From assembly GCA_963575745.1 (NCBI GenBank), contig CAUYUJ010000092.1, forward strand, positions 1 through 64,000: a stretch of 64,000 bases of DNA. The letters run 5' to 3'. The notes beneath the pieces were generated by a model. That model made no database searches. It was not told where the DNA came from and saw nothing but the letters and a program-made list of their open reading frames with translations. Below, one piece after another: positions 1-64,000 of the stretch. The first letter of the stretch is position 1; the number at the start of each line of letters is the position of its first letter. The DNA is from Prorocentrum cordatum. Its lineage: Eukaryota. Both the position numbers and the translations under genes were made by a program.

Positions 1-124
1 GGGCACCCCCGGGCACGCCCGGGCACCGGGGCCCCCGGGCCCCCGGGCACCTGGGCACCCCCGGGCACCTGGGCACCCCGGGGCACCCGGGCCGTGGGCA
101 CCCCCAGGCACCCGGGCACCCGGG
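1..124. repeat. Short tandem repeat of (CCC)GGGCAC units, cut by window start
   Basis: About 12 degenerate copies of gggcacc(c) with ~9-10 bp period. Confidence 0.85.
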
Positions 125-1269
125 CGTGCAGCGAAAATCGGCGACAAACCTAATCTAACCATATGAATCCGCTAGGACCCCTACAGAGGCAAGCTCTGAT
201 TGGGGAATTACCTTCAGATGGGAATGCTGAGCCTCCGTTTTGGAAGTTCTCGATCCTCTGGGCTGGAGCAAGATGAGGAAGAAGGAGGAGGAGGAGGAGA
301 AGGAGGAGGAGGAGGGGGAGGAGGGAGGGGATGACTGCGTCCATGATGAACTCGGAAGCCACCAGCATTGGAGACAGCGCGAATCCGAATAATCAGAAAA
401 ATAAATTAAATATAATTTTCGTTTTGAAAATAGAATTGCATAAACATTAAATAAAATAAGAATACGAATAATACATCTCACACGAATGATGTTACGACTA
501 TTTTTCTTAAACGAAGACAAAACAAACCATAATGCGAGTACTACCGGTGATACTATAAAGCCGAATACGACTATGAGATTAGTGGTAATAAAATGCATGA
601 TAACAATCAGAATACCAGACAATCATAATCGTAAGTAAGTTCTAATAAAGTAATGCAACTTATTACGATGCGCAGCGTGTTTCCCATAATGATGATATAA
701 AAATAATAATAATAATAAGAAGAATAATCATCATCATAATCATAATCATAATAGTAATGATAGTAATGATAGTAATACTAGTAATAAGAGTAGTAGTAGT
801 AATAATAATAATGATACTAATAATAATAAAATAGTAATAACAGTAATACTAGTAATAATTAAGATAGTAAGACCAATCCCAACAACCACACCAATACGAA
901 CACGCATCATACTAATAAAGATATGGAACGAACCAATACTAAAACTAGTAATGATCACCATCGTGGGGAAACAAACCAATAAGCACTAAGACGAATAAGA
1001 GGTATACACATACGAATAATACGCATAAGACGAGGAGGAGGCTGCACGGGAGGCGGCACAGGTTCATAACAAATAGGAGGATGGTGCATGGCGAGGACGA
1101 GGAGAGATAGAGGGGCAGGAGGAGGAGGAGGAGGAACAGGAGGGGGAGGAGCAGGAAAAGAAGGTTGAAGAGGAGCACGAGGAGGATAAAGAGGAGAAAG
1201 AGGATATTGCAGGAAAAGGAGGAGGAGGAAGAGAATGAGGAGGGGGAGGAAGAGGAGCAGGAGGAGGAA

Positions 1270-4200
1270 CCACTCCGGCCAGGACCGCAAACGCTGCGAG
1301 CCCTGCACCTCCACGCCGCCCAGGGAGATCGGACCCTGGGCCGTTGGGCCGCCGAGACACCCCTCGGGAAAGCCCCCCCCAAAGATTCGGGGGAGGGAAG
1401 GCGCAAACCGCGTCGGCGGCATCGAGGACCTGGGCGGGCGGAGCGAGTTTGCGGCAGCAAGTGCACAGCCAGCGCCCCTGGACTTTCTCCCAGGAGTGAC
1501 GGCTGCGACCCAACGCGATCTGGATCCCCGAGGGCCCCGGGAAATCGCATTCGCGAGCGCCCGACAAGCCCGACGACTCACAACCGACGAAGGCAGTGAT
1601 GACATCCCTTCCCAGCGATGGCGTCCCGAAATCGCCCGTGAGCGCAGCGATGGCATCCCATTCGTCGGTCCGAAGCTCGCAACCGACGATGCATCGGGAA
1701 GCCCTGCGGACCGCGCCCCCTGTCACCTTATCTGCGCAAACGCTGCCCAAAGCAACATACTGGAGACCCTCGCCCCTCGCGCTCAACGCGCTCAACATCG
1801 TCATCGAGGTGACTCGGAATCCAGACAATGTCGATATAAGTTGGGAACGATCCTCTAGCTGGCAGGGCGGCCATCACTCGCGCTCTCAAGCCTCCGCCAC
1901 TACCGATGCACGAGCCAAAACGCCTGGCATTCCAACCATCGAACAACGAACGACAATCTGTATGGATGCGCATTTTTGCAATCGACCTCCCGAGGCGCAG
2001 CGCAAGGGTTAGCAACTCTGCCCCGGGTGCAGTTACAGTCTGCCTGGGCCCCCGCAGGCCACCGATGACGATGGCGGGCGGCGCCCGCGATCCCCCGTCA
2101 GGTCGTAGAGCAACCGCAGCAGCTCCGACGCGGTGCCGTCGAGGGTCAGCCGTATGCGGGCCGCCAGGTCCGTCGCCGAAAACATGCAGAACCTGGTCGC
2201 ACCTGCGCTCGTCGAACGGCTCGCCGTAAGCCTCGATCCAGTCGGCCCGGCGCTCGTCGAAGATCGGCGCGGCCAGCTCGGGCGGGCGCGCGTCACGAAG
2301 CCAGAGAGGGCGGCTCCCATCCCGCAGGAGCGACACGGATCAACCATTCACTTCATCAGAATCTGCGTGGGCCGCGTTGCACGGGCAGCTCCAAAGTCGG
2401 CAAGACAACGCTTCTTTCTCTGACAGGCGCCGCTGGCGCATCCCCTCCGAATCGCGGCCGGCCCGTTGCTGTCGCTCTCGGGCCCGCTGGCCGCCAAGCA
2501 CCACGACGGCGGTCTGCGCCCACAGGTCGTGGCCCCCCTTGGCAATGTAAGCCGGAGCTCTCGCTGCGCGCGCATCGCGTCGGCGCCGTTGACCAGGCTG
2601 CCGCCAGCAGGGTGCAGGGCTGCACGCTGCCACGCGCGACAACGAAAGATCACGTCCTCGAGCAGCTCGGAGGCGTCGGCGACGGCAAACCCACCGTCTT
2701 CGGTCGCAAGAATGGGCCACTCGCCCACAGAATCGGGCCCCGTGGGTCGCACCCATCGCTGGGGCGACTCAGGGCGCCAGTCGGCGTCCAGCAGCACGGC
2801 GACGACGGCAGCAGCAGGCCCGCGGATGCGACGCCATCGACGGGGCCCCGCTCGAGCGAGGGCCGTCTGCAGGCGGGGCCACGCGCGTCTGGCGCGCGCA
2901 TGGGCGTCTGGCCGAGTCCGCCACAGCTCTAGCCATCGGCTGCCCACCTGGCGCCCGAACACCGGCCCTGGGTCGCGCGGCCCGCATAGGGCGGCCTGCG
3001 TCGACGCCAGGCTGCGGCCGGGGCCCTTGCCGACGGCAGCCGCAGCAACGGCGCGGCGCAGCTCCGGCAGCGACGACGGCGCCAGGCCAGCAGCCAGGCG
3101 GCCGCAGGTCGCCTGCGGCTGCGCGCCCGTCGTCAAAGCACCGCGGTGCTCTTCGCCATACGGACCTCCTTCCGCATCCGCAGGACCCTGGCGACGCGCC
3201 CCCTAGCAGCCTGAAAGCGGCCCTTGGCCCGCCGCATGCGTCGCCGTCGCCCGCGCGCTGCGCCCGCGCCCAGGCCCGCCGCCCGCGGGGTGAAGGTCGT
3301 CGGAGCACCCGGCAGTCCTAGCCCGGCGGCCCCGAGGCGAGGTCGGAGCACACCAGGACAGCTTGCTGGAGACCACGAGGCCAGCCTGGTCGAAGCCCTC
3401 CTTGAGCGCGACCACTGACTCGACGATGTCGGACCTGACCATCTGGCGGGCGCCGACGGCCCCGCGCGCGGCGTCGTCGACGAACGCCCACAGCTGGGCC
3501 CGCTCACAGGCGCGGCGCGCCCGAGCGATCACGGGCCCAAGGGGCACCTTGGCCAGCTCGCCTCCGCGGCAGGACCCCGCCACCGCGGACCGTTCGGGCA
3601 GGGGCCGACGTCCGAGCCAGGCGCGTTGACGGGGGCGCAGGGGGCCTGCAAACAAATGCCCTCCATTCGCTGCGCGGCAGCGGCCGGCGCGCGGGCGAAG
3701 GAGATCGAGTCGCAAAACTTCTCGGTGTCGAGGAGGAGGGCGGCCGTGGCCCAGCCGTTCTCGACGTCGCACCCGTCTATGCAAGAGCGGCAGACATCAG
3801 CGCGAATAGCTGTCGAGCCTCGGATGGCCGTGCCCCGCCACTCGGGGTGCCCGTCGCTCCACTCGTCAATCGCAGCTGCTCGGATCTTCGACCGCAGCTT
3901 GCAGGTGGTGGGGGGGCATTCCGATGGCCCGATCTCCTCCAGCTCGCATGGGAATGGCACAGCCTATGGCCGCAGAGACTTGCCGCGGCCATGCCCCATC
4001 CGCCTTGCAGGCGTCGAGGCACGCCGCCAAGTCCCCGACGCCCTGGCCAGGCGCGCGCTGGAGACAGGGGACGAGGTCGTCGATGCCGCGCGCCCTGCCC
4101 GAGCTCGCGCGGCGCATGCCGTCGCGGGCACGGTCGCAGCTGACCAGCCTCAGGCCCCCCCGCTGCGCTCGGCGCAGGGCCTCGTTGGGCGCGGCCAGGA

Positions 4201-6590
4201 ACTCCGCTCGGTCAAAGGTCGGGCCCTTCCAAACGCGCCCCCGCTGCACGGCATTGCGCCCCGCGATGCCGTCGGGATGGGCGACCGAACGAGAAGCGGC
4301 GCCGCCGTCGGCGTCCACCGAGGCCCTGGGTCTCCAGCTGCTCGGCTCCGGGCCCCTTGACGTGCCGATTGGCAATCCCAGGCTTCTTCTCCCACGATAC
4401 GTCGGCCAACCGCACACAGCCGTTCCCGACCCGCTGCGGGCCCCGACCCACCATCCTGTGACACCGCCTGTCGGCGACCGACGCCGGCAGCTCGACGCCC
4501 TCGAGGCGCGGCGAGGGTTGCCGCGGGAGGGCGCTGGCGCGCGCGCGCGCCACCAGGTGGCCCCCTGCGCGAGGCGCTGGCCGGAGCACCGCTGGCGATG
4601 GCCAGCCGCCTCTCGGGCTCGAAGGAGAGGGGCGGCCTGGGCAACGCAGGCGCGCTGCTGCCGGAGGTCGGCGACGTTCGCCAGCAGCGCGACTAGGCGA
4701 ACCAGCAGCGCGTTGAGCGATAGCCAGCCGTCCAGGAAGTGATCCAGGAGGCGTGCGCGGCCAGGGGTAGATCTGCGCTCCTCGACGCGGCGCCCTTGGC
4801 CCCGTCCTCTCATGGCGGCGGCGCTGCGCTCTCCGACCGTCTCGGCGCAGATCAGCGCGTCCTCCAGGGCGCCGGCGCGCTGGGCGCGCAGCTTCGAGGC
4901 GCGGTCAGTGGCCGACGGGGGGCGCGAGAACAAGAAATTGACCATGCTCCGCGGGGCGTTGAGCACGCGGCCGTTGCCCCCGAACGGCAGCAGCACAGCG
5001 GGGCCAAAGCCCTGGGTCCACGGCGCACTCTACGTCGTCGGCCGCGGGCAACTTGTCGGAAACTCCCGCGACACACTGCGACAGCAGCTCGTCGAGCCCA
5101 CCTCCAAGCCTGACGCGCCCTGGCGGCGAAGTACGGGAGGAGTCGGGATCGGGCGAGCTCTGGCGGACCTCAGGGCCTCTGCTGGCGGGCCCCCCCCCCC
5201 CCTCGCGCCAGAAAATCCCCCCCCCTGCCCCCCCCCCCCGCCCCGCCCTTTGACGGCGCAGGGCGCGGCCGCCCGCCCCGCCGCCCCCGCCCTGGCGAGG
5301 GCGGCGGGCCAGCGGCGCGCCGCGCGACCAGGCTGCCGCGGAGGTCGATGGCCAAGAAGCGCCGCCCATGCAGCTTTTGCTAAATCCCCTCGACCATCTC
5401 GGCGGCGGCAACGGCGACGCGACAGCTCGGGGCAGTCAGTCTTTCAAATTGCCTGGGAAGTGAAAGGGCAATCGAGCTGCCGTCGTCCTCGAACTCGCCG
5501 CCGAAGCCGCCGTCGAGGTCGTCATCAATCTCGCGCATCGGCTCTAGATCAGCATCCAAGGTGGCGGCGCGGGCGGCCGCGGCCGCGGCCTCGGCGAGGG
5601 GCGCCGGCGCGGGCCCCCGCGGCGAGGCAGGCGCAGAGGCCCAGCTCCCCACGTCACTCCACTCGATGCCAGTAGCGCTGCGCCGCCAACCTGCCCAGGA
5701 GGCCGCGTAGTCCGGCAGCGGGATGACTGGCGACGCGTCCAGCTCTGCTCCTTCGCGACTGCCTGCCCCCGCATCTTCGCCGGCGTCATCAGGCTCGGCG
5801 CGGAGCGCGTCGTGAGCAGCGCGCAGCCCCTCGGGCAGCGCATCGCATCGCTCGCGCGCCTGCTCCGCGAGCTCGCGCCGACGGCGGCTGGCGGGGTCTG
5901 CCGTCGCCTTGGGCGGGCTGCGCAGCGGCGGCGCAGTCGGCAGAACCAGGACTGATGGTGCAAGCGGCGGTGGCTGGACGTGAACTCGAGCACCAGGCTG
6001 CAATGCGTGCGCCAGGGGACGTTAGCTCGGCCGCGACCTCGACGTGCTCGCTGCACCCCGCCGAGACGAGCACGCAGTCATACATCCTGCCCGCCCCCTT
6101 GTCGCATGTGGCCTTCACGCTGTGGGGGGTGGTGATGGTGGCCCCGAGGCGGGGCGGCCAGTCGGCGTCGTTCATTCCAATCGGCGACGATCACGAACGG
6201 GTCCTTGATGAGCGACAGGAAGGCGGCCATCGACGCCAGCCTCTGCTGGTCGCCCCGCGAAATCGAAGTTCTAGAACCAGGTGGGCCACGACCGCGGCGA
6301 CGTTCCCCTGCTGCAGGTGCCAGACCACCGGGTCGAAGGTCGCGGTGGCCAGGGTTTTCCTGGCCGCCGGCATCTCGCCCCCGGCGAACCCGTTGGCGGA
6401 GCGGCCCACGGGGTAGCAGGAGCGACTGCCACCTTCCAGTTATCCTTATGCAAGTCGACAGTATGCCTCTCCGCAGCCGAAAAAGAAAAGCTGGCCTCGC
6501 AAGAACCCACGACGTCGTAGCTGGCGCCGCGGCCCGCGAAGAACTGGCGGGCGGCGGGCCCGTGCTCCGTCATACTCCCGAAGAACATGC
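1270..6590 (-). pseudogene. LINE ORF2 (APE-RT-RNase H) with multiple frameshifts
   Basis: Domain motifs are split over ORFs 6271-7314, 5789-6175, 5544-6056, 3529-3960, 3203-3784, 1728-2336 and 1064-1828. Confidence 0.85.
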
Positions 6591-6699
6591 GGGCCTGGGC
6601 CTCCGACCCAGGGCGACGCGCGCGCCCGCGGCAGCGGCCGGCCTCGGCCGCAGCGGGGGCGGGCACGGCGCCATCGCCCACCAGAAGGCCCACCAGCGC

Positions 6700-7794
6700 G
6701 AGGAGCAGCCGCAGCAGCGAGTGCGGCTGCAGCGCTGCTCCCGCCGCCGCCCTTGGAGGCCTCGGCGCTCCGCTGGAGGTGCTCGGCGGCGAGCTGGGCC
6801 TGGGCCAGCTCGCGGGCGAAGGTCTGCAGCCTGGGATCGGCCGCGGGAGCAGGGGCGCCGCCTGAGCTGTCGGCTGCCTCCGAGGCGTCCCCCAGTGGCT
6901 CGCCCACTCCCGGCGCAGGGGGAGCAGCAGGGGCCGTGGCGGGGCTTGCCTCCGCTGGGGCAGCTGGAGCAGCTGGGGCCGCTGGGTCCGCGGGCGGGGT
7001 CGGTGGGGCTGGCGACGGCGCCGCCTGCCCGAGCCCGCGCTTCTCGCGGATCTCCTCGACGATCTGCTTCTTGCGCTGAAGGAAGATGGCCACCCTCGTG
7101 TCGCGTACGCACTTGGCCTCCTCCGCCTGCGCCCAGAAAAACTCCTGCTCAGCTCTGTCAACAGCGCCTTGGCAGCCTCCTCCTCGACATATCCGAGGTC
7201 GTCGACGTCCACAGCTTCCCAGACGATGGGCCTGGCCGAGGGAACGCGCGCGGTGGAGGGCGGCGGCAGCTGCTCCTGCATGGCCTGCCGCTTCTCCTCG
7301 CGCGCGGCGGCCACGGCCAGGCACGCGCGCTCCAGCTTAGCGCTGGAGACGGCCAGCTGCTGCTCCAGGTCGCGGCATGGCCCTCGCGGCTGATGGCGGA
7401 CTGCAGCCGCTGCGAGGAAGTGCGCACAGGCGGCGCAGGCGGCTTCGGCTCGAGGGCCGCGGCCACCTCGCGCAGGGCCAGGTACTTGGCGTCGTCCACG
7501 TCCACATCCCCAACGAGATACATGATGGTGTCAATGATGTTGCCAGTTGCCTCCCGCACCGCCGCCGCCCTTGGCCCCTTTCCCCCCTTTGCCGCCACTG
7601 CTGCCACCCATGCCTCCAGCGCCGTGGGACGCCCAGATGCCAGCAGGCGGGCGGGCGGCGACCACTCGAGGCTGCTGTTGACCTTGGCAAGAGAAGCAGC
7701 ACGTGTTTTTGGCGAAGTTCCACTTGTAGCAGCAGGCCTTGCAATGCACGAACTGCTGCCCCTGCGAGCGTCGTTCGCGCTGGCCCCTGCCCAT
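6700..7794 (-). pseudogene. LINE ORF1-like: RanBP2-type Zn finger, Gly-rich linker, helical/coiled-coil region; frameshifted
   Basis: ATG at 7794 (MGRGQRERRSQGQQFVHCKACCYKWNFAKNTCCFSC), GGKGGKG linker, then helical segments in other frames. Confidence 0.7.
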
Positions 7795-7938
7795 GACTGA
7801 ATGGATCGGAGCGAGGGAGCTCGAACCGCCGCCGCGCTGGCGACGACGGACGGCGACTCCCGACATGGAAACCAGGCTGAACAACCTTGACTGTGTCGGA
7901 CTAGCAGTATCCACGCGTTCCCCTGTGGAACAAAGCAC

Positions 7939-7960
7939 CTTGAGCCAAAATGGCTACGGA
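7939..7960 (-). other. Complete dinoflagellate spliced leader (DinoSL) copy
   Basis: Minus strand reads TCCGTAGCCATTTTGGCTCAAG, an exact match to the consensus DCCGTAGCCATTTTGGCTCAAG. Confidence 0.97.
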
Positions 7961-8385
7961 GCAGGAGGAGGAGGAAGGTGAGAAGACGAGGAGGAGGAGG
8001 AAGAGGAGGAGGAGGAGGAGGAAGAGGAGGAGGATTCGGTTGAAGGAGCCAGGAGGAGGAGGAGGCTGGAGGAGGCCGCCCCCCCACCCCACCCCACCCC
8101 ACCGCACCGCGACGTCCTCCAGCGTGCGCGCGCACTCGGGCGCCGACCCCTCTGAGGCCGCCTCCCCTAAGGACCGTCGCCTCGCCGGCGGACAGCCGCC
8201 GCCGCCGCCGTCGTCGCCGCCGCCTTCGCCGCCGCCGGCATGGATCAAGGCTTCGATGACAGAGGGCTCGAGGACTCGAGGGCTCGAGGGCATAGGTTTG
8301 GGAACTGGTGTCCACAAAGCCTTTGATAGGTCCTACTCTTGTTCTTCTTATCATTATTCCTCCTCCTCCTCCTCCCCCTCGTCCT

Positions 8386-9215
<830 letters not shown>

Positions 9216-10244
9216 ACGATTATTATTCCTATGTGTATTATAATCATTATTAATCTTATTAGTATTAGAATTCGTTTTATGTAGTTGTATTTGTAATATG
9301 GTTAATCATAATATTGTTTTGCTATATGATTATTATCATCGTCGTTATCGTGATCGACATTAATATTATTATTATACTAGTATTAGATTCACTCGCTTTC
9401 TTCTCCTTATGCTTACCATTGTTACTATTGGTATTCTTATTACTTTTGTTATTATGATTCCTTCTCCTCTTCCCCCTCCTCCTCTTCCTCCTCTTCCTCC
9501 TCCTCTTCATATTCCTCCTCCTCCTGTTCTTATTACAACTTGTGTTTATCCTCCCTTTATTCGTCCTCCTCCTCTTCCTCCTTCTTTTCCTCCTCCTCCT
9601 CCTCCTCTTCTTCCTCCTCCTCTTTTTCCTCCTCCCCCTCCTTTTCCGCCACCGCCCTCGTTCCATCCCTCCCCCTTCACTCCATTTTCCTCCATTCTTC
9701 CCTCTACCCATCCATCCCTCCTCCCTCCCTGTATCCTGCTATCCTCCCTCCTCCTCCTCCTCCTCCAAGGCGCCCCCTTGCAAAGCTGGAAGGAGCGCCG
9801 CCTGGGCCGCGCCGGCGGCGGTGACAGGGGCTCGGCCAACACGGCCTGCCGCGCCGCGTGTTCCGTGGCTCGGGCGGCGCTCGGCGGCGCCTGCTGCGGG
9901 CGCAGGCGACGAAACACCCGTCGCCGCTGCCGCCGTCGTCGCCACCGCCGTCGCCGTCGTCGCCGTCGTCGCCGACGTCGTCGAAATTGGAAGTTCCTCC
10001 GCCTCCTCCTCCTCCTCTTCCTCCTCCTCCTCGATCCTTGATCTGTCATGGAGGCGTGGCCGGAGTCGACCGCACCTCTCGAATTCAGTTCACCGCGCCA
10101 CCGCAGGCACGAGGCACGACACAACAAGCATGGGCCGCCCACAAAAAAGTAGAACAGTGCGCGCCGCCGGACAAAACAATTTAAAAACAAATCATTAATC
10201 ATCGAACAGTCGCGCCCGTCGAAAATACACACATCAGCAAAACT

Positions 10245-10562
10245 TGGCGACCCGAGGAGCGGGACCACACCAAGCCCTGGCGACCCGAGTAGCGGGACCA
10301 CACCAGGAGTTGCGAAAAAAGGCGGCCATCAGCCAAGCCAGAAGCGTAGACACCAAAACTCAACATCGCTGGGCGTCCCGAAGAACGGGACCACACCAAG
10401 CATTGGCGGCCCGATGAGCGGGACAGCGGAACCACACCAGCAGTAGACCCAGAGAGACACTGTAGAAAAGCAGCCCCTGCCACGAAAGCAAACGTAGACC
10501 GCGCGCCACACCCGAGGAGCGGGGCCACGCCAACGCTGGCGCCCTGGAGAGCGGGACCACAC
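10245..10562. repeat. Degenerate ~33-bp repeats with core GAGCGGGACCACACC, at the 3' end of the second LINE
   Basis: About 6 copies of gcgggaccacac with variable spacing. Confidence 0.7.
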
Positions 10563-10599
10563 TAGAATTGAAAATACAAGAAGCCAACCAGTCATTCCT

Positions 10600-13500
10600 G
10601 ACCTCCCATCGGCTTCGCCACTGCGCAGCCACCGGACCATGAACACCGCTTGGCTGTCTCTACAACTGTCTGCATCACCCTGTTCCCCCACAAGGGCTTG
10701 GACTCTGCCGGACCACTGCCCGCACCAAATCATGCGCACCGCCTGGTGGACTCGCCACCTGGGCTAATAGTTGACTCGACCAGCACTATACATTCGCCGA
10801 ACTGCTCACGGAACCTGCGAGCACTCTTTGGCCGCGCGCGCTTTCACGCCAGCGGCAGCCCCGTGGCACGCCAACTTGAGCCCGAAAAACTTGCCACCAA
10901 CGTTGGGGCACTTAGCAGGCGCACCCGGTGCAAACCACCGAATTGCCCGCGCGCGCAGGAACATCCCGGAGCACGCAAAACTTCATGCCCACCGCCAACC
11001 TAGGGTCAGCATCGCGAACTCGCCCACCTCGCGCAACGTCCGATTCAGGAAACAGCATGCCCTCCGCGGACTCAAGAAATACCCGAACTGCTTCAGCCCG
11101 CTATCGCTTGTAGATGGAACGCTCTGGCGAGCGAGACAATGCGCCCGTGGGGCACTGCTGCAACGTCGACGGCACGCAGAGACGTTGGACGTCCCACCTC
11201 GCAATATCCAGGTGCGCTTGCGCGCAAGCCGCGACGCTGCAATGGCGGCGCCTCCGACGCTGGACTAAACCGCAGAAGCATCAGATGTTCACCCTCCGAG
11301 ACAGCGGTTGCGATGGCGACGTTTCCGCTGGCGGCCCCCCCTTGCAATTCCTACAACTGCCGTTGAAATGCCACGCCAGGGAACCAACTAAGGTCCGCCG
11401 GCCCATCTGCGGACGAGACGCGCCTGCCCTCGCCACCAGCGGCACCCCAGTTCCCCGAGGGGGCGCGGCCGCCGCGGGTAGTTGTTCGCCTGGCGGCTCA
11501 GGCGCGGCAGGAGGTCGCGGCGCGCCAGAGACATCAAACGACTCGGGTGCCACCGTGCGGCGAAGAGCCGCACTCCATCAATCCTACTCGGTAGTTGACC
11601 AAGTCCTCGCAAGCATCGGGCGCCCTTCTTCGCCCTCCAGAGCGCGACTCACCACCGCGGGGCACTCGAAACGGCAATGGCCAACCAGGACATCCAAACG
11701 CGGGCAATCTCTGCACGCCACGCCCGATACCTTGCCACTGCCAAATACTGGGGCCGCATCCAAGGAGAGCCAGACCACGGCGCGCGCGTCGCCCCGGCCG
11801 CAGAAGGCGACTTGACCGCGGCCGCCGTGGCCCCGACGCACAAGGGAAGACCGTGACCAAGTTGTCTGCTCCGCCATCAGATGACGCTCCAAGACGCGTT
11901 TAATTTGCCATCTCTGGACCCGCAGATTGGGCAACTCCGTCAAGAAATTCGGCGGCGCGTTGATCGATGATATGGCCTTGACCGAACCCATCCTGGACAA
12001 TGGTTTAGGACGCCATCCCCCACCCAGCCAGGAGCCAAGATAGGTAGACCACCGCCACATGGACCTCTTGCACCTTGCCAACTTGCAAGCGTTTGACAAA
12101 TTTACACCGAGCCCTCTTAATCTCGCCTGGGCCGAACGTCTGATCCCAGATCGCCCTGCGCAGCGCGAGCAGTGGAGAGACTGCGACATAAAATGCTGGG
12201 CCATGGTAAGCGTCCTTCTGCATGGCCAGGCACGGCGCGAGACTAGCCCCGCGCCGTGGGTAACTGGCCAAACGCGCCGCCAAAATTCCGCTTCCTGCGC
12301 ATCTCCAGGTCCGACGCCCCGCTGACCATCGCTCCGTGCCCAACTGATGGAAGCGCACCAACTCTCTAAAACACCGCAATCTTAAGCCCGACCGTGTTCT
12401 CGAGCTGAAACACCCGCTTCAGACGCTGCTCAAGAACACCCTGACGGTTTCTCCCCTGCACCCCGCGGGCCACCTTGCCGCGCAGCTCGTGCACGAGATT
12501 GCGCATCTGAAGCTGTTCTGCGAGATCGCAGAAGCCAGGCACCTCGGTCAACCCTCTTGCCCCTTCCATTGCGACGTAGCTACAAAGCCACGCTTGCTGG
12601 CTTGGGTCGGATGCCCCAGCTCACGACCATCATGGATAAAGCCTGTACGTGCTTTCCAAAGCTGCGTGACCTGTCGAGCACGCTTGCCTCTCCAATAAAC
12701 TGACGTATGATGTACCAACCCTCTTGTCTTGGCAATACATGAATTCAACTCACTCTCTGCAGCGCCTTAGGCGTGAGCGCCGTCAACGGCGCAGCACTAT
12801 GACTGCATCAAACCAGGATGTCTCGAAAGGACCGAAGGCTGACCGAATGCGACGAGCAAACTTTAATAGTCCTTGGCGTGGCATGGTACACCATCCACGC
12901 CAAACGCCTCAGAGAAGCCATGGCGAAACACTCTCGAACGCCTTCCATGCATCCAATAACGCCGTGATTGAATGCTGTCCGTTAAACACCGCCACCTCCG
13001 CAACAACATCATGATTCACAGCCGACGCATTGTAAGACGTGCCAGCACCCCCCCCCCAGCTCACCAGGCGAAAGGCAGCTCGGCTTCCTTCAGCCACTTC
13101 CTCGAGACAACACTGCGCGCCCTGGGCCAGATCCTGACCACTGGGCTAACCAGACCAATGAGCCGATTGCCTCCGCAGTGGAGAATGCGCTGGTCAGGCC
13201 AGTACCCCTAGTGATCGCAGTGTGTTACATCGCGCCCAGCACCCCCAGCTTTTCGTCAATGACATGCCAAATATGCTCTTGGTGCAATACCAGCTCGGCC
13301 GATCGCTGTACGACTTGGGAACTTGAGAACCACCTTCCAAACGAACGCAACTGACAGAACTAGCGACCTCACACGTCCCCATATCTGCAGGCACTGTCAT
13401 TCAGAAGTGCCCATGATGTTCCCAAACAGCCTGCCACTTTGCAAACTCTCTGTCCACCACATTGCACGGCTGAGCGTGGCGCATCGCCTTGATCACCCCC

Positions 13501-13700
13501 TGTCTGGCGGGCACCTTCGTATGCTTGCCTTGCAACACCAACACCTGTGAGAAAACTACCGTCCGCCCAGCGGCACCATCTCTTCAACTTGCTCCTTATC
13601 ACCGTCCCATGTTCGATGGTGATTTTCTTGATCGTCGCGTCCGTCATGGCAAGAAACCCTCCAGCAGAAACAGCATCAATCCATCCTGAAAAGACATTAC
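10600..13700 (-). mobile_element. 5'-truncated, heavily decayed LINE (RT, RNase H-like region, C-terminal Cys motif)
   Basis: ALLDAWKAFESV (RT motif A); ILV*CSH (decayed motif B); LVHHTS at the expected LVDD position; KRGFVATS; RNLVHELRG; IWCGQWS near the 3' end; many stops and frameshifts. Confidence 0.75.
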
Positions 13701-15094
13701 GGTATGCTGGTCCAAATGCTTGGTATCAATCCGACGCTGAACCACTTTTTGAGCAAACTCGCCTCATCCTCCGCATCCTTCTCTTCCTCCTCTTCTTACT
13801 TCAACTACCCTGGCCTGGGCGAACAGTGGCCGTAACGTCTGCTTAAGATGAAACCAGCGCGACCCCAGTAGGGGAACGTTTTCTACTGCATGGGCGCACT
13901 GCTTGGCGCTGCTTGGCGCTGCCACGCGATGGGGAGGAAGCAAGAGCAAGCGACCCAGAGGAAGGCCACTGCTAAGAAGCAGAGCCGGGGAACCCCAAAG
14001 TAACGCCAGGCAACCCCACGCCACTGCAAAGAAACAGCGCCATGGAGCCCGAGCATCGCCACTGCAGAAAAACAGTACCAAAAGGAACCTTGAGCAACGC
14101 TGGGGCCAGCGCAGGCCTCGCACCCACCGTTTATGCTCGACAACAGGTTAGAGCTTCGCTCTAGGCAAGCCTCATCGGGGAAACAATGATCTAAGACGAA
14201 GCCAGGACGAGGATAAAATCGGGTAAGGATAAATCGAGATTCTCTGAGGTCCGGTGGCTCTGGAGGATCTATCGGGCGACAACCGATCTGCAGCGCCTGG
14301 GCGACGCTGCGATAGTTGGACCGCTTTGCAGCGCCTGCGGCCTTCTCAGAGCGTTCCGGAACACTCTGAGAGTAATCCGGAACGCTCTGGAACGAATGTA
14401 TCCTCGTTGCAGCCCCGTCCGATGATTAACAACATGCGAACATAACCCGGGCGAATCCAACGTAGGACCCACGGGGGGCCATCCAGACGAACAGAATTTC
14501 CGGGGAGCTCCGAGGAATCCAGGGGGGTCCAGCTTCCGCGGAAGCAACACATCCCGGGCGAGGGGTTCGGGCACGGAGGTTACCCCTGCCTGGAACTCCG
14601 GAACTGGAGTGAACTCTCGGCCGCGGGGTTGCTGGCGCGCGGGGTCCCCAACCCCCCCGTCGCAACCAGAGGAAAAGCGCCAGAGCCTGGATCGTAAATG
14701 CAATGCAGCAACACTCTATTAGTAGTTGTACTAGAAACTTGTACTATTACTACAATGCTTCTTCATTCCAAATTCACGAGTCTACACTGTTTCCTTAACA
14801 ACTCCTCAATCGCAGTTCGAAAATACTTGTTGTGCTGTAGGACCAGGCGCAATCCAGCAGCAGCTGCGCGATAGCACATGCTAGTAGTAAGTGTCCTCAG
14901 AAATTACTAGGTGCACTCTAGTCGGAGGGGTGCAGGGGTTCCAGTGGCAATGTGCGCGCGGAAGAAAGGACAAACTCCGTGCGCTGCCAGGGGTCCTGGG
15001 TTTCACGGGCCACCGCGACGGAAGACCCCCCGCGGAAAGAAGGAAAGAAATCCGGCCGCGGGCGTGGGAGGTTCAAACATAAGTCGCGGGGCGA

Positions 15095-15275
15095 TACAGT
15101 GGAGGCCACTCCGCAGGAAACCTCCCACAAGAAACCCAACCCTGAACCCCCAAGACGTCCGTCGATGTTTGGTGGGGGAACGTCACGCTTTCCACAGCAA
15201 AACCATCGAAAACCAAGAAACCCAGGGCCCCCTGGAGGCAAGCAGAGTGTTCCTTGGCATGGGTCTCCACTGTAT
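15095..15275. repeat. Dispersed ~180-bp repeat family A, copy 1 (others at ~20652-20835 and ~62160-62340)
   Basis: Shared acagtggaggcc...ccacaagaaacc...gggaacgtcacgc...catcgaaa...ggaggcaagcag...ttggcatgg. Confidence 0.85.
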
Positions 15276-15449
15276 GCGAACGCAGCAGCGTGCAACAGCA
15301 GGAACCGCGACGAAAAAGGAAGGCGGCACAGAAAAAAGATACTTACCCGAGACGTGCCCAATCCCTTCTCAACGCGAATCGACTATCTTTAAAGGAACGC
15401 TAGATGCAACAAACACATTGCAAGGACAAAATGCTCCGCTGGGCATCCC

Positions 15450-16420
15450 AGGAGCCTACGACAGTCGCACCACTTGCGCACTGCGCAACCCCGCAGGGAG
15501 CCGCGAGATCTCGGCTGGGTCTGCGTGCTCCCCCTCTCCGATGGGCCCCCAGAAGCTAATGGAAGTGGCGACAGTTGCGCACGTCGCAGTCCCCCAAGGA
15601 GCTGCGAGATCTCGGCTGGATGCGCGTAAACCCCCACTCCGCCAGGCCTGCGAGGAGCCCGCGAAAGTGGCGACAACTGCGCAGTTCGTAGCCCCCCAGA
15701 GACATGCGAGGACTTGGCTGGGTGTGCGACCCACCAAAGTGGCGACAACTGCGCAGTTCGTAGCCCCCCAGGAAGCTGCGATGTCTCGGCTGGGTGTGCA
15801 TACTCCCCCACTCCGCCGTGCCTCCCAGGAGCCCGCCTAAGTGGCGACAATTGCGCACTTCGCAGTCCCTCAAGGAGCTGCGAGGTCTCGGCTGGGTGCG
15901 CGTGTTCCCCCACTCCGCCGTACCTCCCAGGAGCCCGCGAAAGTGGCGACGACTGCGCAGTTCGTAGCCCCCCAGGGAGCTTCGAGGTCTCGGCTGGGTG
16001 CGCGCCCTTACTCCGCCGATCTCCGCCGTGCCTCCCAGGAGCCCGCGAAACTGGCGACGGCTGCGCATTGGACAACCCTCCAGGTAGCCGCGAGGTCTCG
16101 GATGGGTGCGCGTACTCCCCTACCCCGCCGTGCCTCCCAGGAACCCACGACAGTGGCGATAGTTGCGCAGATCGCAGCCCCCAAGAAGCCCACGAAAATG
16201 GCGGCAGTTGTGCAGATCGCAGCCCCCCCCCCCCCCCAAGGGAGCTGAAAGGTCTCGGCCGGGTGCGCGTACTCCAGTATTCCGCCTGCGCAAGTGGCGA
16301 CAGCTGCGCACTCCGCAGTCTCCCAGTGGGCCGCGAGGTCTCGGATGGATGTGCGTACTCCCCCACTCCCGCCGTGTCTCCCAGGAGCCCACGGACGAAA
16401 ATGGAGACAGTTGCGCAGCT
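15450..16420. repeat. ~102-bp minisatellite, about 9-10 degenerate copies
   Basis: GTGGCGAC...TGCGCA...GTCTCGGCTGGGTG...CCCAGGAGCCC recurs at ~15566, 15667, 15841, 15943, 16051, 16153 and 16294. Confidence 0.9.
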
Positions 16421-16807
16421 CACAGCCACCCAGGGAGCAGCACAGCAGAAGGCAGGAGGAGAAGGGGGGAGAAGGAGTGGATACCACAGTGCTCACAGGG
16501 CACATCGGAGCGGCCCCAGTCTCTAACGAGGATTGGGGAATTACATCTCCTCCTCCTCCTCCACCTCCTCCTCCGCCGCCTCCGCCGCCTCCGCCTTCTT
16601 CTCCTCCGTGGGGCAGAACGATCGGGCGGGAGCTGACTCTGGGGGGAAGGACGAGGACCTGGAGCCCGGCGAGATGCGTCGCCGATCGATCCGCGACGCG
16701 CCCCTCGAAACGGACCCGCACGTGCCCCGACGGGCCTGGCGCGCCCCCGGGCCCTGGTCGGCGAGGAGGGGGGCGACTGGGCATCGCTGCCTCCCCCCCT
16801 TGGGCTC

Positions 16808-16960
16808 AGGTCGGGCCTGTCCCCCCCCTCAGGCGAAGCTTGGGCGAAAAATTAAACATACGCAAAAAAAACAAATAGTCAAAAATAATCAGAAAATAGT
16901 CCCCTGACTATTTTCTGACTGTTTTTGACTTTTCTTCCTGTAGAGGGACAGGCCCGACCT
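16808..16960. repeat. Palindromic MITE-like family B, copy 1 (copy 2 at ~17909-18059)
   Basis: Outer inverted repeat aggtcgggcctgtccc/gggacaggcccgacct; inner 25-bp stem 16877-16901/16906-16930 with 2 mismatches. Confidence 0.8.
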
Positions 16961-19414
16961 AACCCAACGGCTGGGGAACTGAGCCCTCGACCTCCTCGAC
17001 GGTCGCCCGATCTCCGCTCGGCCTGCTCGTCGGCCGTAAGCCCATCCTCGATTCTCCTCCCCCGCCTCGTCCCGGCCCAGCCCAGCGCTCGACCTCCTCG
17101 ATCCCCCACGACCTCGATCCCCTCGATCCTCCTCCTTGACCTCGACCCTCCACGGCCTCGATCCCCCCTTCCCCTGAGATCCGACGTTACGAAGAAAAAC
17201 TGCGACGTCGCGAGAAATCATGCTCGGGGCCCCGGACCCCATCCTGCTGCGGCATCTTTCGAGCCAGGCCGATCTGGGGTGGTCCCTGGGCTCGCCACTG
17301 GGCGAAGGCGCCCAGCGCGGAACGATGGCAACGCCCGGATCTCGGGGTGCCCTCCCGAGCTTGTTCGGGCCACAACTCCGGTCTCCGGCGGCAACGCTCC
17401 CTGCGAGGCGCAGCCGATGGAGGGCATCCCGAGGCCAAAAAAACGACGGGGTCCGACGACGGCGTCCGAAAACCAACTTTGAGGGGCCTGTACTCCAAAT
17501 GTTGGTCACGGCCCTCCCATGACGAGCAGACCGCTCGAGGATGCCCTTCCCCAGGGTGTACGAGAGCATCCAACAGGCACGAAGAACATTCGGTTTTCCC
17601 TCGTTTTGTCTTCGGTTCGCCTTTACCGCCAAACGACATCGAAACGAAAACGGCCCACGAAACCGCCAAAACACCGTTCAGGTCCAGCCCTGCACTGGGG
17701 CACCCTCCCCGCCCAGGCCTCCGTCCTGATACCCCGGTCCGACCGCATCCGCGATCCCCTGCAGCCCACCCGTGTCACGAGGACGCGCGGTCAGGATGCA
17801 CGGGCCTCGGAGGGCCACGTCGTGGCGTCCCTCGAGCGAGGCTGGCCAGCGGAAGTCGCTGAGGACTGGCCGACGGGTACCCTTGGGAGGGTTGCCCGTC
17901 CTTACTATTGGTCGGGCATGTCCCCCCACAGGCAGATTTTGGGCGAAAAATGGAAGATGGCAAAAGCTGCTCAAAAATAGCAAGAAATAGTTGAAACATC
18001 GTCCCCAGACTATTTTTTACTATTTTTCGAATTTTCCCCGTAGAGGGACAGGCCCGACTGAAGCGCAGGATGCAAGGGTACCCTTGGGAAGGTTGCCCAT
18101 CCTTCCTGCCGGCTGACTGTGCGACCTCTCGGACCCGCGACCCCCCGATGCCCAGGAGAGCCCAAAATCGAATCGATAAGTCGGATCGGCAATCGAAATG
18201 AATCGGATCGGCGGAAATCGGCAGCCGAGTCGGGAGAGGTCGAGTCGGCAGGAATCGGCAGGCTCATAGGCCTCCGTTGAGAAATCAGAAGCCGGATCGG
18301 AATCCCAAGTCGAATATGAATAGGAATCGGAAGCCAGCGAAATCGAATCGAATCGAATCGAATCAGACGAATCGAAGCGAGCCCCCGATTAGAGGCCTCC
18401 TAGATGGGGTCCGAGTACATGGGGTCGGGGATCGCGCCGCATCGCCGATGCATCGGCGACGTCGACGTGGAGAAACTCGGGCCCCACATCGAGTCGCGTC
18501 GGCACTGCAGCTGCGAGGCGGCGCGATCCTCCGACCCCATCTACTCCGACCCCATCCAGGAGGCCTACAGTCAGTATAGTAAGGATGCGCGATAAGGATG
18601 CAAGGGCCTTGGACGCCCATCTCGAAGCCTTTCGAGCGGGGCGCGGCCAGCGAAAGCGGCAAAGGATCGACCGAGGAGGCGAGGATGCAAGGCAAGGGTA
18701 CCCTTGGGAAGGTTCCCCATTCTTACTATCGATTTCGACTATACAGACTAGAAGCTAAAATAAGCAACCAAATCAGAGTTTGATCCTGCCCCTCCCTCTT
18801 CCCTCCTCCTCCTCCTCCTCCTCCTCCTCCTCCTCCTCCGCCGACCCCATCCAGGAGGCCTAGACCGATCCCCCTGCGCCTCCGGGGAGCCCTTGCCGGG
18901 CGACGGGCGGCCCGGGGTGGTCCTCTCGCGCCGGCCGTTCGGGGGGGGGGGCGGGGCCGTCCGCCGCCGTCGGCGCGGGCGGCGGCGGCGTCCTCGCCAT
19001 CGTCCAGAGCAGGAGGGGGGGAGGGAGGGGGGAGGGGAGAGGGGAGAGGGGATGGGGGAAGGGAAGGGGAAGAGGGGGGAGAGGGGGGGAGAAGGGGGGA
19101 GAGGGGAGGCGAGGGGAGGGGAGGGGGAGGGAAGGGGAGGGCAGGGGGAGGGGAGGGGAGGTCGCCATGGGGGAGACGGGTCCTGAGGCTCCTCGCCGCT
19201 TTTGTCGGGCTCTCGGGGCCCTCGACGGGCCCCAGGACTGTCAGAAAACGACTCAGGAAGAAGAACCGGTCTTCGGAGCTGTCTCCCCCCCCCCGGGTTC
19301 GGGCCCCAGCAAGTGGCCCGTGATGCCGTGATGGGGAAGACTTCGCGGTCTTGACGACTTCGGAGCTTGTCTTCAGGGCAGTCCCGGGTGCAGAGTTTGG
19401 AGGCCTGGGAATGG

Positions 19415-19590
19415 GCACCAACACCAACACAGGGGGGTGCCTCCACAGGGGGACGATGATCCTAGATTTCGGTGTTGGTGGTAATATTTCGGTAACCTTG
19501 GAAGCCAGAGTATTACCACCATCACCGAGATCGGGATTTTCTTCCCTCGGTGGATGCACACTGTCGATATTGGTGTTGGTGTCAAACTCT
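19415..19590. repeat. Palindromic MITE-like family C, copy 1 (copy 2 at ~59000-59170)
   Basis: Inner stem gatttcggtgttggtggtaata/tattaccaccatcaccgagatc; outer caccaacaccaa/ttggtgttggtg; clear homology to the 59-kb copy. Confidence 0.8.
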
Positions 19591-19599
19591 GGGCCTGCG

Positions 19600-20420
19600 A
19601 TGAGTGGCTGCAGGGGCACCATCAGCTCTTGCACTCAGCCGTCCAATGGCGCCGTCGCTCTGCAATGCCAGGGTCCGCCCGTGGGCAAGAGTGCACTCGA
19701 GAAAGGATTCTGAGCAGGGATCTCTCACGCATGGGAAGGGCCACGCGAACCTTCCAGACGAGCAGACGGGGAAGATCGCCCAGTTCCACCGCCTCGGGAA
19801 CTCCAGGGCGGATGAGTTTGCGAAGCAGGGTGCGCTGCGGGCCCGTGCGAGAAAAAGCTGATGTGCACGCCTCGGGCGGTTTCAGGGCGGCTGCCAGGCA
19901 AGCTTCGAAACCTGCAGCCAGGTGCGCTGCGTGATGGACGAGACTGCCAAGAGAGACCACCAGCCCAGGTCGGCTCAGGAGATTGGCCCGAAGAGTTTCC
20001 TTGGGGTCCTCTGAAGCCCAGGACCCTGCCCCTGCCGAGCCCCAACTTCCTCCTCCTCCTCCTCCTCCTCCTCCTCCTCCTCAGTTGGCTGAGCCTCCTC
20101 CTGCTGCGCCTGCTGGGGCTTCGGCGGGGGATCTGGGGGAGGCAGCCATGGCGAAAGGGCCGCTCGATCATAATCCGTGGAAGGTGAATGGCCGCAGTAT
20201 TTTGCCGGCCAAGGTCCCCCAAGGGGGACAGGTCTTGTTTTGCTCCTCCGGATGGTGCTTTGCCGTTCAGCAGAACCATAGGCCTCAAAAGGTTGTGCAA
20301 AGGGCTTCGCAAGGTGTCTGGTGGGGCCGCGTACATGCCCGCAAGAGGCTTCAGAGGGGCGAGCACCCCACGAGAGCTGGCGCCTTCTTTGGCAATGTGG
20401 CACCCCTTCACAGGCCCAAA
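19600..20420 (+). mobile_element. 3' fragment of a LINE (RNase H C-terminus plus Cys/His tail), interrupted by (CTC)n
   Basis: KGHA...LGNSRADEFAKQGA RNase H motif; downstream VLFC, GLKRLCKG and RLQRGEHP in shifting frames. Confidence 0.65.
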
Positions 20421-20651
20421 TGAGTTGGTCCAGCCATTCCGGCGTGGTAGTGGAAGGGCTGCATGCCCAAGAAGATTTGTGAGTGCCTCATTTCATCAGG
20501 CAGTCGGCCCCGGTAAGAGTGGAGCTGGCTGCTGTGCTGTTTACCCTTGGGCTTGGTTCCCTTCACGTAGCTTGAGAGCTAGGAGTCGCAGAGCTGAAAG
20601 CTCGGGCCCTGGCACAGTCTCGCAAAGCCAAAGGGGAGCCTGATCCAGAGG

Positions 20652-20835
20652 ACACAGTGGAGGCCCGACCACAAGAAATCTTCCACAAGAAACCCAACCT
20701 TGAGACCCCAGGGCGTCCATTCATTTTTGGTGTGGGAACGTCACGCTTTCCATCGCAAAGACATCGAAACCCAAGAAACAAAAGGCACCATGGAGGCAAG
20801 CAGGGTGTCTCTTGGCATGGGCCTCCACTCTATGT
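20652..20835. repeat. Dispersed repeat family A, copy 2
   Basis: Homologous to 15095-15275. Confidence 0.85.
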
Positions 20836-20940
20836 GATTTTTGTTGGGGAGGGGCCTGTCTGCGGGGACTGCCTGGGGGATGGAAACTCGGATGGGCAAC
20901 AACAAGTTCTCGGCTGGGCACCCCCAATACGTTGTCCTTC

Positions 20941-21420
20941 TCTCCTCCTCCTCCTCCTCCTCCTCCTCCTCCCTCCTCCTCCTCCTCCTCTTTCTCCTCC
21001 TCCTCCTCCTCCTCCTCCTCCTCCTCCTCCTCCTCCTCCTCCTCTCTCCTCCTCCTCCTCCTCCTCCTCCTCCTCCTCCTCCTCCCTCCTGCCTCCTCCT
21101 CCTCCTCCTCCTCCGCCTCCTCTTTCTCCTCCTCCTCCTCCTCCTCCTCCTCCTCCTCCTCCTCCTCCTCCTCCTCCTCCTCCTCCTCCTCCTCCTCCTC
21201 CCCTCCTCCCTCCCTCCCTCCCTCCCTCCCTCCTCCCTCCTCCCTCCTCCCTCCCTCCCTCCTCCCCTCCTCCTCCTCTCCTCCTCTCCCTCCTCCCTCC
21301 TCCTCCTCTCCTCCTCCTCCTCCTCCTTCTCTTCTCCTCTCCTTCTCCTTCTCCTTCTCCTTCTCCTTCTCCTTCTCCTTCTCCTTCTCCTTCTCCTTCT
21401 CCTTCTCTCTCTCTCCCTTG
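20941..21420. repeat. (CCT)n/(CTTCTC)n polypyrimidine microsatellite
   Basis: Direct reading. Confidence 0.95.
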
Positions 21421-22279
21421 ACTCTTTCCCTTTCTATAGGCAGGGAGCCCCCCTCCAGCGACGACAACGACGACGACGACGAGGATCCAGGGGTTTGGAT
21501 GTTTCTGCTCCTCCTTGGGCCTGCGGAGGCCCCTGGAGACCTTCAGAGACCCCAGGAGACATCCAGTGAAGGGGCCCTGGGACACACAAACAAATACACA
21601 CAAATGACCCGATTCCCCCATGTGTTCCCATATTTTCTGGGCTTTTGTCTTCCCCCCACACTTCCCATATTTTCCCTTATTTTCTTGGGAATCGACGATT
21701 AATTGTGTCTGTGTGTTTTTGTTCCCTCCTGAGAGACGTCCAGGGACGTCTGGAGACTGACGCCGCCGACGAAGACGGCACAACCGACGACGCCGACGCT
21801 GGCGCCGACGCCGCCGACTCTGCCGACGCTGACGCTGACGCTACCGAAGAAGACGCCGACGACTCAAATCCGTTCAAAATCGCCCTCTGGACCACACTCA
21901 GGGTCCACCATGGCCCATGGACAGCTTTTCATACCAGGCTGAGAGTTGCTGGTCCTGGGGCTCGAAAGGGCCTCTGGAGGCCAAAACTGGCGATGAACTT
22001 GTTCGAACCTCGAACCTCGAACCTCGCTCGATCGACGACGACAGCGCGCTCACCGCGCTCGGCGCGGAAGAGGAGGAGTAGGAGGAGGAGGAGGAGGAGG
22101 AGGAGGAGGAGGAGGAGGGGGAACCGGGCGCTGGCATAACTGTGCCGTCACCCGACAAAACACCAGCTACAACAGACCTGGTTCAGTAATTCTGGCTATG
22201 TAGTCTAGGGGGCCCAGGACCCTACCACTAACCGGGTTCCCTTACCTGGGGTCATGGCTAGCCAGACCCCCGACGTCGT

Positions 22280-22445
22280 GATTTTTTCACAACGTCGACC
22301 CCCACAGGTCTGGACCCCTTCCCCGGGACCGGTTTCTCGTCCTGAATCGTTTTTTTGGCGGTCCCGAATCCAGGCAAGGGCCCCCGGAGGCCGAAAATGG
22401 TGAAAACCTCCCGTCGCGATTGTTCACAAGCCGAGGAGGTCTGGG
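22280..22445. repeat. Dispersed repeat family F (homologue at ~57985-58200, with an insertion)
   Basis: Shared ttttttcacaacgtcgaccccca-aggtctgga...gggaccggtt...ggaggccgaaaat...ctcccgtcg...tgttcacaa. Confidence 0.75.
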
Positions 22446-22698
22446 TAATTATTCCCGAGGGAGGTCCGTCCATGCGAAGCTCGGCTGCGAGCCGGCGCGA
22501 GCCTCCAGTGCTCATAGCAACAGACCCCCACGGGAGCCGCCGCCGCTCGGCCCCGCCCCGAGCGGCCGAACCCGAGAGGGGGCAGGGGCTGCGCGGGCCT
22601 GCCCAGGCAGCGCATGGCATGCCCGGCCGTGCGCCCGCCTCCCGCCGCCCGCCCAGCCCGCCCGGCGTCGGCGCCGTCGGAGTCGGAGTCGGCGGCGT

Positions 22699-22733
<35 letters not shown>

Positions 22734-23205
22734 TCGGCGGCGGCGCCGGCGCGGCCGAGGCCCGGGTCTCCTCGGCCTCGGCCTGGCGGGCGGCGTCGGG
22801 CACGACGCGTTCGAGGGGCGCCTGCAGGGCCCGGCGGGCTGTCCCGGGCGTCGTCGGCGCCGTGGTCGCTGCCGCCGCCCGCAGGCGCATCGCCGCCGCC
22901 GCCGTCGGCGCCACGCGTGGGCGTTGCGGGCGCCGTCTGCGCCGCGGAAGCCGCGGTCGCCGTCGTCGTGGTCGCCACCGCCGCAGCCGTAGTTCCTGCC
23001 GCTCCCGCGCGGGCGCGCGCCCGCGGGGGGGAGAGCGGAGGAGACAGGAGGAGGCGGAGGAGGGGAGCAACAAGAGAATATGCAGGATCAAACGGATGCT
23101 AAGAAGAACACACATGATGAAGATGCGGATGGTGAAAATTATCCCAGTGCGACCCTACCTAGGAGTTGGAACCCCAAGGAAAGCAGCACTAGTAGTAACA
23201 GTAAC

Positions 23206-23669
23206 GCTAAGCTAAAGCTAAGCTAAAGCTAAGCTAAAGCTAAGCTAAAGCTAAGCTAAAGCTAAGCCACAGCTAAGCTAAAGCTAAGCTAAAGCTAAGC
23301 TAAAGCTAAGCTAAAGCTAAGCTAAAGCTAAGCTAAAGCTAAGCGAAAGCTAAGCTAAAGCTAAGCGGAAGCTGAGCAACAGCTAAGCTAAAGCTAAGCT
23401 ACAGCTAAGCTACAGCTAAGCTAAAGCTAAGCTAAAGCTAAGCTACAGCTAAGCTAAATATAAGCTAAAGCTAAGCTAAAGCTAAGCTACAGCTAAGCTC
23501 AAGCTAAGCTAAAGCTAAGCTAAATATAAGCTAAAGCTAAGCTAAAGTTAAGCTAAACGCTAAGCGAAAAGCTAAGCGAAACGCTAAGCTAAAGCTAAGC
23601 TACAGCTAAGCTACAGCTAAGCTAAAGCTAAGCTAAAGCTAAAGCTGAAGCTAAAGCTAAAGCTAAAGC
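23206..23669. repeat. (GCTAAGCTAAA)n 11-bp satellite
   Basis: About 40 copies of alternating GCTAA/GCTAAA. Confidence 0.95.
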
Positions 23670-24193
23670 TCCCAGGGGACTGGGGGGAACCGCTCCCAGG
23701 GGACTGGGGGAACCGCCCGGGGCGCTTTCCACTGCCCGGCCCCTTTAAGCTAAGAGAGTAAGAACCCTTCTAGGCAGAGCCTAGGTAGGGAAAAAGAGGT
23801 GAAACCGAACCCTATAAAGACGTAAAGCAAGCGGGGGAGACAATAGGAGGAGAAGGGGGAGGATGGGGGAAGAGATTTCCAGGGGTTGGCGGGGGGGTCC
23901 TGGAGAGCTTCGGCAGGCTTCCGCAGAAGGAGTGGGCCAGGGATGGGAGGATTGACGCAGGAGGGAGCACCAGGAAGGGAGGCGGTCCTTAGAAGCAGAA
24001 GAAGAAAGGGAACGGCATGGAGGTCCTGGAGGAGGCGAGGGGACGCGGGAAGCGCCTGCAGCTTGGCAGCCCCAGCGACTGCCACGACGACGACCACGAC
24101 GACGTCCACCACGACGACGACGATGACCATGATACTGTACGACCACGACGGCGGCGCCGCCTCGGCAGAGATGGTCGTCGTCGTTGTCGTCGT

Positions 24194-24245
<52 letters not shown>

Positions 24246-24339
24246 TCCGTGATGGTCCGCGTCGCTGGACGCCGTCGCCGCTGCTGGCCGCCGCCGCTGC
24301 CGAGGCCGCCGCGGCCGCCCTCGCCGGGCATGGGCGCGC

Positions 24340-24434
24340 CTGCAGCCCTGCAGCCGCTCGGCGCCCTCCCGCTGCAGCTGCGCGAGGCGGCCCGTGAGCC
24401 GCTCCTCGCGGCGCCCCAGGCGGTCCTCCGCCGC
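24340..24434 (-). CDS. Putative micro-exon of a host gene (AAEDRLGRREERLTGRLAQLQREGAERLQ)
   Basis: AG|G acceptor, AG|GC donor, GC3-rich codons, helical peptide. Confidence 0.45.
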
Positions 24435-26699
24435 CTCGGGCGCCCGACGCTCGCTGCCCGGCGACCCGGCGCGGCTCCGCGGCGGCGGCGGCGGCGGCGG
24501 CCCGCGGCGCGGCGCGGTTCGGCCGACCGAGCGGCGCGGCGGCGGCGGCGCCAATGCCGGCGCAGGGCCGCCGCGGGCGGCGCAAGCGAGGGAGCGAGCG
24601 CGCGGGGGCGGGCGGGGCGCGTGCGCGCAGGCCGAGGGGCACTGGGGCGCCCCCCCTGCCGCCACGGGGGGAGGCTTCTCGGGGACCTCGAGGGCCCCCC
24701 CACGGCCCCTCGAGGGCCGGGGCAGTGCCCCCGCGAGGAGGCCTGTGGGCCCATCTGGGCTCCTCGCCCGCATGCGGCCCCACGTGCTCCTCCTGCGCTC
24801 CACGGAGGATGCTGCTTCCGCGCGGGCTGGGGGTTCCCCGTCGTCCCTGGCCTCGGCGAGCGTGCGAGCGAGGCGTGGGTCTCGGGCGGGCGCCGATGGG
24901 GCCCACAGGCCTCCACGGGGACCCCAGAAGGTGGCCTGCCTTGGGGCTTCCCGAGGGCCTCGGGCGGCCATCGACAGGGGTGGGGCACGTAAGGCGGGGG
25001 GGGGGCCTGGCGACCTCAAAGACCGCGAGGATCGAAACCCTCCAGAACGGAGGCACTCTGGAAGCGCTTTCCCTGGACAAGCCCGTTCCACGACTCTCAA
25101 AGTAACTACTCGCAAATGGCCTGGATCCGCCGCGGGGGATTTACGATCCATCACACAGAGGAGGACTTTCGGACGTTCGCGAATAGGCACTTCGCGAGTA
25201 GTGGAACGCGCTCGGTGATTCCCCATCACTCCGGAAGTCAGTTTTCCTCCGAAAGGGAAGCTCGATGCTGGGTATCCTCTGGGGCGACCCCAGCGCGGGC
25301 GTTCAAGGCTAAACGCCGCCAGTGGCCCAGAATCGGCCGCGATCGAACGATGCGTGCGATCGATGAGCCGCGATCGCTTAAGCTTGAACGATCAACGCGG
25401 CGTCGGGGACCAACGCAGAAGTCGCCACGGCAGGACCCAGCCGTCCGCAACCCCTCCCCGCGACGACGACGACGACGATGACAACGACGACGACGACATC
25501 TTCCTCTTCTCAACGAGCAGCACATCCGCGGCGACCAAAGAAACCACCCCGCTCCTGTCCCGTCCCGTCACGCCCGGCCTCGCCTTCCCTCCCTCCCTCC
25601 CTTTCTCCTTCCCTCCTTCCCATCCTCCCCTTCGTCCTCCCTCCTCTTTTCCCTTCCCGTCCCGCCCAGTCCCGCCCCATCCCGCTTCCCCCCCCTCCCC
25701 CGCCCGCAGGGCCGAAGCGCAGGCCGTGCCCCGAAGGGAGCAGCAGAGTGCGCCAGCAAGCAGTGCTCGACCAGCTGACGGCGGGCCTCGCGCAAGGCAG
25801 CGTGCGCTCTCCGAGGCCACGGAAAACGCGTGGTGGCCCAGGGGCCCAAGATACTCCGAATGAGTGCGGCGCGAAACGGTGATAAAAAATGTGGCAAAAA
25901 ACGAGTGTGATAAACACTTGTTCGGAGCATCACCATCGTTGCCGTGCCAGCACAGGCGCACGATTGCGATACAGTCGGACTTGATTGGACAGGACACGCG
26001 ACAGGACACAATACCCTTCCGAGGGCCACAGCGCTACAGGAATGCAGGAGGCATGGGTCGCGAGGCACAGGACACAAGGGTATCCTTGATTTGGCAGGGT
26101 CGACCTACTAATAAAGGCCAACTGCACATCCCCGCATGATTTGCTGCAAGAGTGGACGGCACCCGTGCGCCGCATCACGTTTGGGATCCCTTCGGGCCCC
26201 GACCCGACGCGGTCCGGTGCATGTATTTTTGTCGGCCCTGGCGGCCGACAAGCTGATTGTGACACCGTACGATTCCTGGAGCGGCGTCGTCGAGAGACGA
26301 CAAAGCGATGCGGTACACACAAGTCGTCCGCGAAAAAGACCGTTTGCAAACCGAGGAAAGGGGAAGGGGAAGGGGGAGGGGGACGAGGACGGGGGACGGG
26401 GACAGGAGGAGGAGGAGGAGGAGGAGGAGGAGGAAGAGGAGGAGGAGGAGGAGGAGGAGGAGGGCACCCCGCCTGACCATGGCCAGAGCCACCACCCGGC
26501 GGCACGGCCACCCCACCGCAGGACGACCCGCCCGGCTCGGCAGGCCCGCGTGCGCGGCCGGCGGCCCCCCCATCCCCGTGGCAGCCGGGGGCGCGAGGAC
26601 CCAAGCGCTTCTGACGCCTGGTGGTGGGGATGGGGCGTGTAAGTTCCGGCCCCCAGACCTGCCTGCCTACTAGAGCACCCCAGCTCGACACGAAAACCC

Positions 26700-26822
26700 A
26701 AGCTTCGGGTTGGGGGGGGTTACGGGTCCCACACATGTTTTGTCGATGTTCCCCGACGCTCCCCCCCCACTTGGAATGGAGGGCAAATTGGGACCTTCAG
26801 GTTGGGTTGAGGTGGTTTGGCG
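26700..26822. repeat. Palindromic family E, partial copy (fuller copies at ~60608-60762 and ~62350-62525)
   Basis: Shared ttcggg-tggggggg...tgttcccc-gac...tggagggca; fuller copies have ccaacctgaag...cttc-ggttgg inverted arms. Confidence 0.7.
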
Positions 26823-27230
26823 GGCACTGGTGATGGGGATGGGGCGTGTGAAGTCCCGCCCTCAGACCGCAACTCCACTGGCTCAGAGACGGCTGTCCAA
26901 AAGCCGAAACCATAACCCCCCGCCCGAAAATTATCCCGGCAAAGCAACCTAACAGCGATGTGTAGAAGCATAGCTCGAAACGTTGCCTGTGGCATTCATG
27001 TAAGAGTGCTGTTGTAGAATTATGGTGTTCTCGCAGTCGCATCCGGATTCGCAGTGGCAGTCGCAGTGGCAACATCAGCGGCAGTCGCAGTGGCACTGCC
27101 AGTAGTTGCAGTAGCAATAGCTGCACTAGCAGCAGCAACAGCAGCAGCAGCAGCAGTAATAGTAACAGTAGTAGTAGCAGTAAAAGTAGTAGTGATGGAA
27201 GTAGTGGTAACAGTGAAGTAGTAGTTGTAG

Positions 27231-27647
27231 TGGGTGGCGGCCGAGGTCTCGCACTTGCTGCATGAGCTCTTCGGTTTTGTCTCGCTTTTGCTGCATGAGC
27301 TCCTCGGTCTTCTGTTTCCGCTTGAGTTCCTCGGTCTCCGTCTGCTGATCAGCACAGCCCAGGGCCCGCAGTTCATGCAAAATGTCTTTGGGGATGCGGT
27401 CGCGATGGTCCGAGAAACGTTTGGCCAACTTGTTTTCGGCCCGTTCTTGTTCGGACGTTCCTTTATTTCGCTTCGGTATCCGGCCGAACTGCTTCACGTG
27501 CTCGACGAGCGTTTGCAGAGGACCGCTCAATGCAGCACGCTGAGGAGCAGCGCTGTTCCCTGCCGCAGGCTGAGGAGCACCGCTGTTCAATGCAGCAGGG
27601 TCAGGAGCACCGCCGCCAGACCGAGAACTATCAGCATGTCCTGGCAT
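27231..27647 (-). pseudogene. Truncated ORF with helicase-associated (HA)-like repeats, inside the Helentron-like unit
   Basis: LVEHVKQFGRIPKRNKGTSEQERAENKLAKRF and a second LMQQVRDLGRHP; protein-like composition; runs into a (TAC)-type microsatellite. Confidence 0.5.
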
Positions 27648-27983
27648 TAAGGTGCGCAGTAGGCGCTGCGCAGTTCCTTTGAAAGAAAATCTTCGAAAGC
27701 ATGGGACGCACATGGACATACTAATACTATATGTCCTCCTTGGAAGCGCGCGTCCGACCCGAATATGTAGTATACCCATATTGTAGTATATCGTTTCCCG
27801 AGCGGTGTGGCCAGAAAGCGCACGCCACGACGCATATACTATAAGATTTCTCGGTGCGCGCGTCGCCCCTGGGGGGCGACGCACATATAGTATAAGTATG
27901 TTGGGGTGTTGCCGAAAAGCAGGGCTATAGCCAAGAAGGCTACGGGGACGATGATGATGATGAAGATGATGAGTCTTGGACGT

Positions 27984-28375
27984 CTGGGAAGTGGAAGAGC
28001 ACGAAGTGGCGGACAGTTGGCTCCGGGCATTCAAAATGTGGCACGGGAGTGGAGTTCTGGGAAGTGGAAGAGCACGAATTGGCCTACAGTTGGCTCCGGG
28101 CATTCAAAATGTGGGCCAGGAATGGTGTTCTGGGAAATGGAAGAGCACGAAGTGACCTGTAGTTGGCTCCGGGCATTCAAAATGTGGCCCGGGAATGGAG
28201 TTCTGGGAAGTGGAAGAACACGAAGTGGCCTACAGTTGGCTCCGGGCATCCAAAATGTGGCCCGGGAATGGAGTTCTGGGAAGTCGAAGAGCACGAAGTG
28301 GCCCACAGTTGGCTCCGGGCATTCACAATGTGGCCCGGGAGTGGAGTTCTGGGAGGTCGACGAACACGAAGTGTG
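27984..28375. repeat. 73-bp tandem repeat, ~5.5 copies (second array at ~28773-29130)
   Basis: ctggga recurs at 27984, 28057, 28130, 28203, 28276 and 28349. Confidence 0.92.
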
Positions 28376-30349
28376 CGACTGTTTGCTTAAAACGAGCCCG
28401 GCCCCCGCCTGTCCGGCTCCCGCCCAGACCCCCCTGGGGAGTCATCACATGCTCTCTTTTGACCCCATTAGAAATAACCGATCAGTTATCGCTGTTAGGT
28501 AATTATCCCGGCAAAGCAACCTAACAGCGATGTGTAGAAGCATAAATGGAAACATTGCCTGTTCCTTGCCGCAGGCTGGGGAGCACCGCTGTTCAATGCA
28601 GCAGGGTCAGGAGCACCGCCGCCAGACCGAGAACTATCAGCATGTCCTGGCATTAAGGTGCGCAGTAGGCGGGCGCTGCGTAGTTCCTTTGAAAGGAAAT
28701 CTTCGAAAGCAGGGCTGTAGCCAAGAAGGCTACGGAGACGATGATGATGATGAAAATGATGAGTCTTGGAAGTCTGGGAAGTGGAAGAGCCACGAAGTGG
28801 CGGACAGTTGGCTCCGGGCATCCAAAATGTGGCACGGGAGTGGAGTTCTGGGAATTGGAAGAGCACGAAGTGGCCTACAGTTGGCTCCGGGCATTCAAAA
28901 TGTGGCCCGGGAATGGAGTTCTGGGAAGTCCAAAAGCACGAAGTGGCCTACAGTTGGCTCCGGGCATCCAAAATGTGGCCCGGGAATGACAGTTGGCTCC
29001 GGGCATCCAAAATGTGGCCCGGGAATGGAGTTCTGGGAAGTCCAAGCGCACGAAGTGGCCTACAGTTGGCTCCGGGCATTCAACATGTGGCCCGGGAATG
29101 GAGTTCTGGGAGGTCGAAGAGCACGAGGTGTGTGACTGTTTGCTTAAAACGAGCCCGGACCTCGCCTGTCCGGCTCCCGCCCAGACCCCCCTGGGGAGTC
29201 ATCAGATGCTCTCTTTTGACCCTATTAGAAACCTGTCAGTCTTCGCTGTTAGGTAAAAGCGCCAGTCCGTCCCAGCCCACAGAACACCGACGGGGCACTC
29301 CTGCAGGAGCACGGGTGACCCAGACCCTCATCCGTGGCCCGCGCCCACCACGACCAAGTCGAGATAAATAACCCAAGGGGCCATGACTTGAGCCTCCCTC
29401 CAACTCACAGCTTGACCAGCGCCACGAGGACGACAGCCCGTGGAGGACGGTGAGGGTCCGCTGCCAGCCGACCGCCCCTGCCCCGGTGAGCGGACACCTG
29501 GGCCGGCAACTCGAACGAATGCTGCGCCAGCTGCTCCTGGGAGATGGCTTCTAACGTGCGATCCCGCCGACGGGGCTTCTGATACTGCCAACGGGGCTTT
29601 GGAAAGCAGGCACCCGTGCTGCTCGATCCTGCTACGGGGTTCCCGCTTCTGGCGAGAAGTTTCCTGCGCCGACCCTTCTCGCAGCACGTCGGCCCAGAAC
29701 CGCCCGACCCACCGAGCCCCTGGAGCGTGGGCTCCATCGCGCTCTCTGCTCCGGCTTGGACGGCCCTGTGCGGCTTCTGCACCAGGCTTGGCGCTGCCGC
29801 CGGCAGAGCAGCTCAGACCTTCTCTGCAATCAGCGCGTCTTGGGTAAGTGGCCATGCGCCTCACAGCGCCGAAGGACGCCAAGCGCTTGGCCGGATCAGG
29901 CGACAACGCACACAAGGTGCGCCGTACCTCTTCTGAGAATGCCTTCCTGCCGAGGCTCAGGGTGCCCCCCGGCCCCCCGCGACTTTCAGCGCCTGCTGGA
30001 ATCTGGCCAACAGCTCGTGGGGCAGACCCGCGCCACCACCGCCGCCGCCGAGCTGCTGCGTGAGCCTCCTCAGGGGAAGCCACGCGCGCCGCGCACATCC
30101 CGTGCCGCACAGTGATGCCGCGCCCACGCAGCTTCGCAAGAGGGGATGCTCCTGTAGGCGTGCAAGCACAAAACAAGGTAATGCACCGTACGAAGGCAGT
30201 GCGGTATGCGGACGATACGGTGCAAGTATTGAGCCCCACGTACACGGTACACGGTACGGATACTCCCGCTCCTCCCACTCCCCTCTCCCTCCCCCTCAAC
30301 CTCCTCCTCCTCCTCCTCCTCCTCCTGCTGCTCCTCCTCCTCCTCCTGA

Positions 30350-30415
30350 TGCTCATTATCATCTTCATCCTCCTCCTCCTCATGCAACTCCTCCTCCTCC
30401 TCCTCCTCATCCTTC

Positions 30416-30499
<84 letters not shown>

Positions 30500-30674
30500 G
30501 CATCAGCATCAGCATCATCAGCATCAGCATCATCAGCATCATCATCATCACCATCATCAGCATCATCATCATCATTATCATCATCATCATCCTCACCATC
30601 ATCAGCATCATCAGCATCATCCTCATCAGCATCAGCATCAGCATCAGCATCAGCATCAGCATCAGCATCACCAG

Positions 30675-30711
<37 letters not shown>

Positions 30712-32249
30712 GTCATCATCATCATAATCAGCAGCATCATCAGCATTATCAGCATCATCAGTAGCATCAGCAGCAGCATCAGCATCATCAGCATCATCAG
30801 CATCATCATCATAATCATCATCATCCTCATCCTCATCCTCATCATCATCACCAGCATCATCATCATCGCCATCACCATCATCCTCATCCTCATCCTCATC
30901 CTCATCCTCATCTTCATCATTATCATCAGCATCATCATCACCATCATCATCATCATCCTGATCATCATCATTTTCATCCTCATTCTCATCATCCTCATCC
31001 TCATCCTCATCCTCCTCCTCCTCATCATTATCAGCAGCAAAATCATCATCATCAGCATCATCATCATCAACATCATCATCATCATCAGCATCATCATCAT
31101 CGTCAGCATCATCAGCATCAGCATCAGCATCATCATCAGCATTATCAGCATCAGCGTCAGCATCATCATCATCATCATCATCATCAGAAGCACCAGCATC
31201 ATCATCATCGTCGTCATCAGCATCAGCCGCATCATCAGCATCATCAGCATCATCAGCAGCATCATCAGCATCATCAGCAGCATCAGCATCAGCATCAGCA
31301 TCAGCATAATCATCATCATCATCATCATCATCAGCATCAGCATCAGCATCAGAAGCATCATCAGCATCATCATCAGCATCAGCATCAGCATCAGCATCAG
31401 CATCAGCATCAGCATCATCATCGTCAACATTATCATTATCAGCACCATCAGCACCATCAGCATCATCAGCATCAGCATCATCATCATCAGCATCATCAGC
31501 ATCAGCATCAGCGCCAGCATCAGCAGCATCAGCATCAGCATCAGCATCAGCATCATCATCAGCAGCAGCATCATCATCAACAACATAATCAGCATCATCA
31601 GCATCATCATCTGCATCAGCATGAGCATCAGCATCAGCATCAGCATCATCATCATCGTCAGCATCAGCATCAGCATCAACAGCATCAGCATCAGCATCAG
31701 CATCAGCAACATCATCTTCATCCTCATCCTCATCCCCTTCCTCATCATCACAATCATCTTCATCAGCATCATCATAATCAGCAACATCATCAGCATCATC
31801 AGCAGCATGAGCATCAGCATCAGCATCAGCATCATCAGCAGCAACAGCATCTGCATCAGCATCAGCGTCAACATCAGCAACATCATCTCTATCCTCATCC
31901 TCATCCTCATCCTCATCCTCATCACCATCGTCATCCTCGTCGTCATCATCATCATCATCACCAGCAGCAGCAGCAGCGGCATCATCAGCATCATCAGCAG
32001 CATCAGCATCAGCATCAGCATCCTCAGCATCAGCATCAGCATCAGCATCATCAGCATCAGCATCAGCATCAGCATCAGCAACATCATCCTCATCCTCATC
32101 CTCATCCTCATCCTCATCCTCATCCTCATCCTCATCCTTATCAGCAGCAGCAGCAGCAGCATCAGCATCAGAATCAGGATCAGCAGCATCATTAGCATCA
32201 TCAGCAGCATCAGCAGCATCAGCATCAGCATCAGCATCATCAGCATCAG

Positions 32250-32290
<41 letters not shown>

Positions 32291-33114
32291 GCATCGTCGA
32301 CATTATCATCATCAGCATGATCAGCATCCGCATCAGCATCAGCAGCATCAGCATCAGCGTCATCATCATCATCAGCATCATCATCATCATCAGCATCATG
32401 AGCATCAGCACCAGCGTCAGCATCAGCAGCATAACTAAGCATCAGCATCATCATCATCATCCTCATCCTCATCTTCATCATCATCGTCATCAGCATCAGC
32501 ATCATCATATTCAGCAGCATCATCAGCATCATCAGCAGCGTCAGCATCAGTATCAGCATCATAATCATCAGCATCAGCATCAGCATCAGCATCAGCATCA
32601 GCATCAGCAACAACAACTTCATCCTCATCCTAATCCTCATCCTCATCCTCGTCCTCATCATCATCAGAATCAGCATCATCATCATCATCAGCAGCAGCAG
32701 CATCAACATCAGCATCACAGCATCGGCATCCGCATCATCAGCATCAGCATCAGCATCAGCAGCATCATCTTCATCCTCATCCTCATCCTCATCCTCGTCC
32801 TCATCCCCATCTTCATCATCATCCTCATCCTCATCATAATCATCATTATCGTCAGCAGAGTCATCAGCATCAGAAGCATCAGCATCAGCAGCAGCATCAT
32901 CATCAGCATCAGCATCAGCATCAGCATCATCAGCATCAGCATCAACAACATCAACCTCATCCACATCCTCATCCTCATCCGTCAGCCTCATCCTCATCAT
33001 GCTCATCCTCATCCTCATCCTCAGCCTCATCCTCATCATCATCATCATCATCCGCACCCTCATCCTCATACTCATCATCATCCTCATCCGCATCCTCATC
33101 ATCCTCAGCAGGAG

Positions 33115-33149
<35 letters not shown>

Positions 33150-33336
33150 GCATCAGCATCAGCATCAGCAGCATCAGCATCAGCATCAGCATCAGCAACA
33201 TCAGCATCATCAGCATCATCAGCATCAGCATCAGCAGCATCAGCATCAGCAGCATCAGCATCAGCATCAGCATCATCAGCATCATCAGCATCAGCATCAG
33301 CATCAGCATCATCAGCATTAGCATCAGCATCCTCAT

Positions 33337-33367
<31 letters not shown>

Positions 33368-36300
33368 ATCTGCATCAGCATCAGCGTCAGCATCACAAGC
33401 ATCAGCATTTGCATCAGCATTTGCACAGCATCATGATCATCATCATCAGCATCATCATCAATCATCAGTATCATCAGCATCATCATCAGCGTCATCATCA
33501 TCATGATGAGCATCAGCATCAGCATCATCAGCATCAGCATCATCAGCACCATCAGCATCAGCATCATCAGCATCAGCACCAGCAGCATCAGCATCAGCAT
33601 CAGCATCAGCATCAGCATCAACATCACCATCTTCATCCTCATCCTCATCCTCATCCCCATGATCCGCATCCTCATTATCATCAGCAGCATCATCATCAGC
33701 AGCATCAGCATCTGCAGCATCAGCATCAGCATCATCAGCATCAGCATCATCATCATCATCAGCATCGGCATCCTCATCCTCATCCTCATCCTCATCCGCA
33801 TCCTCATCCTCATCCTCATCCTCATCCTCATCCTCATCAGCATCCTCATCCTCATCCTCATCATCATCATCAGCAGCAGCATCAGCATCATCATCATCAT
33901 CAGCAGCATCAGCATCAGCATCAGCATCAGCAGCATCAGCATCATCAGCAGCATCAGCATCAGCATCAGCATCAGCAGCACCATCATCATCAGCATCGGC
34001 ATCAGCAGAATCATCAGCATCATCAGCAGCATCAGCATCACCAGCATCATCAGCAGCATCATCAGCAGCAGCATCAGCATCAGCATCAGCAGCATCAGCA
34101 TCAGCATCAGCATCAGCATCAGAATCATCATCATCAGCATCAACATCATCAACATCAGCATCAGCATCAGCATCCGCAACTTCATCCTCATCCTCATCCT
34201 CATCCTCATCAGCATCCTCATCCTCATCCTCATCATCCTCAGCCTCCTCATCATCATCATCAGCATCATCATCATCCTCATCATAATCATCATCAGCATC
34301 AGCCGCATCATCAGCATCATCAGCATCATCAACAGCATCAGCAGCATTAGCCGCATCATCAGCAGCATCAGCATCAGCATCAGCATCAGCATCATCATCA
34401 GCATCAGCAGCATCAGCAGCATCATCAGCAGCATCAGCATCAGCATCAGCATCAGCAACATCATCCTCATCCTCATCCTCATCCTCATCCTCATCAGCAT
34501 CCTCATCATCATCAGCATCAGCATCATCAGCATCATGATCATCATCATAATCAGCAGCATCATCAGCATCATCAGCATCATCAGCAGCATCAGCAACATC
34601 ATCCTAATCCGCATCCTCATCCTCATCCGCATCCTCATCCTCATCCTCATCCTCATCATCATCCTCATCAGCAGCAGCAGCATCATCATCAGCAGCATCA
34701 GCATCAGCATCAGCATCATCAGCATCATCTTCATCAGCATCAGCATCAGCATCAGCATCAGCATCAGCAGCATCATCAGCATCATCAGCAGCATCAGCAT
34801 CAGCATCATCATCAGCCTCATCATCAGCATCAGCATCAGCAGCAGCATCAGCATCATCAGCAACATCAACATCAGCAGCATCAGCAGTTTCATCAGCATC
34901 AGCATCATCAGCAGCATCATCATCAGCATCAGCATCATCAGCATCAGCATCAGCATCATCAGCATCAGCAGCAGCATCAGCATCAGCAACATCATCCTCA
35001 TCCTCATCATGATCCTCATCCTCATCCTCATCCGCATCGTCATCATCATCCTCATCCTCATCCTCATCCTCATCCTCATCCTCATCATCAGCAGCATCAG
35101 CATCAGCAGCATCATGAGCATGATCAGCATCATGAGCAGCATCAGCAGCAGCATCATCATCATCAGCATCAGCATCAGCATCAGCATCAGCATTCATCAT
35201 CATCATCAGCATCATCAGCATCATCAGCATCACCAGCATCATCAGCATCACCAGCAGCATCAGAATCAGCATCAGCATCAGCAACATCATCTTCATCCTC
35301 ATCCTCATCCTCATCCTCATCCACATCCTCATCACCATCATCATCATCAGCATCATCAGCATCAGCATCAGCATCAGCATCATCATCATCATAATCAGCA
35401 GAAGCATCAACATCCTCAGCAGCATCCGCATCAGCATCATCAGCATCAGCATCAGCATCAGCATCAGCATCATCGACATCAGCATCAGCATCAGCAACAT
35501 CATCGTCAATCCTCATCCTCATCCTCATCCGCATTCTCATCATTATCCTCATCCGCATCCTCATCATCATCATCAGCATCCTCATCAACAGCAGCATCAT
35601 CATCTGCAGCATCAGCATCAGCATCAGCATCAGCAACATCAGCATCAGCACCAGCGTCATCAGCATCATCATCAGCAGCGTCATCAGCAGCATCAGCACC
35701 AGAATCAGCATCAGCATCAGCATCAGCAACATCATCCTCATCCTCATCCGCATCCTCATCCTCATCCTCATCCTCGTCCTCGTCCTCATCCTCATCATCA
35801 GCAGCATCAGCATCATCATCAGCATCAGCATCATCATCAGCACCAGCATCAGCATCAGCATCGGCATCAGCATCAGCATCAGCAACATCATCCTCATCCT
35901 CATCCTCATCCTCATCATCAGCATCATCATCATCATCATCATCATCATCAGCATCAGCATCAGCAGCATCATCAACATCATCAGCATCATCAGCAGCATC
36001 AGCATCAGCATCAGCATCAGCAACACCATCTTCATCTTCATCCTCATCCTCATCCTCATCACCATCAACATCAGCATCATCATTATCATCATCAGCATCA
36101 GCATCATCATCATCAACAGCAGCATCAACATCCTCAGCAGCATCAGCATCAGCATCAGCATCATCAGCATCAGCATCAGCAGCACCGGCATCATCATCAT
36201 CATCATCATCATCATCAGCAGCATCATCTTCATCGTCATCCACATCCGCATCCTCATCCTCATCCTCATCCTCATCATCATCCTCATCATCATCAGCAGC

Positions 36301-36748
36301 AGCATCATCATCATCATCTGCAGCATCAGCATCGGCGTCATCAGCATCAGCATCAGCATCAACATCAGCAACATAATCCTCATCCTCATCCGCATCCTCA
36401 TCCTCATCCTCATCCTCATCGCAAGAATCAGCATCAGCATCAGCATCAGCATCAGCATCAGCAACATCAGCATCAGCATCAGCATCAGCATCAGCATCAG
36501 CAACATCATCCGCATCCTCATCATCATCCTCATCCTCATCCTCATCCTCATCCTCATCATCAGCAGCATCCTCATCATCAGCATCGGCATCCGCATCAGC
36601 ATCAGCATCAGCATCAGCATCCGCATCATCATCCTCATCCTCATCCTCATCTTCATCAGCATCAGCATCAGCATCAGCAGCATCAGCAGCAGCAGCAGCT
36701 TCATCAGCAGCATCAGCTTCATCCACATCCGCATCCTCATCCTCATCC

Positions 36749-36779
<31 letters not shown>

Positions 36780-37049
36780 CATCATCACCACCATCATCAT
36801 CATCAGCAGTATCAGCATCAGCATTATCATCAGCATAATCAGCAGCAGCATCAACATCCTCAGCAGCATCAGCATCATCAGCATCATCTTCATCAGCATC
36901 AGCATCAGCATCATCAGCATCAGCATCAGCAACATCATCGTCATCCTCATCCTCATCCTCATCCGCATCCTGATCCAAATCCGCATCCTCATCATCATCC
37001 TCATCATCATCCTCATCATCATCATCATCATCATCATCAGCAGCATCAG

Positions 37050-37098
<49 letters not shown>

Positions 37099-37659
37099 TG
37101 CAGCATCAGCATCAGCATCAGCAGCATCAGCATCAGCAGCATCAGCATCAGCATCAGCAGCATCAGCAGCAGCAGCAGCATCAGCATCAGCATCAGCAAC
37201 ATCATCCTCATCCTCATCCTCATCCTCATCCTCATCCTCATCCTCATCGCAATCATCAGCACCAGCATCAGCATCAACATCAGCATCATCAGCACCATCA
37301 GCATCAGCATCAGCATCAGCATCAGCATCAACATAAGCAACATCATCCTCATCCTCATCCGCATCCTCATCCTCATCCTCATGCTCATCCTCATCCTCAT
37401 CCTCATCATCAGAAGCATCCTCATCATCAGCATCAGCATCAGCATCAACATCATCAGCAACATCATCATCAGCAGCATCAGCATCAGCGTCAGCATCAGC
37501 AACATCATCCTCATCCTCATCCTCATCCTCATCTTCATCCAGCATCAGCATCAGCGTCAGCGTCATCAGCATCATCAGCAGCGTCCGCATCAGCATCAGC
37601 ATCAGCAACATCATATTCATCCTCATCCTCATCCTCATCCTCATCACCATCACCATCAC

Positions 37660-37694
<35 letters not shown>

Positions 37695-37880
37695 ACAGCA
37701 GCAGCATCAGCATCAGCGTCAGCATCATCATCATCAGCATCAGCAGCATAATCAGCATCATCAGCAGCATCAGCATCATCAGCAGCAGCATCAGCATCAG
37801 CGTCAGCATCATAATCATCAGCATCAGCAGCATAATCAGCATCATCAGCAGCATCAGCATCATCAGCAGCAGCATCATCC
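30350..37880. repeat. ~7.5-kb compound trinucleotide array of (CAT)n, (CATCAG)n and (CATCCT)n
   Basis: Direct reading; source of the poly-M/D/H/I/S pseudo-ORFs. Confidence 0.97.
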
Positions 37881-37957
37881 TCGCGCGAGGAGCGCCCCGC
37901 GAGGAGCGCCCGCGGCCGCTGCGCTCTCAGATGCTCAAACGGGGGCCCGCGGCGCGC

Positions 37958-38046
37958 CTCCAGAGCCGCCCTGTAGTCCTCCAGGCTGGTTTCCAGCTGC
38001 CTCGACCACTCGGTCAGCCAGGCCTTCGCCTTGGGCACGTATCCGC
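37958..38046 (-). CDS. Putative micro-exon of a host gene (GYVPKAKAWLTEWSRQLETSLEDYRAALE)
   Basis: Island of complex sequence between microsatellites; AG|G acceptor, GAG|GC donor; strong GC3 bias. Confidence 0.6.
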
Positions 38047-39777
38047 CTCCTCCTCCTGCTCCTCCGCCCTCCTCCTCCTCCTCCTCCTCCTCCTCCTCCT
38101 CCTCCTCTTCCTCCCTCCGCCTCCTCCTCCTCCTCCTCCTCCTCCTCATCCTCATCCTCCTCCTCCTCCTCCTCCTCCTCCTCCTCCCCCTCTCCCTCCC
38201 CCTCCCCCTCCTCCTCTTCTTCTTAGTATTATTAGTATTATTATGCTTATGCTTATTAGTAATATTATTATTATCATCCTCCTTATTTTTATTATCAGTA
38301 GTAGTATTATTAGTATTGTTATTAATAATATTAGTATTAGTAGCATTATTATTCGTATTATTGTTATGATCCGTCTTCTCATTAGTATTCTTATGATCAG
38401 TATTCGTATTATTATTCTTATTCGTGTTGCGATTATTCGTATTAGTATCATTATTAATATCATTAGTATTATTATGATTGGTATGGTTATCATTATTAAC
38501 AATTGTCTTCCTCCTCCTCCTCCTCCTTTTCCTCCTCCTCCTCATCCTCCTCCTCCTCTCTCCCCTCCCCCTCCTCCTCGTTCCCCCGTTCCTCCTCCTG
38601 GGATCTGGGATCTGGCGGCGGTGGAGTCGTTCAGACGCAGCCATCACCCCCGCTCAGGGGATGTTGCCCACGGGGGGGTGATCAAGCTAGTATATATGTA
38701 AGGCAACAGCGGACAAGACAAGATGGCACCCCCAGAGGCGGGGCAACATGTCCCCTTGCGCCCGGGGGGCGAGGGAAGGAGGAAGGGAGGCACCAGATCA
38801 TAGCCGAAAAACAATGAGGAGTGGCGACAGCGCGGGTGGCAACTTGCGATTTGAGTTTAGCAAGCGTGGCCGGGGCCACACTCGCCAAAGGTAGGATGGG
38901 GCAAGGGTGCCTCCCCTCACCTATAAGGGATACCAGGAAAGACGATCCCCAGTCGAGGCCAGGAACCCTGACTGGCCGAGGTGCGGGCCATCCAGGGGCC
39001 CCCACTGGGTCAGCGTAAGCGCGTAAGTTTTCTCCACCGCCCACGATCCCACCCCATCCTTCGATACCCCCATCGTAGAGCGGCAGCGGCGGCGAGGCAG
39101 CGGGGCTGGCCGCGGCCGCCCTAGCAGCGGGGCTGGCCGCGGCCGCCCTAACCTATGCCAAAGCGGCCGTCGGCGTTCTCGTTGACTGAGTTATCGTGGC
39201 GGCTGGGAAAAGGAGCGCACATGAAAGAGGTTAGGAGCTGCAGGAGAGTCTGGAGCTGGCGTAGCGAGCTGCGCGCTGGCACGCGAGAGTGCGCTGAGGC
39301 CCACGTGCAGCGTGCTTAGTGCAGCTGTGAAGTCAAAGAGGTGCGCGGCCCCCATGGGTGTGCTCCTTGGTCGCCCTGGTCTTTACAGGACGGAATGGGT
39401 GGCACAGGATACGTAGTGGGAGCCGATATGATGCGAGCTTGGAGAAACTGTACTCCTCCTCCTCCTCCTCCTCCTCCTCCTCCTCCTCCTCCTCCTCCTC
39501 CTCCTCCTCCCCCTGCTGCGCCTCTGGTGGGGATAGGAACAGTGCCGTCGGGCAGCCCAGGCGGCACGTCACGCTCGGCTCGCGCGTGCGCCTCCAGTAG
39601 GGAGACTTGATCGACAGCATGCCTTCGAAGCACACTCGGATCCTGTTTTCCAACGTACTGATGTCCGATGCGAGTCAACGTTTGCAGAGGGCTCGATTTC
39701 GTTCTTGGCACAGAGCCCCATGGTCTAGCTCAGGTCAGCTCAGCTCCTCCCCTGCCCTTCCTCCTCCTCCTCCTCCT

Positions 39778-39808
<31 letters not shown>

Positions 39809-41312
39809 TCCTCCTCCTCCTCCTCCTCCTCCCCCTCCTCCTCCTCCTCCTCCTCTTTCTCCTCCACCACCACCACCACTACCATCACCTTCCCCCCTCA
39901 TCCTCTGCCGCCTCCTCCTCCTCCTCCTTCTCCTCCTCCTCCTCTTCCTCCTCCTCCTCCTGCTCCTCCTCCTCCTTCTCCTCCTCCGCCTCCTCCTCCC
40001 CCTCCCCAGGGTCCCCTGACCAGGCTCAGGGCAGTGCCCGTCGTGAGCACGAGGAAGAGAGGCGTATCGACTCCAGAGGGGGTGACTCGGGAGGTGCGTC
40101 ATACTATGCCTCGGGCTGCTCTCGATGGTGGCTCCGGCCAACCCCGCCCCTGACTGCGGGCAGTAGCTGAGTCTCGCGTCAGGCCGCCCGCTGGTGCTCA
40201 GGCAAAAGAAATCCGCCGAGCCCTTGGGGTTCCATCGGCGTGGGAGGTGCTTCCCGCTCCCCAAACCCCTCCCCCTGGAGCCGGATCCGGTCGATTTGGA
40301 GGGGGGGAGCGGGGTCTACCTGGGCCGGCCAGGGGGGCATTTTGCTCCAGAAATTCTGCCTGTAGGACACCGAGGGCCTCGAAACGGGCCACGAGGGCCC
40401 CCAAGAGACCTCCCAGAAGGGCCCAACAAGGGGACCACGAACTGAAAATTTAAACTTTCCGCCCCAAGAGACCCCCAAGGGGCCCCAAGAGGCCCCCAAG
40501 GGGCCCCAAGAGGCCCCCCAAGAGACCCCAAAAAGGTGCAAAAGAGGCCCGAAGAGTCCCCAAAACAACCCCCCAGAGGCCTCCAAACTGCCTCTGGCAG
40601 GCCCCCGAGAGGCTTCTCACGAGATCCGAACGAATATCCAAGAGGCCTCTGAACCCCAGGCATGGTGGCGGGATGGACCAAAGGCCACTAGATAGAAATA
40701 CAAGCATGAGTCTCGCAGCACCCAGAAACCGCAACAGCGACTTTCCCTCAAGGGGTCGGCGGTGCGGCGCAAGCCAAATAATCAAAAGAGAGCCAGGAAG
40801 TTGGGCAGGAAGTATTGTCTCCCCCCCTAATCCCCCCTTGGAGTCGCGCCACTCCGCCGTATCAAGGTGGTGGCCCCTTTTCGGGCTCTCAAAACCTGTA
40901 AAAAACTAAGGGAAATCCACGACTTTGGCCTCTGGGGCCTCTTGGGACTCCGCGAAGCGAGAGGAATCAAAAGAGAGCCAGGAAGTTGGGCAGGAAGGAC
41001 GTGGCACACTCGGAGTGAGCCGCGCTCGTCGCTGGAGACCTTCTCGGAGGACTCGTGCGCAGGCCGCGGGCGACCCACTCGGAGTGGCGCGGCTCGCTCG
41101 GTAGGATCGCACGTGTGGGGGGCAGGGGCGCTCGGTGCACGCTGCACCGCGACCCCAGCCTTCTCTCGTTCCTCGCCGCGTTCTGTTCTGGACCTTGGTT
41201 TTTTTAGACCCGTGCGAATCCATGACAAATCTGCCATGCTCCTCCTCCCGCCCATCCCGCCTGCTGCCCCTGCGCCTCCTCCTCCTCCTCCTCCTCCTCC
41301 TCCTCCTCCTCC

Positions 41313-41388
<76 letters not shown>

Positions 41389-41434
41389 CAACATCATCAT
41401 CATCATCATCATCATCAGCAGCATCATCATAATC

Positions 41435-41687
41435 ATGCAATCTTGAACGGACACCCCTCCCAGGGCGTGGGCCCCAAGAGACTCGGAACGGCGTCAGCCT
41501 AACGGAAAAAGACAGCGGGCGTGACGAGGACTTTCATTTCTTTTTACAGCGCCGGAGCTCAGGCCCACGCCTGAGTGCACTTGCGATGGCGGCTGACGGC
41601 AGAGCTGAAACACTGAGAGCCCCTGGCCCACGAGGCCGAGGGGGCTCGAGAAATCTGACAGTCTGGCCAGACCATTAATCAAACCCA
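41435..41687 (-). repeat. Terminal repeat B2 (3' end of the element)
   Basis: Near-identical to 41825-42078; one substitution and one 1-bp indel seen. Confidence 0.95.
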
Positions 41688-41750
41688 AATTCGCAGAAGT
41701 CCAAGCTACTTTGCCTCTCCTCCAGCGTTTCCCTGGGTGGGAAGGGCGGG

Positions 41751-41826
41751 ACGGCAGAAAGGCTTGAGGGGAAGAGGCAGCGGGAGGGGAGAAAGCGAAT
41801 GCACAAGCGATGAGACCAAATGCAAT
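41751..41826 (-). repeat. Internal repeat A2
   Basis: 76-bp copy of 48718-48793; abuts B1, reproducing the end-to-end junction. Confidence 0.95.
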
Positions 41827-42078
41827 GCAATCTTGAACGGACACCCCTCCCAGGGCGTGGGTCCCAAGAGACTCGGAACGGCGTCAGCCTAACGGAAAAA
41901 GACAGCGGGCGTGACGAGGACTTTCATTTCTTTTTACAGGCGCCGGAGCTCAGGCCCACGCCTGAGTGCACTTGCGATGGCGGCTGACGGCAGAGCTGAA
42001 ACACTGAGAGCCCCTGGCCCACGAGGCCGAGGGGGCTCGAGAAATCTGACAGTCTGGCCAGACCATTAATCAAACCCA
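41825..42078 (-). repeat. Internal repeat B1
   Basis: Copy of 41435-41687. Confidence 0.95.
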
Positions 42079-42161
42079 TATCAAACGCTGGAGTAAATCC
42101 CGTATCGACTCCATTGGCATGCCGAGGGAACACTGCAGCAGGCTGAGCGCAAAGAGGCACA

Positions 42162-43157
42162 TTACGAGAGGAAGGACAACTGCAAGGCCTCAGCACGCTT
42201 AGCCTCTGCCTTCACAGCGGCCGAGAGGCGTCTGAAGGATGCAAGAGCACGGCCGCTCTTCTGATAGCGCTGCACAGAACGGAAGCTCGACCACCTGCCA
42301 CGAGACTGAATGTCGGCCAGCGAGCGGGCGCCTCTGAGGTAGTCCTCCGACGGACCGCCGTGCCGAGGGAGGTGGGCTGTCACCTTGGTCGGGAGGCCGA
42401 CGGCGACGGCGGCCTTCTTGAGCAAGCGGTTGTACGAAGCGTACGAGTGGAGGAACATGAGGCGCCCTTGGAGGGCTTGGTTGGCGCTCTTGACGAGGGC
42501 CATGAGCGCGCCAGCCACACCCGCACGAGACTGGCCATCGATGAGCACGGTGTCGTCCTGGAGGCCAGTCTTGGTGACGCGCGTGTGCACGTCGTCGCCC
42601 ATGACCAGCGCGGAGGCGCCGACGACGAGCCCCATCTTGTTGTACCCTGAGCCGGCACTCGGCTGCGGCAGGATGCAGCAGGGCACGCGGAGGTCCAGCA
42701 GCTCACCAGGGCGCAAGTACGTGTCAAACTGCACCACCAGGCCGCGGGCGGCCTGCAGGGCAATCTCCGTGTTGAGGCCGGCCAGGTACAGAGCCATCAA
42801 GCACGCTGCCGCCCAGCAGAGCGGCTCCGAGGTGACGTCCGGCTCGAGCTTGCCCCAGCCGGCGAGGGCGCCCTTCGCCTTCGGGAAGACGCCTGGGGCA
42901 CGAAGCGACACGCTGAAACGGTAGGCCAAGGCGGCCAAGGTGTAGCGGGCCGTGCTCTTGCTGCCGCCGTCGACGTAGAGCTGCTCGAAGTACTCCTCAA
43001 GGAGCGTGTCCACCAGGGGGAGGTCATTGCTCACCCAGCGGTCGGCGACAACGCCCATGGCCGTGGCGAACACGGCGACGCTGGCGAGGTAGCGGGCCTG
43101 AGTGGCCGGCCGCACCTGCGAGCGCCGCAGGAAGCCCGGCGAGGAGTCAGCGGGCAC
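42162..43157 (-). CDS. Tyrosine recombinase (~330 aa; start uncertain)
   Basis: Catalytic set YLRPGE (R), TKTG (K), HLPRHGG (HxxR), GRW (W), VQRY (Y); N-terminal helical region TQARY...LEEYFEQLY; C-terminal part of track ORF 42162-49286. Confidence 0.93.
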   Translation of the reverse strand: MPADSSPGFLRRSQVRPATQARYLASVAVFATAMGVVADRWVSNDLPLVDTLLEEYFEQLYVDGGSKSTARYTLAALAYRFSVSLRAPGVFPKAKGALAGWGKLEPDVTSEPLCWAAACLMALYLAGLNTEIALQAARGLVVQFDTYLRPGELLDLRVPCCILPQPSAGSGYNKMGLVVGASALVMGDDVHTRVTKTGLQDDTVLIDGQSRAGVAGALMALVKSANQALQGRLMFLHSYASYNRLLKKAAVAVGLPTKVTAHLPRHGGPSEDYLRGARSLADIQSRGRWSSFRSVQRYQKSGRALASFRRLSAAVKAEAKRAEALQLSFLS

Positions 43158-46100
43158 CTGGCGGGCCCGGGCAGCCGACGCCCGGCCTCTGCCGAGGCTT
43201 CGGCCTTGCCCGCGGCCGCGGGAGGCCGACGAAGCGGCCCCAGCCCTCGGCGTCGGGCGGCCAGAGCGCGACCCACTTCCGCGGGCAGCTGGGGCACTCG
43301 AGGGACGGCTGGACGTCGCCCATCTTGGCTGCACGGCGGAGCTGAGCCTCCCAGTGACCGGGCAGCAGTGGATCCCCATCTGGTCGCCAGGCTCCAGCGG
43401 GCGCCGCGCGCGCCAAGGCCCGGGCGGCGCTGTGGCAGACACCAGGAGGGTAGGCGCCAGCCAGGGTCGTGCGCCAGAACTGTTTGAGCCGACCCTGGCG
43501 ATCACGGACCTTGACCTTCCCCTGAAGATGCTCGTGGGCATGACCTCCAAGACAACGCCTTTCAAGGATACCGAGCTCGGGGAGGTCAGACTCAATCCTG
43601 GTGGGCTTCTGGTACGGGGCTCCAAACTGACAGCAGTCATACACCACGGAGACCTTGCTATGCTCGGACAGGAACTTCTGGAGAGGCTCCCAAGAGAAGA
43701 GCCGGGATCCCCGGGGGTTCTCGAGGGACCACCTGACGCCGAACTGAACGCACAACCGAAGTAGACGAAGAGTGACATGAGCACACCGCCGACCGGCGCG
43801 TATAGCAGACGTATCATTGGCCCCACGGCGAGCAACTGACCACGGAGTGCACGGAGTCCCGAAGTGCACGAACCAGACCTTGCGAGAGACGATCCACTGG
43901 CGAACGACGGTCTCGATGCTGGGCCGAAGCAGGTCGCCCCAACCCCCGAACTTGATGTCGATCGGAGCCGCGACAGCCAGACCGAGCTGCGCGAGAGCCC
44001 CCGTCCAGCGAGCCCCCCCCGAGAAGATCTCGAGAGCCGCCCGACGTCCACGAAGCCGAGGTACAGGAACACGAGCCGGCTCGACCGCGACGAACGGCGT
44101 GGGCGGAGGGGGCAGCAGCCCGGGAGGCTCTGTCGTCCATTTTCGGCCAGGCCGGGCATGCAAACGAAGGCTCCCGAGGGCAGGCGGCCCGCGCGGCGCG
44201 CTCCCGGCGCGCGTGCGCGGCCCGGAGCGGCCAAGACGTGGCGGGGCCCGCTCAGAAGAGAGCAGCCGAGGCCCCGGCACGAGTCTCCGTCCAACTCGTC
44301 CGAGGGCCCCAGCAGGCCGCGGCGCAGGCACTGGCCGCGGCCGTGGGCGGCGCCCGCGTGGGCAGGCCGCCGGCGGCGACAGGTCGCGGGCCCCCTCGGC
44401 CTCGTCGAACGTCGCCTTGCGTGCAGGGTGGCCAGGGGCGCCGGCCGCGGGCCCCTCCTGTGGCCGTGGGGAGCGCCGCGGCCCGCAGCGGCCAGCAGCT
44501 CCAGAAGCCCGCGGCGGCGGCCGCGGCGGGCAGGTCTGAAGTCGGCCGCCGCGCAGCCGCGCCGCGGGGGGAGGCTCGCAAGCCTCCTCGGAGACTGGCC
44601 AGCTGGCGGTCGCCGAGGGCGCCGGCGGGGCCGGCGTCGGGGGCGCCGACGGCGGGCAGCCCGCGGGCAGAGCCGGCCTGTCCGACCTGCCGCCAACCCG
44701 CCGCTGCCCTGGGCGGTAGACGCCCTGCAGCGCCTTCCTCGACCCCGCGTCACAGAGGTTGCGGTCCGTGTCGAGGTGTCGGCGCCGCCAGGAGATCCCA
44801 CAGGCGATCTGGTAGGCGGCGGCCCTCCGGCACAGACAGGCGAGGCCGAGGTCCACGGCTCGCCCCTTCTCGATGGAGAGGAGCTCCGACATGTTGTCGC
44901 CCAGGCTGAGCACGCGGGACCCGTGGCAGTCGACCTGCCGGGCGGCGTGCCGCAGGCCCCCCAGGGCGATGCGGCCCTCCAGCAGGTGAATGGGGGCCCC
45001 GCGGCGCCAGGCGCCCTCCACGATGAGAGACCAGTCCCTGGGATCGACGAGGCTGTCGGGCACGGAGACGCCAGCAGGTCGCACAGTGGGCCTGAGACGA
45101 CCCTTGAGTACGCCTCGGGCGCCCTCCCTCGAGCGCGTCGGCGGGGGGGCCCAGACGGCCACGCCTGTAGCGCCCGGCGGCTCCCCCAGCACTCCTCCAG
45201 CGCCCGGCACCCAGCCCGGGGAGAAGGTGTCGTCGAGCGCCGCGTCGGGCCGCTTCTCGTCGGGGACGAACCTCCACCTCTCCCGGGTAGCAGCCAGCTG
45301 CCGAAGGAGTCGCACGTCAGCGCGTCGGCGGTGGAGAGCGTAGCCCGCCTCGGACGAGTCGGAGCACAAAACCAGGGAGGACATCGGCCGGTCCAAGAAG
45401 ACGACGGCCTGGAAGATGAGGCCCCTGAAGAGCTGGATCTCCCGGCGGGCCCCAGCAGACAGAGCGACTGGGGGCCCCTGGCCCTGCGCGTCCACGAAGC
45501 GGTAGAGCAGGCGGAAGATCGAGAGGGCCGGCCGCAGCAGCAGGCAGTGCTGCACACAGTGCCCGAGGAACACTCGGATCTGCCAGGCCGCGCGCGGAAC
45601 CCCAGGGCGCTCGAGCTCCTGACAGGCCAAGTAGAGGCGCCAGGCTCGGTGATCGGAATGACGCAGACGCCTCCGCCTCCCGTCGTACTCGACGCCGACG
45701 GTGGTGAAGTGCGTGGCCGGGCCCTCGACCTCGTGGTACGCGATGCCGAGCGAGTCGAGCTTGTCCTTCGCGGCCTGCAACGCCTGCCCGACGTCGTCGC
45801 TCGAAAGGCCCAGGAACGAGACGTTGTCCACGTAGACCGACCCTGTGGGGCGGAAGGGTGCCGCGACGGGAGCCGGCTGCTTGTCGAGCAGCAGGCGTCG
45901 GGCACCCCCCGGCAGCGTGTCAGAGACCCAGGACGTGACGGACGAGTGCACGGCCCAGAGTGCCCATGACCACCCCATCGGCACCCCGCGGAAGACCGGG
46001 AAGACGAGCTCGTCGGGGTCGACAGGGGACAGGCCGTCGGGCGTCCAGATGTGGGAGACCTGGTAGTAGGAGGCCCGCTCAGGGAAGTCCATCCCGAAAT

Positions 46101-47019
46101 CCTCCGCGACGCGCTCCGAGAAGAACTGGTAGAACGAGTCCTGGAGGTCGAGGGACGACCCGAAGATCTGAGCGGGGGAGCCATCAGCACTAACCCATCC
46201 AGCGTCCGAGAGCGCAGCATCGGACCAGTCCTGCTCGCTGAGGGCAGCCGGGGTCCCGAGGGCGGCATGCGGCGGCGCCCAGTGGGTGCGGTTGGTGTCG
46301 CGAGCGTCGACGACCAGGCGGATCCAGCCGCCCTTCTTCTCGACGAAGAAACACCCCACACGTGACCTGATTCGCCTCTGGAAGCCGACCAGCCCCCGCC
46401 CCGCGAGCCTGAGAAGGAAGTCCCGCCGAAGGCTGGCGTCGCTGGCAAGCCGCGCGTCCCAGTACGGCTTGATCGGCGGCAGGAGCTCGAGGTCCTGCTC
46501 CACCACGCGGTCCGGCTTGCGGATGTAGGCGTCGGGGTCGCGGAAGGCGTCGACGACGAACTTGGGGCAGACCTCCTCCACGTCTCGAGGCGTGACCGAG
46601 GACTGCCAGAACTTGAGCTTGGACTCTTCGTACGGGACGACCTTGGACGGCGCGCCTCCGTAGAGCGAGTCGGACTTGAGGAGCTCCTGAAGGGCTCCGC
46701 GAGGGTGGAGACCTGCCGGGCGAGGGCCATACTCCGCCACGCAGCGGCCGAGCTGCCGGCCACACGAGGACGAGGTCGCCGCACCCGCAGTCCCTGAATC
46801 GGCAGCGCCACCTGGCCCGCGGCCACGATGGCGCACCGTGCAGGCGGCGAGACAGTTGATCGAATGTACTGCCTCACGAACACGGTGTTCACGTGAGCGT
46901 CGCTGGAGCACCCGCTGGCGCAGGTACCGCGGCGCCCCGCTGAGGTCGACCGGCGGCGCAGGCCCCGGGACCGAAAGCGGCAGCGGGCCCCCGTGCGAGG
47001 AGCGTGATCCCGATGCCAT
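43147..47019 (-). CDS. Pol polyprotein: reverse transcriptase, RNase H and C-terminal cytosine-5 methyltransferase (frame open to 47151; first ATG at 47019)
   Basis: RT: FFVEKK..IRLVVDAR, LDLQDSFYQ, PMGWSWA, YVDN. RNase H: SDSS, HLLE, GDN, NLCD. MTase: LEIFSG, GTPC, ENP, KPT, AYP. Confidence 0.93.
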   Translation of the reverse strand: MASGSRSSHGGPLPLSVPGPAPPVDLSGAPRYLRQRVLQRRSREHRVREAVHSINCLAACTVRHRGRGPGGAADSGTAGAATSSSCGRQLGRCVAEYGPRPAGLHPRGALQELLKSDSLYGGAPSKVVPYEESKLKFWQSSVTPRDVEEVCPKFVVDAFRDPDAYIRKPDRVVEQDLELLPPIKPYWDARLASDASLRRDFLLRLAGRGLVGFQRRIRSRVGCFFVEKKGGWIRLVVDARDTNRTHWAPPHAALGTPAALSEQDWSDAALSDAGWVSADGSPAQIFGSSLDLQDSFYQFFSERVAEDFGMDFPERASYYQVSHIWTPDGLSPVDPDELVFPVFRGVPMGWSWALWAVHSSVTSWVSDTLPGGARRLLLDKQPAPVAAPFRPTGSVYVDNVSFLGLSSDDVGQALQAAKDKLDSLGIAYHEVEGPATHFTTVGVEYDGRRRRLRHSDHRAWRLYLACQELERPGVPRAAWQIRVFLGHCVQHCLLLRPALSIFRLLYRFVDAQGQGPPVALSAGARREIQLFRGLIFQAVVFLDRPMSSLVLCSDSSEAGYALHRRRADVRLLRQLAATRERWRFVPDEKRPDAALDDTFSPGWVPGAGGVLGEPPGATGVAVWAPPPTRSREGARGVLKGRLRPTVRPAGVSVPDSLVDPRDWSLIVEGAWRRGAPIHLLEGRIALGGLRHAARQVDCHGSRVLSLGDNMSELLSIEKGRAVDLGLACLCRRAAAYQIACGISWRRRHLDTDRNLCDAGSRKALQGVYRPGQRRVGGRSDRPALPAGCPPSAPPTPAPPAPSATASWPVSEEACEPPPAARLRGGRLQTCPPRPPPRASGAAGRCGPRRSPRPQEGPAAGAPGHPARKATFDEAEGARDLSPPAACPRGRRPRPRPVPAPRPAGALGRVGRRLVPGPRLLSSERAPPRLGRSGPRTRAGSAPRGPPALGSLRLHARPGRKWTTEPPGLLPPPPTPFVAVEPARVPVPRLRGRRAALEIFSGGARWTGALAQLGLAVAAPIDIKFGGWGDLLRPSIETVVRQWIVSRKVWFVHFGTPCTPWSVARRGANDTSAIRAGRRCAHVTLRLLRLCVQFGVRWSLENPRGSRLFSWEPLQKFLSEHSKVSVVYDCCQFGAPYQKPTRIESDLPELGILERRCLGGHAHEHLQGKVKVRDRQGRLKQFWRTTLAGAYPPGVCHSAARALARAAPAGAWRPDGDPLLPGHWEAQLRRAAKMGDVQPSLECPSCPRKWVALWPPDAEGWGRFVGLPRPRARPKPRQRPGVGCPGPPGAR
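43400..44040 (-). other. DNA cytosine-5 methyltransferase domain within Pol
   Basis: Motif I LEIFSGG, motif II-like PIDI, motif IV FGTPC (catalytic Cys), motif VI SLENP, FGAPYQKPT, motif X-like AGAYP. Confidence 0.88.
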
Positions 47020-47125
47020 GGGGAGGACGAGGAGGCGGCCGCGGCGGAGGAACCCGCGGCGGCAGCCAGGCAGGGCGGGGCGCCGCAGGACGCCCAGCCC
47101 AAGAAGGGGGCCGCCCGGCCCCCTG

Positions 47126-48250
47126 CTACTTGCCAGCGTCGGCCCCGCCACCCTTCGGCCCCTTCGGGGGCGCCTTGGGCTGCGCGGCCGTCCTCTCCTC
47201 CTGCCACTGCCGATTCGCCTTCATGGTCTGGGCGCGGGCACGCGCCTGGTCGCCAACCCATCCGTCGAACTCCGGCAGCACCATGCCGCCCGTGTCGTCG
47301 ACCCCCGTGTCGAGGATGAGGTCGAGCCCCTCGAAGTCGGGGGCCCGAGGGTTCTTGCGGGTCGCCGACTCCAGCTGCTTGAGCCGCCTGACGAGATACT
47401 CCGCGCCCGCAATGTTGAACAGGTCGAGCTGATCGAACTGCTGCATCATCCGAAAAGACACGCAGATCATGTGGTGCTCCCGGGCGACGTTGCCGCGCTC
47501 GGCCACTCCGCTGCGGCGGAGCCACGTGGTGTGGTGCTCCTCCCAGTTGCCCTGACCACCGTCTCGAAGGGAAAGCACAGCCTCCCTCGTCGCACGGCGG
47601 CCCTGCAGAGGCCAGCCCGGTATCGTCGCCTCCTTCATGCGGCGAACCGAGTCCCGGAAGTCGATGTACCTGCCTCCATCCTGGTCCCTCTCGTCGCCCA
47701 CGACGCGCGGGCCCCGGCCCGCGCCCCCGCGAGCTCGGGCGAGGTACGTGTCGAAGTTCTGGCCCTCGCTCACCTTGATCGCGTGGACCCAGACGTCGTC
47801 GAGCCGTACGAGCCCAACATCCCCACGCCGCACCAGGACCTCCTCGTTGGCGAGGACCTGCGGCGGCACCTCCTCGCCGAAGTGCGACGAGGTGGGGTCG
47901 CTCACGTACCACTTGTCCCCGGGGAGGCCCACGACGCCGGCGAGGTCGAACCCGAGGATCGTCCCCAGGGCCCTGGCCTCCTCGAGGTAGCCCTGCATGT
48001 CCTCCGCCGCCACTTCGTCGAAGGCGTAGATGTTGCCAGCATGCCGCGCTGGGAAGGGGCCCGACCGCCGGAGGGCCAGCACTCGGAACGTGGCCAGGTC
48101 GACGAAGGCCACCTCCCCATCCGGCGTGAGCCAGATCCACTTCTGGGCATCTCCCTTCACCAGCAGCACACGGTGATGCCACTGGAAGTTCTCGTCGTCC
48201 TCGTACCTGACGAGGCACTGGCTGAACGGGGTGTCCAGCGCACGGGCCAT
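47126..48250 (-). CDS. Gag-like/structural ORF, 374 aa
   Basis: Intact, protein-like ORF with GCCGCCATGG start context, directly upstream of pol; no CCHC knuckle seen, so function is inferred from position only. Confidence 0.75.
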   Translation of the reverse strand: MARALDTPFSQCLVRYEDDENFQWHHRVLLVKGDAQKWIWLTPDGEVAFVDLATFRVLALRRSGPFPARHAGNIYAFDEVAAEDMQGYLEEARALGTILGFDLAGVVGLPGDKWYVSDPTSSHFGEEVPPQVLANEEVLVRRGDVGLVRLDDVWVHAIKVSEGQNFDTYLARARGGAGRGPRVVGDERDQDGGRYIDFRDSVRRMKEATIPGWPLQGRRATREAVLSLRDGGQGNWEEHHTTWLRRSGVAERGNVAREHHMICVSFRMMQQFDQLDLFNIAGAEYLVRRLKQLESATRKNPRAPDFEGLDLILDTGVDDTGGMVLPEFDGWVGDQARARAQTMKANRQWQEERTAAQPKAPPKGPKGGGADAGK

Positions 48251-48258
48251 GGCGGCCC

Positions 48259-48708
48259 TCAGTCAGCACGAGCACCAGGAGCCCGACGGCCACGCCCGAG
48301 ACCCGACGGCGTCGCCACGTGCGTGCCGCCGGCGTCGTCCTCGACGGCGAGGGCGCGCGCTCGCGCCGCCGGCCGTCCAGGCGAGCCCGCCGCCAGCCAA
48401 CCCGCGGTCGCCAGCCCAGCGCCAAGGGCCACGCCCACCACGGCCGCGCCGCAGAGGTCGAGCCCCGTGTAGTGCCCAGGCGGGAGCGGGCACGGAGGGC
48501 AGGGCTGGCACGCGACCCCCTGCAGGTGCTCCGGGCCGCAGCGTGCCAGCTGCTCCCGGAGGATGGCCACCAGGCCGTCGGTCGTGTCCGAGCCCTCGAA
48601 CACGCAGCGGCAGGAGACCTCGGCGATCCCGCTGCGGCCAGGTCCAGTCCAGCGCTCGGAGAGCGCGCCGAGAACCCACCCGCCTGCAGCGTGCACCCAG
48701 GCGGCCAT
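48259..48708 (-). CDS. Small Cys-rich predicted transmembrane protein (149 aa), first ORF of the YR element
   Basis: ATG just inside repeat A1; stop 8 bp before the gag ATG; CRC...C...CQPCPPCP, hydrophobic LCGAAVVGVALGAGLATAGWLAA, Arg-rich tail. Confidence 0.6.
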   Translation of the reverse strand: MAAWVHAAGGWVLGALSERWTGPGRSGIAEVSCRCVFEGSDTTDGLVAILREQLARCGPEHLQGVACQPCPPCPLPPGHYTGLDLCGAAVVGVALGAGLATAGWLAAGSPGRPAARARALAVEDDAGGTHVATPSGLGRGRRAPGARAD

Positions 48709-48717
48709 GAACTGTTC

Positions 48718-48790
48718 ACGGCAGAAAGGCTTGAGGGGAAGAGGCAGCGGGAGGGGAGAAAGCGAATGCACAAGCGATGAGACCAAATGC

Positions 48791-48793
<3 letters not shown>
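48718..48793 (-). repeat. Terminal repeat A1 (5' end of the element)
   Basis: Matches 41751-41826. Confidence 0.95.
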
Positions 48794-48885
<92 letters not shown>

Positions 48886-48901
48886 CCATCACCACCATCA
48901 C

Positions 48902-48943
<42 letters not shown>

Positions 48944-49361
48944 AATCCCCCACCTCCCACCTCCCTCCTACCCTTCTCCCCGTCTCCCGAGGGAGTGAGA
49001 GCGGGGAGGAGGGTGGTAGGGGGATGAAGGGGACGAGGGGGAGAGGGAGGAGGAGGTAGGCAGGAGCAGGAGGTGGAGGAGAAAGAGCAGGGAGGGGGGA
49101 GGATGAGGATGAGGATGAAGATGCTGAAGATGATGAAGATGATGGAGACGATGAGAGTGATGAGAGTGATGAGGATGACGAGGATGAGGAGGATGGTGAT
49201 GATGGTGAGGATGATGAGGATGATGAGGCTGATGAGGATGAGGATGATGAGGATGAGGAGGATGAGGAGGATGATGATGACGACATTGATGATGATACTG
49301 CTGATGTTGATGGTGATGATGACGATGCTGATGAACACGATGATGATGATGATGATGATGA

Positions 49362-49404
<43 letters not shown>

Positions 49405-49760
49405 GATGGTGATGGTGTTGATGATGAGGATGCTGATGGTGATGATGATGGCTATGACGATGAAAATGACGATGACGACGACGACCACGACGACGACGAC
49501 GACCACGACGACCACGACGACGGCGATGATGATGATATGATGGTGGTGATGATGATGCTGATGATGATAATAGTGGCGTTGGTGTTGCTGTTGTTGATGA
49601 TGATGACGATGATGATGATAAGGATGGTAGTAGTGGTGGTTGTTATGATAATAAGGATACTGCTGCTGCTGCTGATGATGATGGTGATGGTGATGATGAT
49701 GATGATGACGAGGTGAAGGAACACATACATAATAATAATGATAATACTAACAATAATAAT
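48794..49760. repeat. (CAT)n followed by oppositely oriented degenerate (GAT)n microsatellite
   Basis: Direct reading. Confidence 0.9.
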
Positions 49761-50192
49761 AAAATAAAACATTCCTATCAGTAATAATGGCGATCATGAT
49801 ATTCCGAATGATGGTAATAAAAGAATAAGACGGATATGAAGACGAATGATAATAAGAATAGTCGTAATATTAAGAAGAAGAATGATAAGAAAAATAATAA
49901 TAAGAAGAGGGCCAGAGGAAGGGAAGATGTAAAGGAGGGGCAGAGAGGGAGAGAGGAGAAGAAGGGAGGAGAGGGAAGGAGGAGATGGAGGCAGGATAGG
50001 GAGGAAGGAGAGGGAGGGAGGGACGAAGGAAGCGGCGTCGCCTCTGCCGAGATCCCCGGGCCCTCGTCCTGCGGAATGGGGGGGAGAGAGACCGAACAAC
50101 ACAAAAAAAGCCTGCGCAGGGCGGCGAGCGGCGCGGCGTGGCCCCTCTCCGGGCCTGGCCAGGCAAGGAGAGCGTAGAACGCCGCGTAGGGC

Positions 50193-51305
50193 TCTCCTTC
50201 TCCTCCTCCTCCTCCTCGTCCTCGTCCTCCTCCTTCTCCTCCCCCTCCCCCTCCCACTCCTCCTCCTCCTCCTCCTCCTCCTCCTCCTCCTCCTCCTCCT
50301 CCAGCTCCTCCTCCCCTCCCCCCCTCCCCCTCCCCCTCCCCCTCCCCCTTCCCCTCCTCCTCCTCCTCCTCCTCCTCCTCTCTTCCTCCTCCTCCTCCTC
50401 CTCCTCTCCTCCTCCTCTCCCTCCTTCTCCTCCCCCTCCTCCCCTCTGCCTCCTCCTCTCCTCCTCCTCCTCCTCCTCCTCCTCCTCCTCCTCCTCCTCC
50501 TCCTCCCCCCTCCGCCTCCCCTTCCTCCTCCTCCCTCCTTCCTCCTCCTTCCTCCTCTTCCTCCTCCCTTCCTCCTCCCTCCTCCTCCTCCTCCTCCTCC
50601 TCTCCTCCTCCTCCTCCTCCTCCTCTTTCTCCTCTCCTCCTCCTCCTCTCCTCCTCCTCCTCCTCCGCCTTCTCCTCCTCCTCCTCCTTCTCCTCCTCTT
50701 CGCCCTGGCCCGGCAAGGAGAGCGTGAAACTCCGCCGAAGCCCCGGGCGTCGGGGCCGCGCCCGCGGAGCCCCTCTGGGCCACGCGGGCGTCCGGAGGCC
50801 CTGCCAAGAACAGGGCTCGGAGTGGCCCGGGCCTCCGAGGGGGGATCCCCCTGGGCCGCCGACGGGTCGGGGATCGAGGAGGGGGAGCGAGGAGGAGGAG
50901 GAGGAGGAGGAGGAGGAGGAGGAGGAGGAGGAGGAGGAGGAGGAGGAGGAGGGGGGAGGAGGAGGAGGAGGAGGGAGGCAGAGAGGAGGAGGGGGAGTAG
51001 TAGAAGGAGGATGAGGAGGAGGAGGAGCAGGAGGAGGAGGAGAGGAGGAGGAGGAGGAGGAGGAGGAGGAGGGAGGAGGGGGAGGAGGAGGAGGAGAGGA
51101 GGAGGAGGAGGAGGAGGAGGAGGAGGAGGAGGAGGAGGAGGAGGAGGAGGAGGAGGAGGAGGAAGGAGGAGAGAGGAGGGAGGAGAGGAGGAGGAGGAGG
51201 AGGAGGAGGAGGAGGGGAGGAGGGGAGGAGGAGGAGGAGGAGGAGGGAGGAGGGGAGGAGGAGGAGGAGGAGGAGGAGGAGGAGGAGGAGGAGGAGGAGG
51301 GAGGA

Positions 51306-51337
<32 letters not shown>

Positions 51338-51612
51338 GAGGAGGAGGAGGAGGAGGAGGAGGAGAGGAGGAGGAGGAGGAGGGAGGAGGCAGGAGGAGGA
51401 GGCAGGAGGCAGGAGGCAGGAGGCAGGAGGCAGGAGGCAGGAGGCAGGAGGGCAGGAGGCAGGAGGCAGGAGGAGAGTGGAGGAGGAGGAGGAGGAGGAG
51501 GAGGGAGGAGGAGGAGGGAGGAGGAGAGGAGGAGGAGGAAGAGGAGGAGGAGGGGGAGGAGAAGGAGGAGGAGGAGGAGGAGAAGGGAGGAGGAAGAGGA
51601 GGAGGAGGAGGA
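50193..51612. repeat. (CCT)n - ~180-bp spacer - (GGA)n inverted microsatellite pair
   Basis: CCT tract 50193-50700, GGA tract 50878-51612. Confidence 0.9.
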
Positions 51613-51939
51613 ATAGGAAGAGGACCAGCGCAAACCCAAGACTCATCAACGATGTTGTAGTAAACCCTCCCTCCGAGCTCCCTTCTCATAGGCCCCTTAT
51701 AAGGGTTCATGCCCACTGAGGGAACTGCCTCGTTGGGAGACCGCCGTTTGAAGACCCTGAAGCATGCCAAAACACCATTGTCGGGACTCCAACGCCACGG
51801 ATCAACCTGACTGTTGCGTCTTGACTGAATCGCGCCAGAACGCCGTTCCTGGGACTTTACCTCTGCAGATCAACGTAATCGCTGCACCCTCACAATCCTG
51901 AATCCCTCCTAAACACAGTTTCTGGTACGTTGACCATTG

Positions 51940-52178
51940 GAACCCGTGAAACTCTTGCAAGTCTTAGGAACGAATGCGCGGCGCTACGGCAATAACCACA
52001 TTTTGAAAACGAGCCACCCTCAATCCGTGAAACTCTTGCAAATGTTCAAGACGAGTGTGCACGGCGTAAGGGCGAAAGCCATATTTTGAAAACGAACCAC
52101 CCTGAATCCGTGAAGCTCTTGCAGATTTGAAAACGAATGTGCGCTGTGCTAAGGCGAGAGCCACAGTTTGAAAACCAC
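51940..52178. repeat. ~82-bp degenerate tandem repeat, 3 copies
   Basis: ccgtgaa-ctcttgca...tttgaaaac recurs at ~51944, 52024 and 52107. Confidence 0.75.
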
Positions 52179-52319
52179 CCGCTCTCCATGTGTGAACTGT
52201 TGCCAACGTTTAAGCTTCAGGGTCATCTATGGTGAGGGAAGTCTCAGGCGAAACGCCCGGCCCGCCCTTTCGACCGGCCTCGGGGTGCGACAGGGAGGAG
52301 CTATTTGACAGGGAATGGA

Positions 52320-53155
52320 GGAGGAGAAGGAAGAGGGATAGGTGGGAGGAGCAGGAGGAGGAGGAGGAGGAGGAGGAGGAGGACGAGGAGGAGGAGGAGG
52401 AGGAGGAGGAGGAGGAGGAGGAGGAGGAAGAGGAGGAGGAGGAGGAGGAGGAGGAGAGGGAGGAGAGAGAGGAAAGAGGAGAGAAGTAGAGGAGAGAGGA
52501 GAGAGGAGAGAGGGGAGAGGAAAAGAGGTGAGAGGTGTGAGGAGAGAGGAGAGAAGAGAGAGGAGAGAGAGGAGAAGAGGAGAGAGAGAGAGAGGAGGAG
52601 GAGGAGGAGAGCAGGAGGAGGAGGAGCAGAGGAGGAGGAGAGGGAGGAGGAGGAGGTGGAGGAGGAGGAGGAGGAGGAGTTCTTGCAACATCAACAGGTG
52701 AACGCACGGCAGCAACAACGGGTGCTGCTGCCAAAAAGCTGTGACCCTTCCGAAGGTGCGCGCTGAGCACCTGCGCAAGCCCAGCGCCACCAAAGAACAG
52801 GCACAGGAAACGGGATGTGTATGGTCTGTCCAGAGCCCGCCTGAGGAGGGGAAGGAGGAGGAGGAGGAGGAGGAGGAGGAAGAAAAGGAGGAGGAAGAAA
52901 AGGAGGAGGAGGAGAAGGCGGAGGAGGGGGAGGCGGAGGGGGAGGAGGAGGAGGAGGAGGAGGAGGAGGAGGAGGAGGAGGAGGAGGAGGAGGAGGAGGA
53001 GAAGGGGGAGGCCGAGGAGGAGGAGGAGGTCGATGATGATGCTGCTGATGATGATGATGCTGATGATGATGCTGCTGATGATGTAGATGAGGAAGAAGAT
53101 GATGATGATGATGATGATGTTGATGATGATGATGATGATGACCATGATGATGACC

Positions 53156-53227
<72 letters not shown>

Positions 53228-54965
53228 GTGATGAGGAGGATGATGATGATGATGCTGCTGATGATGATGGTGATAATGATGATGATGATAATGGTGATGA
53301 TGATGATGAGGATGATGATGATCATGATGATGATGTCGATGGTGATGGTGATGATAATAATGGTGATGACGCTGATGATGAGGATGATGATGATGAACAC
53401 GATGATGATGATGATGATGATGATGCTGATGATGATGATGATGGTGGTGATGATGATGATGATGATGGTGGAAAGGATGATGAGGATGATGATGACGATG
53501 ATGAGGATGGTAGTGGTGGTGATAATGATACTGGGGATACTGATGGTGGTGGAGGAGGCCGATTATGATGATGCTGATGATACTGATACAAATAATGATG
53601 ATGCTGAGGATGATGAGGTTGATGTTGATGTTGATGATGATGATGTTGATGATGATGATGATGCTGATGACGATGATGATGCTGATGATGATGGTGTTGT
53701 TGTTGATGATGATGATGATGAAGATGCAGAAGATGAGGATGATGAGGAGGATGAGGATGAGGATGAGGATGAGGATGAGGATGATGCTGATGATGATGAT
53801 GATGATGATGATGCTGATGCTGATGCTAATGCTAATGCTAATGCTTATGATTATGCTGAGTATGCTCTTGCTGATGCTGTTGATGCTGCTGCTGCTGCTG
53901 CTGCTGCAGAGGAGGAGCAGGAGGAGGGGATGCCGAGGAGGAGGAGGAGGAGGAGGAGGAGGAGGAGGAGGAAGAGGAGGGGGAGAGGGAGGGGGAGGGG
54001 GAGGGGGTGGCGAGGAGGAGGAGGAGGAGGAGGAGGAGGAAGAGGAGGAAGAGGAGGGGGAGGGGGAGCGGAGGGGGGGGCCGAGGAGGAGGAGGAGAGG
54101 AGGAGGGGAGGAGGAGGAGGAAGGAGCAGGAGCAGGAGCAGGAGCAGCAGCAGCAGCAGCAGCAGCGCAGCAGAGGAGGGAGGAGGAGGAGGAGGAGGGA
54201 GGAGGAGGAGGAGGAGAGGAGGGGAGGGGGAGGTGGGAGGGGGTGGCCGAGGAGGAGGAGGAGGAGGAGGAGGAGGAGGAGGAGGAGGAGGAGGCGCAGG
54301 AGCAGGAGCAGCAGCAGGAGGAGCAGGAGGAGGAGAAGGAGGAGGAGGAGGAGGAGGAGGAGAAGAGGAGGGGGAGGGGGAGGGGGAGGGGTGGCCGAGG
54401 AGGAGGAGGAGGAGGAGGAGGAGGAGGAGCAGCAGGAGGGAGGAGGAGGAGGAGGAGGAGGAGGAGCAGCAGGAGCAGGAGCAGGAGCAGCAGCAGGAGG
54501 AGCAGGAGCAGGAGGAGGAGGAGGAGGGAGGAGGAGGAGGAGGAGGAGGAGGAGGGGAGGGGGAGGGGGGGGGAGGCCGAGGGGGAGGGGGAGGAGAGGA
54601 GGAGGAGGAGTGGAGGAGGAGGAGGAGGAGGAGCAGGAGGAGGAGGGGAGGAGGAGGAGGAGGAGGAGGAGGAGGAGGGGGGAGGAGTAGGAGGAGGAGG
54701 AGGAGGAGGAGGAGGAGGGGAGGAGGAGGAGGAGGAGGAGGAGGAGGAGAGGAGGAGGGAGGAGGAGGAGGACGAGGAGGAGGGAGGAGGAGGAGGAGGA
54801 GGAGGAGGAGGAGGGGAGGGGGAGAGGAGGAGGCCGAGGAGCGGGAGGAGCGGGAGGCCGAGGAGGAGGAGGAGGAGGAGGAGGAGGAGGAGGTGGAGGA
54901 GGAGGAGGAGGAGGAGGAGGAGGAGGAGGGGGAGGAGGAGCAGCAGCAGCAGCAGCAGCAGGAGG
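52320..54965. repeat. Compound (GGA)n/(GAT)n microsatellite region with a small unique island at ~52680-52840
   Basis: Direct reading. Confidence 0.9.
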
Positions 54966-56891
54966 GCAAGAAGCGGCAGGAACATAAAATGGTGGAGCTC
55001 CGCGCGGATCTCTCGGATCGGCGCCAGGCCCTTAGCTCTCCGGCGCGCGGAGCGCGCACGGGGACGGGGCGACGGAGGCGCCTCCAGAGAGGGGCGAGAA
55101 AGGCAGGAGCATAGACTTGTGGAACTCCGCGCGGGTGTCTCGGATCGGGGCCAGGCGGAGGGGGGGGGCGCAGATCCAAGAAATCCGAGCGGGGGGCTCC
55201 GAGAGTTTTTGCTTGTGCCCCCTGTTTTCCCTCGAATAACCTCCGACCTCCCCGACCCGCGACCCCCGCGCCCGCGCCTCCAAGGAGTCCCTTTACAGGA
55301 CAGACAGGGCAGCCCGAAGATGCAGCGTAAGTCACATTCTCGACCTCTATCTCCTCGATCCTCCTCGACTTACCTCCTCGACCTCCTCGACCTCGACCTC
55401 CTCGACCTCCGCCTCCCAAGGAGTCCCCCCTCCCCATCCCCGACATCCTCGCCATCCATCTTCGAAAGAAGGCCCCCGCCTCCCAAGAAGCCCCAGCGCC
55501 CCCCTCGCAGCCACCACCTAGAGATCTCGCTCCGCCTCGGTGCCGCCGCGCGTGCAGCTGCCACCACTTTCGTGTGTCCGTGGAGGGGCTCAGCGGAGTG
55601 CGACCATGTGCAGATCCAGATATCGTCGGCGTGCCCAGGGGGAGGTGAGAAGGGGCGGGCCTTCTCAGAAGAGTTTTGCAAAGCCCCGCCGCCTTCTTCT
55701 GAGAAGGCCTGCTCCTTCTCACTTCCCCCCTGGGCGCACCGCCGAAAATGAGCGACGAAAAGTAACAGGTCTTACGCGAGAAGACATCGCGAACTTATGC
55801 TGCGGCTCAAGCGGGACGCCAGCGAGGCACTCTACATTGGAGACGAGGGCGCTTCCGCGCGACCTCCGCGGGAAGCTTACGCGCGAATGTCGGCGCAGTC
55901 GACCACGCTTTCTTTCGTCACTCAAATGAGATCTTGATCCTCCGACCCAGTCTACTCGGAGCCAATTTGTAGGAACGAGGAAAAGCAGCAGCACCACCAC
56001 CACCAGGGACCACCAGCGGGAGGAGCGGGGGGGGGGGTCCCCTGGTGGTGTAGTCTCCCCCTCTCGCTCGAGACATCCCCCATCTCCAGCTCGGGGAGGC
56101 ATCGTGGACCACCTCGCTGGAGCTAACCCCATTGCTGGTGGTGGTGGTGGTGGTGGTGGTGGTGGTGGTGGTGGTGGTGGTGGTGGTGGTGGTGGCGATG
56201 ATGTCGCTTGTCCTCCCCGCAAATCTGGGAGACTACGAACCCCTGGGCTCTGTAAAAAACAAAAGGTACCAACAATGCCACTACCCGGAACTCTCCCAGA
56301 GTGCGTTCTGGCCAGAATCTCGGAGCGAGTCCAGCCGTGTCGACGAGGGCCTGCCAGGAGGCCCACAAAGGCGACAGCGAGGGAAGGGCAGCGGCATTGG
56401 TTTTGTTCCCCGGAAGTCTCGACCGATTCCCCAGGACCGTTTTTTCGTCCTCGATCGTTTCTTGAGCTAAGGGTCCCATGGGGCCCAACGAGGGGGCCCC
56501 TGTAGAGGCTGAAAACTGCGAAAAACCTCCGTCTTGACTTTTCCAATGCGATGGATCTCTGGGAGCTTCCCGCCCCGATGCGCTCCTCCGGGCCCTCGGC
56601 CCCGCAGCAGGCGCGCGCGGGCGGCGCCCGCGCCAGCAGGCCGGGCGCAACCGGCCGCGGCGGCCGCGGCGGCGGCGAGGCGGCGCGCGGCGGCACGGCC
56701 CCCGGCGGCCCTCGGCCGCGGCCGCGGGCTGTGGCGTCAGCCAGCATGGGGCCGCGCGCGCGCGGCGCGCGGACCGCGCGCGCCGCGCGCCTCGCCGGGC
56801 GACGGCGGCGGCGGCGACGACCATTTTGAGATTGTTCGCTCTTACTGGCACGCGTGTCTTGCATTCTATGTACCCCAACCCTCGACGACGA

Positions 56892-56945
<54 letters not shown>

Positions 56946-58999
56946 AACGCCGACGCCGAGGCCGACGACGAGGCCGCGGTGCGGCGGCGCCGCGCGCGCG
57001 ACAGGCAAGAGGCGGCGAGAACCGCGCGGGGTGCGCGCCGAGGGGCTAGGCCGAGGCGGCGGGCGGGGGAGGGCGGCGGGGGCAGAAACAGCGGCAGGCT
57101 GTGGCGTCAGGGTTGAGAGGTCGGCGGCTAGCCCAGGGGCTACGTTGCTCCCATCGTACTTAAGGACCACATCCCAGGAAAAAAATCGAACACCCAGAAA
57201 AGTGTCGAAACAGTATAGAACGAGTGTCGCCTCCCAGGGCCCGACACGTGAAAACCGTCCAATTTCGGTACTTTCATGGTGCTCGGAATTCTCCGTGGTG
57301 ACCAAGGCTAAAGTAGGCTGGAACATTGTAACTCGGGGGGGAGGTGCGAAGGGGCCCCCCCCCCCCTCATGATCGTTGCCCCTGAAGCGATGCGAGGGAA
57401 GAACCGAAGGCCTTGGCGCGGTGCCCTGAGGCCCGACGTTGCGAACAGCTCGCAGCACCGCGAAGAAGCACGACGGGAGCCCCGTGGACCCCACCTCTCT
57501 GCGGCACGCTGCGAGCCGCAGCGATCTGTGATGGTCCCAGGGCCCGAAGCCGGGCGACCGCGCCCAGTGCGAAAAAGAAGAATTGCAACACAGAGTCACG
57601 ACGTGTGGTCCCCGGGCACTGCTGGCCTCTGGGGGCCCTCGCTGGCCTCTGGGGGCCCTCGCCGGGCCCCCGGACCATCAGGAAACGACTCGGGACGAGA
57701 AGCAGGACCCCGTGCAGGGGTCCAGACCTTCCGGGATCTCGGGAGGGAGAGGGGAGGTCTGGAGAGGGAGTAGGGAAGGGGGAGAGGGAGGGAGGAGGGG
57801 TGAAGGACGGGAGGTCTGGGGAGGGAGGAGGGGTGAAGGGGGAGAGGGAGGGAAGGGGCCGAGGAGGAGGGGGGAGTCCCACCAGCCTGGGCGGAGGTGG
57901 TCTGTTCTGGGGCGCTTCAGCCTTCGGGGGGATTCTGCCTGCTCCCCTGCCCACGCGCCGGAAGACCCTCCCCCTGCCTTCGCATTTTTTTCACAACGTC
58001 GACCCCCAGAGGTCTGGAGCCCTTCACCGGGACCGGTTCTGGGTCCTGCGTCGACGCAGGAAAACAAACGATCGGTTTTTGACGATCCCAAAACAAACGA
58101 TCGCTCTTTGACGATCCTGGAGCCCGGTAAGGGCTCCTGGAGGCCGAAAATAGCAAAAAAGCTCCCGTCGAGATGTTGTTCACAACGCGAGGGGGTCGTC
58201 TGGAATAGGAGAGCCTCCCCTGGGGCCTCTCGGGGTCTCGCGGAGGCTTCTCGGGAGCCTTCGGGCCTCTTGGGGGCCTCCCAGGAGGGCTCTGCGGGGC
58301 GCCTTGGGCCGAGTGTGGCATCAAATACGGATGGTGCTGGTGGCCTTCTAGCGATTTAGAGCAGTTCCAGGGCCCTCTTGTGTCCCACCTGGGGCTCTCC
58401 TGGGGCATCTTTCGGAGCCTCTTGGGCAGTCTTGACATCTCTGGGGTCGTTTTCGGCCGTCTTGGGGCTGCCTTGGGACCGTACTGGGGGCCCTTTGGGG
58501 CTCTCTTGCGCCGTCTTGGCGCGTTCTTGAGGGCCATCTTGGACGGCCTGAAGACAAGGAAGGCGAACGCCAAAAGAACATCAACGATTGGGAGTCCGCT
58601 AGGGGTCGTCTTGGGGCGCGTTGCCAGCCCCTGGGCACGTCTCGAAGGGCACTTGTGGTGCCTTCGGGCCCTGTTTGGCCGTCACAGACTAATCATGCTT
58701 TGTCTTCTCCTGCCGGGTCTTGTCTGGTCTCGTCCTGTCTCCTCCTGGGGCCGTATTGGAGACCTGCCAGGCAAAGACAGGGCCCGTCCCACGCCGACCC
58801 CGTCGCCCACGGACACTTGGAGGGGCTCCTCCTGCCCTGGATCAAAACAGGGCGGCGACCAGCTGGAGCGTCCAAGATGAACTCAGATAGTCCAAGACGG
58901 CCATCTCCAAGAAAGCACAGGATAGCCCAAGATGGCTCAAGATGAAATCCAGAATACTTCCAACAATCCCCAAGACTTGGAGGCCTGGACGGGGGCACA

Positions 59000-59170
59000 G
59001 ACACTGACACAGGGGGCTGCCTCCACAAGGGTAAGCTGATCCTAGATCTCGGTGTTGGTGGTAATAGTTCGGCCACCTTGGAAGCCAGAATATCACCACC
59101 ACCACCGAGACCGGGATCTTCTTCCCTCGGTGGAGGCACACCGCCGACATTGATGTTGGTGTCAACCTCT
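59000..59170. repeat. Palindromic family C, copy 2
   Basis: Homologous to 19415-19590, hairpin retained. Confidence 0.8.
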
Positions 59171-60428
59171 AGGCCTGCGAAAGACGGCTGGGAGCAGCCT
59201 CGGAGCGTCCCGAGGACGTCCCCAGAGGCCAACCGCCACTCAAGACGTCTGCCTCCTCGCCGTCTCGCTTGCTCCCGATGGATTTCTTATGAGCCTAAAG
59301 ATGTCTTCAGGATGGGTCAAGAGAAGACGGTCAGAAGAGCGCCGCCCCGAGAGGGCTCCAAGAAGAGATCTTTCGGGCGCCGAGGGGGGACACCCGCATT
59401 GGGGATCCCCACTTTATTGTAAACCGAATCGTTGGCCACAAGCAAGATAGTTTATGTGTATTGTTAGGTCAGGGGCATGGTTGGGAGGCTGTTGGGCCAA
59501 GATGGCTCCAAGATCCCCCAAGATGCCTCAAGATAGACTCCAGGATCACACAATGTGATACAATGTGGCTCAAGATGGCGTCCTGCGTGCCCCAGATAAT
59601 CCCCAAGACGGCTCCCAGTGGCCTTGGAGCCTGCCCAAGGACATCCCCAAGAGGCCAAAATCAGTCAAAAAACACATGTGTTCCAATGATGTGTGCCGTC
59701 TCACGTTTTGCTTCCGATGGGCTTCTGAAGCCCCCAGATGGTTTCCGGATCACCCACGAGAGACCTTAGAGGGACTCGCAGAGGTCCAAGACGATACCAA
59801 GAGTCCCCCAAGAGCGCCCCAATGCAGTCCCAAGAGACGATTATCTAGCTCCGACTGGACGGAGCTAGTTAGTGCCGCCCCTTATTTGGCCCCAAAGAGG
59901 GCAGCCAGGGCCTCCACGAGGGACCCCAAGAGAGCCCCGAAGGCCTCCCGAAATGGCCCCAACAACTTCCAAAAATAGGCCCGAGAGTTCTTCAAGAGGC
60001 TCCCGGATCAAGAGATCCTCGACGGCCTTTGTGTTGACCTGTCGGTCTGCTCGGGCTGCTCCCGAGCGTCGCCTTGACGGCTGCCCTCCTCGTGATATGT
60101 TCTGCTGCATGCCGACCGCCTCCTCTGGCCAAAGGCAACTCGTAGGGGGATCGCTGTGGATACTCTTTTGGTGATTGCGCGGGCGCGCGAGGCGGGTCGA
60201 ACGCCAGGCAGGCAGGGGGCAGGATGTGCCACCGGCTAAGGGAATCGTTGTGGATACGCGAAGGGCCAACGATAACTAGTGAGGGGAAAGGGAAGGGGAA
60301 GGGAGGAGGAGGGGGGGAGAGGAGTGAGGAGGGAGGCAGGCAGGCGGAGCAGGAAAGAAGAGGAGGAAGGAGGACCCGCAACAACAGGAACTGACCGCCC
60401 CGCGCCCCGCCCCGGCAGGCAGACTCGC

Positions 60429-60494
60429 CACGTCCGCGCAGCCCTTCCAGACGCCGACCCAGTGCTGCACCAGCGGCCCCACGAAGAGCGCCGC
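60429..60494 (-). CDS. Putative micro-exon of a host gene (66 bp; AALFVGPLVQHWVGVWKGCADV if phase 0)
   Basis: CAG|G acceptor, GTG|GCGAGT donor, GC3-rich. Confidence 0.55.
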
Positions 60495-62159
60495 CTGCCG
60501 CCACTATTGTTTTAAACACGCGCCCCGCTCGGGAGGTCCCGAACGAAGTGAACCCCACCTCCTCCCTTAGAAATCGTGGGATGGCCTCCTAGCCACCGGC
60601 TGCCTACCAGACCACCCCAAGCCAACCTGAAGATCCCAATTTCGGGTCGGGGGGGTGCGGTTCCCAGCGTGTTTTTGTCCATGTTCCCCCCGACGCCTTC
60701 CCCCCCCCGATGGGAGTGGAGGGCAGATTGGGGACTTCGGGTTGGGTTGGAGTAGTTTGGTCGGTGGTGAGCCACACCTAGAGCATCGCGAGCCTCCAGC
60801 GGAGGTCGAGCCTCCATGCTGGACGCGCTGTGCCTCCATTCTGTTATGGAAGCTCCCCAGCTCCCCAGCTCCCCTGCTTCCAGAGCGGAGGCTCGACCCG
60901 CAGGTCAAGGATTTGCTGATGTCCTGGGAGATCCACATGGCCTGGAAATGAAACTTCTCGAACACATGCAAAGCACAGAGGCTTCATGCTTTTCTGCCGA
61001 CGACCGCGGTCGGGCTCCGGGAGCGCCGAACACATTTTGGGGCGAAAAACTGTCCCCGGGCACCGTACTCTGCGAGGGCCACAGATATCTGCTCTGCCGG
61101 GGAGGCATGCCTTGCCCCCGAAGTCCGTGGCCCACCGTGGCCCCCCGCCCCCAGCCGAGGCCCTAAAAATTCGGTGGCCCGTCGTGGCCCCCCCTCGCTG
61201 GCTCCCCCGTCGGTGGCCCCCCGGCCGGTGGCCCCCCCGGCCGGTGGCCCCCCCGCTTCGTGGCCCCCCCCCCCCTCGTGAGCTGTACAGAGCTGTTCGG
61301 GGTCTGCTGCCGCGAGGGCGTCGTCTTTGGCGGCTTCCGACCTCCGGGGGGCCCGTCTCCAGCCCCGGGGCCATCAAACAACTCGGAGCCACACAAAAAA
61401 AAAAACCTGAGAGCCGGCGTTGCGAAAAATGTGCGGCATCGCGAAGGATCACTACCAGAGCCCCAGACTCCATGTCTGCCGCAACTTTCGAGCCGCATCG
61501 ATCTGGGATGGTCCCTGGAACCGAAACTGGGCGAAAACACCAGTTGCGGAAAAGTTGCAACGCCCAAATCTCAGGGAAATCCAATCGGAGAGTCAAAGCT
61601 GCCATCGAAATATATCGAACCAGAAGAGATCGGCAGACAGGTCGGGAGGCATCGAGATTGACACCCGGCGGCTGGAGAAGGTCGAGGCCAACAAAGTGAA
61701 ATGCAGAACCGAAGACGGACCTCGGAGTCAACTCAAATCGACACCAGAACCATCGAAATCAAATGGATTCGAGTCGACACATCGGCTGCTGCCAGAAGTG
61801 GTCCTGGCCCAAGGTGTCCTCTCTGGGACCCTCTGGGCCTCGTGACAGGTGCTCTGGAAGGCCGTCGGTGCCCCCCTGGAGATCCTGGGGCACCTTGGGC
61901 CAGGGACACTTCTGGCAATACTCGAGCTTTTTCGTCGGCGGCGAGGCAGAGGCAGTCCGCTCCAGCGTGTGGCTACTTAGCAATACTCGAACACACTCCT
62001 GAAGAGTTGCCCGCAATAGGCAAACAAAAACAGTCCCCGGGATGGGGACGAGCGCTCCAACCAGGCCCCTGCCGTAAGAAAGTCGCGGACGCTGTAGCTG
62101 GAGGCCTGCGAGAGTCGCAAGACTCAGAGACGAAATCGGAAGCCCTGCCCTGCCACGAG

Positions 62160-62340
62160 CTACAGTGGAGGCCAGTCCACAAGAAACCTTCCACAAGAAA
62201 CCGAACCCTGAGACACAAGGGCAACCCTTGATTTTTGGTGTGGGAACGTCACGCCTTCCATAGCAAAAACATCGAAAGCCAAGCAACCCAGGGCACCGTG
62301 GAGGCAAGCAGGGTGTTTATTGGCATGGATCCCCACTGTA
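62160..62340. repeat. Dispersed repeat family A, copy 3
   Basis: Homologous to 15095-15275. Confidence 0.85.
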
Positions 62341-62595
62341 CTGACAACCTACCAAACCACCCCAACCCAACCTGAAGACCCGAATTTCGGATTGGGGGGA
62401 TGCGGGTTCCATATGTGTTGTCTCAGTAATCCCCCATATGTGTTGTCTCAGTGTTCCCCGACACCCCCCCCACTGGAAATGGAGGGCACATTGAGGCCAT
62501 CGGGGTGGCCTGGGGTGGTCTGGCGGGTGGCGAAACGCTACCTCCCCACCCTCCCGCCGTCAGTGCGAGGCAGCACACGCACGCCCGCAGCGTGC

Positions 62596-62648
62596 CGCCC
62601 AGCCCGAGGCCCAGCAGCTCCACCAGGGTGAGGCCGCCGTCGACCCGC
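62596..62648 (-). CDS. Putative micro-exon of a host gene (RVDGGLTLVELLGLGLG)
   Basis: AG|G acceptor, G|GCACG donor, GC3-rich. Confidence 0.45.
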
Positions 62649-62817
62649 CTCTGCGCGGCGCGGGCCGCGCGGGCGCCGCCGCGGACCCCGCGCGGGCCGC
62701 CTCTGCGCGGCGCGGCGGCGGCGCACCAGGGCCGCGGCGTGGCGCACCGGCACGCCACCGCGCACCGTCGGCGCGCCCTGGCGCGTCGGCACCGCGAGGT
62801 GCGCCAGCGTGCGCAGA

Positions 62818-62964
62818 CGAGCGCGTTCCACGACTCGCAGAGCAACTTTGCTCGCAGAGGACCTGGATACGCCGCGGGGGATCTACGACAAATTACCTCG
62901 AAGCAGGCATGTGTTTTGTCAGACGTTTGCGAATAGGCACTCTGCGAGTCGTGGAACGCGCTCG
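62818..62964. repeat. MITE-like family D with perfect 25-bp terminal inverted repeats (diverged copy at ~25080-25215)
   Basis: cgagcgcgttccacgactcgcagag / ctctgcgagtcgtggaacgcgctcg. Confidence 0.82.
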
Positions 62965-64000
62965 GCGAGTGCGTTGAGCAGGGACGGGCCGTCCCGGCAT
63001 TCCTGTGGGCCCACCACGAAGTGTTCTTAGAATCCAAACATGTTGCAATAACAAAATCAATGTTCTTACAACATGTTAGGTGCGCCAGCGTGCGTCGTGC
63101 GCGCGCGGCGCGTGCTCTCTCGGCGCGGGCTGGGCGCCCACCCTTCGGCAACTGGAGACGAGGGCGCTCACGCGCGACCTCTCGCGTTCTGCGGCAACTC
63201 AGGTGAGCCTCCCGTGCCATCTTGTTGGCTCTTGCGAAGCGACGCTTCTCGACGCTAGTCGACGCTAAATCGACGCCGACCGACGCTAAAACGGCGCCAA
63301 CCGACGCTAAATCGGCGCTGACCTGTCGACTACCAGGCGCTGTTCGACGCCAGTGCACTCTCACGACGCATCTGCGAGGGCGCACCAATTCTCCCATGAG
63401 CTGCTGCCGAAGACGCGGGAAGCGCACGGGCGAGCGTCGGCTCCGTCGACCCCGTCTTCGTCCGTCCCTCGCGCGAGTGCAACACGCGGAGGCCGCGCGC
63501 GGAGTGCACGTCTGCCGAGGGCCGGCAGGAGCCTGGCCATCGAGGGGCGAGCGCTGGCGGGACGTGCGGCCACGTGCGTACTTAGCCCTCGCCCAGACCG
63601 GCCGCGCCACGAGTGCCCAGCTGTCTGACACTCGAAGAGGAGATCGACTACAGAATAGATTTACCCCAGAATTGAGCTGTCCGTCGAATCTACCAACAAG
63701 TACAGAGGATGTTCCGCATTCTACGCATTCTCCGAGGTTCGGCGAACAAATATTTGGGGAAAAAGAAATCATGTAGCCGACCTCTCACTCGAGACACGCT
63801 TGGCAATGAAACGTTCTTTCGGGGAGACGTAAGACTCGGGTTCGGGGGACCCGGATTGCCCTGACGGGGATGAAAATGACGAGACCCAATATGAAATCCG
63901 ACGCGAGCTCCCTCTGCAAACATCCCAAGAAAACCGAACAATCAAAATCCAAGATGCGCTCGTCGAAAAGCGTCGGCAAACCCGAGTTCAGGCTTACTCG

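What the first reader, a model, noticed from the sequence alone, without database searches (positions are those of the whole stretch)
45823..45834. RT active-site motif is YVDN, not YxDD
Seen: motif C reads SVYVDNVSFLG in an otherwise intact element with near-identical repeats. Known: the second Asp of YxDD is part of the catalytic triad in retroviral RTs. Inference: either a lineage-wide non-canonical active site or an inactivating mutation in this copy.
Basis: partly seen in the sequence, partly recalled or inferred. Interest (0 to 1): 0.5.

Follow-up and report, generated by a model that had tools for sequence, protein, structure and literature searches.

The report
Retrotransposon reverse transcriptase with YVDN motif
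A dinoflagellate jumping gene carries a reverse transcriptase whose catalytic YxDD signature reads YVDN, and this is the conserved, selected state of a very large family of such elements, not damage to this one copy.

Summary
Codons TAC GTG GAC AAC on the minus strand (window 45823-45834) encode YVDN inside an intact 1334-aa pol ORF. The ORF belongs to a ~7.4-kb tyrosine-recombinase (DIRS-like) retrotransposon: gag-like ORF, then RT-RNase H-DNMT3-like pol, then recombinase, with split direct repeats. Pfam does not recognise the RT. An AlphaFold model (pLDDT 89.9) matches retroviral/LTR RTs, and YVDN sits at the motif C hairpin, aligned to YIDD of solved RTs.

The Asn is lineage-wide:
- 12 of 13 sister copies (94-100% identical, Prorocentrum cordatum) read YVDN.
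- 160 of 174 related proteins that cover the motif have DN.
- 78 of 79 metagenome loci have DN, with both Asn codons in use.
- In a tree, 138 of 150 clade members have DN. The exceptions are scattered singletons, and all five outgroup sequences have DD. So do all 120 proteins of the family of one of these outgroups.

Asn is as conserved (94%) as the catalytic Tyr and Asp. RT cores of diverged YVDN lineages show dN/dS of about 0.04.

The best reading is an active RT with Asn replacing the third carboxylate. It arose independently of the known YVDN of nematode Bel/Pao elements. Activity is inferred, not shown. Moderate interest: a new variant of a known kind.

The parts
45823..45834 (-). RT motif C core, YVDN (pol aa 440-443). 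Asn443 takes the place of the second Asp of YxDD.
   Evidence: sequence; hairpin turn in the model; aligned over YIDD of solved RTs
46123..46149 (-). RT motif A, DLQDSFYQF (aa 335-343). Asp335 is 99% conserved in the clade. Asp338 (motif A +3) is a clade-typical gain.
45961..45981 (-). RT motif B, PMGWSWA (aa 391-397). Trp396 is clade-typical (outgroups have H or S).
45382..46605 (-). Reverse transcriptase domain (fingers-palm-thumb/connection; model residues 33-440)
   Evidence: No Pfam hit for this copy; 6 of 53 relatives hit RVT_1.
44752..45381 (-). RNase H domain (model residues 441-650, with a disordered insert at model residues 483-541)
   Evidence: Z 12.1, rmsd 2.5 A to RNase H1 4e19_B; conserved acidic residues
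43327..44040 (-). Divergent DNMT3-like C5 cytosine methyltransferase domain at the pol C-terminus (EIFSGGA, GTPCTPWS and LENPRGS motifs)
   Evidence: pLDDT 87.3; DNMT3A/3B MTase domains, Foldseek E 3e-6; no Pfam hit; domain present in many relatives
43147..47151 (-). pol ORF (1334 aa, RT-RNase H-DNMT-like), uninterrupted
47126..48250 (-). ORF1, gag-like (374 aa, ATG start), no Pfam family, conserved in relatives
42162..43298 (-). Tyrosine recombinase ORF. It is the real part of the long spurious high-GC frame 42162-49286. LRPGE, HLPRHGG, GRW and RY motifs seen by eye.
   Evidence: Pfam Phage_integrase E 0.018-0.039, below cut-off; relatives E 5e-4
41435..42078 (.). 3' repeat block in element orientation: 254-bp repeat (41825-42078), 76-bp repeat (41751-41826), 63-bp spacer, second 254-bp repeat (41435-41687)
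48718..48793 (.). 5' copy of the 76-bp repeat (100% identical to 41751-41826). Together these give the A-coding-B-A-B split direct repeat layout.

Best explanation
This is motif C of the reverse transcriptase of an intact DIRS-like (tyrosine-recombinase) retrotransposon of a dinoflagellate. The closest proteins are from Prorocentrum cordatum. Its architecture is that of the DNMT-carrying 'SymbioDIRS-Dnmt3' elements. YVDN is the ancestral, selectively maintained active-site sequence of a very large clade of these RTs. It arose once from a YIDD/YLDD ancestor. The enzyme most likely still polymerises DNA. Asp335 (motif A) and Asp442 (first Asp of motif C) would hold the two metal ions, and the Asn443 amide would replace the third carboxylate. 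Shown here: the motif, its structural position, its conservation, its single origin, and purifying selection on the domain. Inferred: catalytic activity and the metal-binding geometry.
For: The fold and motif position are those of retroviral/LTR RTs. Sister copies: 12 of 13 copies at 94-100% core identity read YVDN, and 17 of 17 in the 66% subfamily do (31 of the 41 listed cluster members cover the core, and 10 short fragments do not). Wider family: 32 of 36 first-search relatives have DN. Of 189 fetched proteins with an RT hit, 174 cover the motif and 160 of those have DN. DNA level: 80 metagenome loci were found through a motif B pattern; 79 cover motif C, 78 have DN, 1 has NN and none has DD. 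Asn is written AAC 44 times and AAT 35 times, so the residue is kept, not the codon. Tree of 155 RT cores: a 150-sequence clade (SH-like support 0.78) holds 138 DN plus 12 scattered singletons with D, K, S, I, G, A, T and the like. All 5 outgroup sequences have DD, and all 120 proteins of the family of one of them (P0192) have DD. Within the clade Asn is 94% conserved, against Tyr 96%, motif C Asp 97% and motif A Asp 99%. The five unsaturated pairs of YVDN-bearing RT cores give dN/dS of 0.03-0.05. This copy has open gag, pol and recombinase ORFs and 99-100% identical repeats, and two P. cordatum gene models have a 100% identical RT core, which fits recent transposition. Precedent: nematode Bel/Pao elements (Cer7-Cer12, Atlas) carry YVDN as a family trait, and Atlas is intact with identical LTRs (passages read).
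Against: No enzyme assay exists for any YxDN RT. The Sinbad paper states that the question is open and that mutating either Asp of YXDD in HIV-1 or MoMLV RT inactivates the polymerase. Selection on the domain and conservation of the other catalytic residues would also be seen if the domain kept only a nucleic-acid-binding role. The AlphaFold model has no metals or substrate, and I could not read its coordinates. The clade's branch support is moderate (0.78). Only the best 150 of 3653 matching clusters were visible, so the deeper part of the family is unsampled. The metagenome pattern (GW[STA]W) favours the DN clade, because the outgroups have GFSH or GWSH. Most copies are known only as gene-model proteins.
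Confidence: 0.8

Rival explanations
1. Private inactivating mutation or a sequencing/assembly error in this one copy. The family would normally read YVDD.
For: A single A-to-G change separates AAC from GAC. A few relatives do read YVDD (P0009 at 79.6% and P0210 at 94.4% core identity; P0130 RVDD).
Against: 12 of 13 close copies, 160 of 174 family proteins and 78 of 79 independent metagenome loci have DN. The DD cases are nested singletons next to DN sisters, for example P0009 is sister to the window's group with support 0.994.
Confidence: 0.01
2. Lineage-wide loss of polymerase activity. The RT-like domain is kept for a non-catalytic role such as RNA/cDNA binding or scaffolding, and cDNA is made in trans by another canonical RT of the host genome.
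For: Published mutagenesis, as cited in the passage, says either Asp of YXDD is needed in HIV-1 and MoMLV RT. Dinoflagellate genomes hold other RT families, including DD-bearing DIRS-like elements in Symbiodinium (P0195). Purifying selection alone does not prove catalysis.
Against: The other catalytic and dNTP-pocket residues stay 92-100% conserved over divergence to about 25% identity: motif A Asp 99%, motif C Tyr 96% and Asp 97%, motif B Gly 100% and Trp 92%. That is not expected of a dead polymerase. The Asn itself is 94% conserved, whereas a relaxed site would drift. The family is huge (3653 clusters at E<=0.001) and keeps RT, RNase H and recombinase together. A second independent lineage (nematode Bel/Pao) also proliferates with YVDN.
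Confidence: 0.1
3. Active RT with a rearranged active site. Loss of the motif C carboxylate is offset by the Asp gained three residues after the motif A Asp (DxxN+DD becomes DxxD+DN), possibly with a changed metal preference or fidelity.
For: Clade-defining changes in the RT core are few, and several lie in or beside the catalytic motifs: K273, D338 (motif A +3), W396 (motif B), L398 (motif B), V441 (the x of YxDD) and N443. In the clade 120 of 138 DN sequences have DxxD. The five outgroup sequences have N or A at that site. The family of one outgroup (P0192) has DxxN in 110 of 120 proteins and DD in 120 of 120.
Against: This is essentially one evolutionary event, so the association has no statistical weight. 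All four combinations exist: DxxN+DN in 8 clade members including P0033 and P0185, DxxC+DN in P0034, and DxxD+DD in 10 outgroup proteins. Retroviral RTs combine DxxD with DD (recalled, not from a call). No structural test of metal contacts was possible.
Confidence: 0.2

Closest known systems
SymbioDIRS-Dnmt3 retrotransposons of Symbiodinium (de Mendoza et al. 2018, PMC5890265; passages read)
   Same: DIRS-like element. Its Pol carries RT, RNase H and a Dnmt3-type methyltransferase, with a separate tyrosine recombinase ORF and A-coding-B-A-B repeats. [quoted passage not shown] Symbiodinium proteins P0028 and P0029 fall in the same DN clade and share gag, C-terminal domain and recombinase.
   Different: The host is Prorocentrum-like. 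The DNMT-like domain here is too diverged for Pfam PF00145 and is seen only by fold. The passages I read do not mention the YVDN motif ('yxdd' has 0 occurrences); I did not read the supplementary figures. The other published architecture (RT-DNMT-RNase H, e.g. P0195) has YLDD and is an outgroup here.
Nematode Bel/Pao (Belpaoviridae) elements Cer7-Cer12 and Atlas virus
   Same: The RT motif C reads YVDN as a family trait in apparently intact, recently active elements.
   Different: They belong to a different order of retroelements: LTRs, protease and DDE integrase, some with env. The hosts are animals. The RT is not closely related, so the Asn arose independently. Other Bel/Pao members (Pao, BEL, Sinbad) keep YVDD.
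Canonical YxDD retroviral/LTR reverse transcriptases (Ty3, MMLV, HERV-K, CaMV, HIV-1)
   Same: Same fold for RT and RNase H. Motif 1/2 (FFVxKK...RLVxDxRxxN), motif A (DLxDxF) and motif E are recognisable.
   Different: About 11-16% identity. Motif C is DN, not DD. Motif B is PMGWSWA where HIV-1 has the PQGW form (HIV-1 motif recalled). There is no Pfam RVT_1 match for this copy.
Unnamed environmental sister family around P0192 (Pfam RVT_1 39.8 bits, above the cut-off)
   Same: Alignable over the whole RT core to the family HMM (E 1e-35). Shares the PMG[WF]S motif B.
   Different: Motif C is [VYI][IV]DD in 120 of 120 proteins, motif A is DxxN in 110 of 120, and motif B is PMGFSHA. Its host organisms and element type were not examined.
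Viral RNA-dependent RNA polymerases with GDN or ADN in motif C (Mononegavirales L, birnavirus VP1); recalled, no call
   Same: Right-hand polymerases that work with Asn at the position of the second motif C Asp.
   Different: They are RNA-dependent RNA polymerases and are unrelated beyond the palm fold. This resemblance is a lead from memory and was not tested here.

Membership tests
Reverse transcriptase, retroviral/LTR type (Pfam RVT_1 clan) | Fingers-palm-thumb right-hand fold followed by RNase H | tested here: met
   Model pLDDT 89.9. Foldseek E 9e-15 to HERV-K RT, with MMLV, CaMV and Ty3 next. VIA Z 13.7 to Ty3 and Z 12.1 to RNase H1.
Reverse transcriptase, retroviral/LTR type (Pfam RVT_1 clan) | Match to the Pfam RVT_1 profile | tested here: not met
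   No hit for the whole pol or for the RT piece even at E<=10. 6 of 53 relatives hit RVT_1 weakly (best 1.9e-5). Outgroup P0192 passes the cut-off.
Reverse transcriptase, retroviral/LTR type (Pfam RVT_1 clan) | Motif A catalytic Asp | tested here: met
   Asp335 in DLQDSFYQF; 99% conserved in the clade.
Reverse transcriptase, retroviral/LTR type (Pfam RVT_1 clan) | Motif C Y/F-x-D-D | tested here: not met
   YVDN. Asn is 94% conserved in the clade.
Reverse transcriptase, retroviral/LTR type (Pfam RVT_1 clan) | RNA-templated DNA synthesis | not testable with these tools
   Needs an enzyme assay.
DIRS-like (tyrosine recombinase) retrotransposons | Tyrosine recombinase ORF in place of a DDE integrase | tested here: inconclusive
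   Pfam Phage_integrase E 0.018-0.039, below the cut-off. Relatives P0028 and P0029 score E 5e-4. No PDB sequence match. R...HxxR...Y-like motifs seen by eye. No integrase or protease family was found by Pfam in pol.
DIRS-like (tyrosine recombinase) retrotransposons | Split direct repeats (A1-internal-B1-A2-B2) or inverted repeats with an internal complementary region | tested here: met
   76-bp repeat at the 5' end, and a 254-76-(63-bp spacer)-254 block at the 3' end, 99-100% identical. The 63-bp spacer and the flanking GAT-type microsatellites are departures from the textbook layout.
SymbioDIRS-Dnmt3 (DNMT-carrying DIRS of dinoflagellates) | C5 cytosine methyltransferase domain inside Pol | tested here: met
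   Met by fold only: DNMT3A/3B MTase domains, E 3e-6. PC and ENP motifs are present. Pfam PF00145 does not match this copy. Methyltransferase activity was not tested.
SymbioDIRS-Dnmt3 (DNMT-carrying DIRS of dinoflagellates) | Dinoflagellate host | tested here: met
   Nearest proteins (94-100% core identity) are annotated Prorocentrum cordatum; others are Polarella and Symbiodinium. The window's own genome is not held.
Bel/Pao (Belpaoviridae) YVDN elements | LTRs, protease and DDE integrase | tested here: not met
   The repeats are of the split direct type. Pfam finds no protease or integrase. The recombinase ORF is of the tyrosine type. Only the tetrapeptide is shared.

The most novel reading that the evidence does not exclude
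A natural re-wiring of the RT catalytic centre. In this dinoflagellate clade the third carboxylate has left motif C (DD to DN) and an Asp has appeared at motif A +3 (DxxN to DxxD). The result would be an active polymerase with a relocated or reduced acidic triad and perhaps a different divalent-cation preference or fidelity. With the independent YVDN of nematode Bel/Pao elements, this would show that the 'invariant' second Asp of YxDD is dispensable in nature.
Probability: 0.2. Interest if true: 0.7.

Novelty: new variant of a known kind. Interest (0 to 1): 0.45.

Why it matters
YxDD is treated as the hallmark of reverse transcriptases and is used to call copies 'active' or 'dead'. Here a family with thousands of sequence clusters in dinoflagellates and marine metagenomes keeps YxDN under selection. 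The family is invisible to Pfam RVT_1, and a source labels some members 'RNA-directed RNA polymerase'. It is a second, independent and much larger natural case beside the nematode Bel/Pao elements. For those, a 2005 paper left open whether Asn can replace Asp with retention of activity. The family therefore gives a direct system for testing how many carboxylates an RT needs. Practically, TE annotation pipelines that require YxDD or RVT_1 will miss or mis-score a large part of dinoflagellate retroelements.

Tried and rejected
- **Pfam on pol.** The whole ORF and its pieces gave nothing for RT, RNase H or DNMT. One search failed on a frame slip and was corrected.
- **Sequence searches against PDB.** A single sequence found nothing. 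Profiles gave only E 0.1-0.4 matches to RTs; I used these for residue register only, with the fold search carrying the weight.
- **The window's own genome** is not held, so genomic sister copies could be examined only as database proteins.
- **Expression.** No RNA holder was listed for the pol region. Read laying was not used, so expression is untested.
- **dN/dS.** 47 of 52 pairs were saturated (aa identity <=0.41) and were set aside. Only 5 pairs, in 2 groups, are informative.
- **Strict D/N swap between motif A +3 and motif C.** Rejected as a rule, because all four combinations occur. Kept only as a speculative rival.
- **The 'SSDD' seven residues downstream of YVDN** as a substitute acid pair. 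It lies at the start of the next helix and is not conserved in the family consensus.
- **Recombinase versus PDB by sequence:** nothing meaningful.
- **Earlier findings of this scan:** none by words or by sequence.
- **Literature.**
  - 'YVDN', 'YxDN', 'YADN', 'YIDN' as whole words gave 53 papers, 25 listed.
  - 'YVDN' anywhere gave 43 papers, 40 listed.
  - 'DIRS' + 'tyrosine recombinase' + 'YXDD' gave 2 papers.
  - By title, only the Atlas virus paper (preprint and journal version) and the Sinbad paper concern RTs, and none concerns dinoflagellates or DIRS.
  - The fungal DIRS/Ngaro paper says nothing on the motif in the passages found.
- **Other long ORFs.** Twelve in the window had no Pfam family.
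- **One large alignment** failed internally and was repeated with fewer sequences.
Full report
**1. The observation**

The minus strand of window 45823-45834 reads TAC GTG GAC AAC, which is YVDN. The full context SVYVDNVSFLG lies at 45808-45840. It sits in an uninterrupted 1334-aa frame, window:43147-47151:-. The 2374-aa 'ORF' 42162-49286 listed by the ORF finder is mostly an empty frame kept open by 66-74% G+C. Only its last ~380 residues are real.

**2. What the protein is**

Pfam finds nothing in this pol, whole or in pieces. Sequence search of PDB also finds nothing. I therefore relied on relatives and on structure.

- An AlphaFold2 model of aa 151-800, built on 53 relatives, has pLDDT 89.9 and pTM 0.88.
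- Foldseek matches it to HERV-K, MMLV, CaMV, Ty3, foamy virus and HIV-1 RTs at E 9e-15 to 1e-10.
- VIA-align gives Z 13.7 to Ty3 RT. It gives Z about 13 with rmsd 3.8 A over ~230 residues to MMLV fingers-palm fragments, and Z 12.1 to an RNase H1 for model residues 441-650.
- YVDN (model 290-293) is the turn of the hairpin formed by strands 286-290 and 293-298, which is where motif C lies in RTs.
- The family profile places 'YVDN' over 'YIDD' of HERV-K RT and of the G2L4 RT. Those sequence scores alone are weak, E about 0.4.
- Six of 53 relatives reach Pfam RVT_1 weakly.
- The other motifs are recognisable: FFVEKKGGWIRLVVDARDTN, DLQDSFYQF (motif A) and PMGWSWA (motif B).

**3. The element**

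In element orientation (minus strand) the parts are:

- A gag-like ORF, 48250-47126.
- pol, 47151-43147, containing RT, RNase H and a C-terminal domain.
- A recombinase ORF ending at 42162.

Each ORF is in the +1 frame relative to the one before (coordinates). All three are conserved in relatives.

The pol C-terminal domain (model pLDDT 87.3) folds like the DNMT3A/3B methyltransferase domain (E 3e-6). It keeps PC and ENP motifs, but Pfam PF00145 does not see it.

The recombinase gives only sub-threshold Phage_integrase hits: E 0.018-0.039 here and 5e-4 in Symbiodinium relatives.

The repeats are as follows. A 76-bp unit lies at 48718-48793 and again at 41751-41826 (100% identical). A 254-bp unit lies at 41825-42078 and 41435-41687 (99%). 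This is the A-coding-B-A-B layout. It carries a 63-bp spacer, and GAT-type microsatellites flank both ends.

This is the architecture published as SymbioDIRS-Dnmt3. Its authors also noted a divergent RT that fits Pfam poorly (passages).

**4. Private or lineage-wide?**

*Sister copies.* Database clusters of P. cordatum gene models gave 41 listed members, of which 31 cover the RT core.

| Group | Core identity to window | YVDN | YVDD |
|---|---|---|---|
| Same subfamily | 94-100% (two copies at 100%) | 12 | 1 (P0210, 94.4%) |
| P0009 | 79.6% | 0 | 1 |
| Next subfamily | 66% | 17 | 0 |

*Wider family.*
- The first search gave 36 relatives from Prorocentrum, Polarella, Symbiodinium and environmental assemblies. 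Of these, 32 have DN.
- The exhaustive search found 3653 clusters at E<=0.001 and 310 at E<=1e-30, with the best 150 visible.
- Over all fetched proteins, 189 have an RT hit and 174 cover motif C. Of those, 160 have DN, 3 have DD, and the rest have GN, DK, DG, HT, AN, DS, DI or DA.

*DNA.* 80 metagenome loci were retrieved by a motif B pattern. Of the 79 that cover motif C, 78 have DN, one has NN and none has DD. Asn is written AAC 44 times and AAT 35 times. The pattern favours this clade, so this confirms constancy within it and says nothing about its limits.

**5. Polarity**

I built a FastTree of 155 RT cores with at least 80% coverage.

- All 150 non-outgroup sequences fall in one clade (support 0.78). 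It has 138 DN and 12 scattered non-DN singletons, each next to DN sisters.
- The five outgroup sequences are all DD: P0190 and P0191 YIDD, P0192 YIDD (which passes the RVT_1 cut-off), and P0193 and P0195 YLDD.
- P0195 is a Symbiodinium kawagutii protein with RT, then PF00145 DNMT, then RNase H. That is the other published architecture.
- A search from P0192 returned 120 proteins, and all 120 have DD.

The simplest history is one DD-to-DN change at the base of the clade, with later random changes in decaying copies.

**6. Is the Asn selected?**

In the clade Asn is 94% conserved. That is the same range as motif C Tyr (96%) and Asp (97%), motif A Asp (99%) and motif B Gly (100%). Both Asn codons are in use.

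Nei-Gojobori estimates on the RT core could be read for only five unsaturated pairs, in two groups. They give dN/dS of 0.03-0.05 at dS 0.66-1.15. The other 47 pairs are saturated and were set aside.

**7. Mechanism**

I infer an active RT. Asp335 and Asp442 would bind the two metals, and the Asn443 side chain would fill the place of the third carboxylate.

Support is indirect:
- selection on the domain;
- retention of the whole catalytic apparatus;
- multi-copy, near-identical, intact elements;
- an independent precedent, since the nematode Bel/Pao elements Cer7-Cer12 and Atlas carry YVDN as a family trait.

Against it, no YxDN RT has been assayed, and the Sinbad paper recalls that either Asp is required in HIV-1 and MoMLV RT. 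From memory, not from a call: some RNA-dependent RNA polymerases work with GDN or ADN in motif C.

The main rival is a conserved but catalytically dead domain served in trans. It cannot be excluded without an assay, and I give it about 0.1.

**8. A pattern worth testing**

Only six core positions separate the clade from its outgroups: K273, D338 (motif A +3), W396 and L398 (both motif B), V441 (the x of YxDD) and N443. Most lie in or beside the catalytic motifs.

- The clade is mostly DxxD + DN (120 of 138 DN sequences).
- The P0192 family is DxxN (110 of 120) + DD (120 of 120).

This looks like an exchange of Asp and Asn between two active-site positions. It is one event, however, and all four combinations exist, so it is only a lead.

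**9. Novelty**

The element type is known (2018) and the tetrapeptide is known from nematodes (1999-2022 literature, seen through). I found nothing in print on YxDN as the fixed state of a huge dinoflagellate DIRS-like RT clade in three text searches or in the passages of the 2018 paper. I did not open that paper's supplements.

I rate this a new variant of a known kind, of moderate interest. It makes an old open question (can Asn replace the second Asp?) testable on a second, larger natural lineage.

Noticed in passing
window 43327-44040 (-): The pol C-terminal domain folds like the DNMT3A/3B methyltransferase domain (E 3e-6) and keeps PC and ENP motifs, yet Pfam PF00145 misses it. The domain is present in dozens of relatives. 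DNMT-carrying DIRS elements therefore extend to Prorocentrum in a very diverged form.
   Followed up: partly
P0003, P0004, P0005, P0006 and others: A source names these reverse-transcriptase-bearing gene models 'RNA-directed RNA polymerase'. The gene models also fuse gag, pol and recombinase into one protein and skip about 37 residues of the DNMT-like domain, as if an intron had been predicted inside the transposon ORF.
   Followed up: no
window 46123-46149 (-) with 45823-45834 (-): There is a reciprocal pattern between two active-site positions. The clade is mostly DxxD (motif A) with DN (motif C). The DD sister family is mostly DxxN with DD. Exceptions exist in both.
   Followed up: partly
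window 42162-48250 (-): The three ORFs (gag-like, pol, recombinase) lie in three different frames. Each is +1 relative to the one before, and neighbours overlap by roughly 25-250 nt (gag and pol share 47126-47151; the open pol frame reaches back to 47220). How pol and the recombinase are translated is unknown.
   Followed up: no
window 41277-41436 and 48792-48947: GAT-type microsatellites of about 150 bp directly flank both ends of the element's repeats and are 85-95% alike. They may be part of the terminal repeat or of the target site.
   Followed up: partly
window 30416-37879: A 7.5-kb array of (TCATCA)n, about 1243 copies at 82% matches. It has strong GC skew (-0.5) and open frames in all phases.
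   Followed up: no
window 38000-40000 and 49000-53800: There are long CCT/TCC and GGA/GAG/GAT trinucleotide-type low-complexity tracts on both sides of the element. Some of them are inverted relative to each other, for example 48792-48956 against 53089-53253 at 90% complementarity.
   Followed up: no
window 2000-8000, 23750-25400, 55700-57700: Other segments at 68-74% G+C hold 300-650-aa open frames. Twelve long frames across the window, including frames from each of these segments, had no Pfam family. They may be further diverged repeats, or frames kept open by composition.
   Followed up: partly
P0195 (Symbiodinium kawagutii protein): This protein has the alternative DIRS-DNMT architecture: RT (YLDD), then a PF00145 DNMT inserted before the RNase H. 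It falls outside the DN clade, in line with the published view of two independent DNMT captures.
   Followed up: partly

What the first reader, a model, noticed from the sequence alone, without database searches (positions are those of the whole stretch)
48259..48708. Extra small Cys-rich transmembrane ORF upstream of gag: possible membrane/egress or fusogen-like accessory protein
Seen: a 149-aa ORF filling the space between repeat A1 and gag, with Cys clusters (CRC, CGP, CQPCPPCP), a ~22-aa GxxxG-rich hydrophobic segment and an Arg-rich tail. Known: DIRS-order elements are not classically env-bearing, and a small ectodomain plus TM plus polybasic tail is the layout of reovirus FAST fusogens. 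Inference (speculative): it anchors particles to membranes or aids cell-to-cell spread.
Basis: partly seen in the sequence, partly recalled or inferred. Interest (0 to 1): 0.7.

Follow-up and report, generated by a model that had tools for sequence, protein, structure and literature searches.

The report
Conserved membrane-protein gene in dinoflagellate retroelement
The small open reading frame is a real, conserved gene for a single-pass membrane protein that sits just ahead of the gag-position gene in a family of dinoflagellate retrotransposons, a class of mobile element not known to carry such a gene.

Summary
The 149-codon ORF exists exactly as described, on the minus strand (48708->48259). 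It is the first gene of a 7.36-kb A-coding-B-A-B, tyrosine-recombinase-type retroelement inserted in an (ATC)n microsatellite. Being open proves nothing, because at about 78% GC three frames are open across it. Comparison with relatives settles it. A family of 24 aligned relatives (19-84% identity) all keep an invariant QLxRCGP motif, flanking cysteines and a hydrophobic helix. The motif codons vary synonymously. dN/dS is 0.38-0.40 in one diverged pair, and that is the only stop-free frame of six. All 4 metagenomic relatives of the downstream gene that have upstream sequence carry such an ORF ending 0-8 nt before, or overlapping, the gag-position ATG. Named relatives come from Prorocentrum cordatum and Polarella glacialis. 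No Pfam or PDB match was found, and the AlphaFold model is poor. The function is inferred only. I favour a membrane-docking accessory with a luminal Cys-rich knob, a Gly-rich TM helix and a cytosolic Arg tail. A FAST/sORF2-like transfer or fusion protein is the main rival. Several FAST hallmarks are not met: the ectodomain is too long and acylation motifs are missing. No expression data were obtained.

The parts
48718..48793 (-). Repeat A1: 76-nt 5' terminal repeat of the element, ending 9 nt before the ORF's ATG and abutting the (ATC)n flank
   Evidence: 100% identical to 41751-41826. Contigs from other runs that carry this 76-mer continue on both sides into the X and B sequences seen at 41691-41750 and 41827 onward (table 7).
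48259..48708 (-). The 149-codon ORF (P0001), including its TGA stop at 48259-48261; first cistron of the element
   Evidence: Homologues. dN/dS and frame tests on relatives. 14 of 21 listed copy-to-copy differences fall at codon position 3 (counted by hand; p=0.0018).
48646..48702 (-). N-terminal hydrophobic/amphipathic segment (residues 3-21): could be a signal peptide, a signal anchor or a hydrophobic patch; not resolved
   Evidence: Helix 3-21 in the low-confidence AF2 model. The 15-residue hydropathy peak is 0.5-2.1 across the 14 A5 members (the two lowest values, 0.52 and 0.53, belong to P0006 and P0007, whose predicted N-termini are about 24 residues longer). A7, A8 and L16 are nearly invariant in A2.
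48523..48564 (-). Core motif ILREQLARCGPEHL (residues 49-62), with invariant Q53 L54 R56 C57 G58 P59
   Evidence: Invariant in 24 of 24 aligned members. Four DNA copies use different synonymous codons at L, R, C, G and P.
48490..48510 (-). Membrane-proximal CxxCxxC (C67, C70, C73)
   Evidence: C70 is nearly invariant in A5. CPPC or CxxC is seen in most members.
48385..48465 (-). Gly-rich transmembrane helix (residues 82-108; hydropathy peak at 85-103)
   Evidence: The AF2 helix 82-108 is the best-scored part of the model (block pLDDT up to 84). KD is 1.82. G96 is nearly invariant. Family-wide KD is 1.56-2.59, median 2.01.
48262..48384 (-). Arg-containing C-terminal tail (residues 109-149), predicted cytosolic
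   Evidence: The flank after the TM is more basic than the flank before it in 20 of 24 members and equal in 3. R142 is nearly invariant. The tail evolves faster (dN/dS 0.75) than the N-terminal part (0.26) in the L003/L006 pair.
47126..48250 (-). Gag-position ORF (374 codons). Its ATG lies 8 nt after the small ORF's stop, in a GCCGCCATGG context
   Evidence: 1742 representative proteins match at E<=0.001. The AF2 model has pLDDT 86.5. No capsid fold was found; the best match is a Tudor/SH3-like barrel, Z 5.6, over residues 9-60.
43147..47019 (-). Pol-position ORF (1290 codons)
   Evidence: No Pfam or PDB sequence match. Relatives in P. cordatum and Polarella glacialis join the gag-like part to long pol-like proteins.
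42162..43400 (-). Tyrosine-recombinase-position ORF (approximate 5' limit)
   Evidence: Only a weak Phage_integrase hit: E=0.039, 14.2 bits against a cut-off of 27.1.
41437..42081 (-). 3' repeat block: B1 (41827-42081), A2 (41751-41826), X (41691-41750), B2 (41437-41690), abutting (ATC)n
   Evidence: The B copies are 98.8% identical over 257 nt. Sequence read.

Best explanation
SHOWN: The ORF is a real, selectively maintained gene. It is the first cistron of a 7.36-kb retroelement (41437-48793, minus strand) with the A-coding-B-A-B repeat layout of DIRS-like elements, inserted in an (ATC)n array. Its closest named relatives are in the dinoflagellates Prorocentrum cordatum and Polarella glacialis. 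It belongs to an unannotated family of 111-276-residue predicted proteins with one architecture: an N-terminal hydrophobic segment, a Cys-containing segment around an invariant QLxRCGP motif, usually a CxxC next to the membrane, one Gly-rich hydrophobic helix, and a tail with Arg. Wherever the context could be seen, it lies directly 5' of the gag-position ORF. INFERRED (about 0.35 for this mechanism): the protein is inserted into the ER or nuclear-envelope membrane system with the Cys-rich knob in the lumen or outside (disulfide-stabilised; a sequon follows CGP in 15 of 24 members) and the basic tail in the cytosol. It self-associates through its small-xxx-small TM helix and serves as the element's membrane docking site, where the gag-position protein and RNA assemble and are trafficked. 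The gag-position ORF is translated from the same RNA by leaky scanning or termination-reinitiation. This is suggested by the 0-8 nt stop-to-ATG spacing, the few or no intervening ATGs, and a gag frame that is closed 0-18 nt upstream of its ATG. Confidence that it is a real membrane-protein gene of the element is about 0.85-0.9. The overall figure below is lower because the mechanism is inferred.
For: Family: 6 hits with the single protein, 11 with profile A1 and 21 with profile A5. In the 24-sequence alignment A6, Q53 L54 R56 C57 G58 P59 are invariant and C33, L50, G96 and R142 are nearly so, at 19-84% identity to the window protein. QL.RCGP is present in 24 of 24. A 19-residue hydropathy peak of 1.56-2.59 lies 17-31 residues after CGP; the flank after it is more basic in 20 of 24 and equal in 3 (one row, P0187, was anchored on an earlier CGP). 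Protein-level selection: synonymous codon differences occur at 5 of the 6 invariant residues across four DNA copies. L003 vs L006 gives dN/dS 0.375, with 30 of 122 synonymous vs 38 of 364 non-synonymous sites changed (Fisher p=2.4e-4). This frame is the only one of six without stops and has the lowest ratio (0.40 against 0.53-1.59). The ratio is 0.26 up to the TM end and 0.75 in the tail. Near copies of the window element: 14 of 21 listed differences are at codon position 3 (gag: 16 of 17). Both altered stop codons remain stops. Each 1-nt insertion has a 1-nt deletion 4-6 nt away. One 663-nt contig bridges the ORF and the gag start at 95% identity. Position: of 6 metagenomic loci found with the gag alignment, 4 have at least 298 nt upstream, and all 4 carry an upstream ORF with a TM segment. 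Three of these have the RCGP motif; the fourth is 5'-truncated. The ORFs end 8, 8 and 0 nt before the gag ATG, or overlap it. P0018 (P. cordatum) joins an ORF149-like N-terminus to gag. ATGs between the two starts: window 0 (2.1 expected), L005 0 (5.6 expected, P=0.004), L003 3 (6.3), L006 2 (6.1). The gag frame is closed 0-18 nt upstream and no slippery heptamer is present.
Against: There is no direct evidence that the protein is made. Topology, oligomerisation and any contact with the gag-position protein are all inferred. The AF2 model is poor (pLDDT 54.4). The tail, the supposed docking surface, is the least constrained part (dN/dS 0.75). The strictly invariant motif lies on the predicted luminal or outer side, which a plain tether does not obviously need. 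No retroelement is known to me (recall) to use a dedicated small TM protein purely for intracellular docking. The only published precedent for a small TM ORF upstream of gag (sORF2, PMC11952523) is a cell-to-cell transfer factor. The gag-position protein showed no capsid-like fold, so 'gag' is by position only. The dN/dS rests on one pair of sequences. The codon-position count rests on the 40 of 224 difference rows that displayed, mostly from one contig.
Confidence: 0.45

Rival explanations
1. FAST/sORF2-like transfer protein. The protein sits in the plasma membrane with N-terminus out and C-terminus in, and uses its N-terminal hydrophobic patch, cystine-constrained ectodomain, Gly-rich TM and juxtamembrane basic residues to bring two cell membranes together. 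This would let particles pass between cells, for example at gamete fusion or cell contact.
For: It is a small TM ORF in the sense orientation directly upstream of gag, as for sORF2 of Drosophila MDG1-group elements and smORF2 of nackednaviruses (PMC11952523, passages read). Its size of 111-276 residues overlaps the FAST range of about 100-200. It has an ectodomain hydrophobic segment plus cysteines, a TM helix with glycines, and basic residues after the TM, which are features listed for p10-type FAST proteins (PMC12945298, passages and reference titles read). An invariant outward-facing motif fits a role that engages something outside the cytosol.
Against: The pre-TM part is 54-108 residues, against an ectodomain that is 'rather constant at around 30' in sORF2/FAST proteins. 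An MGxxxS/T start occurs in 1 of 24. The window protein has no endodomain dicysteine and only 3 Arg in the 15 residues after the TM. There is no sequence or fold link. The named hosts are unicellular, so cell-to-cell passage is not needed for copy-number gain. Even sORF2 itself has not been shown to fuse cells in reporter assays (limitations section).
Confidence: 0.2
2. Viroporin-type channel. The Gly-rich helix oligomerises into a pore that alters ion balance or membrane permeability of an internal compartment during the element's cycle.
For: It is a single short TM helix with G92xxxG96 and nearly invariant G96, and it is a small bitopic protein with a basic cytosolic tail.
Against: The strongest conservation is outside the helix, in QLxRCGP. 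No polar pore-lining residue is conserved in the helix. No oligomer prediction was run.
Confidence: 0.08
3. Membrane anchor of Gag. The ORF is joined to the gag-position protein by read-through or frameshifting, giving a TM-Gag fusion.
For: Gene models P0018, P0091 and P0096 join a TM-bearing N-terminus to the gag-like part. In L005 the two ORFs are in one frame, separated only by TAA. In the window, L003 and L006, gag is in the -1 frame.
Against: The gag frame is closed 0-18 nt upstream of its ATG, and no X_XXY_YYZ heptamer lies in the overlap. Most gag relatives start at their own Met: in the top 150, only 5 have an N-terminal extension of 119 residues or more. The fused models may be annotation artefacts of degenerate copies, since P0018 lacks the motif region.
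Confidence: 0.07
4. Not a protein-coding gene. It is a chance ORF in GC-rich 5' leader sequence whose conservation reflects a cis-acting RNA or DNA signal, or an overlapping antisense frame.
For: Three frames are fully open over the interval. The plus-strand frame 47018..48472 shares wobble positions with it over 48259-48472 (my arithmetic). No RNA holder was available.
Against: Invariant residues are encoded by varying synonymous codons. It is the only stop-free frame in the 57-59% GC relatives L003 and L006, and it has the lowest dN/dS of six frames. Hydrophobicity of the helix is kept while its sequence diverges. ORF lengths and start/stop placement are kept across subfamilies.
Confidence: 0.05

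Closest known systems
sORF2 of Drosophila MDG1-group LTR retrotransposons (412, Mdg1, Stalker), and sORF2/FAST-like ORFs of insect Metaviridae and nackednavirus smORF2 (Voichek et al. 2025 preprint, PMC11952523; abstract and passages read)
   Same: A small single-TM accessory ORF in the sense orientation, upstream of gag, within the element's main transcript unit. A basic stretch follows the TM. The primary sequence is too divergent for homology searches.
   Different: The element class is unrelated (tyrosine-recombinase/DIRS-like, not Ty3/gypsy), and the host is a protist, not an animal. The protein is longer (111-276 vs 63-107 residues) and its pre-TM part is 54-108 residues vs about 30. It has a Cys-rich segment with an invariant QLxRCGP motif. 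The N-myristoylation motif is essentially absent (1 of 24). No sequence or fold relationship was found.
Reovirus FAST proteins, p10 type (features as summarised in PMC12945298; passages read)
   Same: An ectodomain-TM-endodomain layout in a 100-200-residue protein. It has ectodomain cysteines plus a hydrophobic segment, glycines in the TM, and membrane-proximal basic residues.
   Different: There is no 11-residue cystine-noose spacing, and no palmoylatable dicysteine after the TM in the window protein. The ectodomain is much longer. It is encoded by a retroelement, not a dsRNA virus. Fusogenic activity is untested.
SymbioDIRS-Dnmt3 elements of Symbiodinium (de Mendoza et al. 2018, PMC5890265; passages read)
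   Same: A dinoflagellate element with A-coding-B-A-B repeats, a pol too divergent for Pfam RT models, and a separate recombinase ORF. [quoted passage not shown]
   Different: The passages I read do not mention a small TM ORF or a gag ORF ('transmembrane' 0 hits, 'gag' 0 hits). Here a DNMT domain was not confirmed by any tool; there is only an eye-read resemblance to recalled motifs. The hosts here are Prorocentrum or Polarella-like, not Symbiodinium.
Envelope genes of retroviruses and errantiviruses
   Same: A membrane protein encoded by a reverse-transcribing element, with CxxC-type cysteines on the presumed outer side.
   Different: It is about ten times smaller and has no SU/TM organisation, heptad repeats or fusion-peptide architecture. 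It is located 5' of gag rather than 3' of pol. It is not a member.

Membership tests
FAST / sORF2-like small fusogens | Small size (about 60-200 residues) with one central TM helix | tested here: met
   The window protein has 149 residues; family members have 111-276. One TM-grade hydropathy peak follows the motif in 24 of 24. An additional N-terminal hydrophobic segment is present.
FAST / sORF2-like small fusogens | N-out/C-in topology without a cleaved signal peptide | not testable with these tools
   The positive-inside count favours a cytosolic C-tail (20 of 24). No signal-peptide or topology predictor, and no experiment, was available.
FAST / sORF2-like small fusogens | Short ectodomain (about 30 residues in sORF2/FAST) | tested here: not met
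   The pre-TM length is 54-108 residues and 84 in the window protein. It would still be about 60 if the N-terminal segment were cleaved.
FAST / sORF2-like small fusogens | Acylation: N-terminal MGxxxS/T myristoylation, or a palmitoylated juxtamembrane dicysteine in the endodomain | tested here: not met
   An MG start occurs in 1 of 24 (P0202). The window protein has no Cys after residue 86. Some relatives have a single Cys after the TM.
FAST / sORF2-like small fusogens | Juxtamembrane polybasic cluster in the endodomain | tested here: inconclusive
   There are 0-5 Arg/Lys in the 15 residues after the TM, and 3 in the window protein. The flank is basic but not a dense cluster.
FAST / sORF2-like small fusogens | Induces cell-cell fusion or capsid transfer | not testable with these tools
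   This needs a syncytium or transfer assay.
DIRS-like (tyrosine-recombinase) retroelements, split-direct-repeat type | A1-coding-B1-A2-B2 terminal repeat arrangement | tested here: met
   A is 76 nt at 100% identity and B is 257 nt at 98.8%, in the order A1 ... B1 A2 (X) B2. The layout matches the legend quoted.
DIRS-like (tyrosine-recombinase) retroelements, split-direct-repeat type | Tyrosine recombinase instead of a DDE integrase | tested here: inconclusive
   Phage_integrase matches at E=0.039 and 14.2 bits, below the 27.1 cut-off.
DIRS-like (tyrosine-recombinase) retroelements, split-direct-repeat type | Reverse transcriptase / RNase H in pol | tested here: inconclusive
   No Pfam or PDB sequence match for the 1290-residue ORF. 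A YVDN string is seen by eye. PMC5890265 states that Symbiodinium DIRS RTs align poorly to Pfam seeds.
Retroviral/errantiviral Env | A large SU-TM glycoprotein with fusion peptide and heptad repeats, encoded 3' of pol | tested here: not met
   The protein has 149 residues with one predicted helix before the TM, and it is located 5' of gag.

The most novel reading that the evidence does not exclude
A tyrosine-recombinase retroelement of unicellular dinoflagellates carries its own miniature fusogen or transfer protein, analogous to FAST/sORF2. The element would then be infectious between cells, or would promote cell fusion in a protist population. That would make it a DIRS-type 'virus-like' agent and a selfish driver of cell-cell fusion, using a new fusion module built on the invariant QLxRCGP Cys-rich knob.
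Probability: 0.15. Interest if true: 0.9.

Novelty: new variant of a known kind. Interest (0 to 1): 0.66.

Why it matters
DIRS-like elements are described as carrying gag, pol (RT/RNase H, sometimes a methyltransferase) and a tyrosine recombinase, with no membrane protein. This work finds a conserved, unannotated membrane-protein family as a regular first gene of a widespread dinoflagellate lineage of such elements. The downstream gene alone has 1742 representative relatives at E<=0.001. Together with the recent sORF2 work in insects, it suggests that small TM accessory proteins upstream of gag arose repeatedly in unrelated reverse-transcribing elements. It also gives a concrete, testable candidate for how retroelements deal with membranes in the dinoflagellate cell, or move between cells. 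The five literature searches I ran listed no paper describing such an ORF in tyrosine-recombinase elements. For most of the listed papers I read only the listing; passages were read in six: PMC5890265, PMC11952523, PMC12945298, PMC10449503, PMC11453091 and the 2026 bioRxiv preprint 10.64898/2026.05.21.726589.

Tried and rejected
- Own-genome search: no genome is held for this window.
- Pfam: nothing for the ORF. Of 24 family members, only one gave a weak PSI hit, E=0.0031.
- PDB profile search with A5: only TM-driven chance rows, E>=0.38.
- ESM Atlas: no usable hit.
- AlphaFold2 on the 14-sequence alignment: pLDDT 54.4. This is too poor for a fold search, so none was run on that model.
- Complex prediction of the ORF protein with the gag-position protein: no verdict (score 0.00, controls not folded). 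This says nothing either way.
- Loci searches with the ORF family profile: none confirmed in metagenome contigs (160 pattern matches) or in viral contigs (46 pattern matches).
- The 27-sequence gag alignment was too diverse for the locus search. A 6-sequence alignment worked.
- Sequencing runs: no RNA holder listed among 14 runs. Only DNA-type contigs were laid, so nothing can be said on expression, transcript ends or spliced-leader addition.
- Gag-position model: Foldseek against PDB found nothing at E<=0.001. The wide VIA search gave at best Z 5.6, a Tudor/SH3-like barrel over residues 9-60. No capsid fold was shown, and this is not evidence of absence.
- Pol ORF against PDB sequences: no hit.
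- Frameshift fusion to gag: considered and disfavoured.
- Earlier findings of the scan: nothing by place, sequence or words.
A host origin of the module therefore remains open.
Full report
**1. What is at the coordinates**

A 149-codon ATG-to-TGA ORF lies at 48259..48708 on the minus strand. Its product, P0001, has these features:
- Cys at residues 33, 35, 57, 67, 70, 73 and 86.
- A hydrophobic Gly-rich stretch: the best 19-residue Kyte-Doolittle window scores 1.82 at residues 85-103.
- A 41-residue tail with seven Arg.

The ORF being open is no evidence, however. The segment between the two start codons is 78% GC, three frames are open across the whole interval, and two more are partly open.

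**2. Context**

Read on the minus strand, the ORF is the first gene of one retroelement. The order of parts is:
- An (ATC)n flank.
- Repeat A1, 48793-48718 (76 nt, 100% identical to 41826-41751).
- The small ORF.
- The 374-codon gag-position ORF (48250-47126), which starts 8 nt after the small ORF's stop.
- A 1290-codon pol-position ORF (47019-43147).
- A recombinase-position ORF ending at 42162.
- B1 (42081-41827), A2, a 60-nt spacer X, and B2 (41690-41437).
- (ATC)n again.

This is the A-coding-B-A-B layout quoted for SymbioDIRS elements (PMC5890265, passages read). The element is 7357 bp long and sits inside a trinucleotide microsatellite. The window holds only one copy.

Pfam recognises none of the ORFs, apart from a sub-threshold Phage_integrase hit at E=0.039. 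The same paper notes that dinoflagellate DIRS reverse transcriptases fit Pfam seeds poorly. The assignment to DIRS-like elements therefore rests on the repeat layout and gene order, not on domain hits.

**3. Host**

No genome is held for the window. Named relatives of the two 5' genes come from Prorocentrum cordatum and Polarella glacialis. One hit carries a EukProt label for Pyramimonas sp. CCMP1952. By recall, that data set is a transcriptome, so the hit might be a contaminant transcript. I could not check this. The window is most likely dinoflagellate DNA.

**4. Is the ORF a gene?**

Homologues:
- A search with P0001 gave 6 proteins at 95-43% identity.
- Profile searches gave 11 proteins and then 21. 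Most come from short ENA or JGI contigs.

In a 24-sequence alignment, with members at 19-84% identity to P0001, Q53 L54 R56 C57 G58 P59 are invariant, and C33, L50, G96 and R142 are nearly so. All 24 members carry QLxRCGP. All 24 have a TM-grade hydropathy peak (1.56-2.59, median 2.01) 17-31 residues after the CGP. The flank after the helix is more basic than the flank before it in 20 of 24 and equal in 3. One row, P0187, was mis-anchored by my script.

The helix sequence diverges while its hydrophobicity is kept, which points to constraint on a protein.

At the DNA level:
- The four copies I could read (window, L003, L005, L006) use different synonymous codons for L, R, C, G and P of the invariant motif. 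The motif is therefore not a nucleotide signal.
- For the diverged pair L003/L006 (57-59% GC in the ORF), dN/dS is 0.375 (Fisher p=2.4e-4), against 0.09 for the adjacent gag part.
- Of the six frames, this one alone has no stops and has the lowest ratio.
- Constraint is concentrated up to the end of the TM helix (0.26) and is weak in the tail (0.75).

For near copies of the window element, contigs from four public runs were laid on the window:
- Of the difference rows displayed (40 of 224), 21 fall in the ORF body, and 14 of these are at codon position 3 (p=0.0018). For gag, 16 of 17 are at position 3 (positions counted by hand).
- The two variant stop codons remain stops.
- Two contigs carry a 1-nt insertion, and each has a 1-nt deletion 4-6 nt away.
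- A 663-nt contig at 95% identity bridges the ORF and the gag start.

**5. Is it a regular part of the element family?**

The gag-position protein has 1742 representative relatives at E<=0.001. A locus search with a gag alignment found 6 metagenomic loci. Two of them have under 55 nt of upstream sequence and are uninformative.

All 4 remaining loci carry an upstream ORF with a TM segment:

| Locus | Upstream ORF | Motif / TM | Position relative to gag ATG |
|---|---|---|---|
| L003 | 163 codons | LLERQLQRCGPENQTCPPC | stop 8 nt before |
| L006 | 162 codons | same motif | stop 8 nt before |
| L005 | 203 codons | VRSQLERCGPPNLSC | stop abuts the ATG |
| L002 | 5'-truncated | strong TM | overlaps the gag start |

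These come, and their gag parts are only 36-43% identical to the window's.

A P. cordatum gene model (P0018) joins an ORF149-like N-terminus to gag. Of the five top-150 gag relatives with N-terminal extensions of 119 residues or more, four have a hydrophobic segment (KD >=1.76) 42-92 residues before the gag part, though none has the RCGP motif. These are gene models and may be artefacts.

**6. How the two genes are probably expressed (inference)**

- The gag frame is closed 0-18 nt upstream of its ATG, and no slippery heptamer is present. A frameshift fusion is therefore unlikely.
- ATGs between the two start codons are scarce: window 0 (2.1 expected), L005 0 (5.6 expected, P=0.004), L003 3 (6.3), L006 2 (6.1). 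No internal in-frame Met occurs.
- The window's gag ATG has a GCCGCCATGG context.
- The conserved 0-8 nt spacing, together with these points, fits leaky scanning or termination-reinitiation on one RNA.
- Separate spliced-leader trans-spliced mRNAs are also possible in a dinoflagellate (general knowledge). I have no RNA data to decide between these.

**7. What the protein looks like**

AlphaFold2 with 14 sequences gave only a low-confidence model (pLDDT 54.4). It has helices at residues 3-21, 44-56 (the LREQLAR part), 59-62 and 82-108. I found no Pfam, PDB or Atlas relative.

The features are:
- An N-terminal hydrophobic segment in every member. It could be a signal peptide, a signal anchor or a hydrophobic patch.
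- Cysteines before and after the motif.
- An N-x-S/T sequon right after CGP in 15 of 24 members. Twelve of these are in one subfamily.
- A positive-inside bias.

Together these suggest that the Cys-rich knob faces the lumen or exterior and the tail faces the cytosol. This is inference.

**8. Function**

I commit to a membrane-docking role (about 0.35). In this reading the protein inserts in the ER or nuclear-envelope system, self-associates through its small-xxx-small helix, and gives the gag-position protein and RNA a membrane platform.

The main rival (about 0.2) is a transfer or fusion role like sORF2 of Drosophila MDG1-group elements and reovirus FAST proteins. sORF2 is the only published precedent for a small TM ORF upstream of gag (PMC11952523, abstract and passages; PMC12945298, passages).

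Against membership in that group:
- The pre-TM part is 54-108 residues, not about 30.
- The myristoylation start occurs in 1 of 24.
- The window protein lacks an endodomain dicysteine, and its basic flank is modest.

Against my own preferred reading:
- The tail is the least constrained part.
- The invariant motif lies on the far side of the membrane.

A viroporin role, a TM-Gag fusion and a non-coding explanation are less likely; they are set out under the rival explanations. A complex prediction of the two proteins returned no verdict and is not counted either way.

**9. The neighbouring 'gag'**

Its model is confident (pLDDT 86.5): a beta-rich N-terminal half and a helical C-terminal half. 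Foldseek found nothing at E<=0.001. The wide structural search gave at best a Tudor/SH3-like barrel (Z 5.6, rmsd 1.9, 50 residues, model residues 9-60). 'Gag' is therefore a positional name only.

**10. Novelty and limits**

The kind, a small TM accessory ORF 5' of gag in a reverse-transcribing element, has a recent precedent. New here are the element class (tyrosine-recombinase type), the host group (dinoflagellates) and the protein module (QLxRCGP Cys-rich knob). The papers I searched listed nothing on it, and the two dinoflagellate/DIRS methyltransferase papers contain no 'transmembrane' hit.

Limits:
- Everything is computational.
- No expression evidence was obtainable.
- The selection tests rest on one pair of sequences and on a partial list of contig differences.
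- A cellular origin of the module was not searched in longer proteins.
- Supplementary figures of PMC5890265, which draw the element structures, were not seen and might show an unlabelled 5' ORF.

Noticed in passing
window 30416-37879: A 7.4-kb hexanucleotide/trinucleotide array (TCATCA)n with about 1243 copies at 82% matches. Similar (ATC)n and (TCC)n arrays flank the element; the element's two ends (41437 and 48793) both abut (ATC)n, so it looks inserted into such a microsatellite.
   Followed up: partly
window 43147-44100 (C-terminal part of the pol-position ORF): The strings FGTPCTPWS and ENPRGS resemble, by recall, motifs IV and VI of C5 cytosine methyltransferases. The Polarella relative P0113 has the same strings. 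Pfam and PDB sequence searches gave no methyltransferase hit, so a SymbioDIRS-Dnmt3-like DNMT domain is possible but unconfirmed.
   Followed up: partly
window 47126-48250 (gag-position ORF): The confident AF2 model has an N-terminal small beta-barrel that resembles Tudor/SH3-like domains (Z 5.6) instead of a retroviral capsid fold. The family has 1742 representative relatives and no Pfam model.
   Followed up: partly
L003 614-659, L006 539-584 and relatives P0188-P0201: One subfamily keeps a C-terminal motif (RRRxRPxVPLAILSADQ[VI]RDL) that ends 8 nt before the gag ATG. It could be a protein motif or an RNA signal for reinitiation.
   Followed up: no
window 42162-49286, minus strand: A single 2374-codon frame stays open across the whole element and into the flanking repeat. 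This shows how little ORF length means in this GC-rich, stop-poor DNA.
   Followed up: no
window 2001-8000 and 23781-25226: Other blocks of 70-74% GC hold long ORFs (359-530 codons) with no Pfam match. They show no similarity to this element.
   Followed up: partly
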